64,000 nucleotides of DNA from positions 36,225 through 100,224 of the forward strand of contig JAWSVD010000074.1 in the NCBI GenBank assembly GCA_033852095.1, in the 5' to 3' direction. The translations under genes and the position numbers were made by a program. Numbering within the stretch: position 1 is the first letter of the stretch; each line of letters begins with the position of its first letter. Origin of the DNA: Granulosicoccaceae bacterium (lineage in GTDB: Bacteria > Pseudomonadota > Gammaproteobacteria > CALCKW01). A model generated the notes under the pieces. That model was given only the letters and a program-made list of their open reading frames with translations. It made no database searches and had not been told where the DNA came from. Below are positions 1 to 64,000 of the stretch, in pieces.

Positions 1-607
1 AATCCAGCGAAAGCAACCAGGCAGCGACCGTCGCCAACAGCGCAACACAGAGCTGGCCGCCCAATGCACCCTCAATGGATTTGCCAGGACTGAGCACCAG
101 AGACAATTTTCGGCGGCCGTATTCTTTGCCGATGAAATAGGCGCCAATATCAGCTGCCCAGGCGATCGACAGCACATAGATAAGCAACCAGGGGCCGGTG
201 CCACTGGACTCGCGCAACCACACCATGCCCATGCCCACACCGCACATGACCAGCGGCGCGAAAGCCAGACTCCAGGCCTGATGCCGCGACGGCACCGAAC
301 TGCTGCTCAGTCTTTGCAGCCAGACAAAGACCATCAGCCAGCCCAGTGACAGCACAGTATTCAAGTCGGTGACGGTATCACTCGAGGCAAAAGTGGTGAG
401 CATGGCATACAGCAGCGCACCGCAGAAAAAGGCATACGCGACGCGCTGCGTCGGTTTTTGCATACCCCCGAGAGCTGACCACTCGTGCGCCCCCAGGGTA
501 CAAACCGCGACAACCAATGCCACAAAACCCTGGGCGGGCCAGGCAAAAACAGCCCAGAGGAACACTGTGATCAGAACCAGGCCCGTGAGCACACGCTGTT
601 TAAGCAC
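1..607 (-). CDS. cdsA: Phosphatidate cytidylyltransferase CdsA. The gene is truncated at the window edge, so only its N-terminal part is present.
   Basis: The minus-strand translation begins (GTG at 607) MLKQRVLTGLVLITVFLWAV..., similar to E. coli CdsA (MLKYRLISAFVLI...). It has no stop before position 1. It lies downstream of uppS as in the conserved frr-uppS-cdsA order. A GAGG Shine-Dalgarno sits 9 nt upstream. Confidence 0.75.
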   Translation of the reverse strand, partial: MLKQRVLTGLVLITVFLWAVFAWPAQGFVALVVAVCTLGAHEWSALGGMQKPTQRVAYAFFCGALLYAMLTTFASSDTVTDLNTVLSLGWLMVFVWLQRLSSSSVPSRHQAWSLAFAPLVMCGVGMGMVWLRESSGTGPWLLIYVLSIAWAADIGAYFIGKEYGRRKLSLVLSPGKSIEGALGGQLCVALLATVAAWLLSLD

Positions 608-1343
608 CGTTTTGGGCCTCCAATTGCTCGCTCACCAAACCAAAGCGCCGCTCACGCTTGCGAAACGCTGCCACTGCAGCATCAAATGCAGCGGCATCGA
701 AGTCAGGCCAGAGCAAAGGGGTGAAATAGAGCTCAGTATAGGCGAGCTGCCACAACAAAAAATTGCTGATGCGGGTTTCCCCGCTGGTGCGGATAAACAG
801 ATCGGGCTCCGGGATATCCGCTAGCGCCAAATGCCTGGAGAGGTGTTGTTCACTCACATCTGCCGCCTTGACTTCGCCGCGCTCCACTTCAAATGCGAGC
901 TTTTGCGCAGCTTGCACCAGATCCCAGCGGCCACCGTAATTCACCGCGATGTTCAAGCACACCTTCGCCCCACCCGCTGTCTCACTGATGCCGCCGTGCA
1001 TGGCTTTTTGCAAGGGCGCAGAGAACCGTCCCAGATCACCGATAAAGCGCAATTGAACGCCGTGTTTCTTGAGGTCTCGAATCTCGGTGCGCAGGGCGCG
1101 CATGAACAGCTTCATCAGCACGCCGACTTCATCCGCCGGGCGCGACCAGTTTTCACTGCTGAAGGCGAAGAGGGTCAAATTGGGGATATCGTGGCGCACG
1201 CAGTATTCGACGGCGGCGCGCGCAGCGCGCGCCCCGCGGTGGTGCCCAAAGGTCCGCGCTCTGCCGCGCTCTTTCGCCCAGCGGCCGTTGCCGTCCATGA
1301 CGATAGCAACGTGTTGGGGCATGGGACCGCTGGGTTCTTGCAT
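600..1343 (-). CDS. uppS: Undecaprenyl diphosphate synthase
   Basis: The 247-aa protein carries HVAIVMDGNGRWA and ...RTSGETRISNFLLWQLAYTELYF, the UPP synthase motifs. It follows frr. Confidence 0.9.
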   Translation of the reverse strand: MQEPSGPMPQHVAIVMDGNGRWAKERGRARTFGHHRGARAARAAVEYCVRHDIPNLTLFAFSSENWSRPADEVGVLMKLFMRALRTEIRDLKKHGVQLRFIGDLGRFSAPLQKAMHGGISETAGGAKVCLNIAVNYGGRWDLVQAAQKLAFEVERGEVKAADVSEQHLSRHLALADIPEPDLFIRTSGETRISNFLLWQLAYTELYFTPLLWPDFDAAAFDAAVAAFRKRERRFGLVSEQLEAQNGA

Positions 1344-1602
1344 GAGTTAAGCTCCGCTGGCTTTGATGTCTCTGTGTCGCATAGGCTTCATGCCACGCGT
1401 CTAATTCTAGCGACCTTAGCAAGCGCCACTGCAGGCACACGACAATGGCCAACACCTACAGAGTGACATTTACACGGGGTAAATAACACACGTGGCGATG
1501 GGCACCCTGCCAGCGACCTGCCCCTTAGCTCTTAAGAGGGGCTGTTAGCCCAACCGCTGCGCGGTCGCAATATGATATTAATATTAGACAGCAATTGGCG
1601 GA

Positions 1603-2160
1603 TCACATTTCCATCAGGTCTTTTTCTTTATCAGCCAGCACGCTCTCTATCTGAGCAACGAACTTGTCGGTCAGTTTTTGCACGGATTCTTGCGCCGCAC
1701 GCTCCTCATCCTCTGAGATTTCCTTCTCTTTCTCTAGCTGTTTGAAGTCACCGTTGGCGTCGCGTCGGATGTTTCGGATCGCGACCCTTCCACCCTCTGC
1801 CTCGCCGCGCACGACTTTAACCAAATCTTTGCGGCGCTCTTCCGTCAACGGCGGCAACGGGATGCGGATAGACATGCCCGCTGTGTTGGGGTTCAAGCCC
1901 AAGTCCGAATCGATGATGGCCTTTTCAATCGGCCCCACCATGACTTTTTCCCAGGGGTTAACCGCCAGGGTGCGTGCGTCTTCCACCACCACATTGGCCA
2001 CCTGGTTCAACGGCGTCTCTGCACCGTAGTACTCCACCGTCATGCCGTCCAGCAAGCTCACGTGAGCACGGCCGGTACGGATGCGACCGAATTCCTTTTG
2101 CAGCGCAGCGACACTTTTGTTCATGCGCGACTCAGCGTCGTCCAGAATTTCGTCGATCAT
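1603..2160 (-). CDS. frr: Ribosome recycling factor
   Basis: The 185-aa protein has a typical Frr N-terminus ([24 protein letters not shown]..). Its start overlaps the pyrH stop (ATGA). Confidence 0.95.
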
Positions 2161-2888
2161 GCTGAAGTTCCTCTCATCATCGTGCCGATTATCGTGCCCT
2201 CAACAACCCTGATCAGGTCCCCGGGCACATTGAGGTTGAAGACACACACGGGCATATTGTGATCACGACACATCACAGTAGCCGTGGTGTCCATGACGGC
2301 GAGCTTCTTGTTCACGACTTCGTCGTAGCTGACCGTGTCAAAACGCACCGCGTCGGGATTGCGAGCCGGATCGGAGTCATACACACCGTCAACCTTGGTC
2401 GCTTTCAACATAATGTCGGCACCGATTTCCACGGCGCGCAAAGCTGCTGCAGAATCCGTGGTGAAAAACGGATTACCAGTGCCGGCGGCAAACACCACTA
2501 CCCGGCCTTTTTGCAGGTGGCGAATCGCTCTGCGCCGGATGTAATCTTCACAGACATCGTTGATTTCCAGCGCGGACATCACACGGCAATAAACCCCGAT
2601 GTTTTCTAGAGAGTCTTGCAGCGAGAGGCTGTTAATGACCGTGGCAAGCATGCCGATGTGATCACCCGTCACGCGGTCCATGCCCGCTTTGGCGAGCCCC
2701 GCTCCACGAAAAATATTGCCCCCACCGATCACAATGGCCACTTCGACCTTCATGTCATTGAGAGTCTTAATTTCGTCTGCAATTCGGCTGATGTAGTTTG
2801 GATCGATTCCGTACTCCTCATCCCCCATCAGCGCTTCACCGCTGAGTTTGAGAAGAATACGTTTATAGGGAAGGGCTTTGTCTGACAT
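2157..2888 (-). CDS. pyrH: UMP kinase
   Basis: The protein carries [13 protein letters not shown] and GGGNIFRG motifs. I prefer the ATG at 2888 ([13 protein letters not shown]), which matches the E. coli N-terminal length. The tracked ORF starts 18 nt earlier at a GTG with no Shine-Dalgarno. Confidence 0.9.
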
Positions 2889-3201
2889 GCGCTCGGTACC
2901 AGTCACTTTGGGAAGAATGCCACTTGCGGGCGGGCTTGCGCAATTATAGGGCCTTCGAGCAGAGAAGATGGTCTCTTATTGAGGGAATTGTGAGCAGAAT
3001 AATCGAACGATGAATCGAAATAGGCACTCTATCTAAGGGATTGAATGGCTGATCGAACTCACGTTCCGACTCAAAACTAAGGCCTCACTGGAATCGATAT
3101 TCTCGGCTGACCCCGCGCATCGACACCGCGACGCCGGTTCATGGACTCAGAAATTGGCTGCTTCTGAGCCAGGGCAGGGCTTTCACCCTGCCCCACCTAA
3201 C

Positions 3202-4096
3202 TTAAGCTGAGCCCTTGGCCTGAGCCATGACTTCTTCAGCGAAGTTTTCTACTTTCTTTTCGATGCCTTCACCCACTTCAAAGCGGGTAAATCCTGTGCA
3301 GCTAGCACTTGAAGCTGCGAGCAATTTGCCCACAGTTTGATCAGGATCCTTCACAAAAGGCTGACCCACCAGTGTGATCTCGGCCAAATACTTGCGCATG
3401 CGACCGTCAACCATTTTTTCAATGATTTCATCGGGTTTGCCACTTTCTTTCGCTTCGGCGACCAGAATTTTGCGCTCTTTTTCAAGCGATTCAGCGGGCA
3501 CACCTGACTCATCTACACACACGGGCTTGCTGGCCGCGATGTGCATGGCAATGTCTTTTGCCAGGTCTTGGTTGTCTTTATCGACAGTGGCCAAAACACC
3601 GATACGGCTGCCGTGCAGGTACATGCCCACAGCACCACCCGCTGCGGCTTCAACCACAGCTGCGCGACGCAGCTGAATGTTTTCACCGATTTTAGCCACC
3701 AGCTCTTGACGCACTTCACTCAAGGTTTTGCCATCGCGCTCTGCAACAGCGGTGCTGTTCAGAACATCGAGATCGCCGGTATTGGCCGCCAGCACGAGGT
3801 TGACGACCAGTGTGCTGAAGGATTTGAAATCGTCGGCTTTGACAACAAAATCAGTTTCACAATTGATCTCGACCATCGCCAAACGCTTGCCGTCTTCGCT
3901 CTTAGCAAAGACAACCACACCTTCTGCAGCCGTGCGGTCGGATTTCTTGTCGGCTTTTGCCAGACCAGAAACACGCATGTTCTCGATTGCTTTTTCCATG
4001 TCGCCACCGGCTTCAACCAGTGCCTTCTTACATTCCATCATGCCAGCGCTGGTGCGCTCGCGGAGTTCTTTAACCATTGCTGCGGAGATTGACATC
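3202..4096 (-). CDS. tsf: Elongation factor Ts
   Basis: The protein starts MSISAAMVKELRERTSAGMMECKKAL, the EF-Ts signature. A GAGG Shine-Dalgarno sits 6 nt upstream of the ATG at 4096. Confidence 0.95.
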
Positions 4097-4194
4097 ATCC
4101 ACCTCACTGAAAATTGATATGACTAAATCTAAAGCGCGCACCGAAGCGGATCACTTCGGTGCGCGCGGACGAGCACGGGATAAATCCCGCTAAA

Positions 4195-4950
4195 TTACTC
4201 GGCTGCAGCAGCGGGCGCCGCGGCCTCAGCAACTTCGACGAAATCGTCGTTGCCGCTGTTGGTAGTTGTTGCGCCCTTCGCGTCCTGAATTGCTTCAGCA
4301 GCGGCAGTCACAAACAACTTAATGGCGCGAACAGCGTCATCGTTACCGGGGATAACGTAATCGATACCCTTGGGGTTGTTGTTGGAATCTACGATTCCAA
4401 TGACAGGGATCCCAAGCTTGCGCGCTTCCGCGATAGCGATTTTCTCATGGCCCACATCGACCACAAAAATTGCGTCTGGCAGTCTTTCCATGTCACGGAT
4501 ACCGCCTAAGCTGCTCTCCAGCTTCGCGTGCTCCCGTGTCATCATGAGAAATTCTTTTTTGTTCAAACGCTGCTCTACACCGTCAGCAATTTGAGATTCA
4601 ATCTCTTTCAAACGACGAACCGACTGCTTGATGGTGCGGAAGTTCGTCATCATGCCGCCGAGCCAACGCTTGTCGACATAGGGCATGTTACAAGCGCTAG
4701 CTGCTTGCTGCACGGCATCACGAGCCGCACGCTTGGTGCCCACAAACAGCACTTTGCCGCCTTTGGCGCTCAGCTTGCCCATGTAGTTGAGAGAGTCGTC
4801 CAACATGGGCACAGTGTGCTCCAAGTTGAAGATATGAATCTTATTGCGCTCACCGAAGAGATACGGGGCCATTTTGGGGCACCAGTGACGTGTCTGGTGA
4901 CCGAAGTGAACACCTGCTTCGAGCAGCTGGCGCATGCTAATTCTTGACAT
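4195..4950 (-). CDS. rpsB: 30S ribosomal protein S2
   Basis: The 251-aa protein starts MSRISMRQLLEAGVHFGHQTRHW. It belongs to the rpsB-tsf operon. Confidence 0.95.
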   Translation of the reverse strand: MSRISMRQLLEAGVHFGHQTRHWCPKMAPYLFGERNKIHIFNLEHTVPMLDDSLNYMGKLSAKGGKVLFVGTKRAARDAVQQAASACNMPYVDKRWLGGMMTNFRTIKQSVRRLKEIESQIADGVEQRLNKKEFLMMTREHAKLESSLGGIRDMERLPDAIFVVDVGHEKIAIAEARKLGIPVIGIVDSNNNPKGIDYVIPGNDDAVRAIKLFVTAAAEAIQDAKGATTTNSGNDDFVEVAEAAAPAAAAE

Positions 4951-5253
4951 GTTATTACCTTAAAATTAAAGACGGGTTTTGCCTCCACGCTCCGCTGCCG
5001 ACAACCCCACAAGCGACTTAACTTGAAAGGCACCCGTCGACAACTTAACCCGCTACAAGATTTTGGCCCTGAAGCGAATGGATCGTGTGTGATTTCTCTG
5101 TATTCGCAAGCACCATAAGGCGTTCACAGGACCGAAGACGTCCAACTGCGTTTTATAACAGATTTTGCTATCATGCCACAAGCGCTATCGGCCTGACTAC
5201 GGGCCACTGACCGCACAAACCTCACAAGTTAAGCCGGAGACAAGACACCCGCC

Positions 5254-6021
5254 ATGGCAATCAATATCCGTACCGCCGAACACATCGATAAAATCAGAGC
5301 CGCAGGCAAGCTCGCTGCTGAAGTGCTGGATCTGATCGGCGAACACGTTGTACCCGGCGTCACCACGGATGAGCTCGACCAGATATGCCACCGCCACATC
5401 ACTGAAATCCAGGGCGGCATCCCCGCAACGCTGAACTACAACGGTTTCCCCAAATCAATCTGTACCTCGATCAATCATCAGGTCTGTCACGGCATTCCCA
5501 GCCACAAGCGCTTGAAAAAGGGCGACATCGTCAACATAGACGTGACCGTTATAAAAGACGGCTTCTTCGGTGATACCAGCCGCATGTACACCCTCGGCGA
5601 CATCAGCCCTGCCGCCAAACGACTCGTGGACGTTACCCACAAGAGCATGATGCTCGGCATAGAGGCGGTGCGCGACGGTGCACACCTCGGGGATGTGGGC
5701 CACGCGATTCAACAATACGCCGAATCACAGAAGTGCTCGGTGGTGCGCGAATACTGCGGCCACGGCATTGGCTCCCAGTTCCACGAAGACCCACAGGTGC
5801 TGCACTACGGCAAAGCGGGCACTGGGGTCAAACTTCGCAGCGGCATGGTTTTCACCATCGAGCCCATGATCAACCTCGGCAAGCGTCAAGTGAAGGTATT
5901 GGGAGATGACTGGACCGTAGTGACCAAAGATCAAAGCCTCTCGGCGCAGTGGGAGCACACTGTGGTCGTCACCGACAGCGGCTACGAGATACTGACGCTT
6001 GGCACCTCGGGCCAACCCTGA
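5254..6021 (+). CDS. map: Methionine aminopeptidase, type I
   Basis: The 255-aa protein has MetAP metal-ligand context (D..D..H..E..E) and an N-terminus MAINIRTAEHIDKIRAAGKLAAEVL. It is transcribed divergently from rpsB. Confidence 0.95.
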   Translation: MAINIRTAEHIDKIRAAGKLAAEVLDLIGEHVVPGVTTDELDQICHRHITEIQGGIPATLNYNGFPKSICTSINHQVCHGIPSHKRLKKGDIVNIDVTVIKDGFFGDTSRMYTLGDISPAAKRLVDVTHKSMMLGIEAVRDGAHLGDVGHAIQQYAESQKCSVVREYCGHGIGSQFHEDPQVLHYGKAGTGVKLRSGMVFTIEPMINLGKRQVKVLGDDWTVVTKDQSLSAQWEHTVVVTDSGYEILTLGTSGQP

Positions 6022-8678
6022 TGGCAGAACCGGCGCAGCGAGACGTAGGTGAGCACGCAGCAATTGAAGCGATCATTGCCGGCATTGACCAAACCGAGCA
6101 CAGCGCGGCCAACTGCAGAGATTGGCTGGAACAGTGCGATACCCACCTGCAGGCCCGCTTCGACGCGGGCGCAAGCGGCGCCGAAGTCGTTGTTCACCGC
6201 GCCAAGGTAGCCGATGCGCTGGTGCGCCGAATCTGGTGCCACAGCATCCCTGCCGAACAACAACAGTCCGCGGCGCTCATCGCTGTCGGCGGTTACGGTC
6301 GCGGCGAGCTGCACCCCAACTCCGACATCGACATCACCGTCGTACTGCCCGACGACAGCCCAGGCGTGGACAGTGACGCGCTGCAGCAGTTCGTGACCGC
6401 TCTGTGGGATCTCGGCATGGACATCGGCAGCACGGTCCGCACCCTGCGACAGACCGGGGAAGCCGCCTGCGACGACATCACTGTGATGACAAACCTGCTC
6501 GAAGCACGCTACCTGAGCGGCGACCGCGCACTCTGCACACGCACCATCGAGCTGATCAATTCCGAGCGCTGCTGGCCCTCCTACGTCTTTTTCCGCGCGA
6601 AATTTGAAGAGCAACAAGAGCGGCGCGAACGATTCCACGACTCAGCATACCGCCTAGAGCCAAACGTCAAAGAGAGCCCCGGGGGCCTGCGAGATCTACA
6701 AACCATCGGCTGGGTTGTGCACCGGCACTTCGGCGAAGCGCACCTGAGCGAGCTGTCGGACCATGAATTCCTCACCGCCGAAGAAGTACAGACCCTGCGC
6801 GAAAGCCGCGATTTCCTCTGGCGTGTTCGCTTTTGGCTGCACCGCCAGGCCAACCGCGCCGAAGATCGCCTGCTCTTCGAATACCAACGCCCACTCGCCC
6901 AAGCGTTTGGCTACAGCGCTCAAGACGGCAACGTGGCGGTTGAGCAGTTCATGCAGCAGTACTATCGCGTGGTCACCGAGATGGTGCGGCTCAATGAAAT
7001 GCTGCTGCAATTATTTCGGGAACGCATTGTGGAGCTCAACGAGCCCGCTGAAATAAAACCCGTCAACGAGCGCTTTGAGGTCATCAACAACTACCTCGCC
7101 GCCAAAGAGGACGACGTTTTCCTGCGCTACCCGCCTGCATTAATAGAGATATTCCTGCTCGGCTGCCAACAACCGAACATCAAGGGCTTGCGCGCCACCA
7201 CGGTGCGCTTGATCCGACAGCACCTGTATTTGATCGATGACAAATACCGCAACGACATCATCGTGCGCCAACTGTTCATCGATATCTTCAAGCAACCGCA
7301 CGGGCTGACACACCAGTTAAATCGCATGAACCGATTCGGTGTTCTTGCGGCTTATTTGCCCAATTTCCAAAGCATTGTCGGGCGCATGCAATTCGACCTC
7401 TTCCACATCTACACCGTGGATGAACACACCTTGATGGTGGTGCGAAACCTGCGCCAATTTGCGGTAGAAGAACACGCCGAAGGCCACCCGCACTGCACCG
7501 AAATTATGCGGGAAATCAAGAACCCCTACCTGCTGCACATCATGGGCCTGCTGCACGACATCGCCAAGGGCCGCGGCGGCGACCACTGCGTGCTCGGCGC
7601 CGAAGACACGCGCATCTTCGCCGAACAGCACGGGATGAGAAAATCCCACGCAGAACTGGCTGAGTGGGGCGTGCTGCAACACCTCTTGATGTCCACCGTG
7701 GCACAGCGGCGCGACATCTACGACCCGGAAGTGATCCGCGATTTCGCCGCCGAGTGCAAATCCATCGACCGGCTCAACTACCTGTACCTGCTCACGGTCG
7801 CGGACATCTGCGCCACCGACCCCAAATTATGGACCGACTGGAAGAGCAACCTGCTGAACACCCTCTACCGGCACACCCGCACGATGATCGAGTCGGGCCT
7901 GGACGAGGCGGCAGCTACACAAGCGGAAACCATCGCCACGCGCAAGCAAAAGGCCTTGAAACACCTCGAACACGCGAACCTGAGCAGAGAAGAAATACTG
8001 ATTTTTTGGGACAGCATGGGCGAGGACTATTTTCTGCGTTACAACGCCGATGAAATAGCCTGGCACACCGGGGAGTTCGCCCGCAGCAGCCACGCCGACC
8101 GAGCCCGAAGCCTGATCAGAACCAACAGCGCCGGCTCCACCGAGGTCGCCATCTACACGCGTGATCACCCGATGCTGTTCGCCAACATCACGCGGCGCAT
8201 GTCACTGCTCGGCCTCAACATCGTCGACGCGCGCATTGCCACCACGCCGCACGGCTTTGCCCTGGACAGCTTCACCCTGCTAGAGGACAGTGGCGAGCCA
8301 CTGTCAAATGCGAGACAGATAGAAGAGCTCTTCATACAATTCGAGCAACACCGCGAAGAACCCAACCTCTCGCACTACCACCCGCCTCGCCGCCTGCGGT
8401 CCTTCCAGCTGACCCCCACGGTCGAGTTCAACACCGAAGACGCTGGCGCCTACACATCCGTGCTGGTCACAGCGGCGGATAACCCTGGGCTGCTGGCGAC
8501 CATTGCGGGCTGCTTTAACGAGTGCGGATTGACACTGCACGCCGCCAAGGCCTCCACCTTCGGTGAAAAGGCGGAGGATGTGTTCTACATCAGCGATGAA
8601 AACGGCGAAGAGATAGACGATGCCGAGCGACTGCGGCACCTGCACAAAACACTAATTGAACAATTGTCTGACGAGTAA
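6021..8678 (+). CDS. glnD: Bifunctional uridylyltransferase/uridylyl-removing enzyme GlnD
   Basis: The protein has a nucleotidyltransferase domain (GGYGRGELHPNSDIDI), an HD domain and two C-terminal ACT domains. Its ATG at 6021 overlaps the map stop (TGATG). The tracked ORF begins 72 nt earlier inside map. Confidence 0.9.
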   Translation: MAEPAQRDVGEHAAIEAIIAGIDQTEHSAANCRDWLEQCDTHLQARFDAGASGAEVVVHRAKVADALVRRIWCHSIPAEQQQSAALIAVGGYGRGELHPNSDIDITVVLPDDSPGVDSDALQQFVTALWDLGMDIGSTVRTLRQTGEAACDDITVMTNLLEARYLSGDRALCTRTIELINSERCWPSYVFFRAKFEEQQERRERFHDSAYRLEPNVKESPGGLRDLQTIGWVVHRHFGEAHLSELSDHEFLTAEEVQTLRESRDFLWRVRFWLHRQANRAEDRLLFEYQRPLAQAFGYSAQDGNVAVEQFMQQYYRVVTEMVRLNEMLLQLFRERIVELNEPAEIKPVNERFEVINNYLAAKEDDVFLRYPPALIEIFLLGCQQPNIKGLRATTVRLIRQHLYLIDDKYRNDIIVRQLFIDIFKQPHGLTHQLNRMNRFGVLAAYLPNFQSIVGRMQFDLFHIYTVDEHTLMVVRNLRQFAVEEHAEGHPHCTEIMREIKNPYLLHIMGLLHDIAKGRGGDHCVLGAEDTRIFAEQHGMRKSHAELAEWGVLQHLLMSTVAQRRDIYDPEVIRDFAAECKSIDRLNYLYLLTVADICATDPKLWTDWKSNLLNTLYRHTRTMIESGLDEAAATQAETIATRKQKALKHLEHANLSREEILIFWDSMGEDYFLRYNADEIAWHTGEFARSSHADRARSLIRTNSAGSTEVAIYTRDHPMLFANITRRMSLLGLNIVDARIATTPHGFALDSFTLLEDSGEPLSNARQIEELFIQFEQHREEPNLSHYHPPRRLRSFQLTPTVEFNTEDAGAYTSVLVTAADNPGLLATIAGCFNECGLTLHAAKASTFGEKAEDVFYISDENGEEIDDAERLRHLHKTLIEQLSDE

Positions 8679-8681
8679 TCA

Positions 8682-9821
8682 ATGAGCAAACTTTCCCCAT
8701 CAGTCGCCCTTTGCCAAACCCTGATACAGCGCGACACCGTCACCCCCAAAGACGCTGCATGCCAGCAACTCATCAGCGAGCGACTCGAGCCATTGGGCTT
8801 TAAAGCCGAGCACATCGACGCGGGCGGTGTGACCAACACCTGGCTGCGCCGAGGCACCGAGGCACCCTTGTTTTGTTTTGCCGGCCACACCGACGTTGTC
8901 CCCACCGGCCCCGAAGTCGCGTGGCGACTCGCGCCGTTTTCCGGGACCATTGAAAACGGCATACTGCACGGTCGCGGCGCCTCGGACATGAAAGGCGGCG
9001 TCGCTGCCATGACGGTTGCAGCAGAGGATTTTGTGCGTGACAACCCAGATTTCTCTGGGTCCATAGCGCTGCTGCTGACCAGCGACGAAGAGGGGCCGGC
9101 AAAATACGGCACACGCGCCGTGATAGAAACACTCGAGGCACGCGGCGAAAAAATCGACTGGTGCCTTGTTGGCGAACCCAGCAGCACAACACAAGTGGGC
9201 GACACCATCAAGAACGGTCGCCGCGGCTCACTCAGCGGCTCACTGCAGGTGCTCGGCAAGCAAGGCCACGTCGCCTACCCTCACCTCGCGGAAAACCCAA
9301 TCCACCTAATCAGCGGCTTCCTCAACGAAATTTGCGCGCGCTCTTGGGACAAGGGTAATCAATACTTCCCACCCACGACTTTTCAAGTATCCAACCTACA
9401 CGCGGGAACCGGCGCCACCAACGTTGTCCCGGGAGATCTGCAGCTACAGTTTAATTTTCGCTTCGGCACCGCGACCTCCGAGGACAGCATTCGCCAACAA
9501 GTAGAAGACATGCTCGACAGCCACGGCTTCCGCTACGAGCTGCAGTGGAATTGCTCCGGCCAACCCTTTATCACCGAACCCGGCTCCCTCACCCAGGCTG
9601 CGAGCACGGCGATCAAAGAAATCTGCGGCATAGACACCGAGCTCTCGACCAGTGGAGGCACCTCAGACGGCCGCTTTATCGCCCCCACAGGTGCACAGGT
9701 CATCGAGCTGGGTGTCTGCAACAGCACAATCCACCAGGTGGATGAACGTATCCCCTGCGCTGAAATCGACTGCGCGCACGCACTCTACAAGAGAACACTG
9801 GAGCTGCTTTTTCTTAATTAA
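8682..9821 (+). CDS. dapE: Succinyl-diaminopimelate desuccinylase
   Basis: The 379-aa M20 peptidase has a DapE-like N-terminus (CQTLIQRDTVTPKDAACQQLI..FAGHTDVVP). The map-glnD-dapE order is conserved. Confidence 0.9.
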   Translation: MSKLSPSVALCQTLIQRDTVTPKDAACQQLISERLEPLGFKAEHIDAGGVTNTWLRRGTEAPLFCFAGHTDVVPTGPEVAWRLAPFSGTIENGILHGRGASDMKGGVAAMTVAAEDFVRDNPDFSGSIALLLTSDEEGPAKYGTRAVIETLEARGEKIDWCLVGEPSSTTQVGDTIKNGRRGSLSGSLQVLGKQGHVAYPHLAENPIHLISGFLNEICARSWDKGNQYFPPTTFQVSNLHAGTGATNVVPGDLQLQFNFRFGTATSEDSIRQQVEDMLDSHGFRYELQWNCSGQPFITEPGSLTQAASTAIKEICGIDTELSTSGGTSDGRFIAPTGAQVIELGVCNSTIHQVDERIPCAEIDCAHALYKRTLELLFLN

Positions 9822-9831
9822 TTTCTGCATT

Positions 9832-9865
9832 AAAAAAGGGCGCCCCGCTGGAGCGCCCTCTTTTT
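9832..9865. terminator. Bidirectional intrinsic terminator between convergent dapE and ppiD
   Basis: The sequence is AAAAAA-GGGCGC-cccgctgga-GCGCCC-TCTTTTT, a GC stem flanked by an A-tract and a T-tract. Confidence 0.6.
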
Positions 9866-9886
9866 AGCAATCAACTGAGCCTGCGA

Positions 9887-11815
9887 CTATTCAACTGCAG
9901 GATTGATCGCCCGCTCATTGACAGACACATCCGCCACCTCTCGCATGCCCAACTGCAAGGCCTGGAAAGTCGTGCTGCCTAACTGCTGCGCCGCAGCATC
10001 AGCTGCCGCGACATCCACGGCTTCAGCGTCAGCTTCCGCCAGGCGCACACCCTTCATGCCAAGCACGACGGGATTAGCTGCCGCATCCACCACTTGACGC
10101 CACACAGGGGCATCTGCCTGCTCGGAGCGCGCCAGAGAGAACAAAGCCTTCAATAGCTGCCGATCTTGCTCTGGGTTATCACGCGCGGTCCACGCGGAAT
10201 CAGCCACCTCCACACCCTGCGCAGCTGCAGACTCGGTGAAATCCCCACCCGACTCGACCGCCGCAAGCAGTGCCTGCGCTTGCTCATCAGCCAGTGCTTT
10301 TGCCTGCTGTCGCCTGAGCTCAGCCACAACACTCTCGCGCACCTCTTCAAGTGGCTTCAGCTCCTCAGGCTTTCTGTCGTCCAAGCGAACAACGATCGCG
10401 TGATTCTCCGCCACTTCTAATACAGAGGAATTTAAAGCACCTTCCAGCACATCATCGAGCAACACCGCCCGCCGCACCTGCGGATATTGACCAATGCCTA
10501 GAGGGGTCTCTGCACTGAACCACTCCGACTGCTGAACCTCGGTACCCAGCGCGTCTGCAGCGGGCTGTAAACTGCCGCCGTTTTCAAAGGTTTCAGCGGC
10601 CAAAACATCTTGTTTCTCGAAAAAACCATCGGCCACCTGTTTGTCGACCAGCTCTTGCTGCAACTGATCTCTCAATTCCGCCAGCGGCGTTGCCTGAGAT
10701 TCCTGCACACTGTTGAGCTTGATGATGTGCACGCCAAAAGGAGAGCGAACCGGCTCACTGACATCACCTACAGCCAGAGCGAATGCCGCGCCCTCGAAGG
10801 CCTCTACCATTGCGCCCTTGCCAAACAAGCCAAGGCTGCCGCCATTCTCAGCAGAACCCGTGTCGATTGAGTGCTCTTTCGCCAGCGCGGAGAAATCGCC
10901 GCCGCCCGCCAAGGATTGAACCAGTTCAGCCGCCTTCGCCATGACCGCGTCCACTTCTGCTTGCTCAGCATCCTCGGCCAATGCCAACAGAATGTGAGAC
11001 GCATCCCGCTGCTCTGCCGTGGCGAACTCTTCTATTCGTGCTCGGTACTCAGCTTCGATCGCCGCCTCGTCAATCTCAACCTCCGCCCCGAGAGACGCCG
11101 CATCGAGTTCGATGTAACTGACTTTGAATTGCTCTGCCCGCATGTAGCTGGATTCGTGGTCTTTGTAGTAAGACTCAACATCCTCATCAGCTATTTCCAA
11201 GGCCTCGCCCAGTGCAGCCACGTCCATCACCGCAAAGACGAATTCCCGCTCCTGGCGCTTTAATTCACCGGCCACACTTTGCTCGGATGGCAAGACAAAA
11301 GCAGAGCCTGTCACCGCCCCAAAGAGCTGAACTAAGCCCTGATCCCGCCGCGTGGTCTCTTCAAAAGCCGCACTGGATACGCGGTTTGCAGCCAGAATCT
11401 GGTCGTAGCGCGCCTGATCAAAGACACCGTTAACCTGGAATTCATCGCGCTCACGTATCGCCTTCGCAAGCTCCGCATCGGACACCGTGTAATTTTGATC
11501 ACGGACGCGCTGCACCATCAGCTGGCGCTGCACCAGCTGCTCCAGCGCACCTTCACGCATCTGAGGGTTTTCCAGCAAGCCACCGGGAACTTTGCCACCG
11601 AACATCTGCCGCATGCGATCTTGTTGCTGCAACAGCGCGGACTCAAACTGCTGAACACTGACCTCTTCGCCGTTGACGATGGCGGCATCCGTGTCGACAC
11701 CCGCCGTGAAGTAAGAGCCCACACCAAACAGCGCAAAAGGCACGGTGATGATTCCGACAAATGTATATTTCAGAATTTTTGAATTACGCAAACCTTCGCG
11801 GAGTTGAATCAACAT
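9887..11815 (-). CDS. ppiD: Periplasmic chaperone PpiD
   Basis: The 642-aa protein has an N-terminal TM segment (YTFVGIITVPFALFGVGSYF) and a parvulin-like domain. It sits downstream of hupB as in the lon-hupB-ppiD arrangement. Confidence 0.9.
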   Translation of the reverse strand: MLIQLREGLRNSKILKYTFVGIITVPFALFGVGSYFTAGVDTDAAIVNGEEVSVQQFESALLQQQDRMRQMFGGKVPGGLLENPQMREGALEQLVQRQLMVQRVRDQNYTVSDAELAKAIRERDEFQVNGVFDQARYDQILAANRVSSAAFEETTRRDQGLVQLFGAVTGSAFVLPSEQSVAGELKRQEREFVFAVMDVAALGEALEIADEDVESYYKDHESSYMRAEQFKVSYIELDAASLGAEVEIDEAAIEAEYRARIEEFATAEQRDASHILLALAEDAEQAEVDAVMAKAAELVQSLAGGGDFSALAKEHSIDTGSAENGGSLGLFGKGAMVEAFEGAAFALAVGDVSEPVRSPFGVHIIKLNSVQESQATPLAELRDQLQQELVDKQVADGFFEKQDVLAAETFENGGSLQPAADALGTEVQQSEWFSAETPLGIGQYPQVRRAVLLDDVLEGALNSSVLEVAENHAIVVRLDDRKPEELKPLEEVRESVVAELRRQQAKALADEQAQALLAAVESGGDFTESAAAQGVEVADSAWTARDNPEQDRQLLKALFSLARSEQADAPVWRQVVDAAANPVVLGMKGVRLAEADAEAVDVAAADAAAQQLGSTTFQALQLGMREVADVSVNERAINPAVE

Positions 11816-12044
11816 AGCTTACTGAATCTCTGGGTTGAATCTCTGGTACGACCAATGATCTTATATTGTTTGCGTGCACACAGCACACAACCCTGTATAT
11901 GCCCAGCTCCTCTGTGCGGAGCGGAGCGCGAACCCCACAAGTGTAGCCCGACTTGGGAGCCAATGCTCCTCTTCTATTGCTTACACAAAATAAGCACATA
12001 GACCTATACATAAACAATTACAGGCTGCTTTGTCAGCACACACG

Positions 12045-12069
12045 AAAAAGGGCACCCGCGTGGGTGCCC
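12045..12069 (-). terminator. Intrinsic terminator 3' of the first tRNA-Asp copy
   Basis: On the minus strand the sequence is GGGCACCCACGCGGGTGCCC followed by TTTTT. Confidence 0.5.
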
Positions 12070-12084
12070 TTATTCGTCTATCTT

Positions 12085-12161
12085 TGGCGGAGCGGACGGG
12101 ACTCGAACCCGCGACCCCCGGCGTGACAGGCCGGTATTCTAACCAACTGAACTACCGCTCC
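12085..12161 (-). tRNA. tRNA-Asp(GTC), copy 1
   Basis: The reverse complement gives GGAGCGGTAGTTCAGTTGGTTAGAATACCGGCCTGTCACGCCGGGGGTCGCGGGTTCGAGTCCCGTCCGCTCCGCCA. It has a cloverleaf, a GTC anticodon and an encoded CCA. Confidence 0.9.
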
Positions 12162-12194
12162 AAAACTACTCTTTCAAACTCACACTACACACGA

Positions 12195-12218
12195 AAAAGG
12201 ACACCTGATGAGGTGCCC
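12195..12218 (-). terminator. Intrinsic terminator 3' of the second tRNA-Asp copy
   Basis: On the minus strand the sequence is GGGCACCTCATCAGGTGTCC plus TTTTT, a slightly imperfect copy of the first one. Confidence 0.45.
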
Positions 12219-12232
12219 TAATCGTCAAACTT

Positions 12233-12309
12233 TGGCGGAGCGGACGGGACTCGAACCCGCGACCCCCGGCGTGACAGGCCGGTATTCTAACCAACTGAAC
12301 TACCGCTCC
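12233..12309 (-). tRNA. tRNA-Asp(GTC), copy 2
   Basis: It is identical in sequence to copy 1. A tRNA-plus-spacer unit of about 148 bp is tandemly duplicated. Confidence 0.9.
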
Positions 12310-12347
12310 AAAACTACTCTTTCAAACTCACACCACGTGCGTGAATT

Positions 12348-12423
12348 TGGTGGGTGTTGAGGGACTTGAACCCCCGACCCTCGCCTTGTAAGGGCGATGC
12401 TCTCCCAACTGAGCTAAACACCC
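12348..12423 (-). tRNA. tRNA-Val(TAC)
   Basis: The reverse complement gives GGGTGTTTAGCTCAGTTGGGAGAGCATCGCCCTTACAAGGCGAGGGTCGGGGGTTCAAGTCCCTCAACACCCACCA, with a TAC anticodon. Confidence 0.9.
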
Positions 12424-12434
12424 AATTAAGCCGC

Positions 12435-12707
12435 CTAGTTTACAGCATCTTTCAATGCTTTACCAGCTTTAAATGCTGGAACATTTGCTGCGGCTATTTT
12501 GATAGTCTCACCTGTACGAGGATTACGACCATCACGCGCCTCACGGCGTCGATTCAGGAATGTTCCAAAACCGATCAGAGTAACCTGATCCCCACCCTTA
12601 AGGGTGTCAGTTACCACTTCCATCATGGAATCCACAGCCTTGGCAGCATCCGCTTTACTCAGCGAAGCTTTCTCGGCAACGGCCTCAACAAACTCTGATT
12701 TGTTCAT
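12435..12707 (-). CDS. hupB: DNA-binding protein HU-beta
   Basis: The 90-aa protein is [56 protein letters not shown], the HU signature. The tracked ORF extends 5' from a GTG and is too long, so I use the ATG at 12707. Confidence 0.9.
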
Positions 12708-12804
12708 TATGACTAACTCCTGAATTTTACACAAGCCCCATTTTGGAATTAATGAAATCAATTTCATCAACCCCCTTGAGAGGAGCTCAATACGAGAAAA
12801 AAGC

Positions 12805-12829
12805 GCCACAGTGGGCGCTATGGACTTGA
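12805..12829 (-). terminator. Intrinsic terminator downstream of lon
   Basis: On the minus strand the sequence is AGCGCCC-actgt-GGCGCT followed by TTTTTT. Confidence 0.6.
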
Positions 12830-12937
12830 GTATATACCAATAAACCCACGTTCCAAGCAACAATCTTAAAGCATGAAAAGGATGTAACTCGCAGCAGCTG
12901 TGTGAAAATGCCACAGCTGCATTGCGTCTAAATACAA

Positions 12938-15373
12938 CTAGTGCCGCTGGGACGCACCCTTGCCCTTTTTAGAGGCTGGCTTGGCGATGCCTGCCTTGGG
13001 TTGCTCGTCTTCTTGAAAGGGCTTGGGCACTGCCGTCAGGGCAATATCGAAGACCTGATCGATCCACTGCACAGGAATCACATCGAGCTCAGACAAGATG
13101 TCTTCCGGTATATCCGTGAGATCTTTCTCGTTCTCCGACGGGATGATGACCGTCTCGATCCCCCCGCGGTGAGCAGCGAGCAACTTCTCCTTCAGGCCAC
13201 CAATGGGCAATACTTCGCCGCGAAGTGTTATCTCCCCTGTCATGGCCACGGTGGCTTTGACAGGAATCCCAGTCAAGGCGGATACAATGCAGCAACACAT
13301 ACCAATACCGGCACTGGGGCCGTCCTTGGGCGTTGCCCCCTCAGGCACGTGGATGTGAATGTCTTTGGACTCGTGAAAATCAGGCGACAAACCCAAGGAT
13401 GCGGCGCGACTGCGCACGACTGTCATCGCCGCCTGTATAGACTCCTGCATCACATCGCCGAGCTGCCCGGTGTGGTTGAGCTTGCCCTTGCCGCTGACAA
13501 CGGCCGCCTCAATGCACAGCAGCTCACCCCCTACTTCGGTCCAGGCCAGGCCAGTCACTTGACCCACTTGGTCTTCCTGCTCCGCCAGACCGTAGCGAAA
13601 GCGGTAAACACCGAGGTATTTCTCCACGCCCTCGGGGCGAAGATCGATTGATTTCAATTTTTTGTCGAGCAAAATTTCTTTCACGACTTTGCGGCAAATC
13701 TTGGATATTTCACGCTCGAGATTGCGCACCCCAGCCTCTCGCGTGTACCGCCTGATGATCTCTGTTAGTACACCGTCGCTGATCGACAGCTCCTCGGGCT
13801 TCAGGCCGTTGTCTTTGATCACTTTTGGCACTAAATACTTGCGCGCAATCGCCAGCTTTTCTTGCTCGGTATAACCAGGTATGCGAATGACTTCCATGCG
13901 ATCCAACAGCGGACCAGGAATGTTCATCGAATTAGCCGTCGCCACAAACATTACCTCAGAGAGATCAACATCCACCTCCAGATAATGATCACCAAAGGCC
14001 TTGTTCTGCTCCGGGTCCAGCACCTCTAACATCGCCGAGGACGGATCCCCCCTGAAATCCATCGACATCTTGTCGATCTCATCCAGTAGCATCAAGGGGT
14101 TGCGCGAGCCGGCTTTGGACAGGTTCTGTACGATTTTGCCCGGCAGAGAGCCAATGTAGGTGCGGCGGTGACCGCGGATTTCCGCTTCGTCGCGCAGCCC
14201 ACCCAGCGCCATGCGCACGAACTTCCTGCCCGTGGCATTCGCCAGCGAACGCCCAAGGGACGTCTTGCCCACACCGGGCGGCCCAACCAAGCAAAGAATA
14301 GGACCTTTGAGTTTCCGCACTCTTTTCTGGACGGCTAAATACTCGAGAATCCTGTCTTTCACCTTTTCCAAGCCGTAGTGGTCACTGTCGAGCACAGCTT
14401 GAGCTTCGTCCAATTTCGTCTTAACACGGGTACGCTTAGCCCAGGGCACCGCGAGCATCGTGTCCAGGTAGTTGCGCACCACCGAGGCCTCTGCCGACAT
14501 GGGAGACATTTGCTTGAGCTTGCCCAGCTCAGACTCGGCCTTCTTTTTAGCCTCTTCTGGCATACCGGCGGATTCGATGCGGCTAGCCAAGTCTTCTAAC
14601 TCGTTGGGAACATCGTCCATGTCTCCCAGCTCTTTTTGAATGGCCTTCATCTGCTCATTCAGATAGTACTCACGCTGACTTTTTTCCATCTGCTGCTTGA
14701 CGCGGCTGCGGATGCGCTTCTCTACCTGAAGCACATCGAGCTCACCTTCCAACAAACCCAGGATCCGCTCCAAGCGTTCGCGCACATGCGTCAGCTCCAA
14801 CACCCGCTGTTTCTCATCCAAACGCAGCGACATGTGCACGGCAATCGTGTCCGCAAGCCGCGAATGGTCATCGATTTTACTCAGTGACGACAAAACTTCT
14901 GCGGGGATTTTTTTGTTCAGCTTAACGTACTGCTCAAACAACTTAGCGACACTTTGAGCCAATACGGGCAGCTCACGGTCTGGATCCGAACCGTCTTCTT
15001 CACTGACCACAACTGAGGCCCGCATGTGCTCTTCAGCAGTGACTTCCATGCTTTCGATCTGCGCCCGCACGCGACCCTCAACCAATACTTTAATGGTGTC
15101 ATCGGGCAGCTTTAAGAGCTGGAGAATATGCGCCACAGTCCCGTGGCTGTGCAGCTCATCCACACCCGGCTCATCGACATCTGCGCTGCGCTGCGCGACA
15201 AGAAATATTTGCTGATCATTTGACATCGCTTCGTCGAGCGCAGCGATAGACTTTGGTCGCCCGACAAAAAGCGGCGTGACCATGTGCGGGTAAATGACAA
15301 CATCGCGCAGTGGCAATACGGGCAATACCAACTGGTCGCCAGCTTCAGCGGCAGTGATTTCTTTGGATGACAC
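12938..15373 (-). CDS. lon: ATP-dependent protease Lon
   Basis: The protein has the LON N-domain ([22 protein letters not shown]), an AAA+ Walker A (GPPGVGKTS) and a protease Ser-Lys dyad region (PKDGPSAG). I prefer the GTG at 15373, which has a GGGAG Shine-Dalgarno 6 nt upstream and gives an E. coli-like N-terminus. The tracked ORF starts at 15430. Confidence 0.9.
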
Positions 15374-15556
15374 TTTTAACTCCCACGGTGGTGGTGTAAT
15401 TAGCTCTAAATCGAGCCCTTGGATAGGCACAAGAGACTGATTTGAGGTTTAGCGGACTCGCCATAGGCGATAGATGGGGTCATTGTGCCACGAGCACAAG
15501 AGCTTGTGCGTGGAAAACGGTCGCCACCCGTGTGGTGGCGACTGAGAGGATAGATG

Positions 15557-16864
15557 CTAGTCGTCCGAGGCGGCGCGTTTGAAATCAGGCTTATCGCTTT
15601 CATTCGCCGCATCTTCCGCCGGACCCAAAACAATATAGGGCTTGGCTTCGCCACGGACTACCGCGTCGTCGATGATGACCTTACGAGCATCTTCTTGCGA
15701 AGGCACTTCGTACATCACGTCGAGCAATACTTTCTCGAGGATTGTGCGCAATCCCCGTGCGCCAGTCTTTCGCTCCGCCGCCTGTTTCGCCAACGAATAC
15801 AACGCATCTTCGCGAAATTCGAGCTCCACACCGTCCAGCGCAAACAACTTTTCGTATTGTTTGGTCAGGGCGTTTTTAGGCTCACGGAGTATGCGCACAA
15901 GCGCTTCCTCATCGAGCTCTTCAAGTGTCGCAATCACCGGTAGACGCCCGACAAACTCGGGAATCAAGCCAAAACGCACCAGATCATCGGCCTGAATTTG
16001 GTGCAACAAATCACCAATGCCTTGACTGTCGTCTTTGGACTTCACTTCAGCGCCAAATCCGATTCCGCCCTTCTCGGAACGTTCGCGGATGATTTTTTCC
16101 ATCCCAGCAAACGCACCGCCACAGATAAACAAGATATTGCGGGTATCGACCTGCAAAAATTCCTGCTGTGGGTGCTTGCGCCCCCCTTGAGGCGGCACAG
16201 AGGCAAGCGTGCCTTCAATAAGCTTCAGCAGCGCTTGCTGCACACCCTCACCGGAGACATCACGCGTAATCGAAGGGTTGTCAGATTTTCGAGAAATCTT
16301 GTCGATTTCATCGATATACACAATCCCGTTCTGCGCCTTTTCGACGTCGTAATCGCATTTCTGCAGCAACTTTTGAATAATATTTTCAACGTCTTCGCCC
16401 ACATAACCCGCTTCTGTCAACGTGGTTGCATCGGCGATAGTGAAAGGCACATTGAGCAAACGCGCCAATGTCTCAGCGAGCAATGTCTTCCCAGAACCCG
16501 TGGGGCCCAAGAGAAGAATATTACTCTTTGAGAGCTCGACATCGTCCTTGCCACCCTGGTACTCAAGGCGCTTATAGTGGTTGTAGACCGCAACGGACAA
16601 GATACGCTTTGCAGCGTCCTGACCAATCACATATTGATCCACAATTTCTTTGATCTCACGAGGCTTGGGCAGCTTCGCACCAGACGAGGCCCCCTGCTCC
16701 TGCATTTCCTCAGTGATGATGTCATTACAAAGGTCTACACATTCATCGCAGATAAACACAGACGGGCCCGCAATCAATTTGCGAACTTCGTGCTGGCTCT
16801 TTCCACAGAATGAGCAATACAGCAACTTGCTGTCGTCTTTACCTTGGTCTACGCCGTCGGCCAT
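15557..16864 (-). CDS. clpX: ATP-dependent Clp protease ATP-binding subunit ClpX
   Basis: The 435-aa protein has a zinc-binding N-terminus ([30 protein letters not shown]) and an AAA+ domain. Confidence 0.95.
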
Positions 16865-16980
16865 CAGCCTTTCTCCAAAACGGTCCGTCTTCGCACAATG
16901 CCGTTATATGCGAGTCAATTCAAGACGAAAGCGCAATCAATCAATTGAAAGCGCCAAATGTCATCCAACCCTGAGGCGCC

Positions 16981-17610
16981 TTAGCCCTTGTCGGCTTCGG
17001 TCACGGCACCCCGGTTTTCCACAACTTTGTCCACCAAACCATAGTCTTCGGCCATTTTGGCACTCAAGAAATAATCACGCTCAGTGTCGTGACTTACTTT
17101 TTCAAGACTCTGGCCAGAGTGGTGGGCCAATATTTCATTCAGACGCTTGCGCATACCAAGAATTTCTTTGGCATGAATATCAATATCCGTCGCCTGCCCC
17201 TGAATGCCACCCAGCGGCTGATGAATCATAACCCTTGAATTGGGAAGTGCGAAGCGCTTGTCTTTTGCTCCTGCAGCCAACAACAACGCCCCCATACTGG
17301 CCGCTTGCCCGATGCACAGCGTGCTGACATCGGGTTTGATGAACTGCATGGTGTCATAGATCGACATACCCGCAGTCACCGAGCCACCAGGGGAATTGAT
17401 GTACAGATAGATGTCTTTGTCGGGGTTTTCAGACTCCAAAAAAAGCATCTGGGCCACGATCAAGTTGGCCATGTAGTCTTCGACTTGGCCAACGACAAAA
17501 ATCACACGCTCCTTGAGCAGGCGCGAGTAAATGTCATACGAACGCTCACCGCGGGGTGTTTGCTCTACAACAATGGGCACCAGCCCACCGGCCGCACGTG
17601 TTTCACTCAT
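16981..17610 (-). CDS. clpP: ATP-dependent Clp protease proteolytic subunit ClpP
   Basis: The 209-aa protein carries [17 protein letters not shown]...YINSPGG...GQAASMGA, the ClpP catalytic-triad context. Confidence 0.95.
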
Positions 17611-17655
17611 GCTAGGTCATTCTCCAACAGTGCGGCCGCGTTGTGCTGCCGCTGG

Positions 17656-19005
17656 TTATTCTTCAGCGCCTTCTTCGGCCTTTTGGCCTCCGCTTTTACG
17701 GCGCTCCATCAACTCGCTGAACGACAGGCTTTCGTCGCTGGCTTTTGCCTGGCCAATCACCCAATCGGTGACCGTTTGCTCCAGAACAACAGCTTCTACG
17801 TTCTGCATCATCTCACTATTAGAATAATAGTAGTCAATGACCTCATTTGGATCTTCGTAAGCAGATGCCATCTGCTCTACACGCGCACGAACATCTTCAG
17901 GTTTGGCAACCAATTCAGCAGTCTTGATAACTTCTGCAACAACCAGACCTAATTTGACGCGACGCCCTGCTTCCTCTCTAAACATATCGTCCGGAAAGTT
18001 CGCACCTTCAGGTGGTTTTGCGCCACCCATCTGCTGCGCAAGCCGCTCGAGGAACTGCTCGCGCAGTCGACCGATCTCTTCGCTAACCAGCGCCTTGGGA
18101 ATCGCCACTTCATTTGCAGCTAACAGCCCGTCCATAACCTGCTGCTTTTCAACAGCTTCGACCGACTCGCGCAGCTCGCGGTCCATGTTTTTACGGATAT
18201 CGGCGCGCAGTGTCTCGATGCCACCATCGGCAACCCCCAAAAGGGCCGCAAATTCGTCATTCAATTCTGGCAGAGTCGCTTCGCGCACTTCCAACAGCTC
18301 GATATCGAATTCAGCGTCTTTGCCAGACAACTCTTCGGCGTGGTAACTCTCGGGGAAAGCGACGTTGATGCGTTTGTTATCGCCGGCTGACATGCCTTCG
18401 ATCTGCGCCTCAAAACCCTCGATCATGGCACCGGAGCCCAGAACCAATGGTGCCTCTTCAGCCTTGCCGCCTTCAAACTCCTCGCCACCCACGAAGCCGG
18501 TGAAATTGATCACGACTTGGTCCGCGTCTTTTGAAGCGCGCTCTACTTTGTTGTAGCTGGTGTGCTGGGACTGCAGGTTTTCGAGCATTTCCGCAACATC
18601 AGAATCTTGAATCTGGGTCTTGGGTCGCTTGATTTCAATGCCATCGGTGCCGCTTAAAACGACCTCGGGGTAGACTTCGAAAGTGGCTTTGTACTCAATC
18701 GCCTCACCGGCATCTGTCTTCACAGGCTCAATAGAGGGCCAGCCCGCAGGGCGCAGCTCTTCTTTGCTGACAGCTTCTTGGTAGGTGGATTGGATGACAT
18801 CACCCAATACTTCTTGACGGACTTGGCCACCATAGCGCTTTTCGACAACGCGCAAGGGGACTTTTCCGGGGCGAAAGCCGTTGATTTTAGTAGTTTTACG
18901 CAGGGACTGAAGGCGCTGGGAAACCGCGACATCGACGCGGTCTGCTGGGATCGTCACTGTGATAGTGCGTTCCAAACCTTCTGATGTTTCAACCGAAACT
19001 TGCAT
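17656..19005 (-). CDS. tig: Trigger factor
   Basis: The protein starts MQVSVETSEGLERTITVTIP, as E. coli Tig does (MQVSVETTQGL). A GAGGAA Shine-Dalgarno sits 5 nt upstream of the ATG at 19005. The tracked ORF begins 36 nt earlier. Confidence 0.9.
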   Translation of the reverse strand: MQVSVETSEGLERTITVTIPADRVDVAVSQRLQSLRKTTKINGFRPGKVPLRVVEKRYGGQVRQEVLGDVIQSTYQEAVSKEELRPAGWPSIEPVKTDAGEAIEYKATFEVYPEVVLSGTDGIEIKRPKTQIQDSDVAEMLENLQSQHTSYNKVERASKDADQVVINFTGFVGGEEFEGGKAEEAPLVLGSGAMIEGFEAQIEGMSAGDNKRINVAFPESYHAEELSGKDAEFDIELLEVREATLPELNDEFAALLGVADGGIETLRADIRKNMDRELRESVEAVEKQQVMDGLLAANEVAIPKALVSEEIGRLREQFLERLAQQMGGAKPPEGANFPDDMFREEAGRRVKLGLVVAEVIKTAELVAKPEDVRARVEQMASAYEDPNEVIDYYYSNSEMMQNVEAVVLEQTVTDWVIGQAKASDESLSFSELMERRKSGGQKAEEGAEE

Positions 19006-19119
19006 GACTATTCCTCGTTTTCCCCCCGAGAAATCAGACACAGCACACCGCCCTCTGCACCCACGTGCTCAGCGGGGAAACGCCTGTCGGGAGCATCCAA
19101 TGAAGGACAAATAGAAAAT

Positions 19120-19204
<85 letters not shown>

Positions 19205-19320
19205 ACACGTAAACGGCAGCCACATCAGGCGAAACTCTGACGCGACCGCTGACCTGAAACGCGCTGCAGGCACACCCGAAAAGAAAACCCTTCAGGTGAC
19301 GACACCAACAGTGCAAAATA

Positions 19321-19397
19321 ATGGGGTGGACGATGGGGCTCGAACCCACGACAACCGGAATCACAATCCGGGACTCTACCAACTGAGCTACGCCCAC
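19321..19397 (-). tRNA. tRNA-His(GTG)
   Basis: The reverse complement gives GGTGGGCGTAGCTCAGTTGGTAGAGTCCCGGATTGTGATTCCGGTTGTCGTGGGTTCGAGCCCCATCGTCCACCCCA. It has the G-1 extra base and a GTG anticodon. Confidence 0.9.
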
Positions 19398-19407
19398 CAC
19401 TGAAAAC

Positions 19408-19483
19408 TGGTACGCCCGGCAGGACTCGAACCTGCTACCCTCGGCTTAGAAGGCCGATGCTCTATCCAGATGAGCTACGGGCG
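19408..19483 (-). tRNA. tRNA-Arg(TCT)
   Basis: The reverse complement gives GCGCCCGTAGCTCATCTGGATAGAGCATCGGCCTTCTAAGCCGAGGGTAGCAGGTTCGAGTCCTGCCGGGCGTACCA. The anticodon loop is CTTCTAA. Confidence 0.85.
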
Positions 19484-19509
19484 CCCGGGCAATACACTTT
19501 CAATAAAAC

Positions 19510-19586
<77 letters not shown>

Positions 19587-19618
19587 GATCACTCTTGACT
19601 GTGCCAGCCAAGAGATAG

Positions 19619-19647
19619 AATTATAGGCAGACTTTCCTCAGCAATCA
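19619..19647 (-). promoter_or_regulatory. Sigma-70 promoter for the Pro-Arg-His-Leu tRNA operon
   Basis: The minus strand reads TTGATT-17 nt-TATAAT (the -35 at 19647-19642, the -10 at 19624-19619). That places it about 30 nt upstream of the tRNA-Pro 5' end. Confidence 0.55.
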
Positions 19648-19689
19648 ACCCATTTGCACTGCTTTTTTTAGATTTCTGCCATTTATTTT

Positions 19690-21084
19690 TCAGCTCGACT
19701 TCTGCCGACGCCAAATGGTCTTGCCGCCCTTGTCTTCTAACAGGATCCCCGCGGCTGATAGCTGCTCTCGCACGGCGTCAGCACGCGCAAAATCTTTCGC
19801 CCCACGCGCCTGAACACGCTCTTCAATCAATGCCTCCACTTCCGCAGCCGACATACCTGCCTCGTCACCGCGCTTGAGGTAATCCTCTGGGTCGTCACCC
19901 AATATACCGAGGCGATCAGCGAGCTCTCGCAACAGCGCAGCATGATTCGCTGCCGCCGCTCCACCCTGCTCGCGCAACTTGTTTATTTCCGTCGCCAGCT
20001 CAAACAGCACAGAAGCGGCTACAACGGTGTTCAAATCATCGTTCATGGCAGCTTCGAAACGAAGCTGCCAGTCACCCGCAACAGCGGCCGAATCGCCGCC
20101 GCCGAGCCCACGCAGGGATGTATAGAGCCGCGTCAGCGCCGCCCGCCCACCCTGCAGCCCCGTCTCACCGTATGAGAGCGGCGAACGGTAATGACTCAAA
20201 AGGGCAAACATACGGATTTCTTCGCCGCCAAAACGCTTCAAAACGTCACGGATTGTGTCGAAGTTGCCGATCGATTTGGACATCTTTTCACCGTCCATGG
20301 TGATCATGCCGTTGTGCAACCAGTAGTTCGCCATGGCACATCCGTTGGCAGCTTCTGACTGAGCGATCTCATTTTCGTGGTGCGGAAAGGTCAGGTCAGA
20401 GCCGCCGCCGTGTATATCAAAATGGGCCCCCAGCGTATCTTTGGCCATCGCTGAACATTCAATATGCCACCCTGGCCGCCCCGGCCCCCAGGCAGAATCC
20501 CAGTGCGGCTCATCCACCTTGGCCGCCTTCCACAAGACAAAGTCCATGGGGTGGCGCTTATTTTCATCCACCGCGACGCGCTCACCCGCTCGCTGGTCTT
20601 CGAGCTTGCGACCTGAGAGCTTGCCATACTGCTCAAAGCGTTCCACGGCGTAATACACATCGCCGCCCGGGACACTCTGATAGGCATAGCCCTTATCAAT
20701 CAACGTCGCGATCAAAGCCTGCATGTTGGCGATCTGAGCAGTGGCCCTTGGCTGCAGGGTAGGCGCCAGCACACGCAGGGAGTCGCAGTCTTCATTCATT
20801 GCCTGAACAAAACGCTCGGTCAGCACGTCAATCTCTTCCCGGTTTTCCACCGCACGGCGAATGATCTTGTCATCCACGTCCGTGATGTTGCGGACAAAAG
20901 TCACCTCAAAGCCACTGGCGAGCAAATGGCGGTACAACACATCGTAAGTAATGAGTGCACGCGCATGACCAACGTGGCAATAGTCGTAAATGGTGATACC
21001 ACACACGTACATACCGACCTTGCCAGCTTCAATGGGGTTAAAGGTTTCTTTTTCGCGGCTTAGACTGTTGTACAGCGATAACAT
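19690..21084 (-). CDS. cysS: Cysteine--tRNA ligase
   Basis: The protein carries MYVCGITIYDYCHVGHAR (HIGH) and KMSKS (GEKMSKSIGN). I prefer the ATG at 21084 (MLSLYNSLSREKETF), which matches E. coli CysS. The tracked ORF is 9 nt longer. Confidence 0.9.
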   Translation of the reverse strand: MLSLYNSLSREKETFNPIEAGKVGMYVCGITIYDYCHVGHARALITYDVLYRHLLASGFEVTFVRNITDVDDKIIRRAVENREEIDVLTERFVQAMNEDCDSLRVLAPTLQPRATAQIANMQALIATLIDKGYAYQSVPGGDVYYAVERFEQYGKLSGRKLEDQRAGERVAVDENKRHPMDFVLWKAAKVDEPHWDSAWGPGRPGWHIECSAMAKDTLGAHFDIHGGGSDLTFPHHENEIAQSEAANGCAMANYWLHNGMITMDGEKMSKSIGNFDTIRDVLKRFGGEEIRMFALLSHYRSPLSYGETGLQGGRAALTRLYTSLRGLGGGDSAAVAGDWQLRFEAAMNDDLNTVVAASVLFELATEINKLREQGGAAAANHAALLRELADRLGILGDDPEDYLKRGDEAGMSAAEVEALIEERVQARGAKDFARADAVREQLSAAGILLEDKGGKTIWRRQKSS

Positions 21085-21188
21085 AAAAGACATATTCCCA
21101 GGCGCTTAGCCCACAAGACAAAGCGCCAATGGTACTGGATGCTCTGCTAAACTGCGACCTTGATCCCCTCAGAGTGAACACCACCGAA

Positions 21189-21764
21189 ATGCTGAAAAAA
21201 ACGTTTTTTTCAATGACCGTTCTTGCGGCCTCGCTGCTGAGCGCAAACGCCCAAGCCGGGACCCTTGTCAAGATGAACACCTCTGCAGGCGAGATCATCA
21301 TTGAGCTGGAGGATGAAAAAGCCCCGGTGTCGGCTGCCAACTTTGCCAACTACGTGAAAGCTGGGTTTTACGACCAGACTATTTTTCACCGCGTGATACC
21401 AGGCTTCGTGATACAGGGCGGCGGTTTCACCGCGGATGACATTAGCCGCAAAACAACTGAAGCACCCATCGAAAATGAAGCGGACAACGGCCTGAAGAAC
21501 AGCCACTACAGCCTCTCCATGGCACGCACCTCCGACCCCAGCTCGGCGACTTCGCAGTTTTTTATCAACCTGCAAGACAACGCCTCGCTGGACCACACAG
21601 CAAAAGACTCACGCGGCTGGGGATACGCTGTATTTGGCCGCGTGATAGAAGGCCAAGAAGTAGTTGACCAGATCGCCACTGTCAAAACCGGCAGCGTCGC
21701 GGGCATGCGCGACGTGCCACTCAAACCCGTGCGCATTGAAAGCGCCACTCTTTTAGAAAAATAA
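21189..21764 (+). CDS. ppiA: Periplasmic cyclophilin-type peptidyl-prolyl isomerase
   Basis: The protein starts MLKKTFFSMTVLAASLLSANAQA, a signal peptide, and carries the cyclophilin core ([15 protein letters not shown]). I use the ATG at 21189, since the tracked ORF adds 20 codons of non-signal sequence. Confidence 0.8.
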   Translation: MLKKTFFSMTVLAASLLSANAQAGTLVKMNTSAGEIIIELEDEKAPVSAANFANYVKAGFYDQTIFHRVIPGFVIQGGGFTADDISRKTTEAPIENEADNGLKNSHYSLSMARTSDPSSATSQFFINLQDNASLDHTAKDSRGWGYAVFGRVIEGQEVVDQIATVKTGSVAGMRDVPLKPVRIESATLLEK

Positions 21765-21776
21765 GCGAGCTCAGCA

Positions 21777-22271
21777 ATGATCCGACTCAGTACCCGCCTC
21801 GGCGACATCCTCATCAAACTGCACGAAGACAAAGCGCCTGAAAGCTGCGCCAACTTCAAACAGTATGTGGAAGACGGCTTTTACGACGGCACAATATTCC
21901 ACCGCGTCATCCCTGGTTTCATGGTTCAGGGCGGCGGTTTTGAGCCCGGCATGTCACAGAAGTCCACACGTGCAAACATCCAAAACGAAGCCAACAACGG
22001 CCTGCAAAATATGCGCGGCACATTGGCAATGGCCCGCACCAACGAGCCTCACTCCGCCAGCTCGCAGTTTTTTGTCAACGTCGCCGACAACGCCTTTCTC
22101 AACCACAGTGCGCCCAATCCCGCGGGCTGGGGATACTGCGTATTTGCAGAAGTCGCCGAAGGCATGGACACGGTCGACGCCATCATCGGTCTGAGCACCG
22201 GATCTGCCGGCCACCACCAAGATGTGCCGGTAGAAGACATTTGCATCGACAAAGCCACAGTCGAAGGTTAA
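21777..22271 (+). CDS. ppiB: Cytoplasmic cyclophilin-type peptidyl-prolyl isomerase B
   Basis: The 164-aa protein has no signal peptide and carries [15 protein letters not shown]. It is adjacent to lpxH as in E. coli. Confidence 0.9.
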
Positions 22272-22280
22272 TGACCCGAC

Positions 22281-23012
22281 GTGTTTGATGCACTCATTGC
22301 CGATTTACACTTAGAGGCCGGCGCGCCCGAGGAACTCGCACAAGCGATTGATTTTCTAGCCTGGGCGAAGGGGCGCTGCAAGCGCCTCTACATCCTCGGC
22401 GACCTCTTTGAATATTGGCTCGGAGACGACAGCCCCCTGCCGGGGCTGGCGCTCTTTGAACAAGCGCTGCGAGAACTCAGCACAGCGGGTTGCAGTGTCT
22501 GCATCATGCACGGCAATCGTGACTTTTTGCTTGGGGAGGCCTTTTGCCATAGCGTGGGCGCCACCTTGATACGAGAAGATGCCGTGACGATTACGCTCGG
22601 ACAGCGGCGCGCGCTGCTGCTGCACGGCGACACACTGTGCAGCGACGACAGCGACTACCAACAAGCGCGCAACATATTAAGAAGTCCCGGCTGGCAGCAG
22701 CAATTCCTGTCGCTGACTCCGCCCGAGCGACGGCTGCAGGCACAAGCCCTGAGGCAACAGAGCAAAGACAACAGCCGCCAGAAGTCCGAGCAAATCATGG
22801 ACGTCAACGCCACCACTGTCGACGCCGCGGCCGAACAATACGATGTAGACTTAATCATACACGGCCACACCCACAGACCCTGTTGGCACAAGGAGGGCAA
22901 CAGAGACAGAGTTGTAGTAGGGGATTGGCACAAAAATGGCGCTGAGGTAGCCCTTTACCACAATCAAACATTAGTACTGCAACACTGGCCATTTAAGCCC
23001 CCCCTGAACTAA
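22281..23012 (+). CDS. lpxH: UDP-2,3-diacylglucosamine diphosphatase LpxH
   Basis: The protein has a calcineurin-like metallophosphatase fold with LpxH motifs (FIADLHL, YILGDLFEYWLGDD, MHGNRDFLLG, LLHGDTLC). It starts at a GTG. Confidence 0.85.
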   Translation: MFDALIADLHLEAGAPEELAQAIDFLAWAKGRCKRLYILGDLFEYWLGDDSPLPGLALFEQALRELSTAGCSVCIMHGNRDFLLGEAFCHSVGATLIREDAVTITLGQRRALLLHGDTLCSDDSDYQQARNILRSPGWQQQFLSLTPPERRLQAQALRQQSKDNSRQKSEQIMDVNATTVDAAAEQYDVDLIIHGHTHRPCWHKEGNRDRVVVGDWHKNGAEVALYHNQTLVLQHWPFKPPLN

Positions 23013-23130
23013 AAAACTCCCCCGCGACTGCCTATACTTGCAGCAACCCTAAATCGTGGCAATTTCTCGGTCTGAGCGCCCCTCGCTCCAAGCCGATGCG
23101 CCATACTCAAGACTTGGACAGCTGCTTTAC

Positions 23131-24519
23131 ATGATAACCATTCACCAACAAACGACGGCGAGAAGAGTCTTTCTTTACACCGCAATTTTTTGCGTTTTTG
23201 TTGGCATCATCATCGGCACCGTTGCCCCCGCGCTGCTGGGCGTCGCCACGGATTTCGCCGGCCCACACCACGACGGCTACCTGCAGATAGCGAACATGCT
23301 GGCACAGGGAGAGGGCTTTCGCTTTGAGCCAGGTGGCGCCGCCGTGATGCACCGCCCACCGCTCTACCCAGCCTTGCTGATACCGATCACTTACTTGCCG
23401 GTGGCGCTGCAAAAGATGCTGGTCATCGCGCTCAACAGCATATTGGCCGGCATCTGCTGTACATTTCTCTACAAGCTGGCCCTTCGATTGTATGAAAAAC
23501 CCGCGGTGGGCTGGCTCGCCATTGCCCTCTACCTGATCAGCCCCTGGCTGTGGCGGCTGATCACCCTGCCCCACACCGCCCTGCTGCAATCCACCCTGTA
23601 TTTGGCTGTGGTCTATTGCATGGTGATCATGGTTTTTGGTCGCGGCAATCACCGCAGCCTGAGCCAGCAGGCTTTCCACCGTCACGCCATCGGCTTCGGC
23701 GCACTCAGCGGCCTGCTGTCACTCACGCATGGTATCGGATTTTTGATTTTTGCCGCCTGTGCTTTCGCCTTGCTGATAGCCGCGCTGCTGCCGCACCCCG
23801 ATGAACTGAGCAAGGGCAAACGCCTGCTGTCAATACTGCTCGCCAGCCTGCTGGGATCAGCGCTGATCGCACCCTGGACCCTGCGCAACATCGACACCTT
23901 CCCGATCACCATCCCGGTGACTACCGGCGCAAGTTTCAATTATTTTATGGGCGATCTCTACTGGGGGCTCGGCGATCATCCGATCGACAAATCCAAAACC
24001 CAGCGGGACAACGCCCTGATCGCAGGTGGCGTGGATGAGCCAGCCGAAGATGCCATGCAATACTGGGGCGTGATGGACCCGGCGCACGAGAAGATACTCT
24101 CTGAGAACATGAAAGCGCATGCATTGGCGAACCCGGGCTCTGTGATCCAGAAATCGGCGCTGGCGCTGGCTGAGAATTTCTTCCCAGCGGTGCATCAGGT
24201 GATCTGTCACCAGCGCCAGATGGTGAGCTGCGAACGTGAGACCTGGTACACCTCTGCGCACCGTTTTGGCATCAGTATCTACTACGGCTTTATCATCTTC
24301 TTTGCCCTGGTCTCCGTGCTCAAGCGACGCACCACCGGTGTCATCGCGCTGTTCCTGTTCTCATTGGGCGGGCTGCACATAGGCCCTTTTCTGCCGCTCG
24401 GGCAGTGGGCCCCGCATGGCATCTACGCACTGAGCGCCATCTTGTTGATCATGACCCTGGCGGCCGACGGCATCATTGGCGGCCGCATCGATTCGCAGAC
24501 TGAGCACATCGACCTCTGA
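23131..24519 (+). CDS. Polytopic membrane glycosyltransferase of the GT39/GT83 family (ArnT/PMT-like)
   Basis: The protein has at least 10 predicted TM helices. Its first periplasmic loop reads HHDGYLQIANMLAQGEGF...AVMHRPPLYPALL, typical of ArnT/PMT_2 undecaprenyl- or dolichyl-phosphate-sugar transferases. I prefer the ATG at 23131 (MITIHQQ...). Confidence 0.55.
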   Translation: MITIHQQTTARRVFLYTAIFCVFVGIIIGTVAPALLGVATDFAGPHHDGYLQIANMLAQGEGFRFEPGGAAVMHRPPLYPALLIPITYLPVALQKMLVIALNSILAGICCTFLYKLALRLYEKPAVGWLAIALYLISPWLWRLITLPHTALLQSTLYLAVVYCMVIMVFGRGNHRSLSQQAFHRHAIGFGALSGLLSLTHGIGFLIFAACAFALLIAALLPHPDELSKGKRLLSILLASLLGSALIAPWTLRNIDTFPITIPVTTGASFNYFMGDLYWGLGDHPIDKSKTQRDNALIAGGVDEPAEDAMQYWGVMDPAHEKILSENMKAHALANPGSVIQKSALALAENFFPAVHQVICHQRQMVSCERETWYTSAHRFGISIYYGFIIFFALVSVLKRRTTGVIALFLFSLGGLHIGPFLPLGQWAPHGIYALSAILLIMTLAADGIIGGRIDSQTEHIDL

Positions 24520-24567
24520 AGGCACGTGCCAGGCAGCGCAAACACTGACGGGCCACTGCCTTCTCGA

Positions 24568-25356
24568 CTACTTGAGTTCGGCTGCGAATTGAGCCTCGAG
24601 CTCACGCAAATCTGCCAACTCCTCGTCCGTAAAACCCGCCTGTTTACGGTACTTGTCGTTGAACGGGCCGCTGAGAAAGCCACGCGTGTGCTCCAGCAAT
24701 AATTGCCGGAATGTTGGCTGAGGCTCCAACGCGCGCAGCTCACACTGCTGCAAGAACCAGCGATTGCCAATGGCCACGTGCTCGACTTCCTCGTCGAGGA
24801 TAAGCGTCAAAATCCGCACCCCGTCTGTGTCACCCATGCCGCGCAGGCGCTCTATCATGCCCGGCGCTACATCAAGGCCTCGCGCCTCCAGCACCCGGGG
24901 CACCAAAGCCATGCGCACCATCACGTCGTGGTCTGTGCGCAGCGCCATCTCCCAGAGATTATTGTGCGCGGTATTGTCACCGTACGCCGCGCCCAGCGAC
25001 TGCAAATGCGCGCACAGCAACTCAAAATGCCGCGCCTCATCGGCGGCCACTTGAATCCAGTCACGCGCAAATTCAGCCGGCATTTCTGCGGCAAAGCGAT
25101 ACACCGCGTCCAAGCCCAAATTGATGGCGTTGAATTCGATGTGAGCGAGGGCATGGTAGAAGGCTACTTGACCGCGCTTGCTGCCCAGCCCACGACGGGG
25201 CACATCGCGGGGGTGAACCAGGGCCGGGTGATCTGGTCTGCCGGGTATGTCGATGCGGACGGGCTCGAAGCCCTCGTCCGTCGGCAACTCATCCGCCGCG
25301 TATTGGCGATACAAAGCCTGCACCGCCCTGACCTTTTCCTGCGGGCTATCGGTCAT
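24568..25356 (-). CDS. Ferritin-like protein of the DUF455 family
   Basis: The 262-aa protein from the ATG at 25356 (MTDSPQEKVRAVQALYRQ...) has EARH/EVEH-type diiron-ligand spacing (AADEARHFELL, LDEEVEHVAIG). The 5' 100 codons of the tracked ORF are an artefact of overlap with recO. Confidence 0.55.
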   Translation of the reverse strand: MTDSPQEKVRAVQALYRQYAADELPTDEGFEPVRIDIPGRPDHPALVHPRDVPRRGLGSKRGQVAFYHALAHIEFNAINLGLDAVYRFAAEMPAEFARDWIQVAADEARHFELLCAHLQSLGAAYGDNTAHNNLWEMALRTDHDVMVRMALVPRVLEARGLDVAPGMIERLRGMGDTDGVRILTLILDEEVEHVAIGNRWFLQQCELRALEPQPTFRQLLLEHTRGFLSGPFNDKYRKQAGFTDEELADLRELEAQFAAELK

Positions 25357-25391
25357 CAGCGCGGCATAGGCGCACGCTTGTAATTTAGTAC

Positions 25392-26117
25392 TCACACAAT
25401 CCCCTGGGGTGTAGCCGGTCCACGCAATAGCTCTCGGCTTCTTAGCGCACGGCCGCCGAGGTGCAGGTCCACAAAATAACGCAGCACGCGCTTGGCCTGT
25501 GGCAGCGCAGCCAGCTCTTGCGGTTCTCCGCGGGCAAGCGCCAACAGCGTACTGCCGTCGATCCGCGCGGCACCTGTACTCAGCGTTGAAGCGGCGACAG
25601 GGCCGTCCACGCAGAGCCCGTACTGACGCTCGGCCAGCACGGCATCGCCGCTGCTGCATTCACGCGCCCAACTGGGCGCAACACCCATGGCCTCCAGCAG
25701 GCTGAGCTCAAAACGGCGCAACAAAGGGCCCAGCGCGTGATGTGTAGACAGCGCTTCAATGGCGTGGCTGTAATAGGCGAATAGCTCTTCTGCTGGCTCT
25801 TCCCGAGGCAGCAAATGCACAACCAACTCGTTCAGATAGAGACCGCAGGCCAAGCGCTCGCCGGCCAGACGGCGCAGCGCACCCGCCTCCTCCACAGCCG
25901 TCAGCGTGTACAGCTCACCGCGCCCCATGTAGCTGAGCAACAGTGGGGTGAAAGGCTGCAACAAACGCCGCTGAAGCGCCTTGCCCTTGCGCGCACCTTT
26001 AGCAACCATCGACACCCGACCACCTTCAAGCGTCAGGCAGTCGACCAGTAAACTGGTCTCGCGGTAGGCGCGCGCGTGCAAGACAAAACCTCGCTGCAGA
26101 GCCGCACGTGAAGACAT
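25392..26117 (-). CDS. recO: DNA repair protein RecO
   Basis: The 241-aa protein starts ..RGFVLHARAYRETSLLVDCLTLEGGRVSMVAKGARK, the RecO N-terminal OB fold. It lies in the rnc-era-recO operon. Confidence 0.9.
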   Translation of the reverse strand: MSSRAALQRGFVLHARAYRETSLLVDCLTLEGGRVSMVAKGARKGKALQRRLLQPFTPLLLSYMGRGELYTLTAVEEAGALRRLAGERLACGLYLNELVVHLLPREEPAEELFAYYSHAIEALSTHHALGPLLRRFELSLLEAMGVAPSWARECSSGDAVLAERQYGLCVDGPVAASTLSTGAARIDGSTLLALARGEPQELAALPQAKRVLRYFVDLHLGGRALRSRELLRGPATPQGIV

Positions 26118-27007
26118 CAGTCGCTCTGAAAGCCCAGCGCCTGCAGCGCACGCGCGTCATCCGACCAATCTTTGCGCACCTTGACCCAAAGCTCCAAGAA
26201 GACAGGCACACCGAACAAATCGCGCATGTTCTCGCGCGAGCGCCGGCCAACTTCTTTCAGCTTCTCGCCGCGTTGACCAATGACAATCCCCTTCTGGCTG
26301 TCGCGCTCCACCCAAATCGCAGCGGAGATACGGTAGCCCGTCGGCTCGTGGTCAAAGCGCTCTATCTCCACCGTCAATGCGTATGGCAGCTCTTCATTGA
26401 GGTGCCGCGTGAGCTGCTCCCGCACAAATTCGGCGGCAAGAAAGCGTTCGTTTTTGTCGGTCAACTCATCGGCTTCGTAAATGTGTTCGCCCTTGGGAAG
26501 AAAACCGGCAACCAAGCTTTCCAGCAGCTCCAATCCCTCGCCGGTCTTAGCCGAAATAGGCACGATATGCCGTATTTTCTCTGACTGTGGCAGGCTTTGC
26601 AGATAGGGCAGCATGCGCTTTTTTTTCGTCACGCCGTCCACTTTGTTGATCGCCAGTATCAGGGGCTGATCCGAGCGCAAGGCCGCTTCATAAGCGAGCT
26701 GATCGTCCTCGGTCCACTGCAGCGCCTGCACCAACAGTACAACCACATCCGCATCCAGCAAAGAGCCCCGCGCCGTTCGGTTCAGCACGCGATTGAGCGC
26801 GCGCTTGCCGCCGCCGTGCAAGCCGGGCGTGTCGAGGTAAATAAACTGATCATCGCCCTTGGTCGAAATCCCACGAATGGCATGCCGCGTAGTCTGCGGC
26901 CGGTGCGCGGTGATCGCGATCTTCTCGCCAACCAGACGGTTGAGTAAGGTGGACTTGCCCATATTGGGGCGCCCTACCAGCGCCACCGTGCCGCAACGAC
27001 TGCTCAT
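26117..27007 (-). CDS. era: GTPase Era
   Basis: The protein has G1 (GRPNMGKST), DTPG and a C-terminal KH domain. Its start overlaps the rnc stop. Confidence 0.95.
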   Translation of the reverse strand: MSSRCGTVALVGRPNMGKSTLLNRLVGEKIAITAHRPQTTRHAIRGISTKGDDQFIYLDTPGLHGGGKRALNRVLNRTARGSLLDADVVVLLVQALQWTEDDQLAYEAALRSDQPLILAINKVDGVTKKKRMLPYLQSLPQSEKIRHIVPISAKTGEGLELLESLVAGFLPKGEHIYEADELTDKNERFLAAEFVREQLTRHLNEELPYALTVEIERFDHEPTGYRISAAIWVERDSQKGIVIGQRGEKLKEVGRRSRENMRDLFGVPVFLELWVKVRKDWSDDARALQALGFQSD

Positions 27008-27696
27008 GATTGTTTCCCGCTGTTGTTGTTCAGGGCCTGCAGCATCGCCGCCGCCGCTATTTGTTCCGCCCGCCGGCGGCTGCTGCTTTCGCCCGTGCTG
27101 CTGATCTGCTCATCAAGCAAGGAGCACAGCACGGTGAAGCTTTGCTCGTGAGGCTTACCGGCAACACCTTTGAGCTCGTACTGCGGCAAGGGACGACCGC
27201 GCCCTTGCAGCCGCTCCTGCAGCCGTGTCTTGGGGTCTTTGAGCTCATCTATTGCGGGCAGGTTTTCCAACCGCGACTGATAGAGCCCTAGCACGACACG
27301 CTGGCAGGCAGCAAAGCCATCGTCTAAATAGACAGCGCCCAACAGTGCTTCGACGGCATCGGCCTGAATAGAACCGCGCTGAAAACCGCCGCTGCGCAGC
27401 TCGCCCTCGCCCATGGTCAATTGGTCGGCCAGGGCCAACTCAAGGGCGATTTCAGCTAAGGTCTGGCCGCGAACCAACGTGGCGCGCAGACGGCTCAGAT
27501 CCCCCTCGGAGAGCTCGGGTCTGCGGCGAAAGAGCTCGGCGGCGATGATGAAATTGAGCGCCCCATCACCTAAAAATTCTAGGCGCTCATTGTTCTGACC
27601 TACCGCACTGCGGTGGGTCAGCGCTAGGGCGAGCAGCTGTTCATTTTTGAATAAGTGGCCGAGGCGCTCGGCGAGGGCGAGATGCGGATTTTTCAT
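27004..27696 (-). CDS. rnc: Ribonuclease III
   Basis: The protein carries the ERLEFLGDGAL signature and a C-terminal dsRBD. Confidence 0.95.
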   Translation of the reverse strand: MKNPHLALAERLGHLFKNEQLLALALTHRSAVGQNNERLEFLGDGALNFIIAAELFRRRPELSEGDLSRLRATLVRGQTLAEIALELALADQLTMGEGELRSGGFQRGSIQADAVEALLGAVYLDDGFAACQRVVLGLYQSRLENLPAIDELKDPKTRLQERLQGRGRPLPQYELKGVAGKPHEQSFTVLCSLLDEQISSTGESSSRRRAEQIAAAAMLQALNNNSGKQS

Positions 27697-27792
27697 AGGG
27701 CCGAAGTCTAACGCTTTAGCCCCTTCAATTCGACGTCAGCGAGCAATTAGTCGAACAAATAACCAAACAAACGTTTGATCGCAGGCCGATGC

Positions 27793-28143
27793 TCAAGCAC
27801 TGCCGCTGAATTGAATAACAAAATTGACGTTGCGAAACAACGGGCGCTTGACTTCGTAGTCGTAACTCACCGTCCGGTGCGAGCCCATGCCCTGAACTTT
27901 TATTATTTCTTTGGCGTCGAAAGACCTCAATTCATTTTGCTTGAATTGTTGCTGCAACCACTTATAGGTGCGTGCCGGGGACGCGCTTCTAAGCTCCCGT
28001 ATCGCACTCGCTTCGACAATCAGCTCCCCCACGATCCTGTGCTGAATAAACACCGGCGCCACACCGATGACGATCCATAGCACCATCAGCACCGCAGCGG
28101 CGGAGACAAGCCTCATACCCAGCCCACTAAAAATTCCAATCAT
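27793..28143 (-). CDS. DUF4845-family small membrane protein, paralog 1
   Basis: The roughly 116-aa protein has an N-terminal TM helix. Its C-terminal region (..SYDYEVKRPLFRNVNFVIQF) is homologous to paralog 2. This is the usual lepB-rnc spacer gene (as in Pseudomonas PA0769). Confidence 0.55.
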   Translation of the reverse strand: MIGIFSGLGMRLVSAAAVLMVLWIVIGVAPVFIQHRIVGELIVEASAIRELRSASPARTYKWLQQQFKQNELRSFDAKEIIKVQGMGSHRTVSYDYEVKRPLFRNVNFVIQFSGSA

Positions 28144-28329
28144 GCCGCTCTCACTGAAAATCTACACAGGTCTTCGAGATTTCGTCGAAGGCTCGGGATA
28201 ATTAAGGTCATGTACAGGCAATTACGGCCAGCAATACCAGCGGACTGTTACAAAATATTTATTTCTGTTTCCGCGCACAAAAAACCAGCTCCGCATCTAA
28301 CAGAGAAACCAATGTGACGGTGTATTGTC

Positions 28330-28400
28330 GCGGCCGGCTAGGTGCGGCCGGCTAGGTGTGGGCAGCCAGGTACAGGCGGCCAAGTGCGACCCGCAGCTGT
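28330..28400. repeat. Degenerate 14-nt tandem repeat of about 5 units
   Basis: The units are GCGGCCGGCTAGGT, GCGGCCGGCTAGGT, GTGGGCAGCCAGGT, ACAGGCGGCCAAGT and GCGACCCGCAGCTGT. They lie in the 470-bp spacer between the two DUF4845 genes. Confidence 0.7.
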
Positions 28401-28612
28401 AACAGCAAGAAGCAAGCGCTGGCGATGCAACAACATCAAGGTACCAACAGGTACACAAGACCGATTCGCAATCAGCCAGAAATCTTATATGGGGGGTAAC
28501 GTGGGGTGCGCACGTGGCGCGCGGACTCAGGCACAACTGCTCACAGCGGTGATTGACATGGCCGCCACGCGCTGCAACAACCGCAGCACAGCGCAGCCAG
28601 CACGTGCCGGTC

Positions 28613-28966
28613 TTAAACCTGGTCGTTGAAGTCCATCAGCAGATCAATGTTAAAAAACAAAGGCTTACGAACCTCGTATTGCAACTTAATCTGCCGATTG
28701 GATCCATTCCCCGTCACCTGGATAATGTCCCGAGGGTCCAAATCCCACAGATTATTGGTCTTAAAAGAGCGGTTAAACCAGGTGTAGACCTTCGATTTAT
28801 CCGCGCCGGCCAATTTTGCATTGACCCGAGCTTCAGCGACCAGCTGCTTGACCTGATGATACTCAACAAAAGCAGGCGACACCGCCACTGCCACAAACAG
28901 CACCAGCCCTCCGGCAAAGACGCCGAGCATCCCTAAAAAGGACACACCGCCCGATTGATTATGCAT
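28613..28966 (-). CDS. DUF4845-family small membrane protein, paralog 2
   Basis: From the ATG at 28966 the protein reads MHNQSGGVSFLGMLGVFAGGLVLFVAVAV..., with a TM helix and a C-terminus ..QYEVRKPLFFNIDLLMDF. It lies immediately downstream of lepB. Confidence 0.55.
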   Translation of the reverse strand: MHNQSGGVSFLGMLGVFAGGLVLFVAVAVSPAFVEYHQVKQLVAEARVNAKLAGADKSKVYTWFNRSFKTNNLWDLDPRDIIQVTGNGSNRQIKLQYEVRKPLFFNIDLLMDFNDQV

Positions 28967-28985
28967 CACCTGCTCCTGATATTTG

Positions 28986-29828
28986 TCACTGAATTCGATT
29001 ACCGATCCGCCCCCAATCCATATCAAAATCCAGGCCACTGTGGTGACGCACGTTCAGCCAGATGAAAAATGCACGGCCCACGAGGTTCGCTTCAGGCACC
29101 ACACCCCAGTAACGGCTGTCATTCGAGTTATCCCGATTGTCCCCCATCATGTAGTAGTGACCAGCTGGCACGGTGAAGTTCTGAGTGTACTGCCGGGTGC
29201 CCGCAAGGCTCTCATAAGCACGCTTAGACTTTAAGATGGTGTGTTTGACCCCACCGAGGTCTTCGCTGAACTGCATGGTTGCGGTGCGGGTATCGGGCCC
29301 TGTGTATTCGCCCTCGGGCACTTCCGCCACCAACTCACCGTTGATATACAAGCGCTGATTAGCGTATTTGATGGTATCGCCTGGAAGCCCCACCACACGC
29401 TTGATGTAGTCTATTTTGGGGTTGTCGGGAAAGCGAAACACCGCTACATCGCCGCGCTCGGGGGATCCTAGATCGAGAATTTTCTTGTGGCCAATAGGCA
29501 GGCGCAGCCCATAAGCCGATTTATTCACCAGAATAAAATCCCCTACCATCAAGGTGGACATCATCGACCCACTGGGAATACGAAAGGGCTCGACGATGAA
29601 AGAACGCAGCACCAGCACAAAAAGCAGCACGGGGAAAAACGAGCGCGCATTTTCTACCCACCAGGGCTCCAGCGCAGCCTCGACATCGCCCTTTGCCGTG
29701 CCCTCAGTAGAGGCGATTCTCTCCGCCTTCATGGAGCGCTCACCGGCGTACATCATCTTGTCCAGCAACCAGACAAAGCCAGAAATCCCCGTCGCACAGA
29801 CCAAGAGCCAAGCCAGATTAAAATTCAT
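28986..29828 (-). CDS. lepB: Signal peptidase I
   Basis: The protein has SPase I boxes (PSGSMMSTL with the catalytic Ser, and VKRVVGLPGD). I prefer the ATG at 29828 (MNFNLAWLLV), which has an AGGA Shine-Dalgarno 5 nt upstream. Confidence 0.9.
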   Translation of the reverse strand: MNFNLAWLLVCATGISGFVWLLDKMMYAGERSMKAERIASTEGTAKGDVEAALEPWWVENARSFFPVLLFVLVLRSFIVEPFRIPSGSMMSTLMVGDFILVNKSAYGLRLPIGHKKILDLGSPERGDVAVFRFPDNPKIDYIKRVVGLPGDTIKYANQRLYINGELVAEVPEGEYTGPDTRTATMQFSEDLGGVKHTILKSKRAYESLAGTRQYTQNFTVPAGHYYMMGDNRDNSNDSRYWGVVPEANLVGRAFFIWLNVRHHSGLDFDMDWGRIGNRIQ

Positions 29829-29870
29829 ATCCATCCTTTTTATGCCCTGAGTAGTCAGGAGCATTCGTCA

Positions 29871-31667
29871 TCAATTGTCGACTTTCAACACCGCGAGAAA
29901 GGCTTCCTGTGGAATCTCCACACGGCCGATCTGCTTCATGCGTTTTTTGCCCGCCTTCTGCTTTTCTAGCAGTTTTTTCTTGCGAGATACATCGCCGCCA
30001 TAACATTTGGCCAAGACGTTTTTACGCATCGCCTTCACCGTCGAACGCGCAATAACTTGCGTGCCAATAGCGGCCTGAATAGCCACCTCAAACATTTGTC
30101 GGGGAATGATCTCTTTCATCTTTTCCACCAGATCCCGACCGCGGGTCTGCGATTTAGCCCGGTGCAAAATAATCGCCAGTGCATCCACCACATCGCCGTT
30201 GATCAAAATATCGACTTTGACCAAATCGGCGGGCTCGTAGCGCAAAAAACTGTATTCAAAAGAAGCATAGCCGCGACTGACAGATTTGAGACGATCATAA
30301 AAATCTAATACCACCTCACTCATGGGCAGCTCATAACCCAGTGACACCTGTCGACCAATATAGAGCATACGCGTCTGCGTGCCACGCTTCTCGATACAGA
30401 GCTTGATCACCTCCCCCACGTACTCGGGCGGCACCAAAATACTCGCCTCGATGACCGGCTCACGCAGCTCATCAATTTCGTTGGGCGCTGGCAACTCGGA
30501 GGGGCTCTGCACCAGAGATACTTCGCCTTTTTTGTTCAAAATCTCGTACACAACTGTGGGTGCTGTGGTGATGAGATCTAGGTCATACTCGCGCTCCAGA
30601 CGCTCTTGCACAATTTCCATGTGCAACATGCCCAGATAACCGATGCGAAAACCAAAGCCCAGTGCAGCCGATGACTCCGGCTCATATACTAAGGATGAAT
30701 CGTTGAGTTTTAGCTTTTGCAAAGCATCGCGAAAAGCTTCGTAGTCCTCGGAACTCACGGGGAAAACACCGGCGAAAACTTTTGCGGTCACCTCCCGGAA
30801 ACCATCCAAGGCATCGACCGCGGGATTGCTGGCCAGCGTGATGGTGTCGCCGACCTTGGCTTGGTCAATTTCTTTGATGCCAGCAATGACATAACCCACC
30901 TGCCCGGTCGTCAGGGCATCGGTGGGTTTGCGCTTGGGGGTAAAGACACCGACATTGTCCACCTGAAAATTGCGCCCGGTGGACATGAATTGCATTTTAT
31001 CGCGTTTGCGAATTGTGCCATCGATGATGCGCACCAAGGTCACGACCCCGACGTAGCTGTCGAACCACGAGTCGACCACCAGCGCTTTCAAGGGCGCATC
31101 GGGGTCCCCGGTCGGGCAGGGAATAGTCGCAACCAGCTGCTCGAGCAATTCCGGGACATTTTCACCGGTCTTGGCGCTGATTCCCAGCGCATCATTGGCG
31201 TCTATGCCAATGATCTCTTCAACCTCTTCGGCCACACGGTCAGGCTCGGCAGCCGGCAGATCGATCTTGTTCAGCACCGGCATCACGGTCAGGTCCAGCT
31301 CAACCGCGGTGTAGCAGTTGGCCACGCTCTGCGCCTCGACACCCTGCGAGGCATCGACCACCAACAGCGCGCCTTCACAGGCGACTAAAGAACGCGAGAC
31401 CTCGTAGGCGAAATCCACGTGACCGGGTGTGTCGATGATGTTTAGTTGGTATTCGAGGCCATCATTGGCTTTGTAGCTCAGCGTCACCGCCTGCGCTTTG
31501 ATGGTGATACCGCGCTCTCGCTCGATGTCCATCGAATCCAAAACCTGTGCCTCCATCTCGCGCTCCGAGAGCCCGCCGCACAGTTGGATCAATCGATCCG
31601 CCAAGGTTGATTTGCCATGATCGATGTGAGCGATGATGGAGAAATTGCGTATGTATTGCTGATCCAT
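29871..31667 (-). CDS. lepA: Elongation factor 4
   Basis: The 598-aa protein starts [21 protein letters not shown] and has the LepA C-terminal domain. Confidence 0.95.
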
Positions 31668-31680
31668 AAATCGTGTCGCG

Positions 31681-31959
31681 CTAGTTAAGCGTAGCTAAGT
31701 GGGCTTGCAGACGGGCCATGTCGAGATGATAGCGGCAAATTTCGGTATCGCCGTGACATAACACCGGGACGCCTGCGCCGTACCGATCGCACAAGGCGGG
31801 GTCGGTGTCCACATCGATGATATCCACTTCTACCCCGTGTGCCGCCAACATCTGCGCCATGTCGTCGCAAAGGTGGCAGCTCTGTCGGCTGTACAAGTTA
31901 AGAGCCCGCTCCGTATTTCGGGGCGAGGCGTCATCGAGTGGGCGTAAATTGCGGCGCAT
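31681..31959 (-). CDS. Glutaredoxin-family small protein (DUF836-like)
   Basis: It has a CHLC active-site-like motif in a thioredoxin-fold context ([15 protein letters not shown]...GAGVPVL). The start is uncertain: the ATG at 31959 or the upstream ATG at 32004. Confidence 0.45.
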
Positions 31960-32027
31960 GCGGCAAGTCCTGTTTACGCGCCCAAACAGGGGCGCGCTCG
32001 TCAACTCACCATCATGGCCGAAAGTTG

Positions 32028-33440
32028 CTACTCCGGCAAGCGAAGCGCGAGGAACATGGGGCCTGAACCTCGCTGAACAAGCACCGCAACCGACTCTCCC
32101 GCGGACAAGGATTGCGTAATATCACGGTAGCTGGCGAGGTCTTCGACCGCCTGCCCGTTGAGCTGCATGATGAAATCCCCCGACGCAATGCCCGCCTGCG
32201 CGGCAGCGCTATTGCTTTTCACCTCTTCCACTAGCACACCGCCGGACTCAATTCCCGAAGCCTCGCGCTGCGCCTCGTCCGGCTCTACCGCAGTCAAGCC
32301 CAGCTTATCGTCACGCCCGGCCGCGGATCGACCGGATCGTGCCGCGAGCTCTGCCACCTGCGGTAGCTCACCGATGTTGACCACGACCGTCTCTCGCTCG
32401 CCGTCACGCATGACATCCACATCGGCGTCACTGCCGGCGCGCACTCGCCCGACCAGCGGCGGCAATGACGAACTGGTGGCAACTGGCATGCCATTGAACG
32501 CGACGATCACGTCCCCCACCCGCAGTTCAGATTTAGCGGCGGGGCTGTCGGGCAGAATCTGCGACACCAGGGCACCGCTGGCCGTGGCCATGCCGAAGCT
32601 CTCGGCCAGATCGCGGGTCACCTCTTGAATCACAACACCCAACCACCCTCTGGAGACCTGGCCGGTGGTGCGCAGTTGATCCGCCACGTCCATCGCCACA
32701 TCGATGGGGATGGCGAAAGACAAGCCCATAAAACCGCCGCTGCGGCTGTAGATTTGGGAGTTTACCCCCACCACTTCACCGGCCAAATTAAACAGTGGCC
32801 CTCCGGAATTTCCGGGGTTGATGGCCACATCAGTCTGGATAAAAGGCGTGTAATTTTCATTCGGCAGAGAGCGTCCTTTCGCACTGACAATGCCAGCGGT
32901 GACACTGAAATCAAAGCCAAAGGGCGATCCGATGGCCAGCACCCACTCGCCGACCTTCAGCGCCGCCGAAGAGCCGATGTCCACCACGGGCAATCCCGTT
33001 GCGTCCACTTTGAGCACCGCCACATCGCTGCGCTTGTCCGTGCCGATCACCTCGGCCTCCATCTGGCGTCGGTCAGACAGGCGCACAATCACCTTGTCCG
33101 CGCCTTCTACCACGTGGTTGTTGGTCAACACGTAGCCGTCAGAGGAAATAATAAAACCAGAGCCCTGCGAGCTTGGCCGCTCACCCGGCCCGGCGCCTGA
33201 GCCGCCCCGCTGCTCTTCCAAGAACTTTTTCAACAAATCGCCGAAAGGGGTGTTTTCCAGCTCCGGCATGTCCATGCCCGGCGGCAAGGCCACAGCATCA
33301 CGTTGACGGGTGGTGCTGATATTGACCACCGTGGGGTGCTGCGCTTCCACCAACTCGGTGAAATCAGGCAAGGCACCCGCTTGCGAGTAGGCCGGCACAA
33401 CAAAGGCGGCCAAAACAAGTATCCGCAAGACTGAAAGCAT
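32028..33440 (-). CDS. mucD: Periplasmic serine endoprotease of the DegP/MucD family
   Basis: The protein has a signal peptide, a trypsin-like domain (GNSGGPL) and two PDZ domains. It is the last gene of the sigma-E operon, as mucD is in Pseudomonas. Confidence 0.85.
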   Translation of the reverse strand: MLSVLRILVLAAFVVPAYSQAGALPDFTELVEAQHPTVVNISTTRQRDAVALPPGMDMPELENTPFGDLLKKFLEEQRGGSGAGPGERPSSQGSGFIISSDGYVLTNNHVVEGADKVIVRLSDRRQMEAEVIGTDKRSDVAVLKVDATGLPVVDIGSSAALKVGEWVLAIGSPFGFDFSVTAGIVSAKGRSLPNENYTPFIQTDVAINPGNSGGPLFNLAGEVVGVNSQIYSRSGGFMGLSFAIPIDVAMDVADQLRTTGQVSRGWLGVVIQEVTRDLAESFGMATASGALVSQILPDSPAAKSELRVGDVIVAFNGMPVATSSSLPPLVGRVRAGSDADVDVMRDGERETVVVNIGELPQVAELAARSGRSAAGRDDKLGLTAVEPDEAQREASGIESGGVLVEEVKSNSAAAQAGIASGDFIMQLNGQAVEDLASYRDITQSLSAGESVAVLVQRGSGPMFLALRLPE

Positions 33441-33451
33441 GAAAAAATCCT

Positions 33452-33889
33452 TTATTTGTCAGAGAATTGCACAGCGCTCAAAGGGGCGCCGGCTGAAAAG
33501 TGTTGCCGCAGCGTCAGCTGCGCGAGCCACAGGACTGCCACCAGACCCACAAGCCCAGCCGCCCCCTGCGACAGATCACCGAGCCCCAGCATCAGAGCAC
33601 AAAAAGCGCCCGCGACAAAACCAGCCGCGGGGAAGAAATAGAGTAACAGCGAAATTTGCGCCAGCGCACCGGGATCGGCTTCTAAATGAACTGACTGCCC
33701 TGCTTGCAGGCTCTCAGAGGTACGTGCCGTCACCCTCACCTCTGCCCGAGCTGCAAGGCCAGCGCCGCATGCGCTCTTGCACCTGTGACAGGCGCCACCG
33801 CGTTGCGCGCTGAGCTCCGCGTGATGGACCGAGGCACTGCCCACCTGCGCGACGATGTGCTCGCCGGCCACTGCAGGGCCTAAAGGCAT
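33452..33889 (-). CDS. rseC: RseC/MucC-family sigma-E regulatory membrane protein
   Basis: The 145-aa protein has an N-terminal Cys cluster (ACHRCKSACGAG) and two C-terminal TM helices. Its start overlaps the rseA stop. Confidence 0.55.
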   Translation of the reverse strand: MPLGPAVAGEHIVAQVGSASVHHAELSAQRGGACHRCKSACGAGLAARAEVRVTARTSESLQAGQSVHLEADPGALAQISLLLYFFPAAGFVAGAFCALMLGLGDLSQGAAGLVGLVAVLWLAQLTLRQHFSAGAPLSAVQFSDK

Positions 33890-34530
33890 CAGTTCGCCGG
33901 TTGGAAGCTGATGTTGCTCGGTTGCGCGACGCCCACAGCGAGCGACGAGCGCCGCCCCGACTCCATGTGCTGGATAAGCTGATTGCGCAGTTGTGGCGAC
34001 AGCGAATTGAAATCGATGCTGCGCACGTCTGACGTCACCGGCCGTACCGCGTCTTGCCGTACGGACAGGTCTGGGGCGACGGCCAGAGACGACACAGCCA
34101 GTGGGCTGACCGCACTCTGTGGTACTTGTGCCACCAGGCGGTGATCGGGCTGCTTATTGTTCTCACTGAACATCACCAGCCCGACAAAACCCAGTGCGGC
34201 CACACTGGCGGCAACCGCTAAACTCTGGGTCCGACCGGCAAACCAGCCCTGTACCACATTATCGGTAGGCGCCACAGCGGTGGGCGTCACTGGCCGCCCT
34301 GCCGCTGGGCTCAACACCGTTGGCTCTTCGGCCACGGCGAGCGCGACCTGCTCGGCAAAACCTGCTGGCAAATGGCAATTGATCTGCCCGTGCAGTGCGT
34401 CGCGCTGTTCGCACAGAGCAGAAAAAGCCTGCTTGCAGCCGCTCTGACGCACCAGCGCTTCAATCGATTCCGCATCGCTCAATTCGCCGTCTAAAAAGGC
34501 CGAAAGTGACTCTCGATTTTTCTCGTTCAT
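33889..34530 (-). CDS. rseA: Anti-sigma-E factor (RseA/MucA family)
   Basis: The N-terminal anti-sigma domain reads SLSAFLDGELSDAES. It has a central TM helix and lies immediately downstream of rpoE with an ATGA overlap. Confidence 0.65.
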   Translation of the reverse strand: MNEKNRESLSAFLDGELSDAESIEALVRQSGCKQAFSALCEQRDALHGQINCHLPAGFAEQVALAVAEEPTVLSPAAGRPVTPTAVAPTDNVVQGWFAGRTQSLAVAASVAALGFVGLVMFSENNKQPDHRLVAQVPQSAVSPLAVSSLAVAPDLSVRQDAVRPVTSDVRSIDFNSLSPQLRNQLIQHMESGRRSSLAVGVAQPSNISFQPAN

Positions 34531-35126
34531 GCTTTTAGTCCTGTTTGCTCACCGTCCATCAAGGGCCGGAATTTTGCTTCGATGGCCTCACGTGCGCGAA
34601 AAATGCGCGATCTCACGGTACCGATAGGACAATCCATTGCCACTGCGATTTCGTCATAACTCAAACCGTCAAATTCCCGCAGCGCGATGGCGGTGCGCAG
34701 ATCGACAGGCAGGTCTTCAATCGCCTCGTGGATAGCGCTGCGCAATTCGTCGGTGCGGGCTTCTCGTTCGGGAGTGGCGATATCATGCAAACGCTCTGCC
34801 GCCGCCAAGTGCGCGTTGTCATCGGCGTCTACCGAGCGCTCCACATTCCGTCGTCCGGCCGATACCAAGTGGTTTTTAGCTGCGTTCACCGCGATGCGGT
34901 AGAGCCAGGTATAGAAGGCACTGTCACCGCGAAAATTTTTCAGTCCGCGGTAGGCTTTGATGAAAGCCTCCTGGCAGACATCGGGCACGTCGGAGCCGTT
35001 GTTGACGTAACGGGCGACCAAGTTGGCCACCTTGTGCTGGTATTTCAGCACGAGCAGGTTGTAGGCGTTGGTATCACCGCGTTGCACACGCCTTACCAAG
35101 GCCAAATCGGCTTCATTACTGGTCAT
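34527..35126 (-). CDS. rpoE: RNA polymerase sigma-E (sigma-24/AlgU)
   Basis: The 199-aa protein has sigma-70 regions 2 and 4 and an N-terminus (LVRRVQRGDTNAYNLLVLKYQHKV) close to RpoE/AlgU. Confidence 0.9.
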   Translation of the reverse strand: MTSNEADLALVRRVQRGDTNAYNLLVLKYQHKVANLVARYVNNGSDVPDVCQEAFIKAYRGLKNFRGDSAFYTWLYRIAVNAAKNHLVSAGRRNVERSVDADDNAHLAAAERLHDIATPEREARTDELRSAIHEAIEDLPVDLRTAIALREFDGLSYDEIAVAMDCPIGTVRSRIFRAREAIEAKFRPLMDGEQTGLKA

Positions 35127-35157
35127 TGCTACTCGCTGTTAGTGGCTTAGCTGATGC

Positions 35158-35185
35158 TGAGACTACCAGACACGGCCAAAGTTCC
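35158..35185 (-). promoter_or_regulatory. Candidate sigma-E-dependent autoregulated promoter of rpoE
   Basis: The minus strand reads GGAACTT-16 nt-TCTCA (GGAACTT at 35185-35179, TCTCA at 35162-35158), about 30 nt upstream of the rpoE ATG. It matches the GAACTT-N16-TCTGA class. Confidence 0.45.
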
Positions 35186-35262
35186 GGTTTTGCGCCCGCA
35201 AAAGCCGACCCTGTCACAGCTGCAACACTTTGTTGCACAGGCACAGGGCGCTTGCAGAACGT

Positions 35263-35808
35263 CTAGATCGAAAGCACGGTTTTCCGGTAGTAGCGCAACT
35301 CCTCGATGGACTCCCGTATATCGTCCAGAGCCTGATGCGTGGCTTTTTTCTGGAAGCCCGCCATTTTCTCCGGCGCCCAGCGTTTCACCAGCTCTTTCAA
35401 TGTGGATACATCCAAATTTCTGTAGTGAAAGAAGGCCTCCAGGGACGGCATCAATCGCGCCATGAAACGCCGGTCCTGGCAGATGCTGTTGCCGCACATG
35501 GGCGAGACCCCGGTCGGCACCCACTGCGCCAGAAACTCGATGGTCGCCAACTCCGCGTCATTGGCGGTGTGCGTCGATTGGCGAACCCTTTCGATCAGAC
35601 CCGAAGCGCCGTGGTGGCTTTGATTCCAGTCATCCATGCCCGCCATGACCGACTCGCTCTGGTGCACGGCCAGCACCGGGCCCTCCGCCAGTGTATTGAG
35701 GTTCACGTCGGTGATGATGGTCGCGATTTCGATGATCACGTCCTGCTGCGGCTCCAGACCGGTCATTTCTAGGTCGATCCAAATCAAGTTGTCTTTGCTG
35801 GGCTGCAT
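35263..35808 (-). CDS. orn: Oligoribonuclease
   Basis: The 181-aa protein starts [23 protein letters not shown], the DEDDh signature. The tracked ORF carries a spurious 98-codon 5' extension. Confidence 0.9.
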
Positions 35809-35884
35809 GTGCGCTATTTGTGGTTGTGGACAGGCCTCCAGTATAGTGCATCCCATCCCTACTCTGGAGCCTTCGCCCCGCCCT

Positions 35885-36796
35885 ATGTCCTCTTCAAACA
35901 CCGCTGTACAAATCGGCCGGGTCGTCGCCGTGCACCGCTCGCACTGGCTCATCCAGGGCAAAGACAAGGCCCTGCACAAGGCGACCGCCAAATACAAAGC
36001 CGGGGCACCGGTGGTCGGCGACCGGGTGCGCTTCAGTGACGCCAGCGGCGGGCTGGTCCACATCGACAGCATCGAGCCGCGCGACTCTACCCTGCAGCGC
36101 ATCGACCGCCGCGGTCAGCCCAAACCGCTGGCCGCAAACCACACCCGGCTGGTGGTGGTCTGCGCGCCCGCGCCCGGCATCGACCGCCTCTTGATCGATC
36201 AATACTTGGTCGCGGCGGACCACGGCGGCGTGCGCCCGCTGTTGGTGGTCAACAAATCTGACCTGATCGAGGACATCGCGTCGCTCGATCCGATGCTGGC
36301 CAGCTACCAGAGCGCCCGCTGCGACAGTGTGCTGACCTGCGCCGAGACGGGCGACGGGCTGGCAGAGCTCAGCGACAAGCTGCGCGGCCAAGTGGCGATC
36401 TTTGTAGGCCCCTCCGGCGTCGGCAAGTCCTCGATCATCCAGCACTTTGTGCCCGACCGTGACATACGCGTGGGCGCCCTGTCCGCCGCCGGCATGGGAT
36501 CGCACACCACCACTGCCTCCGTCTGGTACGACTTGGAAGACGAGGGCGCGGTGATCGACAGCCCGGGCGTGCGTGAGTTCAGGCTCGACCACATCCCCGT
36601 GGAAACAGTGCGCGCGGGCTTTTTGGAGATCGCCGAGCTGGCGCAGTCTTGTAAATTTTCAAACTGCAGCCACCGCCATGAACCCGACTGCGAGGTCCGC
36701 TCCGCCGTCAACGACAAGACGCTCGACGGCTTGCGCTACAAAAACTACCTGCATTTGCTGGCCGAAGCGGAAGAAGCGGCAAAACCTCGCAGTTAA
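35885..36796 (+). CDS. rsgA: Ribosome small-subunit biogenesis GTPase RsgA
   Basis: The protein has a circularly permuted GTPase (VVNKSDL...GPSGVGKSS) and a C-terminal zinc finger ([14 protein letters not shown]). It is divergent from orn as in E. coli. I use the ATG at 35885 ([16 protein letters not shown]). Confidence 0.85.
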
Positions 36797-36932
36797 AGAC
36801 ATCCGCGCCCACGGTCAGCTTTCGAGCTATTAGAATCGCCCTGCGGCGCACAGGGAAATCACAAGCTCAATTCGCAGACTCTCTCAAGGAGTCACTGCTG
36901 GTCATCTACGCCACTCATCAGCCCACGGCTGC

Positions 36933-37547
36933 TCACAGCGGCTGATCAGATATCGACTTCACCGCGTAACCGGTGTCTGCGCAGTGTTCCACCACACTGC
37001 AGCCGCAATTAGCCACTCTCGGCTCAGCCCACATTTGCGACAAGGGCCAACCGAGGTACTGCAGCAACAGGGCTTTGATCATCCCCCCGTGGCTCACGAT
37101 CAGCACGCGTTGGCCGGGATGATTTTCAACGATTTTCGATACGGCGGCCGAGCCACGCGCCTGCAGCTGCGCGAAAGTCTCCGCGCCTGCGAGCGCGAAC
37201 TGACCGGGCTGTTCAAAGAAGAAGCCGTGCTGCTCAGGGTACTGCAGCGCTATGTCCGGCAGCAGGCAGCCTTCCCAAGGGCCCAGGGAGATTTCTCGCA
37301 GCCCTTCGTGGCTGTTCATCGCAGCACTTTCCCCGCCCAAAAGCGCGTGCAGCGTCTGCTGCGCTCTGGCACTGGTGCTGCTGTAGGCGGCGTCGCAATT
37401 CAGCGCGATCATCTCGGCGCTCCTGCTCTGCGCCTGAGCTACGCCACGCTCATTCAAATCGGTGTTGGCCCAGCCTTGCATGCGGCCCTCGGCGTTCCAG
37501 ACTGTCTCGCCATGCCGAACAAAAAACAACTGCGTAACTGACATCAC
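36933..37547 (-). CDS. Histidine phosphatase (phosphoglycerate mutase superfamily)
   Basis: The protein has the RHG motif (LFFVRHGETVWNAEGRMQG) and is 204 aa long. The specific substrate is unknown. Confidence 0.7.
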   Translation of the reverse strand: MMSVTQLFFVRHGETVWNAEGRMQGWANTDLNERGVAQAQSRSAEMIALNCDAAYSSTSARAQQTLHALLGGESAAMNSHEGLREISLGPWEGCLLPDIALQYPEQHGFFFEQPGQFALAGAETFAQLQARGSAAVSKIVENHPGQRVLIVSHGGMIKALLLQYLGWPLSQMWAEPRVANCGCSVVEHCADTGYAVKSISDQPL

Positions 37548-37590
37548 CCGCCCTCAAAAAAGTATCACTAGACAGTGAATTATCGCACAC

Positions 37591-37621
37591 AAAAAAAGGG
37601 CCATAGAGTGATCTATGGCCC
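37591..37621 (-). terminator. Intrinsic terminator downstream of fhs
   Basis: On the minus strand the sequence is GGGCCATAGA-tcac-TCTATGGCCC followed by TTTTTTT. Confidence 0.6.
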
Positions 37622-37682
37622 TCCACCAGAACAAACTGATGCTTTGAGCGCCGAAACTTCGGCGTTCAAAAAATGGCTAGCG

Positions 37683-39359
37683 CTAGAACAGGCCCTCGAC
37701 CAAGCCCTGATCGTCGAGGCGGATTTTGTTGGCGCTCGGCACGCGTGGCAGGCCCGGCATGGTCATGATGTCGCCGCAGACCACCACGATAAAGCCCGCA
37801 CCCGCCGACAGACGGACCTCCCGGACGGGCACCACATGACCGGTGGGCGCACCGATGAGGTTCGGGTCTGTGGAAAAGCTGTACTGCGTTTTCGCCATGC
37901 ACACGGGGAACTCCCCATAACCCATCTCGGTAAATTGGCGCAATTTGTCGCGCACTTTTTTATCCGCCACCACTTCACTGGCGCCATAGAGCTGCGTGGC
38001 GATGGTGCTGATCTTATCCCACAGCGGCAGGGCATCATCGTAGATCGGAGCGAACTGCGAGCTGCCACCGTCCACCAGCTCCACCACGTGCCGCGCGAGC
38101 TCTTCGGTGCCCGCGCTGCCTTCCGCCCAGTGATTGGCCAGCACCGCTTTTACGCCCAACTCTTCTGCCGCCGCCTGCACCGCAGCCACTTCGGCGTCGG
38201 TATCGGCGCTGAAGCGATTGATCGCCACCACCACCGGCACGCCGAAGCTCTTCACGTTGCGCACATGGCGCGCCAAGTTTTCGCAGCCGCTGGTAACCGC
38301 ATCAACGTTCTCTGCTCCCAGTTCTTTTTTGTTCACCCCGCCGTGCATTTTCAAGGCCCGAACAGTGGCGACAACAACTGCGGCATCAGGCGACAAACCC
38401 GCTTTTCTGCACTTGATATCGAAGAACTTCTCCGCGCCTAGGTCCGCACCAAAACCCGCCTCGGTGACCACATAGTCCGCCAATTTAAGCGCTGCACGGG
38501 TTGCAATAACCGTATTGCAACCGTGCGCAATATTGGCAAAGGGGCCGCCGTGAATAAAGGCGGGGTTGTTCTCCAGAGTCTGTACCAGATTGGGCGCGAG
38601 CGCGTCTTTGAGCAGCACGGTCATGGCGCCGTCTGCGCTCAGCTGGCTCGCCGTGATGGGCTTTCGCTCGCGGGTCTCAGCGACTACGATGCGGCCGATG
38701 CGCTCTTGCAAATCCTGTAGATCGTTTGCCAGACAAAAGATCGCCATGATTTCGGAGGCCACCGTGATGTCGAATCCATCCTCACGTGGGTAGCCGTTCG
38801 CCACACCGCCCAAGCTGCTGTTGATATTGCGCAGGGAGCGGTCATTCATGTCGACCACCCGGCGCCAGGCGACCCGGCGAGAATCGATGCCGAGTTCATT
38901 GCCCCAATAAATGTGGTTGTCGATCATGGTGGACAATAAATTGTGCGCCGCACCAATGGCGTGAAAATCGCCGGTGAAATGCAAGTTGATGTCCTCCATC
39001 GGCACCACCTGCGCATAACCGCCGCCGGCGGCCCCGCCCTTCACGCCAAAACAGGGACCCAGAGACGGCTCGCGCAGACACATCATCGCCTTCTTGCCGA
39101 TTTTATTCAGGCCATCACCCAGCCCAACCGTAGTGGTGGTTTTACCCTCGCCCGCTGGTGTGGGGCTGATCGCGGTCACTAGCACTAGCTTGCCATCGGG
39201 CTTGTCCGCAAGGCCGGCGATATAATCCAAGGCGACTTTTGCCTTGTAATGGCCGTAGGGTTGCAGGGCCTCATCGGGTATTTGCAGTTGCTCTGCAATT
39301 TGGCTTACGCGCTGCATGGACGCTTCGCGCGCTATCTCAATATCTGTTTTGACCGACAT
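37683..39359 (-). CDS. fhs: Formate--tetrahydrofolate ligase
   Basis: The 558-aa protein has the FTHFS P-loop (TPAGEGKTT). I use the ATG at 39359 ([10 protein letters not shown]), which has a GGAG Shine-Dalgarno. The tracked ORF starts 39 nt earlier. Confidence 0.9.
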
Positions 39360-39472
39360 AAGGACTCCGATTTTAAAGCCAATAAAGCACGGCTTCACGG
39401 CATTAAAAACCCGTTAAACGCGCTTGTTTAAGTTAAAAAACAACGTCAAACACCCGAAATAAAAGCAACTCA

Positions 39473-39491
39473 CGCTGTGATTATCACAGCG
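39473..39491. promoter_or_regulatory. Perfect 19-bp palindrome (candidate operator) upstream of fhs
   Basis: The sequence is CGCTGTGAT-T-ATCACAGCG, about 115 nt upstream of the fhs start. It is immediately followed by GCGCAAACG, which resembles a PurR-box half-site. Confidence 0.4.
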
Positions 39492-40024
39492 CAAACGATC
39501 GATCTATAAACGAGAAATACAACCGACTTCACGTATCAGCCCTGACACCGGGCACTCACTGTCGCCTTATCTGTCGGCTGAATGTACACACGCTCGCCAG
39601 AAGCACCGGTCCTCTGAGCGACTCATCAACCAAAGAAAACGACAAAGCAATGCAAATGCGACTGATGACGACGCATCTCGGCAAGTGCGTTGGCAAAGGC
39701 ATATACAGCCACTACAGCTGTGTCAGAATGAACTTTGCTTGAGGGAAAGCCGCTGTGCATCGGGGTTTTCATGTGGCCTATGCAAAGTACGCCGGCTCGA
39801 TAATTCGCGGCGGCTACTTCTGCGACCCGATAAATCATGCACCTTTCACCACAGGAGACTGTGAGCCATTCAGAGAATCCCGCGGCACGGAGATGAACCA
39901 CTAAAACCCAAGGCACCATTATGTTGCTCTGGGGTAAACGGCGATCCGCGCTTTCAGTGACTGTGACGCTGAGTATCCAGGATGGATTAATTCAGATATT
40001 CCTAGCAAGAGTAGAACGCTGACC

Positions 40025-41026
40025 ATGCAACCCAACGACCGCAGCAACACACCGCTCAGCCTATCAATAAACACGCCCGTGCACCGCATGGCCGTTGTGC
40101 TTATGCCGGACTTCCCCTTGATGGCCTTCAGCAACATCACCGAGCCCCTGCGGGCCGCGAACAGACTCAGCGGCAAACAACTCTACAGTTGGAACTGTCT
40201 GTCTTTAGACGGAGAAGAAGTCAGCTGCAGCAGCGGCATCACACTTGGCTGCACCGGCAAGCTGAGCGACAGCGAGAAATACCAGACTGTCTTGGTGTGC
40301 TCCGGCCTGCCAGTCAGCCAGGAGTCGATCAAACCCTATCACCACGGCCTGTGGCAACACGCCAACCGTGGCAGCACCCTGGGTGGTGTCAGCTCGGGCT
40401 CTCTGGTGCTGGCCAGTGCCGGCCTGCTGGACAATCACCAGTGCACCATCCACTGGGAGTACATCGTCAGCTTCGCCGAGAGCTACCCGCAACTGGACAT
40501 CGTCGATCAGCTCTACGTCATGGACCGTAAACGCTACAGCTGCTCCGGCGGCACGGCTGCCATGGACATGATGCTGGCGATGATCGCCGAGGAACACGGC
40601 AACACTTTGGCGGCGGAGGTGGCGAGCCAGTTTATCCACGACCGCACCCGCAGCGCCAGCGAACACCAGCGCCTCGCCGAAGACGCGCTCAACGCCCGGC
40701 AATCGCAAAAGATGGCCGCCGCCATCAACCTGATGCGCAGTAACCTCGACGAACCACTGGCGCCGCACCGGCTCGCCGAGCGGGTGAATCTGTCACTGCG
40801 GCAGCTGGAGAGACTGTTCAAAAAACACAAGGCGCTGACGCCCCAGCACTACTACCTCGCCATGCGACTGGACCAGTCCAGGCGCTTCGTCACCCAGACC
40901 GCCCGCCCGCTCTACGACATTGCGGTCGCGGTGGGTTTTGTTTCACAATCGCACTTCAGCAAGTGTTACCGCGAGCGCTTTGGCATGACCCCGATGCAAG
41001 ACCGCGGCAGCGCATCGTCCCATTGA
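40025..41026 (+). CDS. GlxA-family transcriptional regulator (DJ-1/PfpI-like N-domain plus AraC-type HTH)
   Basis: The protein has an N-terminal class I glutamine-amidotransferase-like domain and a C-terminal AraC HTH (..HYYLAMRLDQSRRFVTQTARPLYDIAVAVGFVSQSHFSKCYRERFGMTP). Confidence 0.8.
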   Translation: MQPNDRSNTPLSLSINTPVHRMAVVLMPDFPLMAFSNITEPLRAANRLSGKQLYSWNCLSLDGEEVSCSSGITLGCTGKLSDSEKYQTVLVCSGLPVSQESIKPYHHGLWQHANRGSTLGGVSSGSLVLASAGLLDNHQCTIHWEYIVSFAESYPQLDIVDQLYVMDRKRYSCSGGTAAMDMMLAMIAEEHGNTLAAEVASQFIHDRTRSASEHQRLAEDALNARQSQKMAAAINLMRSNLDEPLAPHRLAERVNLSLRQLERLFKKHKALTPQHYYLAMRLDQSRRFVTQTARPLYDIAVAVGFVSQSHFSKCYRERFGMTPMQDRGSASSH

Positions 41027-41045
41027 ACCACCGCAGCGGAAAACC

Positions 41046-41972
41046 ATGAGCCTGTTGATCTACTCCTCCAACGCACGCCGCTACGCGCATTGGCGCGCCG
41101 AATTTGCAGCCTGCGCCCCCGATCTCACCGTGGTCTACGGCCTCGAACAGGCCGACGATGAGGTTGAATACGCCCTGGTTTGGCAGCCACCGCACGGCTT
41201 CCTGAAAACCCTGCCCCGGCTCAAAGCCATCTTCTCCATGGGCGCCGGTGTCGATCACCTCAGCGCCGACCCCGAGCTGCCCGCGGTGCCGTTGATCCGG
41301 CAAAGAGACGCCGGCATGGGGACGCAGATGGCCGAATACGCGCTCTACGCGGCACTGCATTACCAGCGCGATTTCGACCGCATGCGCATCCACCAGTTGA
41401 CCGCTCACTGGGATAACGCCGTCAGCCAAGTCAGGCCCCGACTCAAAGTGGGCATACTGGGCATGGGCACCCTGGGCTCGGTGGTCGCACAATCCCTGTG
41501 GGACAATGGCTTCCCCGTCAGTGGCTGGTCACGCACCGCCAAGGACATGCCGAACATCCGCTGTTTCGCAGGGCAATCTCAATTGGGCTTGTTCTTGGCG
41601 CAGACCGAGCTGCTGGTGTGCCTGCTGCCCGACACAGCAGACACCCGCGGCATCATCGACAGCGAACTGCTGGCGCAACTGCCCGCCGGGGCGGTGGTGG
41701 TGAATGTGGCACGGGGTGCGCTGGTGGTGGACGATGACTTGTTGGCAGCGCTGGACAGCAATCATATTCGCGGCGCCATGCTCGACGTATTTCACACCGA
41801 GCCCCTGCCCGCAGCGCATCGTTACTGGCGCCACCCCAAGGTGGTGCTCAGCCCGCACGTGGCAGCGGAGACGGTCTACGCCCAATCGGCGCAGCAGGTC
41901 AGCGCGGAAATAGCCCGTATGGATCAGGGCTTGGCGCCCACTGAATCGGTGGACCTCAGCCGCGGTTATTGA
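41046..41972 (+). CDS. ghrA: D-isomer-specific 2-hydroxyacid dehydrogenase, GhrA-like glyoxylate/hydroxypyruvate reductase
   Basis: The N-terminus parallels E. coli GhrA/YcdW (YALVWQPPHG..LKAIFSMGAGVDHL). It has a Rossmann GxGxxG (GILGMGTLG) and the catalytic R...E...H. Confidence 0.7.
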   Translation: MSLLIYSSNARRYAHWRAEFAACAPDLTVVYGLEQADDEVEYALVWQPPHGFLKTLPRLKAIFSMGAGVDHLSADPELPAVPLIRQRDAGMGTQMAEYALYAALHYQRDFDRMRIHQLTAHWDNAVSQVRPRLKVGILGMGTLGSVVAQSLWDNGFPVSGWSRTAKDMPNIRCFAGQSQLGLFLAQTELLVCLLPDTADTRGIIDSELLAQLPAGAVVVNVARGALVVDDDLLAALDSNHIRGAMLDVFHTEPLPAAHRYWRHPKVVLSPHVAAETVYAQSAQQVSAEIARMDQGLAPTESVDLSRGY

Positions 41973-42484
41973 ACATCCTTGCAGGCGAGTGTGTCCGAGC
42001 TCTCGCGCCAGAAGCGAAAAGCGCGCTCTTCGCAGACGCGCAGGCGGCGGCTGAACTCCCGCGCGATGTTCATATAAAACAAGGTAAAAACAGCGGTGTC
42101 GTAACGCTGCAGCGCAGAGAAAGCCTCCGCCCCTACCGTCAGGGCCACGCAGTCCTCTCGGGCGTGCACACTGTAACCACGCGGCTGCAAATCGATGCCG
42201 GCGGCTTCACCAAAGGAATCTCCCGGCAAAAATTCGCGCAGTACAAAGCTGCTGTGCTCGTCTTCCAGCGAGGCAACTGCACGCCCTCTGAGCAGCACAA
42301 ACATGCCCTGATCGCCCTGGCCCGCGCGGAAAAAACTCTCACCCGCAGGTATACGCACATCGATGGTGTGCAACAGCAAGTGCTGCAAAGCGTCTTCGCT
42401 GAGACCCCCAAAGACGGGCATACTCTGCAGGCTCTCGATGGCCAATTCCGGCGTATTCGTTGTATTTGAGGAGCTGGCGTTCAA
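41966..42484 (-). CDS. Stand-alone cyclic-nucleotide-binding domain protein
   Basis: The 172-aa protein has a cNMP-binding beta-roll (FGEAAGIDLQPRGYSVHAREDCVALTV) and no DNA-binding or effector domain. Its 3' end overlaps ghrA by 7 bp in convergent orientation. Confidence 0.55.
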   Translation of the reverse strand: MNASSSNTTNTPELAIESLQSMPVFGGLSEDALQHLLLHTIDVRIPAGESFFRAGQGDQGMFVLLRGRAVASLEDEHSSFVLREFLPGDSFGEAAGIDLQPRGYSVHAREDCVALTVGAEAFSALQRYDTAVFTLFYMNIAREFSRRLRVCEERAFRFWRESSDTLACKDVQ

Positions 42485-42607
42485 ATTTCTTCCGTCCTGT
42501 GTCGTCTTGTAGACTGGGATTGTCTCTCCTTAGCAAGGGTTGATCCCACCTCGGCACGAGAATAGCTCTCTGTAAACCACACCCGCTCAAAGAGCCTAGG
42601 ATATTCC

Positions 42608-44008
42608 ATGTCTATCAGCGTGTTTGATCTTTTTAAAATCGGTATTGGCCCCTCCAGCTCCCACACGGTTGGCCCCATGCGCGCGGCCAACAGCTTCATT
42701 GCCAAGCTGAGAGACTCGGGGACGCTTGAACGTACCGCCGCGGTGCGCAGCGAGCTCTATGGCTCCCTCGGCGCCACTGGCAAAGGCCACGGATCAGACA
42801 AGGCAGTGCTGCTCGGCCTGATGGGCGAGACCCCCGAATCGACCGACACCAAAACAGTTAACGACAAGGTGCGGGAGATACGCGAAACCAAGCAGCTGGT
42901 CTTGCACGGCGGCGTCGTCTGCAAATTTGACGAGAAGAAACACCTGATACTGCACCGCCGCAAATCCTTGCCCTACCACCCCAACGGCATGCGCTTTATC
43001 GCCCAGGACAAGGCCGGTGAGTGCTTGCAAGAGGCCGTCTACTATTCGGTGGGCGGTGGTTTTGTGGTGGACGAGCACGCGGCCAGCGACTCAGACCCGC
43101 TCATCCCCGACAACACGGCCGTCAGCTACCCCTTCTCCAGTGCGGCAGAGTTGCTCGCACTGAGCGAGCAGCACGGCATGTCCATCAGCAGCATCATGCT
43201 GGCCAATGAGCTGGCGTGGCGCAGCGAAGAAGAGGTACGCAGCGAGCTGCTCAACATCTGGGCGGTGATGCAAGAGTGCGTGCAAAACGGCATCGCCACC
43301 GAAGGTGTTTTGCCCGGGGGAATGAAAGTGAAACGCCGCGCCCGCGCCCTGCACCGCAAACTGAGCAGCGATTCCACCTCCCTGCCCGGCTCGCTGGCGA
43401 CCATGGACTGGGTCAACCTCTACGCCCTAGCGGTCAACGAGGAGAACGCTGCCGGTGGCCGCGTGGTCACCGCCCCCACCAACGGCGCGGCGGGCATCAT
43501 CCCCGCTGTCATGCACTTCTACCTCAATCACTGCAACGGCGCAAACGACGACAACATCGTGCGCTTTCTGCTCACGGCGGGCGCCATCGGCACCCTCTAC
43601 AAGATGAACGCCTCCATCTCCGGCGCTGAAGTGGGCTGCCAGGGCGAAGTGGGCTCGGCCTGCTCCATGGCCGCCGGCGCCCTGACCGAGGTGCTGGGCG
43701 GCACACCGCAACAGGTGGAAAACGCCGCGGAGATCGGCATGGAACACAACCTCGGCCTCACCTGCGACCCCATTGGTGGACTTGTACAGGTGCCCTGCAT
43801 CGAACGCAACGCCATGGGCGCGGTGAAAGCGATCAATGCCTGCCGCATGGCACTGCGCGGCGACGGCTCGCACTTCGTCTCGCTCGACAGCGTCATCAAA
43901 ACCATGCGCGAGACCGGCAAAGACATGTCGCTCAAGTACAAGGAAACAGCCCGGGGCGGCCTCGCCATCCATGTTCTGGATGTCCCTGTCAATGTGGTGG
44001 AATGCTAA
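42608..44008 (+). CDS. sdaA: L-serine ammonia-lyase (Fe-S L-serine dehydratase)
   Basis: The 466-aa protein has an N-terminus ([22 protein letters not shown]) and overall layout matching SdaA. Confidence 0.9.
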
Positions 44009-44301
44009 TGTGGCTGAATAAAAATCGGCCCTAAAATCAGCTAAAACAAAGCACAGGTGTGAATATTGCGCGCACAAGCAGGGCTATAACGGCGCATATT
44101 GAAAAATATTGTCGTAAATGTTGCAGCGAATTTCATGCGGCTCTTTTTTTACTCACCCATTCACTTCACAATACGCGCCGTGACTGTCGCGCTTGACCCA
44201 AGAGTAGTCGCATTGTTAGCAGCATTATCTTGCACTCGGCCCTAGTCTAAGCGGCAATCACCCGCAGTGTAAAAAACTGGATCAACCGGAGAAACAACAG
44301 C

Positions 44302-45015
44302 ATGTCTGATGACAACGAGCAGTACGACGATGAAGAAGACATCATCCTCTCGGAATTGAACAACGAAGAGCTCGTTGAGCAGATGCACGACGACCTCTAC
44401 AACGGCCTCAAAGACGAGGTGTTCGAAGGCACCAACATCTTGCTCGAACGCGGCTGGGGGCCGGACAAGGTGCTCGCAGAGGCACTGGTCGAGGGCATGC
44501 GAATTGTCGGCATCGATTTCCGCGACGGCATTTTGTTTGTGCCCGAGGTGCTGATGGCCGCCAACTCCATGAAATCGGGCATGAGCATACTGCGCCCGCT
44601 GCTCGCTGAGACAGGCGCCGACCCGATCGGTAAAATGGTGGTCGGCACTGTCAAGGGCGACATCCACGACATCGGTAAAAACTTGGTCGGCATGATGATG
44701 GAAGGCGCCGGCTTCGAGGTCATTGATCTGGGCATCAACAACCCGGTGGAGAATTACCTCGCGGCGATAGAAGAACACAAGCCCGACATCATTGGCATGT
44801 CCGCACTGCTGACCACCACCATGCCCTACATGAAAGTGGTGATCGACACGCTCAAAGAACAGGGCATTCGCGACGACTACATTGTGCTGGTGGGTGGCGC
44901 ACCGCTGAACGAAGAGTTCGGCGACGCCATTGGCGCCGACGCCTACTGCCGCGACGCAGCCGTTGCGGTGGAAACAGCCAAAGCCAAGATCGCCGAAAAA
45001 CGCGCCAACCGCTAG
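44302..45015 (+). CDS. Cobalamin-binding corrinoid protein (MtaC/MtbC/MetH-B12-domain-like)
   Basis: It has a B12-binding cap domain followed by a Rossmann B12 domain with the DxHxxG motif (GDIHDIGKN) and the downstream S..L/GG motifs. It also has a very acidic N-terminus. Confidence 0.75.
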   Translation: MSDDNEQYDDEEDIILSELNNEELVEQMHDDLYNGLKDEVFEGTNILLERGWGPDKVLAEALVEGMRIVGIDFRDGILFVPEVLMAANSMKSGMSILRPLLAETGADPIGKMVVGTVKGDIHDIGKNLVGMMMEGAGFEVIDLGINNPVENYLAAIEEHKPDIIGMSALLTTTMPYMKVVIDTLKEQGIRDDYIVLVGGAPLNEEFGDAIGADAYCRDAAVAVETAKAKIAEKRANR

Positions 45016-45035
45016 GGGCCAGAGGAGCTGCAAGC

Positions 45036-45647
45036 ATGTCGGAGAAAACGCTCGTCATCGCTTGCGGCGCCCTCGCCCATGAGATCACCGCCCTGATCAG
45101 CGCCAATCGCTGGTCGCACATGAAAGTGCAGTGCCTGCCGGCCGATCTGCACAACTTCCCCGATAAAATCCCCGCGGCAGTGCGCGCCAAAATCCACAAG
45201 GCGCGTGCCAGCTTTGCGCACATATTTGTGGCTTATGCCGACTGCGGCACGGGTGGTCTGCTGGACAAGGTGCTGACAGAAGAGGGCGTCGAGCGCCTGC
45301 CGGGCGCGCACTGTTACGCGTTTTATACAGGCCAACGCGACTGGGAAATCCTAGCTGAAGAGGAACTCGGCACCTTCTATTTGACCGATTTTCTGGCTCG
45401 CCACTTCGATCGCTTGATCCTGCACGGCATGGGCCTGAAAAAACACCCGGAGCTGATGCCGCTGTATTTTGGCAACTACACGCGACTGGTCTATCTCGCG
45501 CAGCGCCCCACCCCTGAATTGCAAAGCCTGGCTGAAGACGCAGCGCGTCAGCTCGGCCTGAGCTATACCTACATTGAAACTGGCTACGGCGAACTCGCCG
45601 ACGGCCTGCAAAAAACCGCAGAGCACAGCATACAATGGCAAAACTGA
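45036..45647 (+). CDS. DUF1638-like protein, the family found with corrinoid methyltransferase loci
   Basis: The 203-aa protein reads MSEKTLVIACGALAHEI...YADCGTGG... . The family assignment is from memory of DUF1638 and was not searched. It lies 20 nt downstream of the corrinoid protein gene. Confidence 0.5.
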   Translation: MSEKTLVIACGALAHEITALISANRWSHMKVQCLPADLHNFPDKIPAAVRAKIHKARASFAHIFVAYADCGTGGLLDKVLTEEGVERLPGAHCYAFYTGQRDWEILAEEELGTFYLTDFLARHFDRLILHGMGLKKHPELMPLYFGNYTRLVYLAQRPTPELQSLAEDAARQLGLSYTYIETGYGELADGLQKTAEHSIQWQN

Positions 45648-45973
45648 TCACCATCTGGTGGCGGGACATCCCGTCACAAATCGTCGCTAAACAAGGGCGT
45701 AAAACATCAAAAGTACTTTTATCGGAGCGCTTTCAAGAAGCCATCGACAAAGCCGCGATGCGCGCCAAGCGCGGCACCACCGATGAATACCTGGAAGATT
45801 GGCGCCGAGAGGAAATTCAGACCAGCGAAGTCATAGAAACCGCCTCACGCGTCGCTGCTGAGCAACTGGAGGCCGACTACAGCGACGAGAGATTGTTGCA
45901 ACTGGTCAAACATAAGGGCTTGGAAGAAAACAGCAAAAATGGCCCAGAGAACGGGCCAGAGAACGGCGAGTAA
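45635..45973 (+). CDS. Small conserved hypothetical protein with a C-terminal NGPENGPENGE repeat
   Basis: The 112-aa ORF overlaps the stop of the preceding gene by 13 nt. It has a basic N-terminal half and an acidic C-terminal half. It may belong to the small virulence-factor-like family seen with DUF1638, but I am not sure. Confidence 0.45.
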   Translation: MAKLITIWWRDIPSQIVAKQGRKTSKVLLSERFQEAIDKAAMRAKRGTTDEYLEDWRREEIQTSEVIETASRVAAEQLEADYSDERLLQLVKHKGLEENSKNGPENGPENGE

Positions 45974-46008
45974 AACGCCCCACCACAACCTCAATACCTT
46001 GGAAGATC

Positions 46009-46947
46009 GTGATGACCCTAAGCGCTACCCATCATGCACCCGGCGATATCAAACAAAACATCGTCGACTTTGTGAAAGACTGGACCGTCGAGACAACACC
46101 CGGCCAGGCAAAAAAGGTCGATTCTTTCCAAGCGTATTTTAATCCGGGCACGCCCATAGCGGTCACTTTCTTGCCGGGTTCTGATTACAAAGAAACCGTG
46201 GCCACCGCGGCGCGTTTGCGCCGCGAAGGCTTTGAGCCAGCGCCGCATTTTTGCGGGCGTTCGATCAGCAGCGAAGCACAGCTGGATGATTTTTTGGCGC
46301 GCTGCAAAGGCGAGGCTGACATCAATCAGGTCGTCGCATTAGCTGGGGCTGTCAGCAAGCCAGCCGGCCCCTATGACTCCTCCATGGACATGCTGGACTC
46401 CGGGCTTTTTGACAAGCACGGCATCAGCACCATCGGCGTGGCGGGCCACCCCGAAGGCTGCATGGACATCTCGGACGAGGAACTCAAGCGCGCGCTGGCC
46501 TGGAAGAACGGACTGGCGGAGCGCACCGACGCCGAGCTCTACGTGATCACCCAGTTTGTCTTTGAGGCGGCACCTGTCATTGCCTGGGACAAACGCATCA
46601 ACGCCGAGGGCAATCAACTGCCCATCCACATCGGCGCACCTGGCCTCGCCACGCTCAAATCCCTGATCGCCCACTCCAAGGCCTGCGGCATCGGCGCATC
46701 CATGCGCTTCTTGACCCGTCAGGCCATGAACGTGAGTAAGCTGCTGACCGTCAACGCACCCGACAAGCTCTTTGTCGATCTCGCTCAATACAAGGCCAAC
46801 GACCCCCGCTGCGGTATCCGCAAGGTGCACATGTACCCGCTGGGCGGCATCAAACGCACAGCCTTCTGGACCAACGAAGTCGCCAAAGGCGCCTTCGACA
46901 TGAGCCTGGACAACAAGAGCTTCAGCCTGCAACAGCCCCTGCCCTGA
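46009..46947 (+). CDS. metF: Methylenetetrahydrofolate reductase (MetF family)
   Basis: The protein carries IGVAGHPEG (compare VAAYPEVHPE) and TQFVFEAAPVIAW...IHIGAPGL, which parallel the E. coli MetF TQFFFD...IPGILP segments. It is 312 aa long. Confidence 0.7.
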   Translation: MMTLSATHHAPGDIKQNIVDFVKDWTVETTPGQAKKVDSFQAYFNPGTPIAVTFLPGSDYKETVATAARLRREGFEPAPHFCGRSISSEAQLDDFLARCKGEADINQVVALAGAVSKPAGPYDSSMDMLDSGLFDKHGISTIGVAGHPEGCMDISDEELKRALAWKNGLAERTDAELYVITQFVFEAAPVIAWDKRINAEGNQLPIHIGAPGLATLKSLIAHSKACGIGASMRFLTRQAMNVSKLLTVNAPDKLFVDLAQYKANDPRCGIRKVHMYPLGGIKRTAFWTNEVAKGAFDMSLDNKSFSLQQPLP

Positions 46948-47083
46948 GCGGGCCTGATGGCGCGGCCGGGCATCAGCCACGCAAGATTGAATTAAAATCA
47001 GCTTTGTCCTGAAGAGCTTTCAGCACATGGCAACTACAACACGATTAGCATAATGGGTTTTGTGCCCGCACGAGGACAGCGCA

Positions 47084-47995
47084 ATGAGCAACACCGTTTT
47101 CACCGCCGCCAGTGGCAAAGAATGGGTCATGGGCTTTGACTCCCCCTTCACGATCATTGGAGAGCGCATCAACCCGACGGGACGAAAGATTCTCGCCGAA
47201 GAGATGAAAAACGGCGACTTCTCGCGCGTGGAAGCCGACGCAATTGCACAAGTCAAAGCAGGTGCGCACATGCTCGACGTCAACGCCGGCATACCGCTCG
47301 CCGATGAGCCCGCCATGTTGGCCAAAGCCATTCAGTTGGTGCAGGCGCTCTGCCCCGACACACCCATCTCCATCGACTCCTCCATCCACGAGGCACTGGA
47401 AGCTGGCTTGGCCGTGGTCAAGGGCCGCCCCCTGCTGAACTCCGTCACTGGCGAGACAGACCGCCTCGAGGCTGTGCTGCCACTGGTGAAAAAATACGAT
47501 TGTGCGGTGGTTGCCATCTCCAACGACGAGACCGGCATCTCCGAAGACCCCGCAGTGCGCTTTGCTGTGGCGAAGAAAATCGTCGAGCACGCCCAAGACT
47601 ACGGCATCAAACCCCAGGACGTGATCATCGACCCGCTGGTTATGCCCATCGGTGCGCTGGGACAGGCCGGCCGCCAAGTCTTTGATATTTTGTACAAAAT
47701 TCGCACGGAACTCGGTGCAAACTCGACCTGCGGCGCCTCCAACATCAGCTTTGGTCTGCCCAACCGCAACGCCATCAATGCCCACTTTCTGGCCATGGCC
47801 GCCAGTCACGGCATGACTTCCGCCATCATGAACCCCACCCACGAGCCCGAGGCACAGGCCATTCGCGCCGCCAACACGCTGCTGGGCAACGATTCGGATT
47901 GCGGTAAGTGGATCCAAGCCTACCGCGTGCCAGCCAAAGAAGGTGAAGTCGGTGCACGCGGGCGCCGCACCTCGCGCCGCCGTCGCCCCAGCTAA
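47084..47995 (+). CDS. Pterin-binding methyl-THF:corrinoid methyltransferase (MtrH/AcsE/MetH-pterin-domain-like)
   Basis: It has a DHPS-like TIM barrel (FTIIGERINPTGRK, DVNAG, NSV..E motifs). I use the ATG at 47084, which has an AGGA Shine-Dalgarno 8 nt upstream. The protein ends in an Arg-rich tail (RGRRTSRRRRPS). Confidence 0.75.
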   Translation: MSNTVFTAASGKEWVMGFDSPFTIIGERINPTGRKILAEEMKNGDFSRVEADAIAQVKAGAHMLDVNAGIPLADEPAMLAKAIQLVQALCPDTPISIDSSIHEALEAGLAVVKGRPLLNSVTGETDRLEAVLPLVKKYDCAVVAISNDETGISEDPAVRFAVAKKIVEHAQDYGIKPQDVIIDPLVMPIGALGQAGRQVFDILYKIRTELGANSTCGASNISFGLPNRNAINAHFLAMAASHGMTSAIMNPTHEPEAQAIRAANTLLGNDSDCGKWIQAYRVPAKEGEVGARGRRTSRRRRPS

Positions 47996-48137
47996 GGGCC
48001 GCCGCACTGGAAGTAACTGCTCATTCTTCCGAGCGGCCCCGCACTTGCATCACCACACTGTCCAGCCACGGTTGCCGGCAGTGTGTGCTTTTTTTGATGG
48101 CCCGGCCGTCGCTCTCTCTTAAGTTCGGTGCCACCTG

Positions 48138-50186
48138 ATGGATGAACAAGCTCTAGCCACTACCCCAGCCATCCCCGCCGAAGCCCAGGCAGAAGCGCTG
48201 GTGGTTTTCACCCCCTCGGGCCACCGGGGTCGATTTGCAGTGGGCACGCCCCTCTTGCAAGCTGCCCGCTCACTGGGTGTGGACATAGATTCCGTCTGCG
48301 GTGGTCGCGGCTTGTGCGGTCGCTGCCAGATACTCTGCATGGAGGGCGACTTCCCCAAACACGGCATACGCTCCAGCGCCGCCAGCCTGTCCGATTTTAG
48401 CGGCACCGAAGAACGCTTTGAACGGGTTAAAAAGAAATCCCTCGACGGCCGCCGTCTCAGCTGCCACACCCTGCTGCAAGCCGATGTGGTGGTCGATGTG
48501 CCGCCCGAATCGCAGGTGCACCGCCAGGTGGTGCGCAAAGACGCCGAAGCACTCGATATCGAGCTCGACGCCAACATCCGTCTGCACTACGTCGAAGTGC
48601 AAGAACCGGACATGCACGACCCCTCCGGGGATCTGCGCCGCCTCAAGGCGGCACTCGAAAGCGAGTGGCAGCTGCAAGATCTCGGCTGCGATTTCAACTT
48701 ATTGCCCGAATTACAAAAAACACTGCGCAAAGGCGGCTGGAAAGTCACGGTCGCGGTGGACAATGAATCCCAGATCATCGGCCTTTGGCCCGGCCTAAAG
48801 GAACGCATTTTCGGCCTGGCCGTGGACGTCGGCTCCACTACCATCGCGGCGCATCTGTGCGATTTGGCCAGCGGTGAAGTGCTCAACGCCGCTGGCATCA
48901 TGAACCCGCAGATACGTTTTGGCGAAGACCTGATGAGCCGCGTCTCCTACGTAATGATGCACCCGGGCGGCGACGTGGAGATGACCCAGGTGGTGCGCGA
49001 AGCGCTCAACACCCTGCTCGCGGACATCGCCAAAAAAGCGGATATCGCCGTGACAGACGTGCTCTCCTTCACCTTTGTCGCCAACCCGGTGATGCACCAC
49101 CTGTTGCTGGGCATTGACCCCATCGAGCTCGGCGGCGCGCCCTTTGCACTGACCATCGACGAGGCGGTCAATTGCCTCGCGCGCGAGCTCGACATAAACG
49201 CGCACGCCAACGCGCGGGTCTATTTACTGCCCTGCATTGCCGGCCACGTCGGCGCCGACACCGCGGGCATGATGCTGGCGGAACTGCCGCAGCGCTTCGC
49301 CGAGACCACCCTGCTGGTGGACGTGGGTACCAACGCCGAAATTGTACTGGGCAATGATCAGCGCATGCTGGCCTGCTCCAGCCCTACCGGCCCGGCCTTC
49401 GAAGGCGCACAGATCAGCGGCGGACAGCGCGCCGCCCCCGGCGCCATCGAACGTGTGCGCATCGACGCCACCACCCTCGAGCCACGCTTCAGCATCATCG
49501 GCTGCGAGCACTGGTCGGACCAAGATGAATTTACAGCCGCGGCCCCCAACGTCACCGGCATCTGCGGCTCGGGCATCATCGAGATCGTCGCGGAGATGTA
49601 CCTCAGCGGGGTCATCAACCAAGACGGCGCGATTGACCCGGCGATGACCGCGGTCAATGCGCGGGTCTACGAGGACGGCCGCACCTTCAGTTATTTGTTG
49701 TACGACGGCGAGGTGCGCATCGCCATCACGCAGAACGACGTGCGCCAAATACAGCTGGCCAAGGCCGCACTCTACGCCGGCATCAAACTGCTGATGGAAC
49801 ACATGAGCATCGAGCGCGTGGACCGCATTCGACTGGCGGGCGCCTTTGGCTCACACATCGACGTCAAATACGCCATGGTCTTAGGGCTGATCCCCGACTG
49901 TGTGCTGGACAAGGTCTCCTCGGCCGGCAATGCCGCCGGCTCAGGCGCGCGTATCGCGCTGCTGAACAAACAATCGCGACAAGTCATAGAAGATACCGTG
50001 CGCGCAGTGGAAAAAATAGAGACGGCGCTGGAGCCCCGTTTTCAGGAGCTCTTCGTTGACGCCATGGCCTTCCCGAACAAGACAGACAGCTTCCCTGAGT
50101 TGGCCAAAGAAGTCGCCCTACCGGCCAGCAAGGAAGTTGATCTGGGCGGCGAAAGACCCAAAGGGCGACGCAGACGCCGCCGCTGA
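48138..50186 (+). CDS. RACo/RamA-type reductive activator of corrinoid proteins ([2Fe-2S] ferredoxin plus ASKHA ATPase)
   Basis: It has an N-terminal plant-type ferredoxin (CGGRGLCGRCQ....C) followed by a roughly 550-aa ASKHA-fold region (DVGSTTIAAHL, LVDVGTNAEIVLG, CGSGIIE). It ends in GRRRRRR. Confidence 0.75.
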   Translation: MDEQALATTPAIPAEAQAEALVVFTPSGHRGRFAVGTPLLQAARSLGVDIDSVCGGRGLCGRCQILCMEGDFPKHGIRSSAASLSDFSGTEERFERVKKKSLDGRRLSCHTLLQADVVVDVPPESQVHRQVVRKDAEALDIELDANIRLHYVEVQEPDMHDPSGDLRRLKAALESEWQLQDLGCDFNLLPELQKTLRKGGWKVTVAVDNESQIIGLWPGLKERIFGLAVDVGSTTIAAHLCDLASGEVLNAAGIMNPQIRFGEDLMSRVSYVMMHPGGDVEMTQVVREALNTLLADIAKKADIAVTDVLSFTFVANPVMHHLLLGIDPIELGGAPFALTIDEAVNCLARELDINAHANARVYLLPCIAGHVGADTAGMMLAELPQRFAETTLLVDVGTNAEIVLGNDQRMLACSSPTGPAFEGAQISGGQRAAPGAIERVRIDATTLEPRFSIIGCEHWSDQDEFTAAAPNVTGICGSGIIEIVAEMYLSGVINQDGAIDPAMTAVNARVYEDGRTFSYLLYDGEVRIAITQNDVRQIQLAKAALYAGIKLLMEHMSIERVDRIRLAGAFGSHIDVKYAMVLGLIPDCVLDKVSSAGNAAGSGARIALLNKQSRQVIEDTVRAVEKIETALEPRFQELFVDAMAFPNKTDSFPELAKEVALPASKEVDLGGERPKGRRRRRR

Positions 50187-50789
50187 TTAAGCCGCTTGGC
50201 GTTGTTTCCTCTGCCCTCTGATGTGCCAGACGCGCCAGCCCTGCAACAACAACAGGGGCAGAAAATGATAAATGCCCATCATCACGTTGTATTCCAGCAG
50301 CACCCAGTGCAGAAAGGTCAGCAGCGCCGCGGCATAGGCCCAGCGCTGCAAAGGCTTCCAGCGCTTGCCGAGGGCCTTCACGGAACGGTTGTTACTAGTC
50401 GCGCCCAAGACCAATAACAGGGCAAAGGCTATCCAGCCAAACAAATAGCTTGGTTTGCTCACGCCGGCGAGGATATCCCACAACACGCCTTCGTCGATGA
50501 CATACAACACCGTGTGCAGTAGCGCGTAGGCCACGGCCGCCACCCCCCAGTGCCTGCGGGTCTTCATCAGCCAGCGGTTGCACGGGTTGGCCGGCCATAA
50601 CATCTGCAAGGGCGTGATGGCCATGGCGACCAGCATCAGACGCGTGGCGTACTTGCCGCTCGGGTGCAACAGGTAGTGCACCGTCGAATCACCGCTGATC
50701 CAGAGCCAGACAAACCAACACCAAGGCGCAGCCAGCAGAAACCAAAACAACGGCAGCATCAGGGCGCGTAACGCCGGCAGGGATGACAT
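50187..50789 (-). CDS. msrQ: MsrQ/YedZ-like heme-b ferric-reductase-domain membrane protein
   Basis: It has 5-6 TM helices with the conserved ITPL...RTRR...H..LH and LGKRW..LQ segments paralleling E. coli MsrQ. No msrP lies adjacent. The start is uncertain: the ATG at 50789 or the one at 50825. Confidence 0.55.
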   Translation of the reverse strand: MSSLPALRALMLPLFWFLLAAPWCWFVWLWISGDSTVHYLLHPSGKYATRLMLVAMAITPLQMLWPANPCNRWLMKTRRHWGVAAVAYALLHTVLYVIDEGVLWDILAGVSKPSYLFGWIAFALLLVLGATSNNRSVKALGKRWKPLQRWAYAAALLTFLHWVLLEYNVMMGIYHFLPLLLLQGWRVWHIRGQRKQRQAA

Positions 50790-51100
50790 ATGCAGCACCA
50801 AACACAGGGAAGATAAGCTTCTCATGCAAGTTCTGTGTCCGTGGCAAAATGCAAGTTGTTGAGATGCAAATTTGGGCTGGATTCGGAGCTTCTTAAGCGG
50901 GTGAAAGTGGCGGCAAGTGGCGTTGCCCCCTATCAGTGCTGACCTGAACAGAGCCGCGCTGAAGCTGCAGTCATCGCCGACAGTAAAACGCGCACCCCGC
51001 CGGCCTGCAATCCGCAGCGTTCACCGACGCTGAGCTCGCTGCCTGCTTGTACCAAGGAAAGCACTGCTCCACCGAGCACTCTTGATCAGGCGAAACGCGG

Positions 51101-52207
51101 TCAGTACTTAACCGCGATCAGCAGATCCATGACATTGGTCCCGGTCGGCCCAGTGACAAACAGCTGCCCCGTGTCCCGCAGAAAGCTGCCCGCGTCGGCG
51201 ACCGTCAAGGCGGCAGTTGCGCCCGCGGCATCGACCGACGCTCGGCCGAACCACCCGCCAGCGGCGTCCGTCGGGCCGTCACTGCCGTCGGTGCCCGCCA
51301 CCAAACCCACCACCGGCTGCCCCGCCAAACGCACCGCCAGTGCCAATGCCAGCGCCTGGTTGCGCCCGCCTTCGCCTGGATTGTCGGGCAATAACACGGT
51401 GGGTTCGCCGCCCAACACGTAGACGCCGGGCTCACCGGCTTTTAACTGAGCGGCCACCTGATCGGCGATGACAAAGACATCGTCGTACAGAGACTCCTCA
51501 TTGCAGCGCACCGTCATACCCTCTTGTTCGAGCACCGCCACAGCCGCTGTGCGTGCCACAGCGTTGCTGGCCACCAGGGTGTGGCGGCTCGAGTCGCTGA
51601 GCAAGCCAATGCCCGAACCGATAACCGCGGGATCGTCACCGGCAACATCCGACAGCAGCCAACTCTCAATGTCACTGCCGCACAGTTTCTCTAGGCCGCC
51701 GCCTTTGATCACGGACAAGCTGCAGCGCACTGTGTTTATCTCGCCGATATCAGCGCCCGCCGCCAGCAGGGCCTGCGTCTTCTGCTGCAGGGAGGCCAGG
51801 CTCTCCCCCGGTATGAGCTTCTCCACCAAGGCCGATGCTCCGCCCGATACCAGTAGCAACACGGGTTGATCGACCGCACAGGCTTGCACAAAGGCGAGCA
51901 CGCGTTCGCCCGCGTCCAAGCTGCGCTGGTCCGGCACGGGGTGGGAGGATTCAATTTGCTCAACAGCCGGATTGGCCTGCAACTCAGCATCACTGTGACC
52001 GTCCTTGGTGATCACCAGCGCACGCTCCACGGCGACACCCGCTTGTAACAGGCCCTTCAGCATCGACGGCGCGGCCTTGCCCACCGCGAGCACGTGCAGC
52101 GCCTGCTCAAATTCAGCGCTCTGCGCAGCGACACTCACCGCCCGCTCACCTTTCACTTCATCGACGGCCGACCACCAAGCCCTCTCGATGCATGCCTCGA
52201 AGCTCAT
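51101..52207 (-). CDS. Glycerate kinase of the MOFRL family (glycerate 2-kinase / TtuD-like)
   Basis: The 368-aa protein has an N-terminal DUF4147-like Rossmann domain and a C-terminal MOFRL domain (GGEPTV....GGRNQ). Confidence 0.7.
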   Translation of the reverse strand: MSFEACIERAWWSAVDEVKGERAVSVAAQSAEFEQALHVLAVGKAAPSMLKGLLQAGVAVERALVITKDGHSDAELQANPAVEQIESSHPVPDQRSLDAGERVLAFVQACAVDQPVLLLVSGGASALVEKLIPGESLASLQQKTQALLAAGADIGEINTVRCSLSVIKGGGLEKLCGSDIESWLLSDVAGDDPAVIGSGIGLLSDSSRHTLVASNAVARTAAVAVLEQEGMTVRCNEESLYDDVFVIADQVAAQLKAGEPGVYVLGGEPTVLLPDNPGEGGRNQALALALAVRLAGQPVVGLVAGTDGSDGPTDAAGGWFGRASVDAAGATAALTVADAGSFLRDTGQLFVTGPTGTNVMDLLIAVKY

Positions 52208-52508
52208 GACACGACTCCATTCCTAAACATTTGAGAAAAAAACACCAATAACTGAACAAGCTTAAGAAACTCACTGCATATCGGCACCCAAGAGCAGCCC
52301 ACCGAAGTAGCCTTTCCAACTTTTGCCAGCCGCTCTATTACAATTGCCGCCTGATTCAGCACCGCTTGCACACAGACAAGCCAACCATTGTATGTGAAAG
52401 CTTGTTTTTCTAACAGGCACCGACAAGTAGCTGATCAAAGCACTGGCAAATACGAGCCATAAAGCGTGGCTCGGCAGATAAACACTCAACGCAGCACACG
52501 CGCTGTTC

Positions 52509-53312
52509 GTGCATCACACGATGACACTATTAATGATGAATGGAAATGCTCAAAACCCAGCGTATATTGCGACGACGATGTTCGAGCAAGACCCCTACTT
52601 TCGCGCTCGCATTGGCTTCATTCTCTCCGCTACCGATCAAACTTTTCAATCGGACGCTCTGGCTCTGCAACCCGAAGGGGTGGGCTTGTATTTTACCAGA
52701 CTGGCCGAAACCTCCTTCGATGGGCTGCTGGACAGCGCTGATTTTGAACAAGCAATGGCCAGTGTCAGCGATGTCGCGCGCACGCTGTTACCCGCCGGTG
52801 GCTTGGATGTCGCCAGTTATGCGGGCGAAGAGTTGATCAATCAGATCACCGCGCCCTATTTAAACAAGGCACTGCAGCTCGGTGCCCAAGGCTCACTGGT
52901 CTCTTCTTGTTATGCTGCCACCCGTCGTGCGCTGCGGGCAGTCGACGCTAAACGCATCGTGATAGCGACCGGAAAAACGGGCCCACGGAACCAAGCAACG
53001 GTCGACATGTTCAACGCCTGCGGCGCTGAAGTGCTGAGCATTCAAGGCTTAAACCTCAAAAACCAGGCTGATCTGGGCCGCCTCTCACACGCCTACATCC
53101 GTGACTTCAGCCTCTCGGTAGACCGTGCGGACGCCGATGCGATCATCATCAGCTCCCACGCGATGCGCGCCATGGAAATTGTGGATCAAATTGAACAAAT
53201 TGCCGCTAAACCCGTGCTCTGCTCTAACCAGATCACCATTTGGGACGCCTTTCGATGCGCCGGCATCAGCGATAAATTTCAGGGTTACGGCAGCCTGCTG
53301 CGCTGCCACTGA
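52509..53312 (+). CDS. Asp/Glu/hydantoin racemase-superfamily protein (maleate isomerase / arylmalonate decarboxylase-like)
   Basis: The family assignment rests on RIGFILSATDQT near the N-terminus and a second half-domain with a conserved Cys/Ser context. The start may be the later ATG at 52578. Confidence 0.5.
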   Translation: MHHTMTLLMMNGNAQNPAYIATTMFEQDPYFRARIGFILSATDQTFQSDALALQPEGVGLYFTRLAETSFDGLLDSADFEQAMASVSDVARTLLPAGGLDVASYAGEELINQITAPYLNKALQLGAQGSLVSSCYAATRRALRAVDAKRIVIATGKTGPRNQATVDMFNACGAEVLSIQGLNLKNQADLGRLSHAYIRDFSLSVDRADADAIIISSHAMRAMEIVDQIEQIAAKPVLCSNQITIWDAFRCAGISDKFQGYGSLLRCH

Positions 53313-53737
53313 GGCGCAGACTGAGGCCTTGAAAGGCCAAGCCAGTGAAGTGAAAGCTGAGTAAACAACACAGCACCAGCACCTCGCTGGCTTTTAAAAA
53401 TCGCAAGCGCAGAGTTCCCCCTTCAAATTAAACACGCAGTTAATATTCAGTGTCGCGTGAGTCCTCTTGAAAACAGCGTGATCCTTGAGTTTTTCGTGGC
53501 TCGCACCTGGCTATCAACCGCACTACTCAGCGTTCAGTTGAATTGAACACACAGCTTAGAATCGACGCTCAGAAAAGGTTTTCCCGTCGCTGACCACAAG
53601 AAATCCCACCCGAGACATTTCGCAACACGCGTTAGACTCAACAGGCCTGCCTCCCTTTCGGGGGTATCTCCAACGACCCGCACAGTCGCGGCCTGAATCC
53701 GGCATGCTGGGGAGATCACTTCAGCCGCGGGCTCATT

Positions 53738-54967
53738 ATGCAAAACCACCCTTTGCGCAACCTGATCATCCAAGAGGTTCATGCGCGCCCTTTTTACAAT
53801 TTGCACGCACCGCTGGCGCAGTGCCATATTGCCGTTGCCTACAGCCCCGCTGAAAGGGCCGTGACCGCACAGCACATACAACAGCTTGCGCCACAACTCG
53901 GTCTCGATGCACAGCCAGCGGACAGTGGCTTCTTCTTTTGCCGCAACAAAGAGTGGGCACTGCGTTTTGAGCCGCACACGGATTTTTTCACTGTGACGCT
54001 CTACAAACTGCAGCAATTGACGCCGCCACGCTTCCCACAGGACTGGCTCGACAAGCTGCCCGGGCAGCTGCTCTGTGGCATCGAACTGATACTGCGGGAC
54101 GAAACCACGGATTACCCCGCCGACCGGGAATACACAGTGCAGTCTCTGGCCGACGGCACGGCCCGCATTCACACGGACTTTCTGCCCACGGGCAACCAGC
54201 GCTTCAATCGTTTTATCGTGCAAAGCCTCGGCATTCAACCCGCCCAGACAGGAAGACTGCTCAATCTTCTGTGTGAAATCGAGACCTATAGACACGCCGC
54301 GATGCTCTCTCTGCCGATGGCCCGCAAGCAAATGCCGCAAATCACGGAATACGACCAACAACTGGCGCAGATAGCAGAGCGCGCCACGCTGGACGAAGAA
54401 CCCGGCGTCTTGTTGCAAGAGCTGAGCGCCCTCGCGGCATCAGTCGAAGCGCTTTCTGCGCGTTCAGCCAATCAATTTTCCGCCTCAGAGGCCTATTTTA
54501 ATCTCGTCGACCGGCGTATCAAAGAACTGCGAGAGCACCACGAACCAGGCTTGCTCAACATCGCTGAATTCATGGACCGTCACCTCGTGCCCGCGCGGGA
54601 CACTTGCAGAGCCTGTGGCACGCGCATCGACCGCCTCTCCAACCGCATCGCGCGCACAACCGATTTGATACGCTCCCAGGTCAGCCTCAATCTCGAGAGC
54701 CAGAACCGAGATCTGCTGACCGCCATCAACCGCCGCACGGACCGTCAGCTGCGCTTACAAGCCAAGGTCGAAGGCCTCACCGTTATCGTGGTCACCTACT
54801 ACGCCTTCGATCTACTGGAGCGGAGTATCCGCAACATTTTTCCCACGGGCTATTGGGAAGATTTGAGCTTGAAACTGCTGAGTGCAGTCGTGCCCTTCAT
54901 CGCGCTCGCACTGTACCTGCACGTGAGGAAGTTGCTGCGAGACTTCAGCGACACTGCCGATCAGTAG
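53738..54967 (+). CDS. DUF3422-family membrane-anchored protein
   Basis: The 409-aa protein has a long soluble N-terminal domain and two C-terminal TM helices (VIVVTYYAFDLL..., LLSAVVPFIALALYL). The family name is from memory. Confidence 0.45.
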   Translation: MQNHPLRNLIIQEVHARPFYNLHAPLAQCHIAVAYSPAERAVTAQHIQQLAPQLGLDAQPADSGFFFCRNKEWALRFEPHTDFFTVTLYKLQQLTPPRFPQDWLDKLPGQLLCGIELILRDETTDYPADREYTVQSLADGTARIHTDFLPTGNQRFNRFIVQSLGIQPAQTGRLLNLLCEIETYRHAAMLSLPMARKQMPQITEYDQQLAQIAERATLDEEPGVLLQELSALAASVEALSARSANQFSASEAYFNLVDRRIKELREHHEPGLLNIAEFMDRHLVPARDTCRACGTRIDRLSNRIARTTDLIRSQVSLNLESQNRDLLTAINRRTDRQLRLQAKVEGLTVIVVTYYAFDLLERSIRNIFPTGYWEDLSLKLLSAVVPFIALALYLHVRKLLRDFSDTADQ

Positions 54968-55077
54968 CGCAAAGCCCGCGAACGGGGAAAGTCCATTCAC
55001 GGATCATGTTGCTGCCTACTTCGCCAATTCACGACCCTATGAACTTAAGAGTGCACCCACGCCGGGGGGCAGGGTCG

Positions 55078-55119
55078 GGCCACGTTGGTCGCGCCACGTT
55101 GGTCGGGCTACCTTGGTCG
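55078..55119. repeat. Three tandem copies of a 14-nt unit
   Basis: The units are GGCCACGTTGGTCG, CGCCACGTTGGTCG and GGCTACCTTGGTCG. They lie in the 547-bp non-coding region upstream of the response regulator. Confidence 0.6.
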
Positions 55120-55422
55120 ACCCAAGCCGCGCAGGCCAAGGCAGCAGCTGATCAGCTTGCATTTCCATGGCTTGTAATACACGATTCGAATTGGACGTGA
55201 CGAACAGCTAGCCAGTGACAGACGAATTTCTCGCCAAAGACCGCGCATTCACCTGTCACAAGTTCGTTCGTAACTAACAACAACTTGCAGCAGATGTCAC
55301 AACACACCGACAAAAGCCAACGCCAACCCAACGCCAAACATTGCAATTAAGCGATGCCCCTGTTAACTTTTTGCCGGTGCTGTTTAAGTAGTACCCCGTT
55401 CCAGTTGTATCAAGGAGGATTC

Positions 55423-55518
55423 TTGTTCGGCCAAGTCAGCGTAAAACAACACCTGGGCAAGGTTAAGTTCGCAACAGCCCAGATTCAAACACCGGTTGCT
55501 CAGGTAAAAAAACCTTGA
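55423..55518 (+). CDS. Candidate 31-codon upstream ORF coupled to the response regulator gene
   Basis: An AAGGAGG Shine-Dalgarno (55412-55418) is followed 4 nt later by a TTG. The ORF encodes MFGQVSVKQHLGKVKFATAQIQTPVAQVKKP*. Its TGA stop overlaps the TTG start of the regulator (cTTGAgc). Confidence 0.3.
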   Translation: MFGQVSVKQHLGKVKFATAQIQTPVAQVKKP

Positions 55519-56153
55519 GCGAACACACAAAAGCCCCGTTGTCCGTGCTCGCCGCTGATGATCATCAGATCTTTCTGCAGGGCCTCTGCAGCCTTTTTAT
55601 ACAGATTGAGAATTACCAGCTGATCGGCACCTGCACCAATGGCGACGACTTGCTGGGCCTCGCCAAGTCTGAGGCCCCCGCTGTTGTTTTACTCGATCTC
55701 TCCATGCCAGGGCCCGGTGCCACCGCGCTGTTGACGGAGCTGCTGCGCATCAACCCCGCTGTTAAGGTGGTTGCGTTGACTTTGCACCTTGATGCCGCGC
55801 GGGCGAAGCAGCTTTTCTCCCTGGGCCTCGCCGCCTACGTGCTCAAGGAGTCAGCCTTCCACGAGCTCATCATCGCACTGGACACGGTGGTGCACGAGGA
55901 GCGTTACGCATCCCCGGCCCTGCAGGCTGCAATGAATGGCGATCAGGCGGCTGCAGAGCCCCTCACCGGCCGCGAGCTGATGGTGCTCGATGCCGTGGCT
56001 CGGGGCATGAGCAACAAGGAGATTGCACGTGAACTCAGCATCAGTGAACGCACGGTGCGCTTTCACCTGTCCAATACCTTCAGCAAATTGGACGTGGTGA
56101 GCCGTTCCAGCGCCGCCGCGAAAGCGCTCAGCTTGGATCTAATCCGTATCTGA
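55515..56153 (+). CDS. LuxR/NarL-family response regulator
   Basis: It has a receiver domain (VLAADDH...LLDLSMPG) and a LuxR-type HTH (LTGRELMVLDAVARGMSNKEIARELSISERTVRFHLSN). It has a TTG start with no Shine-Dalgarno of its own. Confidence 0.8.
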   Translation: MSEHTKAPLSVLAADDHQIFLQGLCSLFIQIENYQLIGTCTNGDDLLGLAKSEAPAVVLLDLSMPGPGATALLTELLRINPAVKVVALTLHLDAARAKQLFSLGLAAYVLKESAFHELIIALDTVVHEERYASPALQAAMNGDQAAAEPLTGRELMVLDAVARGMSNKEIARELSISERTVRFHLSNTFSKLDVVSRSSAAAKALSLDLIRI

Positions 56154-58010
56154 CAAGCGCTGCGGGAAGAGTACTTCAATTTCGCTGCCACCGCCTCTGC
56201 GCGATCTAAAGACCACTCTGCCACCGAGCAGCGCGGCCCGTGCTTTGATGTTCTGCAGGCCGTAGTGCCCCCCCGAGGTGCTCACGGCTTTTGCGGGGTC
56301 GAATCCCCTGCCATTGTCGGCCACACACAGCGTAACCATGCGCGTATTGCTGTGCATATCAATGCGCAGCTTTTCAGCCTTCCCATGCCGAATAGCGTTG
56401 TGGATGCACTCTTGAACAATACGGTAGACATGGTGACGCTGCTCACTCGGCAGCAAGATATCCTGCAAATGCAACTCAAACTCAAGCTCGTTTCTCTGCT
56501 GTAAATCGCTGCACTCTTGCTGAATCAACTTGTTCAGTTCTACCGCATCGGTGGGACCGCTGAGCTCTCCCAATGCATGCCGCAGATCCACGATACTGGC
56601 GTCTATCTCTTTGTTTAAATCACTCAGATAGTCTGAGTCAGCCTGCTGGCGCGCCAGGCTGAGCAGCAGCTTCGACGAAGCCAGACGCTGGCCAATGCCG
56701 TCGTGTAAATCGCGCGACACGGCTTTCCGGGATTCTTCTATACGGCGTAGATAACCCTGCGTGGCGGCGCTGAAATCCCGGCGCAATTGCCACAGCGCTT
56801 GAAAATAGGCAATCAGCAAGGCGAAGCGAAACACCACGCTGCCGATCTGGATATTTCGGTGCGCCCAGACATCCGTCGGCAACCACTGGGTACGGATGCT
56901 GAGCATATAGACAAGCAGCCCAAGTAACTGGGCGACACCGCCGGTGCGCCGATCTCTGACAGCCAACACGGCGCAATACAAGGCGTAAAAAAGTGCCGCT
57001 GGAACCAGTAAGCTGCACGCCTTCCACGCCAGCGTTTTGGCCCATTCGCCGACGCCAGGCGCCAAAACGATGATGACCGCCAACACCCAAACAATCCCTA
57101 GGAGCTGCATCAATCGGGTTGGGATATCACGCTGTTGAGCCCAAAAATACAGGGCATTCGCCAGCGGCACCAGCAGCATTGAGGCCATAAAAAGCTGATC
57201 AGTCGGTAGCCAGTGAAAACGCAGCAAATACAGTAAATCATGGCCCACTGAGCCCATGAACAACAACAGGCTGCCCAGCAGCAACCAACGAAATTCAGGA
57301 AAGGGATAGACCACACCTCGCAGCAAAAATACAATCAAGACCAGATCGGCAAAACCCAGCACGATCATCATCACGTCGATCGCCGCTATGCGGACCACTG
57401 AAGCCGTGCTCTGGGCTTCAAGCGTTGCGGCATTGGCTATGCACACGCCTTCGCGGTGGATACCAGATGCCCCAGGAAACAGCGCGCCCCATGTATCAGC
57501 GAAGCCAATGTACACGCGTATGGCAAGCGTATTCTGACCCTGCCGCAACAGCTCAGGCGCAATTGGATACAGACGCGGCAGGGATTGTGGCTGGCTGTTG
57601 AAAAACTGCCAGGGCTCGCCAAAGCGACCCAGGCCACCAATTTTTTCACCGTTGAGCCAGGTTTCATCGGCGCGCCTGACCCCGCCGATGAACAGAGCGA
57701 GCGGCTCGGCAGCACGCTGATCCCAATCGAAGCGCAAGCGGTACCAGCCGACAATGCCAGCCGCCGGGTTCAAGCGCAGCAGAGCGGGAACATCCACCGC
57801 CTGCCAATCGCTGTGATCAAAATCTGGGATCTGCCAAGCGCGATTATCGCCCTGTTGAAAGACCCAATCTCGATCAAAACACGCCGACACAGCCTCCTGC
57901 GCGGCAACTTGAGTTGAGCAAGCCATCACACAAAACAACATTGTCAGCAGGACTCTACTCTGCACCCATTTCACTGCATGCCACCGGTTTCTAGAGGTTT
58001 TTGATTGCAT
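56139..58010 (-). CDS. Sensor histidine kinase with a 7TMR-DISM periplasmic and 7-TM sensor module and a HisKA_3/HATPase core
   Basis: From the ATG at 58010 it starts with a signal peptide (MQSK..RVLLTMLFCVMACSTQVAAQ). It then has an extracellular DISMED2-like domain, 7 TM helices, an H-box (SRDLHDGIGQRL) and an ATPase domain (DNGRGF...GGHYGLQNI). It overlaps the 3' end of the regulator gene by 15 bp in convergent orientation. The tracked ORF start at 58154 would bury the signal peptide. Confidence 0.75.
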   Translation of the reverse strand: MQSKTSRNRWHAVKWVQSRVLLTMLFCVMACSTQVAAQEAVSACFDRDWVFQQGDNRAWQIPDFDHSDWQAVDVPALLRLNPAAGIVGWYRLRFDWDQRAAEPLALFIGGVRRADETWLNGEKIGGLGRFGEPWQFFNSQPQSLPRLYPIAPELLRQGQNTLAIRVYIGFADTWGALFPGASGIHREGVCIANAATLEAQSTASVVRIAAIDVMMIVLGFADLVLIVFLLRGVVYPFPEFRWLLLGSLLLFMGSVGHDLLYLLRFHWLPTDQLFMASMLLVPLANALYFWAQQRDIPTRLMQLLGIVWVLAVIIVLAPGVGEWAKTLAWKACSLLVPAALFYALYCAVLAVRDRRTGGVAQLLGLLVYMLSIRTQWLPTDVWAHRNIQIGSVVFRFALLIAYFQALWQLRRDFSAATQGYLRRIEESRKAVSRDLHDGIGQRLASSKLLLSLARQQADSDYLSDLNKEIDASIVDLRHALGELSGPTDAVELNKLIQQECSDLQQRNELEFELHLQDILLPSEQRHHVYRIVQECIHNAIRHGKAEKLRIDMHSNTRMVTLCVADNGRGFDPAKAVSTSGGHYGLQNIKARAALLGGRVVFRSRRGGGSEIEVLFPQRLSDTD

Positions 58011-58359
58011 CCATGCGAGAACTCTGTCCAATAATCGCGCCCATTCAATCGGTCCGAACCGCCTTATCAACACAAGCTCGGAGATTGCTTCAAAACACGG
58101 CAACGCGCTTGAGCTGCCACCGAGCCATTGAAAGCTAAACAGCTTTCGGCGCATCCGCGCGATTGAAGAACGGCAGACTGTTCAGTCTGATCAGCCCACG
58201 GCAAATGACTGCAATTCACGCTGCCAAGAAAATTTTAGGGCGGGCTAAGGCCCGGCACAACTGTCGTGCACGACAGGTTAGCAAGGCCACAGGGCGATAA
58301 CAGGAAACCAAACCGCGACACCCCTGCGGCTGCCGCAATATAAAGCCCTGCCGAGGGTT

Positions 58360-58953
58360 TTAAAGCGATGCACTCAAGCGCCAAATCTGTTGACCACTGC
58401 GGTCGTATTTGGCTTCAAAAGGTGTCAGGGGTGCAGAGACAGACATCGGCGCCAGCGCTGATTCAAAACCGTGCAGTTGCAGCGCCTGTTGAAATTCCAG
58501 CGCGTACAGCCGCCAATTGGTGCGCAGCTCCAGCTCTCCGCCCAGGGCCAGCATCGCCGGGAAAACGGGCGCACCGTGCCAGCGACGCCCTAGGTGGGCA
58601 GACTTTGGCCAGGGGTTGGGGTAGAGAATGTAGTGCTTTTGCAGGCGCCACTGCGCATCCCGCGCCAAGCGGTAAAAATCATTGAGATCTGCGCGCAATA
58701 ACAACAGATTATCAGGCCTGGCCTCATGCTCCTTGCCCAGTCGGTGCGCCGACTTGTCGACCCCGATCACGGCACTCGCCGGGTGCGCTTCGGCGATGAG
58801 CCGACTGCTCTGCCCCACGCCGCAGCAGGCGTCGAAGATCAACGGGCGCTCGCCCTGCTGCTCGCGCCAGCGCTGCGCCTGCTCAAACGCCTGCACGGAG
58901 TGCTCGCTGATGGGCTTGGCAAACAGCGAGCGCCGGTGCTTCAGAACCGTCAC
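58360..58953 (-). CDS. TrmB-like SAM-dependent methyltransferase (tRNA guanine-N7 methyltransferase family)
   Basis: It has motif I (LIFDACCGVGQSS, VIGVDKS) and the TrmB-type YPNPWPKSAHLGRRW motif (compare FPDPWHKARHNKRR). The ATG-less tracked ORF would overlap the upstream gene by 89 bp, so the start is probably the GTG at 58953 or the TTG at 59013. Confidence 0.45.
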   Translation of the reverse strand: MTVLKHRRSLFAKPISEHSVQAFEQAQRWREQQGERPLIFDACCGVGQSSRLIAEAHPASAVIGVDKSAHRLGKEHEARPDNLLLLRADLNDFYRLARDAQWRLQKHYILYPNPWPKSAHLGRRWHGAPVFPAMLALGGELELRTNWRLYALEFQQALQLHGFESALAPMSVSAPLTPFEAKYDRSGQQIWRLSASL

Positions 58954-59026
58954 TTCTAGGTTCTTATGAATCCCCTCTTGGTTCGAGGTGACGGATCGAG
59001 ATAATGCGTCCAACGGGCGGTTTTCC

Positions 59027-60250
59027 TCAGTGGGAGACGGGTTCGTGCGCCTCGGGTTGCATGTCCAAGTGCAGAGTATCGCCCAGATAGGGGTGGGCCT
59101 GCACCACTTCGTCATCCAGCTCTATGCCCAGACCCGGCGCCGTTGGCGGGATGACGTAACCCGCCTCCCATTCGATGGGCCGCTTCAGCAGCTTCGCCTG
59201 GAAGCCGTCCCAGCGCTGGATACTCTCGAGGATAAGGAAATTCGGGGAGCAGGTCGCCAGCTGGACATTGGCAGCCCCGACAACAGGTCCGCAGTAGAGG
59301 TGTGGCGCAATGTGCGCCTGGTGCACCTCAGCCAAAGCGGCAATTTTCTTTGCCTCAAGAATGCCACCAACCCGGCCCAGGTTCATCTGCACAATGGACG
59401 CGGCACCCGACTCGAGTACCCGTGCGAATTCGTATTTGGTACAGAGCCTTTCGCCGGTCGCGATAGGCACAGAGGTAAACCGTGCCACTTCAGCCATTAA
59501 CTCGGGGCGCTCAGGCGGGATGGGCTCTTCGAACCACAGCGGGTTTGTGGACTCGATCATGCGCGCCATGCGCTTGGCGCCGGACACAGAAAACTGCCCA
59601 TGTGTGCCAAACAGAATATCGGCCCGGGTACCGACAGCCTCGCGGATCCGCTGACAAAACAAGGCGCTGCGCTCCAAGTCCTCCAACAGCGGCTGATGAC
59701 CGTCGTAGATAGTGTAGGGTCCCGCCGGGTCAAACTTTACAGCTGTGAAACCCTTGTCCACCCAGTCCAATGCGAGCTGTGCCGCAGTGTCAGGATCACT
59801 GTAGACCCGCGCACTCTCTTCACTTGCCGCGTGCGCATCAGTCTCACCCGGCGGGTACAAGTAGGTGTAGCTGCGCAGCCGCTGGTGCACGCGCCCACCC
59901 AGTAGCTCGTAGACCGGTTTGTCCGCAGCCTTTCCGATGATGTCCCAGCAGGCCATCTCTATACCGCTCAAGACCCCCATCACGGTCACATCGGGCCTAT
60001 GGGTAAACCCCCCGCCGTAGACGCGGCGCCACTGTTTTTCCACGTGGTGCGGGTCCTGCTCCGCAAAATAGCGCGCAAACATCTCCACCGCCATTTGCGC
60101 CACCAGATGAGGACCGAAGGTGGCGTTGTAGATCTCCCCGATGCCTTCCACGCCGCAACTGGTGCGCAGCCGCACAAAGATAAAGTAACGCCCGCCGCGC
60201 CGGGGCGGTGGGTTGCCGACGACCATCGTCTCTATGGTTTGCAGTTTCAT
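59027..60250 (-). CDS. Enolase-superfamily enzyme (mandelate racemase/muconate lactonizing enzyme family; sugar-acid dehydratase-like)
   Basis: It has an N-terminal capping domain and a TIM barrel with metal ligands in ..KFDPAG.., ..EEP.. and ..ESI... contexts. I use the ATG at 60250 (MKLQTIETMVVGN). Confidence 0.7.
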   Translation of the reverse strand: MKLQTIETMVVGNPPPRRGGRYFIFVRLRTSCGVEGIGEIYNATFGPHLVAQMAVEMFARYFAEQDPHHVEKQWRRVYGGGFTHRPDVTVMGVLSGIEMACWDIIGKAADKPVYELLGGRVHQRLRSYTYLYPPGETDAHAASEESARVYSDPDTAAQLALDWVDKGFTAVKFDPAGPYTIYDGHQPLLEDLERSALFCQRIREAVGTRADILFGTHGQFSVSGAKRMARMIESTNPLWFEEPIPPERPELMAEVARFTSVPIATGERLCTKYEFARVLESGAASIVQMNLGRVGGILEAKKIAALAEVHQAHIAPHLYCGPVVGAANVQLATCSPNFLILESIQRWDGFQAKLLKRPIEWEAGYVIPPTAPGLGIELDDEVVQAHPYLGDTLHLDMQPEAHEPVSH

Positions 60251-60480
60251 CCGACTTTCATCCACGTAGATAAGCTCAAACCACTCTAGCCGCTGCAATA
60301 CCCAAAGGCGCTTTTATTGACGACCAGACTGCAGAGAAAACGTCGAGTGCCATCACTCGCGGCCAAATCTGCTCGACAAGCGCAGCTATGCCCACCCTGT
60401 TTGTAGTACTCAAAGACACTAACACGGCAAAGTTTATCGCCGGTCTGCCGCTCACGCTGCATGAACTTTGAGTAACGTAC

Positions 60481-61080
60481 ATGCCCATTTCAAAAAATTC
60501 CGCGATCGCTATTTGCACCGTTTCGGCAATTTTCTTGTTCGCGGGCGACGGCATGTCAATCCCTCCGGACACGGGTGCCTTGACCGACAGGGCCGCAAAC
60601 CGCGCTGCCTTGCCAAAACCCCGCGCGAAGCCGTCTTTGATCATCGGTCAAAAAACCAAGCTGTTCATGGGAAATGACGCCTACCTATTTGGCACACGGG
60701 CGCCGAGCACCACCGCCGGCATCCAACAACCCAGCTACCGTGTGGGCATGGGCAAAGAGTTCGACCGCAGCGGCGGCGGCAGCGTATTGGGCGAACTGAG
60801 CTTTTCGCCGATCGACACAGCGGCCGAGCAGAGCTCTCGCGCAGCGGCAAGTACACGGCTTTCCGCCGCCTACTTACGCCAGATCAACCAGCGCGCCGAT
60901 ATCCGAGCGGCCCTGAGCGCAGACCTAGGCGCCACTAATAACTGGTCCACAGTAGAGCTGCAGCTGTCATTGAAATTGAGCGATCAGCTCTCGCTCAAAC
61001 TCAATCACGACAACGGAAGAGCCAATCACGGCCCAGAACGCGAGCATTCCACCGGTCTGTCCATGCAAAGAAATTTCTGA
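60481..61080 (+). CDS. Hypothetical secreted/outer-membrane protein
   Basis: It has a signal-peptide-like N-terminus (AIAICTVSAIFLFAGDG), a Gly/Ser/Ala-rich central region, and a C-terminus ..LSMQRNF ending in Phe as beta-barrel OMPs often do. Confidence 0.4.
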   Translation: MPISKNSAIAICTVSAIFLFAGDGMSIPPDTGALTDRAANRAALPKPRAKPSLIIGQKTKLFMGNDAYLFGTRAPSTTAGIQQPSYRVGMGKEFDRSGGGSVLGELSFSPIDTAAEQSSRAAASTRLSAAYLRQINQRADIRAALSADLGATNNWSTVELQLSLKLSDQLSLKLNHDNGRANHGPEREHSTGLSMQRNF

Positions 61081-61241
61081 TTTATCAGATAGATATGTAA
61101 TTGTTGCAAAAATAACTTCACTTTCTTTTCACTCATACTTGAATAGTCCTTCAACTAGGCTATATTTATGAGCAGTTGTTCAACAACTGCGATTGATGAA
61201 GTGCTCTGGCCAGTGGCAGCGAACAAGACCAAGGATGGATC

Positions 61242-61567
61242 GGCACACGGATGTGCAAGCTCGCCGCCAATTTCAATTGCTGGAGAAAGCTAGACCCGAG
61301 AAGATCAAGGACGATCACTGGCACACGGATGTGCATTCTCGACCAGTGTTCTGAAGTACCTGAACACACCGGCAAGCGCCGAATAGCTCGGCGATTGCGC
61401 GAAGGCACAGGGATGTGCCTAAAAACGTTAGCTGTAGGTTTTTGATTTTGAAGTAGACATGTCGACGATTACTTCGGGGCCGCCGAGCAGATCAGGATGA
61501 TCTTATTCGGCCCAGCCCTTGACCAGCAGACCATGGATGGACCTTCGCACAAGGACGTGCACTCTCG
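61242..61567. repeat. Four dispersed copies of a roughly 22-nt motif (GGCACACGGATGTGCAnnCTCG)
   Basis: The copies lie at 61242-61263, 61320-61341, 61404-61419 (degenerate) and 61546-61567, spaced 78, 84 and 142 bp apart. Copies 1 and 4 share an upstream GGATGGAYC extension. Confidence 0.6.
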
Positions 61568-61585
61568 CCCCACAGTACCCCTGAG

Positions 61586-61630
61586 CACGGTTCAGTTAAT
61601 CACCACGATTAACTGGCCGTGTTTTTTTTT
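61586..61630 (+). terminator. Plus-strand intrinsic terminator ending the repeat-containing non-coding region
   Basis: The sequence is CACGG-ttca-GTTAATC-accac-GATTAAC-tgg-CCGTG followed by TTTTTTTTT. No matching T-tract exists for the minus strand. Confidence 0.55.
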
Positions 61631-61652
61631 GCGCTAACGCCGAGCCGCCGCC

Positions 61653-62549
61653 CTACGCCCCGCCCAACTGGCTTGCAAACAGCTCCGTCAAGACCTCGAT
61701 GTTGTTTCTCCCTGTGTAGTTAGCACGGCTGATCATGGCGATGCTGCGGTGTGGCCCAGGCGCATCGAGGTGCACCGCGGCCAACTCAGACGCGTCGGTA
61801 ATCAGCTGCTCCAGCGCCATTTCAGGCACCAGTGTGGTGCCCATGCGTCCCGCCACCATCTGTATCAATGTATACAGACTGGTGTGACCTAAGGCCTCAT
61901 TGCCAGAATGAAGTTTGAGGTGACACGCCGCCAGCGCGTGATCTTTCAGGCAATGCCCGTCTTTCAGCAACAACAACTTACGCGCGTCCAGCTCATCCAC
62001 CGTGACCTGCTCTTTGGCGGCGATGGGGTCAGTGCGATGCGCCACCAGATAAAAATCTTCACGCCAGAATTCACTCACATTCAGCCCGTCCAGCGGGTAT
62101 GGCAAGGCGACAATGGCCGCGTCCAGATCGCCGCGCCGCACCAGGTCCACCAGGCGCGCACTTTGCTCCTCGACAATGGAAAGCTGGAAATCCGGGTGCT
62201 GTAGCCGCACCGCCGGCAATACTTTTGGCAGCAGATAGGGGCCAATCGTCGGGATCACACCCAGCGCCATGGGATAACTCAGGGGGTTCTGGCCCTGCTG
62301 TGAAATCTGCAGCAATTCATCCATCTGACCGAGGATCAGCCGCGCTTGCTTCAGCACCCGCTCCCCCATGGGGGTCACCAGCACGCGCTTGTTGTCGCGC
62401 TCAAAGAGCTGCACATCCAGCTGATGCTCCATTTCAGCGATGGCGCTGCTCAGGGCTGATTGCGACACGGAACAGCGCTCAGCCGCCCGCTTGAAGTGGC
62501 GTTCCTTGTCGACTGCAACCGCGTAATTAAGCTGTTTGAGGGACACCAT
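61653..62549 (-). CDS. oxyR: Hydrogen-peroxide-responsive LysR-family regulator OxyR
   Basis: It has a LysR HTH (HFKRAAERCSVSQSALSSAI) and a redox Cys pair in OxyR context (GHCLKDHALAACH versus E. coli GHCLRDQAMGFCF). It is divergent from ahpC. Confidence 0.8.
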   Translation of the reverse strand: MVSLKQLNYAVAVDKERHFKRAAERCSVSQSALSSAIAEMEHQLDVQLFERDNKRVLVTPMGERVLKQARLILGQMDELLQISQQGQNPLSYPMALGVIPTIGPYLLPKVLPAVRLQHPDFQLSIVEEQSARLVDLVRRGDLDAAIVALPYPLDGLNVSEFWREDFYLVAHRTDPIAAKEQVTVDELDARKLLLLKDGHCLKDHALAACHLKLHSGNEALGHTSLYTLIQMVAGRMGTTLVPEMALEQLITDASELAAVHLDAPGPHRSIAMISRANYTGRNNIEVLTELFASQLGGA

Positions 62550-62680
62550 AAACAATCACTCTATGTTCTAAAAAACCGGATGTACCATGCTAGATTATCA
62601 ACTTGAACTAATCATCACAAGCTCTTAGAATCTGCCGCTGTTTGTAGATAAACCTTAAATACACTTGGAGCTCCACCCCG

Positions 62681-63244
62681 ATGTCCATGATCAACAAATC
62701 GATCCCTGAATTCACTTGCCAGGCATTTCACGACGGTGAATTTAAAACTGTCACGTCTGATGACGTGAAAGCTCAGTGGTCAATTTTTCTTTTCTACCCA
62801 GCGGATTTCACCTTTGTTTGCCCCACCGAACTCGAAGACATGGCCAAGCACTACGAAGAGCTGCAAGGCCTGGGCGTGGAAGTCTACTCCGTCTCCACCG
62901 ACACCCACTTCGTGCACAAGGCATGGCATGACGCCTCCGATGCAATCGGCACCATCAACTACCCCATGCTCGCCGATCCCACGGGCGCACTCACCCGTGG
63001 CTTTGATGTGATGATTGAAGAAGACGGCCTGGCGCTGCGCGGCACCTTCCTCGCCAACCCTGAAGGCATCATCAAAGTCGCCGAGATCCATGACCTGGGC
63101 ATCGGCCGATCAGCCAAAGACATGGTGCGCAAAGTGAAGGCAGCGCAGTACGTCGCCACACACGACGGTGAAGTTTGCCCTGCGGCCTGGGAAGAAGGCG
63201 AGAAGACCCTGACCCCAAGCTTGGATCTGGTCGGCAAGATCTAA
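62681..63244 (+). CDS. ahpC: Alkyl hydroperoxide reductase C (typical 2-Cys peroxiredoxin)
   Basis: The 187-aa protein carries [18 protein letters not shown] (peroxidatic Cys) and a resolving Cys in GEVCPA. Confidence 0.95.
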
Positions 63245-63416
63245 ACCCCAAGGCGCGTCATGGGATTGAACTGGTAGGCTGCTGCGATACAGTGGCGCTG
63301 CCAGCATCTCCGATGATGCCGCCGTCAGCACCTGCCTGACACCCGGCTGGGGTGGCCGCCACCCCGCCCCCGCACTGCCCCCCGTTTTTTATTCCTATTC
63401 ATGACCAGGTGAAGAC

Positions 63417-64000
63417 ATGCTCACGCCAGAAATTCTTGAAGCCGTAAAATCATACGCCGCCAACATGCAGAACCCCGTGAGTTTCGTGCTGCAAACTGGG
63501 GAGCACAGCAAACGCTCAGAGCTGGTCGACTTTCTCAGTGCACTGGCGGCCTGCTCCGACAACATCGGCTTTGAAGAACGCGACACCGAGGGTGAGCTGC
63601 GCAGCGCGATGAGCTTCCGTCTAGAAGTCGCGGGCGAGCCCAACGGCATTGTTTTCTCTGGCATCCCGGGCGGGCACGAATTCAACTCACTGATACTCGC
63701 GGTATTGCACAGCTCTGGCACTGACAGCAAGCTCGATGAGCCGGTAAAGAACCTGATCAAAGCGGTGCAAGAGCCGCTGAAATTTGAAGTATTCATCAGT
63801 CTGAGCTGCCACAACTGCCCCGACATCGTGCAGTCGCTGAACAAATTCGCCCTGCTCAACCCGGCCATCAGCTGCGAGATGATCGACGGCGGTCTGTACC
63901 CTTCGCTGATAGAGCAGCGCAACATACAAGGCGTGCCGACTGTCTTCTTAAACGGCGAATTATTTGCCAACGGCAAAATAGACACAGCGCAATTGGTGGG
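63417..64000 (+). CDS. ahpF: Alkyl hydroperoxide reductase subunit F. The gene is truncated at the window end, so only its N-terminal part is present.
   Basis: The plus-strand translation from the ATG at 63417 reads MLTPEILEAVKSYAANMQNPVSFVLQTG...FISLSCHNCPDIVQSLNKFALLNP. It has the AhpF N-terminal redox domain with CxxC and no stop before the window end. Confidence 0.85.
   Translation, partial: MLTPEILEAVKSYAANMQNPVSFVLQTGEHSKRSELVDFLSALAACSDNIGFEERDTEGELRSAMSFRLEVAGEPNGIVFSGIPGGHEFNSLILAVLHSSGTDSKLDEPVKNLIKAVQEPLKFEVFISLSCHNCPDIVQSLNKFALLNPAISCEMIDGGLYPSLIEQRNIQGVPTVFLNGELFANGKIDTAQLV

Follow-up and report, generated by a model that had tools for sequence, protein, structure and literature searches.

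The six co-directional genes described here, located in the 64-kb window (the whole stretch of DNA that was analysed), most probably constitute the core part, independent of the substrate, of a cobalamin methyltransferase system of the MtgBCD(E) type, wired for methyl-group catabolism in a Granulosicoccaceae-like gammaproteobacterium. As the preliminary description of this DNA had proposed, they encode the back half of a three-component methyltransferase, i.e., a corrinoid carrier, a corrinoid:THF methyltransferase (MT2), a reactivator, and an enzyme acting between methyl- and methylene-THF, and both domain composition and orthology support this (Table 1). Marine bacteria use such a system to demethylate glycine betaine-like compounds, and model strains also make methionine with it. 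The same description considered the system poorly characterised, which is no longer tenable, as genetic descriptions of it date from 2018 (PMC5764234) and 2025 (PMC12478193), with genetics and proteomics of the orthologous proteins available there, and marine Gammaproteobacteria were already reported to have it. The locus is therefore a well-preserved new example of a kind already known.

Table 1. Genes of the methyltransferase module and of its surroundings, with the matches supporting their assignment.
Feature	Position	Strand	Supporting match
Fhs formate-THF ligase, THF-linked C1 pathway	37683..39359	-	PF01268; PRK13505 931 bits, cut-off 652
GbdR-family AraC/DJ-1 regulator	40025..41026	+	PF01965 + PF12833
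GhrA-like glyoxylate/hydroxypyruvate reductase, serine-cycle type step	41046..41972	+	PF02826; GhrA 288 bits, cut-off 403
SdaA L-serine ammonia-lyase, directly upstream of mtgC	42608..44008	+	TIGR00720 713 bits, cut-off 345
MtgC-type corrinoid protein	44302..45015	+	PF02607 (E 2e-14) + PF02310 (E 2e-28)
DUF1638 protein	45036..45647	+	PF07796, E 2e-26
PF13769 'Virulence_fact' small protein, 112 aa	45635..45973	+	PF13769, E 2e-19
MetF2, type-4 (S6MTHFR-like) FAD-dependent MTHFR	46012..46947	+	PDB 7XG9/7XLF match, E=4e-54
MtgD, methyl-THF:corrinoid methyltransferase, pterin-binding TIM barrel	47084..47995	+	PF00809 Pterin_bind, E 5e-29
RACo-type ATP-dependent reductive activator ('RamA-like' of the literature)	48138..50186	+	PF00111 + PF17650 + PF17651 + PF14574
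Glycerate 2-kinase-like protein (DUF4147/MOFRL)	51101..52207	-	Pfam; weak NCBIfam glycerate 2-kinase matches, below equivalog cut-offs

An ORF check confirmed that all six ORFs (44302-50186) are intact and placed on the plus strand, with operon-like intergenic gaps of 20, -13, 38, 136, and 142 bp, the negative value reflecting the overlap of the PF13769 gene start with the DUF1638 stop. The MTHFR ORF may start at 46009 or 46012 (end 46947) and the MtgD ORF at 47060 or 47084 (end 47995); the ATG codons at 46012 and 47084, which agree with independent gene calls made on identical contigs, are the probable real starts. A scan for sigma-70 promoters and terminators yielded no signal above background and was itself uninformative. 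For comparative purposes, 80 loci of Gamma-, Beta-, and Alphaproteobacteria were fetched from at least 590 matches, and the gene order MtgC-DUF1638-PF13769-MTHFR-MtgD-RACo was repeated across the 80 loci examined. When compared with an 85%-identical relative, the six genes showed pN of 0.04-0.14 and pS of 0.66-0.76 (saturated), while dN/dS was at most 0.09 for the genes with computable dS. The arrangement is far beyond chance. That these genes are in decay or no longer expressed can practically be dismissed, a prospect that the preliminary description had taken into account, as the ORFs are intact, the catalytic motifs and the synteny are kept, and all six genes are under purifying selection.

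The corrinoid protein consists of a B12-binding cap followed by a Rossmann B12-binding domain, both intact, and carries DIHDIG (a motif of the DxHxxG type, residues 120-125) as well as SALL and VGG. Its best NCBIfam matches were MtgC, MtbC, and pyl_corrinoid, each under the equivalog cut-off. The protein is 78% identical to a 'cobalamin-binding protein' of Sinorhizobium meliloti, which adjoins MttB and DUF1638, and its copies in 54 related loci show 80-88% identity. MtgD reached 356 bits with NCBIfam PRK07535 (cut-off 259) and is 62% identical to the S. meliloti 'methyltetrahydrofolate cobalamin methyltransferase'; the possibility that it is a dihydropteroate synthase was ruled out by a score of just 27 bits with the DHPS model. 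In the activator, an N-terminal [2Fe-2S] ferredoxin (Fer2) with the cysteine set Cys54/60/63/109 is followed by RACo_linker, Raco_middle, and RACo_C_ter/ASKHA (E 7e-89), and the protein is 58% identical to an ASKHA protein of S. meliloti. The DUF1638 protein (49% identity with its S. meliloti counterpart) belongs to a family that in Phaeobacter is an accessory factor genetically linked to B12 reactivation (PMC5764234). Thus far, the assignments made earlier were borne out; the next gene, previously seen as encoding an acidic/basic small protein, is indeed a small ORF, and its product is more than a charged protein, being a member of PF13769 and, on sequence grounds, a conserved constituent of the module.

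MtgD also matches a CODH/ACS methyltransferase model and the activator matches AcsV, with a weak CdhD match in addition, which could suggest that the locus derives from, or is analogous to, the methyl branch of the Wood-Ljungdahl pathway (AcsE-like methyltransferase, corrinoid protein, and RACo/AcsV). Such a relationship is exceedingly improbable and effectively refuted: both matches fall far under the cut-off (141 vs 370 bits and 391 vs 800 bits, respectively), the corrinoid protein is of the MetH/MtgC type with DxHxxG and not a CFeSP, neither the window nor any of the related loci has CODH/ACS genes, and the host lineages are aerobic heterotrophs.

The fourth gene had been described as a MetF-type methylene-THF reductase, of which the MTHFR homology stands and the canonical MetF identity does not: its product, MetF2, matches the Sphingobium MTHFR (7XG9/7XLF) over the full length, whereas Thermus MetF gives E=0.26, and Pfam PF02219 is marginally below the threshold (23.4 vs 24 bits). 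For the type-4 class, methyl-THF oxidation was demonstrated and methyl-THF production is not its activity, with the Leu-Pro, Cys, and Pro-x-Gly-Gly motifs underlying NADH exclusion and methyl-THF oxidation (PMC11868366). MetF2 retains Leu-Pro (TFLPG), the Cys219 equivalent, and Pro-x-Gly-Gly, and among the S6MTHFR residues it keeps Glu21, Thr23, Thr46, Leu48-Pro49, Phe176, Cys219, Tyr267, Pro268, and Gly270-Gly271. It departs from S6MTHFR at three positions, R78->S, F215->H, and F269->L, with Arg77 beside the first of them retained; as these replacements are invariant in the 120 closest homologues, they define a distinct subclade. In view of these departures, and since F269G reduces the oxidation activity of S6MTHFR (PMC11868366), we infer the catalytic direction: MetF2 would oxidise 5-methyl-THF to 5,10-methylene-THF. 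About 60 of the 80 related loci, including those of S. meliloti, Paracoccus, and Azoarcus, encode a MetV+MetF pair, in whose place the type-4 MetF2 is found here; judged by gene content, an MtgCD module with a type-4 MTHFR is a minority variant. S6MTHFR of Sphingobium lignivorans SYK-6 (7XG9, 7XLF; PMC11868366) is likewise encoded beside a methyl-THF-generating system, although its partners are the THF-dependent LigM/DesA demethylases, whereas MetF2 is partnered with a corrinoid system and preceded by the PF13769 gene.

The previously noted neighbourhood of fhs, sdaA, a GhrA-like reductase, and a glycerate kinase was confirmed, with the GhrA-like and kinase matches remaining below equivalog cut-offs. 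SdaA is strongly induced by N-osmolytes in R. pomeroyi (PMC12478193). The block composed of GbdR-like, GhrA-like, cNMP-binding, and SdaA genes and the module is kept in two relatives, L089 (85% MetF2 identity) and L091 (65%), and fhs adjoins it in L089 too, while the glycerate 2-kinase-like gene downstream of the module is also present in the closest genome match, L005. In L089, a DmdA-like gene (373 bits, cut-off 410) immediately follows RACo. The GbdR-family gene is likely, judging from its family and position, to be the regulator of the block. Its product scores 324 bits with NCBIfam GbdR (cut-off 480), whereas the near-canonical regulators beside MttB in other Granulosicoccaceae reach 477 bits; as a divergent GbdR paralogue, it may therefore sense a compound other than glycine betaine.

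The substrate methyltransferase (MT1), reported earlier as missing in cis, is absent from the whole window: tblastn with MttB (PF06253) and PF02574 representatives gave no match at E<=1e-3 across the 64 kb, and by Pfam annotation the other genes serve housekeeping and unrelated functions. The window also contains no betaine transporter, betAB, folD, or purU. Within 10 kb of the module in the 80 loci, there were genes for MttB (27 loci), GbdR-like regulators (38), BetA (18), BetB (15), PurU (16), OpuAC (11), PF02574 (11), and FolD (9), so betaine uptake and choline oxidation genes are frequent companions. The orthologous clusters of S. meliloti, Paracoccus, and Azoarcus hold MttB, bmt, ProVWX, PurU, and a GlxA/GbdR-like regulator, and in Granulosicoccaceae MAGs MttB lies just beyond RACo. 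It is possible, though rather unlikely, that the core serves another methyl donor, in each case via a different MT1: either a further quaternary amine such as proline betaine, carnitine, gamma-butyrobetaine, or a choline derivative, or else methanol, a methyl halide, or a methoxylated compound. It could alternatively be chiefly a methyl-THF oxidation hub also fed by DmdA-type THF-dependent demethylases, which is likewise rather unlikely. The lack of an MT1 in cis, the divergent regulator, and the DmdA-like gene of L089 are in line with this, as are the up to seven MttB paralogues of marine bacteria, presumed to have different substrates (PMC12478193), and the established partnership of type-4 MTHFRs with THF-dependent demethylases and CmuAB (PMC11868366). 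On the other hand, every MT1 linked to the module in the 80 loci is of the MttB family and the accompanying genes are of betaine/choline metabolism, MtgC is just ~36% identical to the CmuA corrinoid domain, and no URO-D/MtaA-like or MtaB-like gene was found in the window or among the recurrent flanking families.

Of the two roles proposed earlier, split methionine synthase or demethylation, the latter is favoured by the type-4 MTHFR, the GbdR-family regulator, the linkage to sdaA and the GhrA-like gene, and the betaine/choline genes and MttB of relatives. [quoted passage not shown] A purely biosynthetic module, in which MtgD and MtgC would make methionine together with a PF02574 protein encoded at a distance while RACo and DUF1638 replace the AdoMet reactivation domain, is improbable. 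Phaeobacter inhibens (PMC5764234) and R. pomeroyi (PMC12478193) depend on the same proteins for methionine prototrophy, PF02574 genes accompany some related modules, and ~70% of MtgBCD genomes are without MetH (PMC12478193). Nevertheless, the operon MTHFR is of a type shown not to make methyl-THF, a GbdR-family regulator, SdaA, Fhs, and genes of the serine-cycle type are linked to the block, and the window contains no PF02574 gene; moreover, the coexistence of both roles in the model organism makes an exclusively biosynthetic one less likely.

In the preferred catabolic reading, an MT1 encoded elsewhere, by analogy with relatives most probably a non-pyrrolysine MttB-family MtgB for glycine betaine or for another quaternary amine related to it, would methylate Co(I)-MtgC, and MtgD would pass the methyl group to THF. 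MetF2 could then convert methyl-THF oxidatively into methylene-THF with an acceptor that is not NAD(P)+, and the C1 unit may be oxidised (Fhs) or assimilated via serine, with SdaA, the GhrA-like reductase, and glycerate kinase encoded alongside. Co(II)-MtgC would be re-reduced by the activase with ATP and its [2Fe-2S] cluster, presumably assisted by DUF1638, and the upstream regulator probably controls the block. MtgC and MtgD may also work in the opposite direction and yield methionine together with a PF02574 protein (MtgE), as in Ruegeria and Phaeobacter. A point against the catabolic reading is that its functional evidence stems entirely from Alphaproteobacteria, at 50-80% identity.

Among known systems, MtgBCD(E) of Ruegeria and Phaeobacter (PMC12478193; PMC5764234) shares the same five families (corrinoid protein, pterin methyltransferase, Fer2-ASKHA activase, DUF1638, and MTHFR paralogue; in Ruegeria pomeroyi SPO2160 MtgC, SPO1863 MtgD, SPO1862 MetF2, SPO2041 RamA-like, and SPO2162 DUF1638 (PMC12478193)) and the association with a GbdR-like regulator, SdaA, and THF-C1 genes, and the S. 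meliloti cluster to which that publication refers is orthologous. However, the genes scattered in Ruegeria and Phaeobacter form one compact six-gene operon here, with no MtgB/MtgE within 64 kb, in a gammaproteobacterial host. The Desulfitobacterium hafniense MtgBC/MtqA/RamQ and methanogen MttBC/MtbA/RamA systems follow the same logic of MT1, corrinoid protein, MT2, and ATP-dependent activase, but the corrinoid scores stay well short of the equivalog cut-offs (204 vs 370 bits), and proteobacterial MtgC was placed in a separate clade by Mausz et al. (PMC12478193). Furthermore, a pterin-binding THF methyltransferase serves as MT2 here in place of a CoM methyltransferase, and the activase has the N-terminal [2Fe-2S] of the RACo architecture in contrast to the 2x[4Fe-4S] domain of RamA. 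CmuAB of Methylorubrum extorquens CM4 also transfers methyl groups aerobically to THF by way of a corrinoid, after which its own type-4 MTHFR and the C1 pathway of THF carry out the oxidation, yet CmuA fuses MT1 with the corrinoid domain, which stands alone here, and no cmuC, folD, or purU is present in cis. Finally, RACo of Carboxydothermus hydrogenoformans has the four Pfam domains in the same order and the [2Fe-2S] cysteines; its client is CoFeSP, whereas that predicted here is a MetH/MtgC-type corrinoid protein, with DUF1638 co-occurring.

ORF calling together with Pfam and NCBIfam domain searches confirmed that the region 44302-50186 contains six head-to-tail, co-directional genes, as put forward in the preliminary description. 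They are separated by 20, -13, 38, 136, and 142 bp, respectively, and the starts considered likelier for two of them (ATG 46012 and ATG 47084) were called independently on identical public contigs.

Coordinates and model matches of the module genes and of other features of the window
Feature	Position	Strand	Domains and matches
Corrinoid protein (MtgC)	44302-45015	+	PF02607 B12-binding_2; PF02310 B12-binding
DUF1638 protein	45036-45647	+	PF07796
Small protein	45635-45973	+	PF13769 'Virulence_fact', E 2e-19
MTHFR homologue (MetF2)	46009-46947, likelier start 46012	+	weak Pfam match, 23.4 bits (gathering score 24)
Methyl-THF:corrinoid methyltransferase (MtgD)	47060-47995, likelier start 47084	+	Pterin_bind PF00809; PRK07535
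RACo-type activase	48138-50186	+	Fer2; RACo_linker; Raco_middle; RACo_C_ter
His_Phos_1 protein	36933-37547	-	best matches CobC alpha-ribazole phosphatase, 117 bits (cut-off 163), and phosphoserine phosphatase, 114 bits
Ferric-reductase-like/MsrQ-like transmembrane haem protein	50187-50825	-	PF01794; MsrQ, 72 bits (cut-off 130)
EutA-like protein (arylmalonate decarboxylase/Asp-Glu racemase family)	52509-53312	+	ectoine utilisation EutA, 105 bits (cut-off 318)
DUF3422 protein	53738-54967	+	
487-aa ORF	23056-24519	+	
tRNA cluster (three genes)	12088-12423	-	
tRNA cluster (four genes)	19123-19587	-	

The B12-binding domain of the corrinoid protein is intact: the cap and B12-binding domains form a stand-alone protein, the architecture by which MtgBCD(E) systems are recognised, and DIHDIG at residues 120-125 represents the His-on DxHxxG motif. 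The pterin-binding protein is not a dihydropteroate synthase, as it scored only 27 bits on the respective NCBIfam model versus 356 bits on PRK07535 (cut-off 259 bits). The activase shows the domain order PF00111, PF17650, PF17651, PF14574 characteristic of RACo proteins, and its Cys54, Cys60, Cys63, and Cys109 constitute the cysteine set of a plant-type [2Fe-2S] domain. The DUF1638 protein and this activase, which is RamA-like (Fer2 + ASKHA/DUF4445), are co-linear with MtgC and MtgD. The small protein, previously described only as a 112-aa acidic/basic product, was indeed found, but can now be placed in the PF13769 family. In comparison with a relative sharing 85% MetF2 identity, pN of the block genes was 0.04-0.14, the GhrA-like gene with 0.25 excepted, and pS had reached saturation (0.66-0.80); low pN against saturated pS in every block gene rules out that these are pseudogenes.

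The module has well-described counterparts. Fitness profiling of Phaeobacter inhibens revealed that methionine synthesis depends there on a three-part MetH together with two further proteins, one RamA-like (Fer2/DUF4445) and one of the DUF1638 family (Price et al. 2018, PMC5764234). [quoted passage not shown] 2025, PMC12478193). The same authors reported mtgC, often with co-located genes, in marine Alpha-, Gamma-, and Deltaproteobacteria, and named Sinorhizobium meliloti as a case in which everything is clustered (PMC12478193); a preprint of December 2025 carries this work over to P. inhibens. According to its annotation, the S. meliloti region encodes (with some unrelated genes in between) Bmt, an MttB-family protein, a cobalamin-binding protein, DUF1638, a 'virulence factor', an MTHFR C-terminal-domain protein, MTHFR, a methyl-THF cobalamin methyltransferase, and an ASKHA protein. 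The window proteins share with their S. meliloti counterparts 78% (MtgC), 49% (DUF1638), 50% (PF13769), 62% (MtgD), and 58% (ASKHA) identity. The same module as in the window is present on replicons of Paracoccus aminovorans and Azoarcus KH32C, accompanied by a GlxA (GbdR-like) regulator and MttB, or by ProVWX, PurU, and a large FAD-dependent oxidoreductase with ETF genes. MtgC of the window is 74-82% identical to the cluster copies of S. meliloti, Paracoccus, Aminobacter, and Azoarcus, about 36% identical to MetH and CmuA, and 39-42% identical to copies from anaerobes and archaea; pairwise identity therefore places it in a proteobacterial clade, apart from MetH and from MtgC of anaerobes.

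By its orthology to the modules of S. meliloti, Paracoccus, and Azoarcus, the window locus belongs to a system already known. The original observation is real and its first reading correct in outline; the locus is a gammaproteobacterial addition to this system and a minority variant of it, with a type-4-like MTHFR and no linked MT1. The split methionine synthase and the demethylation route into THF-C1 oxidation, proposed earlier as competing explanations, are two faces of one published system and not alternatives to each other, as the dual need for MtgC and MtgD in R. pomeroyi demonstrates. By analogy with the model strains, the module has a putative required role in glycine betaine demethylation and/or methionine prototrophy. 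A classical MetH, to which partial matches were obtained (TIGR02082, 130-149 bits, cut-off 1011), was rejected, because only pterin and B12 modules are encoded, on separate proteins, and there is no single polypeptide with PF02574/PF02965. Likewise, resemblance to the Wood-Ljungdahl AcsE/CFeSP/AcsV proteins stayed far below the respective cut-offs (141 bits against 370 for MtgD, 391 bits against 800 for the activase), and Pfam annotation identified no CODH/ACS genes in the window or related loci; this assignment was rejected as well.

The main structural peculiarity of the window module is a type-4-like MTHFR in place of the MetV+MetF pair. An MTHFR gene had been predicted here as a MetF-type one; the gene is present, but it is atypical. 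The 311-aa MetF2 matched the type-4 MTHFR of Sphingobium lignivorans SYK-6 (S6MTHFR; PDB 7XG9, 7XLF) over nearly full length with E=4e-54, while E for Thermus MetF was about 0.3 (0.26-0.3), and MetF of the MetV+MetF loci gave no tblastn match in the window. For S6MTHFR, methyl-THF oxidation, hardly any NADH binding, and no detectable formation of methyl-THF were demonstrated; the motifs by which 'type 4' MTHFRs were defined comprise loop beta2-alpha3 (Leu48-Pro49), helix alpha8 (Phe215, Cys219), and loop beta8-alpha11 (Pro268-Phe269-Gly-Gly) (Yu et al. 2025, PMC11868366). Such enzymes partner demethylases, CmuAB among them, and no electron acceptor of physiological relevance is known for them, S6MTHFR included (PMC11868366). 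Alignment of the 120 closest MetF2 homologues with S6MTHFR (numbering of the latter) revealed that Glu21, Thr23, Thr46, Leu48, Pro49, Phe176, Cys219, Tyr267, Pro268, Gly270, and Gly271 are kept and (nearly) invariant. The NADH-blocking loop is preserved as TFLPG, its Leu and Pro being invariant in the 120 homologues. In helix alpha8, the Cys219 equivalent is invariant and an invariant His takes the place of Phe215; in loop beta8-alpha11, Pro and both Gly are kept and Phe269 is replaced by an invariant Leu; Arg77 is kept and Arg78, which buttresses Leu48, is replaced by an invariant Ser. The match to S6MTHFR, the kept motifs, and the invariant differences led us to file MetF2 as type-4-like, in a distinct subclade, which presumably acts in the oxidative direction (methyl-THF oxidation with no use of NADH). 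As MetF2 (46012-46947) falls under the Pfam MTHFR gathering threshold, type-4 MTHFRs of this subclade are missed by routine Pfam-based annotation; precomputed annotations describe the gene as '-', 'faint', or 'weak'.

For the comparison with relatives, the RACo protein was used. It has at least 590 relatives in species-representative genomes; the best match among those listed (83%) comes from a MAG of Granulosicoccaceae (Gammaproteobacteria, order Chromatiales), and the next ones listed (about 65-70%) from Granulosicoccaceae, Oceanospirillaceae, Competibacteraceae, Burkholderiales, and various Alphaproteobacteria. Eighty loci were kept; on contigs of sufficient length, these generally show the order MtgC-DUF1638-PF13769-MTHFR gene(s)-MtgD-RACo. 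The MetV (PF12225) + MetF (PF02219, 101 bits) pair occurs in about 60 of the 80, and the MTHFR type of the window in only six, i.e., in Oceanospirillaceae including Candidatus Njordibacter and in one MAG labelled Acidimicrobiia. Pfam-confirmed flanking genes encode the GbdR-like AraC/DJ-1 regulator (38 of 80 loci), MttB (27), BetA (18), PurU (16), BetB (15), OpuAC (11), PF02574 proteins (11), and FolD (9). Six Granulosicoccaceae MAGs share the arrangement RACo(+), GbdR(-), MttB(-), and GbdR beside MttB reaches there 477 bits (model cut-off 480). Within this family two module types were observed: one (L006, L008, L009, L013, L014, and L023) with MetV+MetF, near-canonical GbdR, and MttB just downstream, and the other (the window, L005, and L089) with a type-4 MTHFR but lacking MttB in the vicinity.

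Cobalamin-dependent glycine betaine demethylation has recently been recognised as a major, highly expressed ocean route, which links B12 supply, osmolyte turnover, and methionine synthesis. The window locus opens no new kind of biology; it adds a compact gammaproteobacterial (Granulosicoccaceae-like) example. The comparison with relatives showed that the module comes in two flavours according to its methyl-THF oxidising enzyme (MetV+MetF or type-4 MTHFR) and that PF13769 is a constant, unstudied member. Annotation of metagenomes is affected, since the Pfam MTHFR model misses the type-4 gene and mtgC and mtgD can occur without a linked mtgB.

The claim that no MT1 is encoded in cis was borne out across the 64 kb: tblastn with representatives from related loci, whose identity was confirmed by Pfam, gave no match (E<=1e-3) in the window for MttB (PF06253), PF02574, MetV, canonical-like MetF, PurU, FolD, OpuAC, or BetA/B. 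Among the 80 related loci, 27 have MttB no further than 10 kb from the module, and in the model organisms of the MtgBCD(E) system the MtgB gene is unlinked as well. A 755-aa gene inserted after the RACo gene in L005, the locus with the best RACo match listed, was considered as a possible MT1 and rejected, its product being M6-metalloprotease-like; it is situated between the RACo and MsrQ-like genes of that locus. No cobalamin or other riboswitch was found upstream of mtgC (at the Rfam gathering threshold the whole window contains seven tRNAs only), a permissive Rfam search of 39300-50900 gave two chance matches only, and promoter and terminator scans of 39300-52500 stayed at background level.

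Beyond the domain identity, orthology, synteny, and selection documented here, we infer the direction of flux, the substrate, the regulation, and a methionine role of the module. In the model that the data support best, an MT1 encoded elsewhere, most probably of the MttB family, would methylate Co(I)-MtgC, MtgD would move the methyl group to THF, and MetF2 would convert methyl-THF to methylene-THF. The C1 unit could then yield formate and CO2, be converted by way of serine and SdaA into pyruvate and ammonium, or enter serine-cycle-type steps (GhrA-like reductase, glycerate kinase). The RACo protein, together with DUF1638, would spend ATP to rescue Co(II)-MtgC, and reverse flow to homocysteine through an MtgE may occur.

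The block composed of the genes for the GbdR-like regulator, the GhrA-like protein, a cNMP-binding protein (-), and SdaA, followed by the full module, is kept in two loci found via MetF2 homologues, L089 (85% MetF2 identity) and L091 (65%). Both carry the His_Phos_1 gene further upstream, and in the closer relative, L089, fhs lies between this gene and the regulator. The His_Phos_1 protein of the window could be tied to cobalamin or serine metabolism. The window regulator scored 324 bits on the GbdR model, and with this low score its effector may differ from glycine betaine. Directly after RACo, L089 carries a DmdA-like GcvT-family gene (14518-15669; 373 bits, DMSP demethylase cut-off 410), with no counterpart in the window; it would be another THF-dependent source of methyl-THF beside the type-4 MTHFR.

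In its predicted structure (pLDDT 84), DUF1638 adopts a Rossmann-like fold of two lobes, whose structural neighbours are generic only. Across 150 diverse representatives, conservation is 94% or higher for Cys10, Cys70, Cys93, His39, His92, Asp69, and Thr117-Asp118, and only 70% for Cys33. The conserved residues come after beta strands of the model, an arrangement suggestive of a metal or thiol active site. The best (weak) fold matches are Asp/Glu racemases, and the motifs IACGAL and GAHCY loosely resemble the catalytic-cysteine motifs of these enzymes. The PF13769 model (pLDDT 83) is related to no solved fold; its gene precedes the MTHFR genes in both module types, and from this fixed position one may speculate that its role is tied to methyl-THF oxidation. 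The type-4 MTHFR, the lack of MT1 in cis, the divergent GbdR paralogue, and the DmdA-like gene 3' in L089 could be combined in a broader reading, which we consider improbable as a whole: modules of the window type would form a distinct 'methyl hub' lineage, receiving methyl groups from several unlinked corrinoid- and THF-dependent demethylases and committing them irreversibly to oxidation, PF13769 would serve the methyl-THF-oxidising MTHFR as its missing redox partner or adaptor, and the corrinoid protein would be the target of DUF1638 as a Cys/His metal- or thiol-dependent factor.

The MsrQ-like gene is convergent with the RACo gene, their stop codons abutting with zero intergenic bases, and no MsrP partner is adjacent to it; that its product accepts the electrons of MetF2 is pure speculation. 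Further downstream, the EutA-like gene is followed by the DUF3422 gene, and this pair is possibly a further element of compatible-solute catabolism close to the module. The right side of the window is otherwise occupied by unrelated regulators and enzymes, and the left side by housekeeping genes (rpsB, map, glnD, dapE, ppiD, cysS, era, rnc, lepA, lepB, degP-like, rseA, rpoE-like, and rsgA). The 487-aa ORF lacks Pfam matches (E<=0.01), and none of the genes called in the public collection matches it exactly; it may be mis-started, spurious, or an orphan gene. The two tRNA clusters flank ORFs of the sizes of lon-clpX-clpP-tig, so named by size and context only.

Follow-up and report, generated by a model that had tools for sequence, protein, structure and literature searches.

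The window, i.e., the whole stretch of 64,000 nucleotides analyzed here, contains an intergenic region (61081-61652) lying between a plus-strand gene for a 199-aa protein and a convergent gene of the LysR/OxyR type, from which a gene encoding AhpC is divergent. The flanks given in the earlier note, a gene end at 61080 and the stop codon of the convergent OxyR-type LysR gene at 61653, are correct. The upstream protein matches Pfam DUF481 weakly but above threshold (E 2e-4; 21.9 bits, cutoff 21.1). The region's sole promoter-like site and its sole terminator-like site both belong to the plus strand; the main features, together with the upstream neighbour, are as follows.

60481-61080, plus strand: DUF481-like gene (199 aa), the upstream neighbour, lying outside the RNA and probably encoding an outer-membrane protein.
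61139-61166, plus strand: sigma-70-type promoter (-35 TTGAAT at 61139-61144, 16-nt spacer, -10 TATATT at 61161-61166).
61172-61630, plus strand: predicted sRNA of about 460 nt, its 5′ end deduced from the position of the -10 hexamer (+/-4 nt) and its 3′ end placed at the U-tract.
61172-61190, plus strand: 5′-terminal hairpin GCAGUUG-UUCAA-CAACUGC, of which the MFE structure pairs 61175-61187.
61583-61630, plus strand: intrinsic terminator with a U9 tract and an 18-bp stem that contains a single bulge and closes a 5-nt loop.

The promoter is the sole promoter-like site in the interval 60900-61800, and its -10 hexamer is preceded by a conserved C (CTATATT). The context shared with related loci, (G/C)CTATATT, resembles the sigma-S-type element quoted as (T/G)CTATACT (PMC2375449); we treat this resemblance as a lead only. 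In the 5′-terminal hairpin, two further G-C pairs per side were read off the sequence beyond the MFE pairing; relatives carry GAAC-AAGC-GUUC at this position, and no member of the family described below lacks the helix, which is helix 1 in alignments A3/A4. The terminator was already recognized in the earlier note as restricted to the plus strand, and it was recovered as such: the 3′ end of an 18-bp stem (61583-61624) extends into a run of nine T (61622-61630). Relatives conserve both the 5′ arm GAGCACGG and the stem (helix 4), in which they show compensatory changes. The MFE z-score of the predicted RNA is -2.6. Judged by these elements, the segment 61139-61630 very probably constitutes an independent gene for a non-coding RNA with a predicted transcript of about 460 nt.

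Inside this unit lie four copies of a motif, GGCACAnGGAyGTGC, starting at 61242, 61320, 61404 and 61546. The copies had been noticed before, together with their spacing (78, 84 and then 142 nt) and a shared GGATGGAYC extension (61233-61241 and 61535-61543), and all three observations proved accurate. When the 22-nt form of the pattern was searched for with up to three mismatches, it matched three times in the 64-kb window, always within the repeat stretch, with 0.02 matches expected; having no CTCG tail, the copy at 61404 (the third) is found only as a member of the 15-nt family. What the earlier note missed is the identity of the repeat, which is the CsrA/RsmA binding consensus. The core, GCAC-A(N)GGA(Y)-GUGC, corresponds to CANGGAYG with GGA in a hairpin loop. 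This is the consensus reported for RsmA/RsmF, with an invariant GGA, C or U at Y, any base at N and presentation of the site in a stem-loop (10.1101/315341). The core also fits the CsrA SELEX consensus RUACARGGAUGU (PMC3856055) and the A(N)GGA found in apical loops by CLIP-seq (PMC5207318). Also overlooked had been the promoter, the strand asymmetry and the GGA hairpins outside the 22-nt family (61230, 61303-61316 and 61489-61503). The complete array comprises three two-site modules and two single hairpins, as well as one additional GGA.

61226-61263, plus strand: module 1, consisting of CAAGGAUG (61230-61237), an overlapping GGA at 61237 and the hairpin GGCAC-ACGGAU-GUGC (61242-61256).
61282-61284, plus strand: extra non-consensus GGA (GCUGGAGA), unpaired probability 0.35, probably a weak site as judged from the modelled fold.
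61303-61341, plus strand: module 2, consisting of the hairpins GAUC-AAGGAC-GAUC (61303-61316) and GGCAC-ACGGAU-GUGC (61320-61334).
61404-61419, plus strand: single hairpin GGCAC-AGGGAU-GUGCC, unpaired probability 1.0.
61489-61503, plus strand: single hairpin AGAUC-AGGAU-GAUCU, an AGGA variant of the site, located in a hairpin loop with unpaired probability 1.0.
61528-61567, plus strand: module 4, consisting of CAUGGAUGGACC (61532-61543) and the hairpin CGCAC-AAGGAC-GUGC (61546-61560).

Seven full CANGGAYG sites are found within 61230-61557, all on the plus strand. In the predicted RNA (61175-61632), GGA occurs 11 times on the plus strand and not once on the minus strand, which is equally devoid of CANGGAYG. 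Elsewhere in the window the background amounts to 0.09 CANGGAYG per 458 nt (Poisson P ~8e-12), and 20,000 shuffles produced a maximum of two sites. The thermodynamic fold predicts that GGA triplets are more accessible than the RNA as a whole (mean unpaired probability 0.76 vs. 0.40 for all bases), and 7 of the 11 GGA are located in hairpin loops of the MFE structure. Both main GGA of module 1 (16 nt apart; unpaired probability 0.99 and 1.0) and both GGA of module 2 (18 nt apart; 0.97 and 0.98) occupy such loops. In module 4, the copy closest to the single module of relatives, the values are 0.47-0.62. Three site pairs in all are spaced by 16-18 nt, and long hairpins free of GGA lie between the sites of the array.

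When the seven consensus sites are aligned on their GGA, the C, the A, the GGA, the G and the closing G:C pair are invariant, the seventh base of the consensus is always a pyrimidine, and all four bases occur at the N position. The stems differ from site to site yet pair in every case (GCAC/GUGC four times, GAUC/GAUC, CC/GG). The diverged sites thus keep only the consensus and a pairing stem; selection has therefore maintained the protein-binding consensus and its presentation rather than any longer sequence.

Contigs of relatives were gathered via homologues of the DUF481-like protein and of OxyR. A further source was a single metagenome scan for the pattern of promoter and 5′ end, in which L093 proved to be a true member and L092 a chance match. 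Nine further full members were obtained: L003, L084, L085, L086, L089, L090, L093, L095 and L097 (L091 equals L090); two more contigs, L083 and L094, end at the 5′ end of the RNA and are not among the nine. The nearest species genome is the Granulosicoccaceae MAG L003, with an OxyR 74% identical to that of the window; where oxyR adjoins the element in family members, identities to the window OxyR range from 72 to 78%. Two Logan contigs, detected with the ATG-start version of OxyR, belong to the species of the window and give no comparison, since their intergenic region differs by 1 nt only; the exact OxyR with its TTG start, used as a query, gave no match. No closer relatives with an expanded array were found, and the protein collection searched contained no OxyR of 79-99% identity.

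A promoter of the form cTTGAAc-16-(G/C)CTATATT occupies the same place in L003, L083-L086, L089, L090, L093, L095 and L097. All members share the RNA start GAACAAGCGUUCA, which forms a small hairpin and is followed by a variable stem-loop. Common to them is also a nearly invariant module, CAGAUCAUGGAUGGACUGGCACANGGAYGUGCA, which folds into two adjacent GGA-loop hairpins spaced by 16 nt; the first GGA positions (64, 68 and 80 from a nominal start at 61170) are identical in the window and seven relatives. A single copy of the module is found in L003, L084, L085, L093, L095 and L097, whose RNAs measure about 160-175 nt. In L086, L089 and L090, tandem duplication of a unit of about 100 nt has given two copies and RNAs of about 260-280 nt. 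Each relative carries two or three consensus sites, clustered at the syntenic locus; one-module relatives contain 3-6 GGA, with one or two of them well presented in several cases. Compared with the one or two modules of relatives, the longer array indicates that the species of the window has expanded it.

An alignment of eight sequences contains four helices, and sliding the 3′ partners lowers the share of paired cells in them from 93% to 32-44%. In nine pairs both sides have changed, a number reached in none of 500 shuffles. The covariation is located in the variable stem-loop and in the terminator stem; the GGA hairpin has an invariant stem. The question whether substitutions in relatives would preserve RNA pairing, posed by the earlier note, is thus answered positively for two covarying stems. 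Its proposal of a structured plus-strand sRNA stopping at its own terminator is likewise supported, as the promoter, the 5′ end, the GGA module and the terminator position recur in nine related loci. A strong U-tract is found only in the window, L003 and L084. Gene anatomy, density and strand bias of the motif, the predicted loop position of GGA, and conservation with covariation across ten loci have all been established computationally.

The genomic context of the element points to the upstream gene and not to oxyR. The sRNA gene lies downstream of all DUF481-like homologues (P0001-P0008), and each family member has such a gene upstream of its sRNA gene. OxyR-anchored loci were retrieved from 80 species genomes, and L003 alone among them has the element, since the element accompanies the DUF481-like gene rather than oxyR. 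In L090/L091 the gene downstream of the sRNA is not oxyR, with the upstream DUF481-like gene remaining constant, and in L098, where oxyR and the DUF481-like gene are 21 nt apart, no sRNA gene is found between them. Since the DUF481-like gene is the stable partner, adjacency to oxyR appears to be incidental.

The same set of loci bears on the two other suggestions of the earlier note, neither of which is supported. One of them was that the repeats encode a small peptide. The 64-aa ORF proposed for it (61251-61445, basic and Cys-containing) does exist, and three repeats share one frame within it; another candidate is an ORF beginning at ATG-61168, which in relatives reads MNKRSGK...MDGLAHGCA and in 6 of 8 members is uninterrupted across the first module, which shares its frame. 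However, the constancy of this frame is trivial, because the 5′ region is free of indels (GGA at 64/68/80 in eight members). The ATG lies 1 nt past the -10 hexamer and hence probably upstream of the transcript or at its very 5′ end, and no Shine-Dalgarno sequence precedes it. Codon 14 of this ORF is a stop codon in L090 and also in L084, where one CGA-to-TGA change sets it apart from close relatives, and yet the module downstream is still conserved in both; the C-termini and stop positions are unrelated throughout. The 64-aa ORF, in turn, is mostly without a counterpart in relatives with one or two modules and cannot be conserved, because most of them lack the part of the RNA that holds it. 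No reading frame is conserved at the locus, and changes in the variable region are compensatory stem substitutions, a pattern characteristic of RNA. Therefore, we regard a small protein encoded by either ORF as very improbable.

The other suggestion was that the repeats act at the DNA level, either as a REP/MITE-like dispersed element or, in a related version, as palindromic operators (GCACA-N4-TGTGC) bound by a transcription factor that acts on the neighbouring genes. Each copy does contain a short palindrome, and the copies are flanked by convergent genes, a common location of REP elements. However, the conserved part of the motif is its asymmetric centre NGGA, with a GGA strand bias of 11 to 0, and some of the sites have another stem (GAUC/GAUC) around the same loop. 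The copies are enclosed in a promoter-terminator unit, all of them within 61230-61567, and the 64-kb window contains no others; 80 OxyR loci of other bacteria are free of such clusters, and those of family members are confined to the syntenic locus. A DNA-level role of this kind is thus scarcely to be expected.

Since the repeats match the CsrA/RsmA binding site and are placed in hairpins, the stretch is most likely a gene for a decoy sRNA in a marine bacterium of the Granulosicoccaceae. It displays the features of the CsrB/RsmZ type: multiple motifs on the transcribed strand, GGA predicted to be unpaired in loops, and a promoter and a terminator enclosing no conserved ORF. We therefore consider it probable that the region encodes a CsrA/RsmA-binding sponge, binding being predicted from these features. 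Taken together, the window RNA and its relatives appear as a new family of the known Csr/Rsm class of protein sponges.

We infer transcription, CsrA binding and regulatory outcome of the window RNA as follows. Transcription would start a few bases past TATATT and end at the U9 terminator, yielding an RNA with seven CANGGAYG sites and four additional GGA, which for the most part would be displayed in short hairpin loops. A CsrA dimer is able to bridge sites 10-63 nt apart, with an optimum at 18 nt (PMC3856055), and the pairs spaced by 16-18 nt could each be bridged by one dimer, so that a single RNA molecule would bind several CsrA dimers. As a consequence, CsrA would be titrated off the GGA-containing ribosome-binding regions of mRNAs and CsrA-mediated translational control would be relieved.

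Several observations run against a sponge, among them the negative searches for csrA, for an Rfam 15 match and for a GacA/UvrY box reported below. The few GGA of one-module relatives are at the low end for such an RNA, a clear U-tract terminator is seen in three members only, and the invariance of the module over about 35 nt exceeds what CsrA binding alone would appear to need. The low number of GGA and the invariance of the module, the latter because an 8-nt consensus would suffice for CsrA, also favour a different non-coding RNA whose GGA hairpins serve another purpose, such as a base-pairing (Hfq-type) regulator or the ligand of another RNA-binding protein. In the base-pairing version, a CU-rich element, which reads CUCCUCCGAC in relatives and CUCUCGCCCC in the window, would act as an anti-Shine-Dalgarno seed; this element is conserved downstream of the main hairpin in most members, and RNAalifold pairs it with UGGAUGG in a consensus of six members. 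On the other hand, CCUCC is not kept in the window, L090 and L093, the masking helix is missing from the eight-sequence consensus, and neither a target nor an Hfq site was identified. Moreover, what the diverged sites of the window have kept is exactly the CsrA consensus. Overall, we consider such an RNA an unlikely though not negligible alternative to the CsrA sponge; a dual-function RNA that also binds CsrA would be possible.

A related idea, to which we assign a somewhat lower probability still, is that the decoy is switchable or has two functions and is thus more than a passive sponge. The CU-rich CUCCUCCGAC, anti-GGA and anti-Shine-Dalgarno-like in character, might mask the upstream GGA pair and thereby gate the capture of CsrA dimers; alternatively, the CU-rich strand might pair with ribosome-binding sites of mRNAs. 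A second function, by masking or by base pairing, is conceivable because the element pairs with the upstream GGA pair in the six-sequence consensus. However, the long-range helix UGGAUGG/CCUCCGA appears there and not in the eight-sequence consensus, for which reason it is only a lead. If the decoy were indeed switchable, the number of modules (one, two or at least four across sister species) would tune its capacity.

With regard to known RNA families, a search of the 64-kb window against Rfam 15 at gathering scores matched only tRNAs; since no Rfam 15 model matched the RNA, it belongs to no curated family. With E values up to 10, the region and six relatives gave nothing relevant beyond one local match in the window, in which a 16-nt hairpin of RsmV (RF04320, clan CL00106) aligned at 61404-61419 (GACACAgGGAUGUGUC against GGCACAGGGAUGUGCC; E 0.48, 12.5 bits vs. 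a gathering score of 100).

A csrA gene was found neither in the 64-kb window nor in any of the fetched loci, using a regular expression and tblastn. In E. coli, csrA adjoins a tRNA cluster. The corresponding candidate in the window, beside the tRNA cluster at 19.1-19.6 kb, was rejected, as cysS is located there. Csr/Rsm systems are widely distributed in Gammaproteobacteria (PMC7652899), and on this basis a CsrA partner is assumed to be encoded in the genome from which the window originates.

The GacA/UvrY box TGTAAG-N6-CTTACA is absent near the promoter in every member; the best matches within 200 nt upstream reach 7-8 of 12 positions, and in no member is their position conserved. In the whole window, eight matches with up to three mismatches were counted against 12 expected, the nearest of them 5 kb away. 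A match with two mismatches at 25379 lies inside a coding sequence and was dismissed as a chance occurrence. The absence of the box bears on regulation and not on class, because RsmV and RsmW are not activated by GacA either.

The family offers an entry point to the Csr/Rsm network in Granulosicoccaceae; the literature searched contained no paper naming both Granulosicoccus and CsrA. As Rfam 15 has no model for it, its roughly ten sequences could seed a new covariance model. The growth of a sponge is visible here, with a two-hairpin GGA module occurring once, twice and at least four times in related species, which makes up a natural series for studying how the number and spacing of sites set the capacity for CsrA sequestration. 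For annotation, the "22-nt repeat next to oxyR" does not belong to the oxidative-stress locus and is no coding repeat. The family is useful for annotation and for the study of sponge expansion; the class itself is well known, and the finding will not surprise a specialist.

The class of Csr/Rsm sponges includes CsrB, CsrC and RsmV/W/X/Y/Z. Closest in several respects are RsmV and RsmW of Pseudomonas aeruginosa, which sequester RsmA/RsmF. Like the window RNA, they are stand-alone or gene-proximal, present several CANGGAYG sites in stem-loops and have no GacA box nearby; neither of the two is activated by GacA. RsmV has four sites in 192 nt (10.1101/315341). RsmW contains seven GGA, three of them in loops, and it too is positioned directly downstream of a gene of unknown function. 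In the number of its sites, the window RNA falls within the range of sponges already proven, such as these two and CsrB. However, neither shares overall sequence or structure homology with the window RNA, which is more than twice as long, carries more sites and comes from a Granulosicoccaceae-like host lineage.

CsrB and CsrC of Enterobacteria resemble the window RNA in their many repeated GGA hairpins, their intrinsic terminator and a spacing compatible with dimer bridging. CsrB possesses 22 potential sites at a mean spacing of 12 nt (PMC3856055), whereas the window RNA has fewer sites (11 GGA), long non-GGA hairpins between them and no Rfam homology to either RNA. Expression of csrB and csrC requires a UvrY inverted repeat of 18 bp, situated some 180 bp upstream (PMC4682653); this repeat is absent at the window locus.

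RgsA, with its single motif, does not sequester RsmA (PMC2375449). RsmX, RsmY and RsmZ of Pseudomonas differ from the window family in having promoters with a palindromic GacA upstream activating sequence, and they share no sequence homology with it. These RNAs of 110-180 nt sequester proteins of the RsmA family by means of multiple unpaired GGA (PMC2375449), and in this respect they are comparable to the one-module relatives, with their 160-175 nt and 3-6 GGA.

The predicted sRNA, a proposed CsrA/RsmA sponge, possesses a −10 region that reads (G/C)CTATATT, its C lying at −13, and that is retained in the window (61160–61166) and at the equivalent position of every family member. This region is similar to (T/G)CTATACT, the sigma-S-type element, and its sequence hints that the sRNA may be expressed in stationary phase. 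In most members an A/T-rich, GCAATTAATAC-like sequence lies immediately 5′ of the −35 box (window 61100–61138 and equivalents); it is not a GacA box (TGTAAG-N6-CTTACA), and could serve either as a site for a regulator or as an UP element. The 23-nt pattern covering the promoter and 5′ end also matched a TARA contig (L092:1597–1619). There, no GGA module lies downstream; what follows is an ORF and a perfect hairpin unrelated to the family, so we regard the match as fortuitous.

A CU-rich element, CUCCUCCGAC, is kept 20–30 nt 3′ of the main GGA hairpin (L084:3800–3830 and equivalents). It is complementary to GGA-rich and Shine–Dalgarno-like sequences, and in two-module RNAs it is duplicated together with the module. 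The copy at window 61561–61572 is degenerate (CUCUCGCCCC). An 18-nt inverted repeat with 83% complementarity connects window 61386–61403, located inside the sRNA (GCUCGGCGAUUGCGCGAA), to 61628–61645, an arm that begins within the terminator's final Ts and extends past the predicted sRNA 3′ end.

Two contigs, both from run SRR26541459, end exactly 96 nt past the stop codon of the upstream DUF481-like gene, right where the sRNA begins (L083:1234–1329 and L094:1518–1613). Their DUF481-like proteins are 73% (L083) and over 90% (L094) identical to that of the window. These ends look like an assembly break due to internal repeats of the sRNA, which suggests that close relatives carry multi-module arrays too. 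At L098, from a more distant relative (OxyR 71% identical), the gap between oxyR and the DUF481-like gene is only 21 nt (L098:3404–3424), so that this position lacks the sRNA gene and the family does not extend to the whole lineage.

In most relatives, a GGDEF-EAL gene (c-di-GMP turnover) is located directly upstream of the DUF481-like gene:

L084:1273–2880, GGDEF-EAL gene
L086:1273–2880, GGDEF-EAL gene
L089:1273–2880, GGDEF-EAL gene
L095:4408–5903, minus strand, GGDEF-EAL gene
L003:3105–3455, minus strand, GGDEF-EAL gene

The window, L090 and L097 lack this gene and have an MR_MLE enolase-family gene as the neighbour.

The window also contains two tRNA clusters:

12085–12423, tRNA cluster Asp-Asp-Val
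19120–19587, minus strand, tRNA cluster Leu-His-Arg-Pro

The second is flanked by trigger-factor-like and cysS-like genes, identified from ORF translations only. A check of the genes neighbouring this cluster did not find csrA, an arrangement different from that of E. coli, where a tRNA cluster follows csrA.
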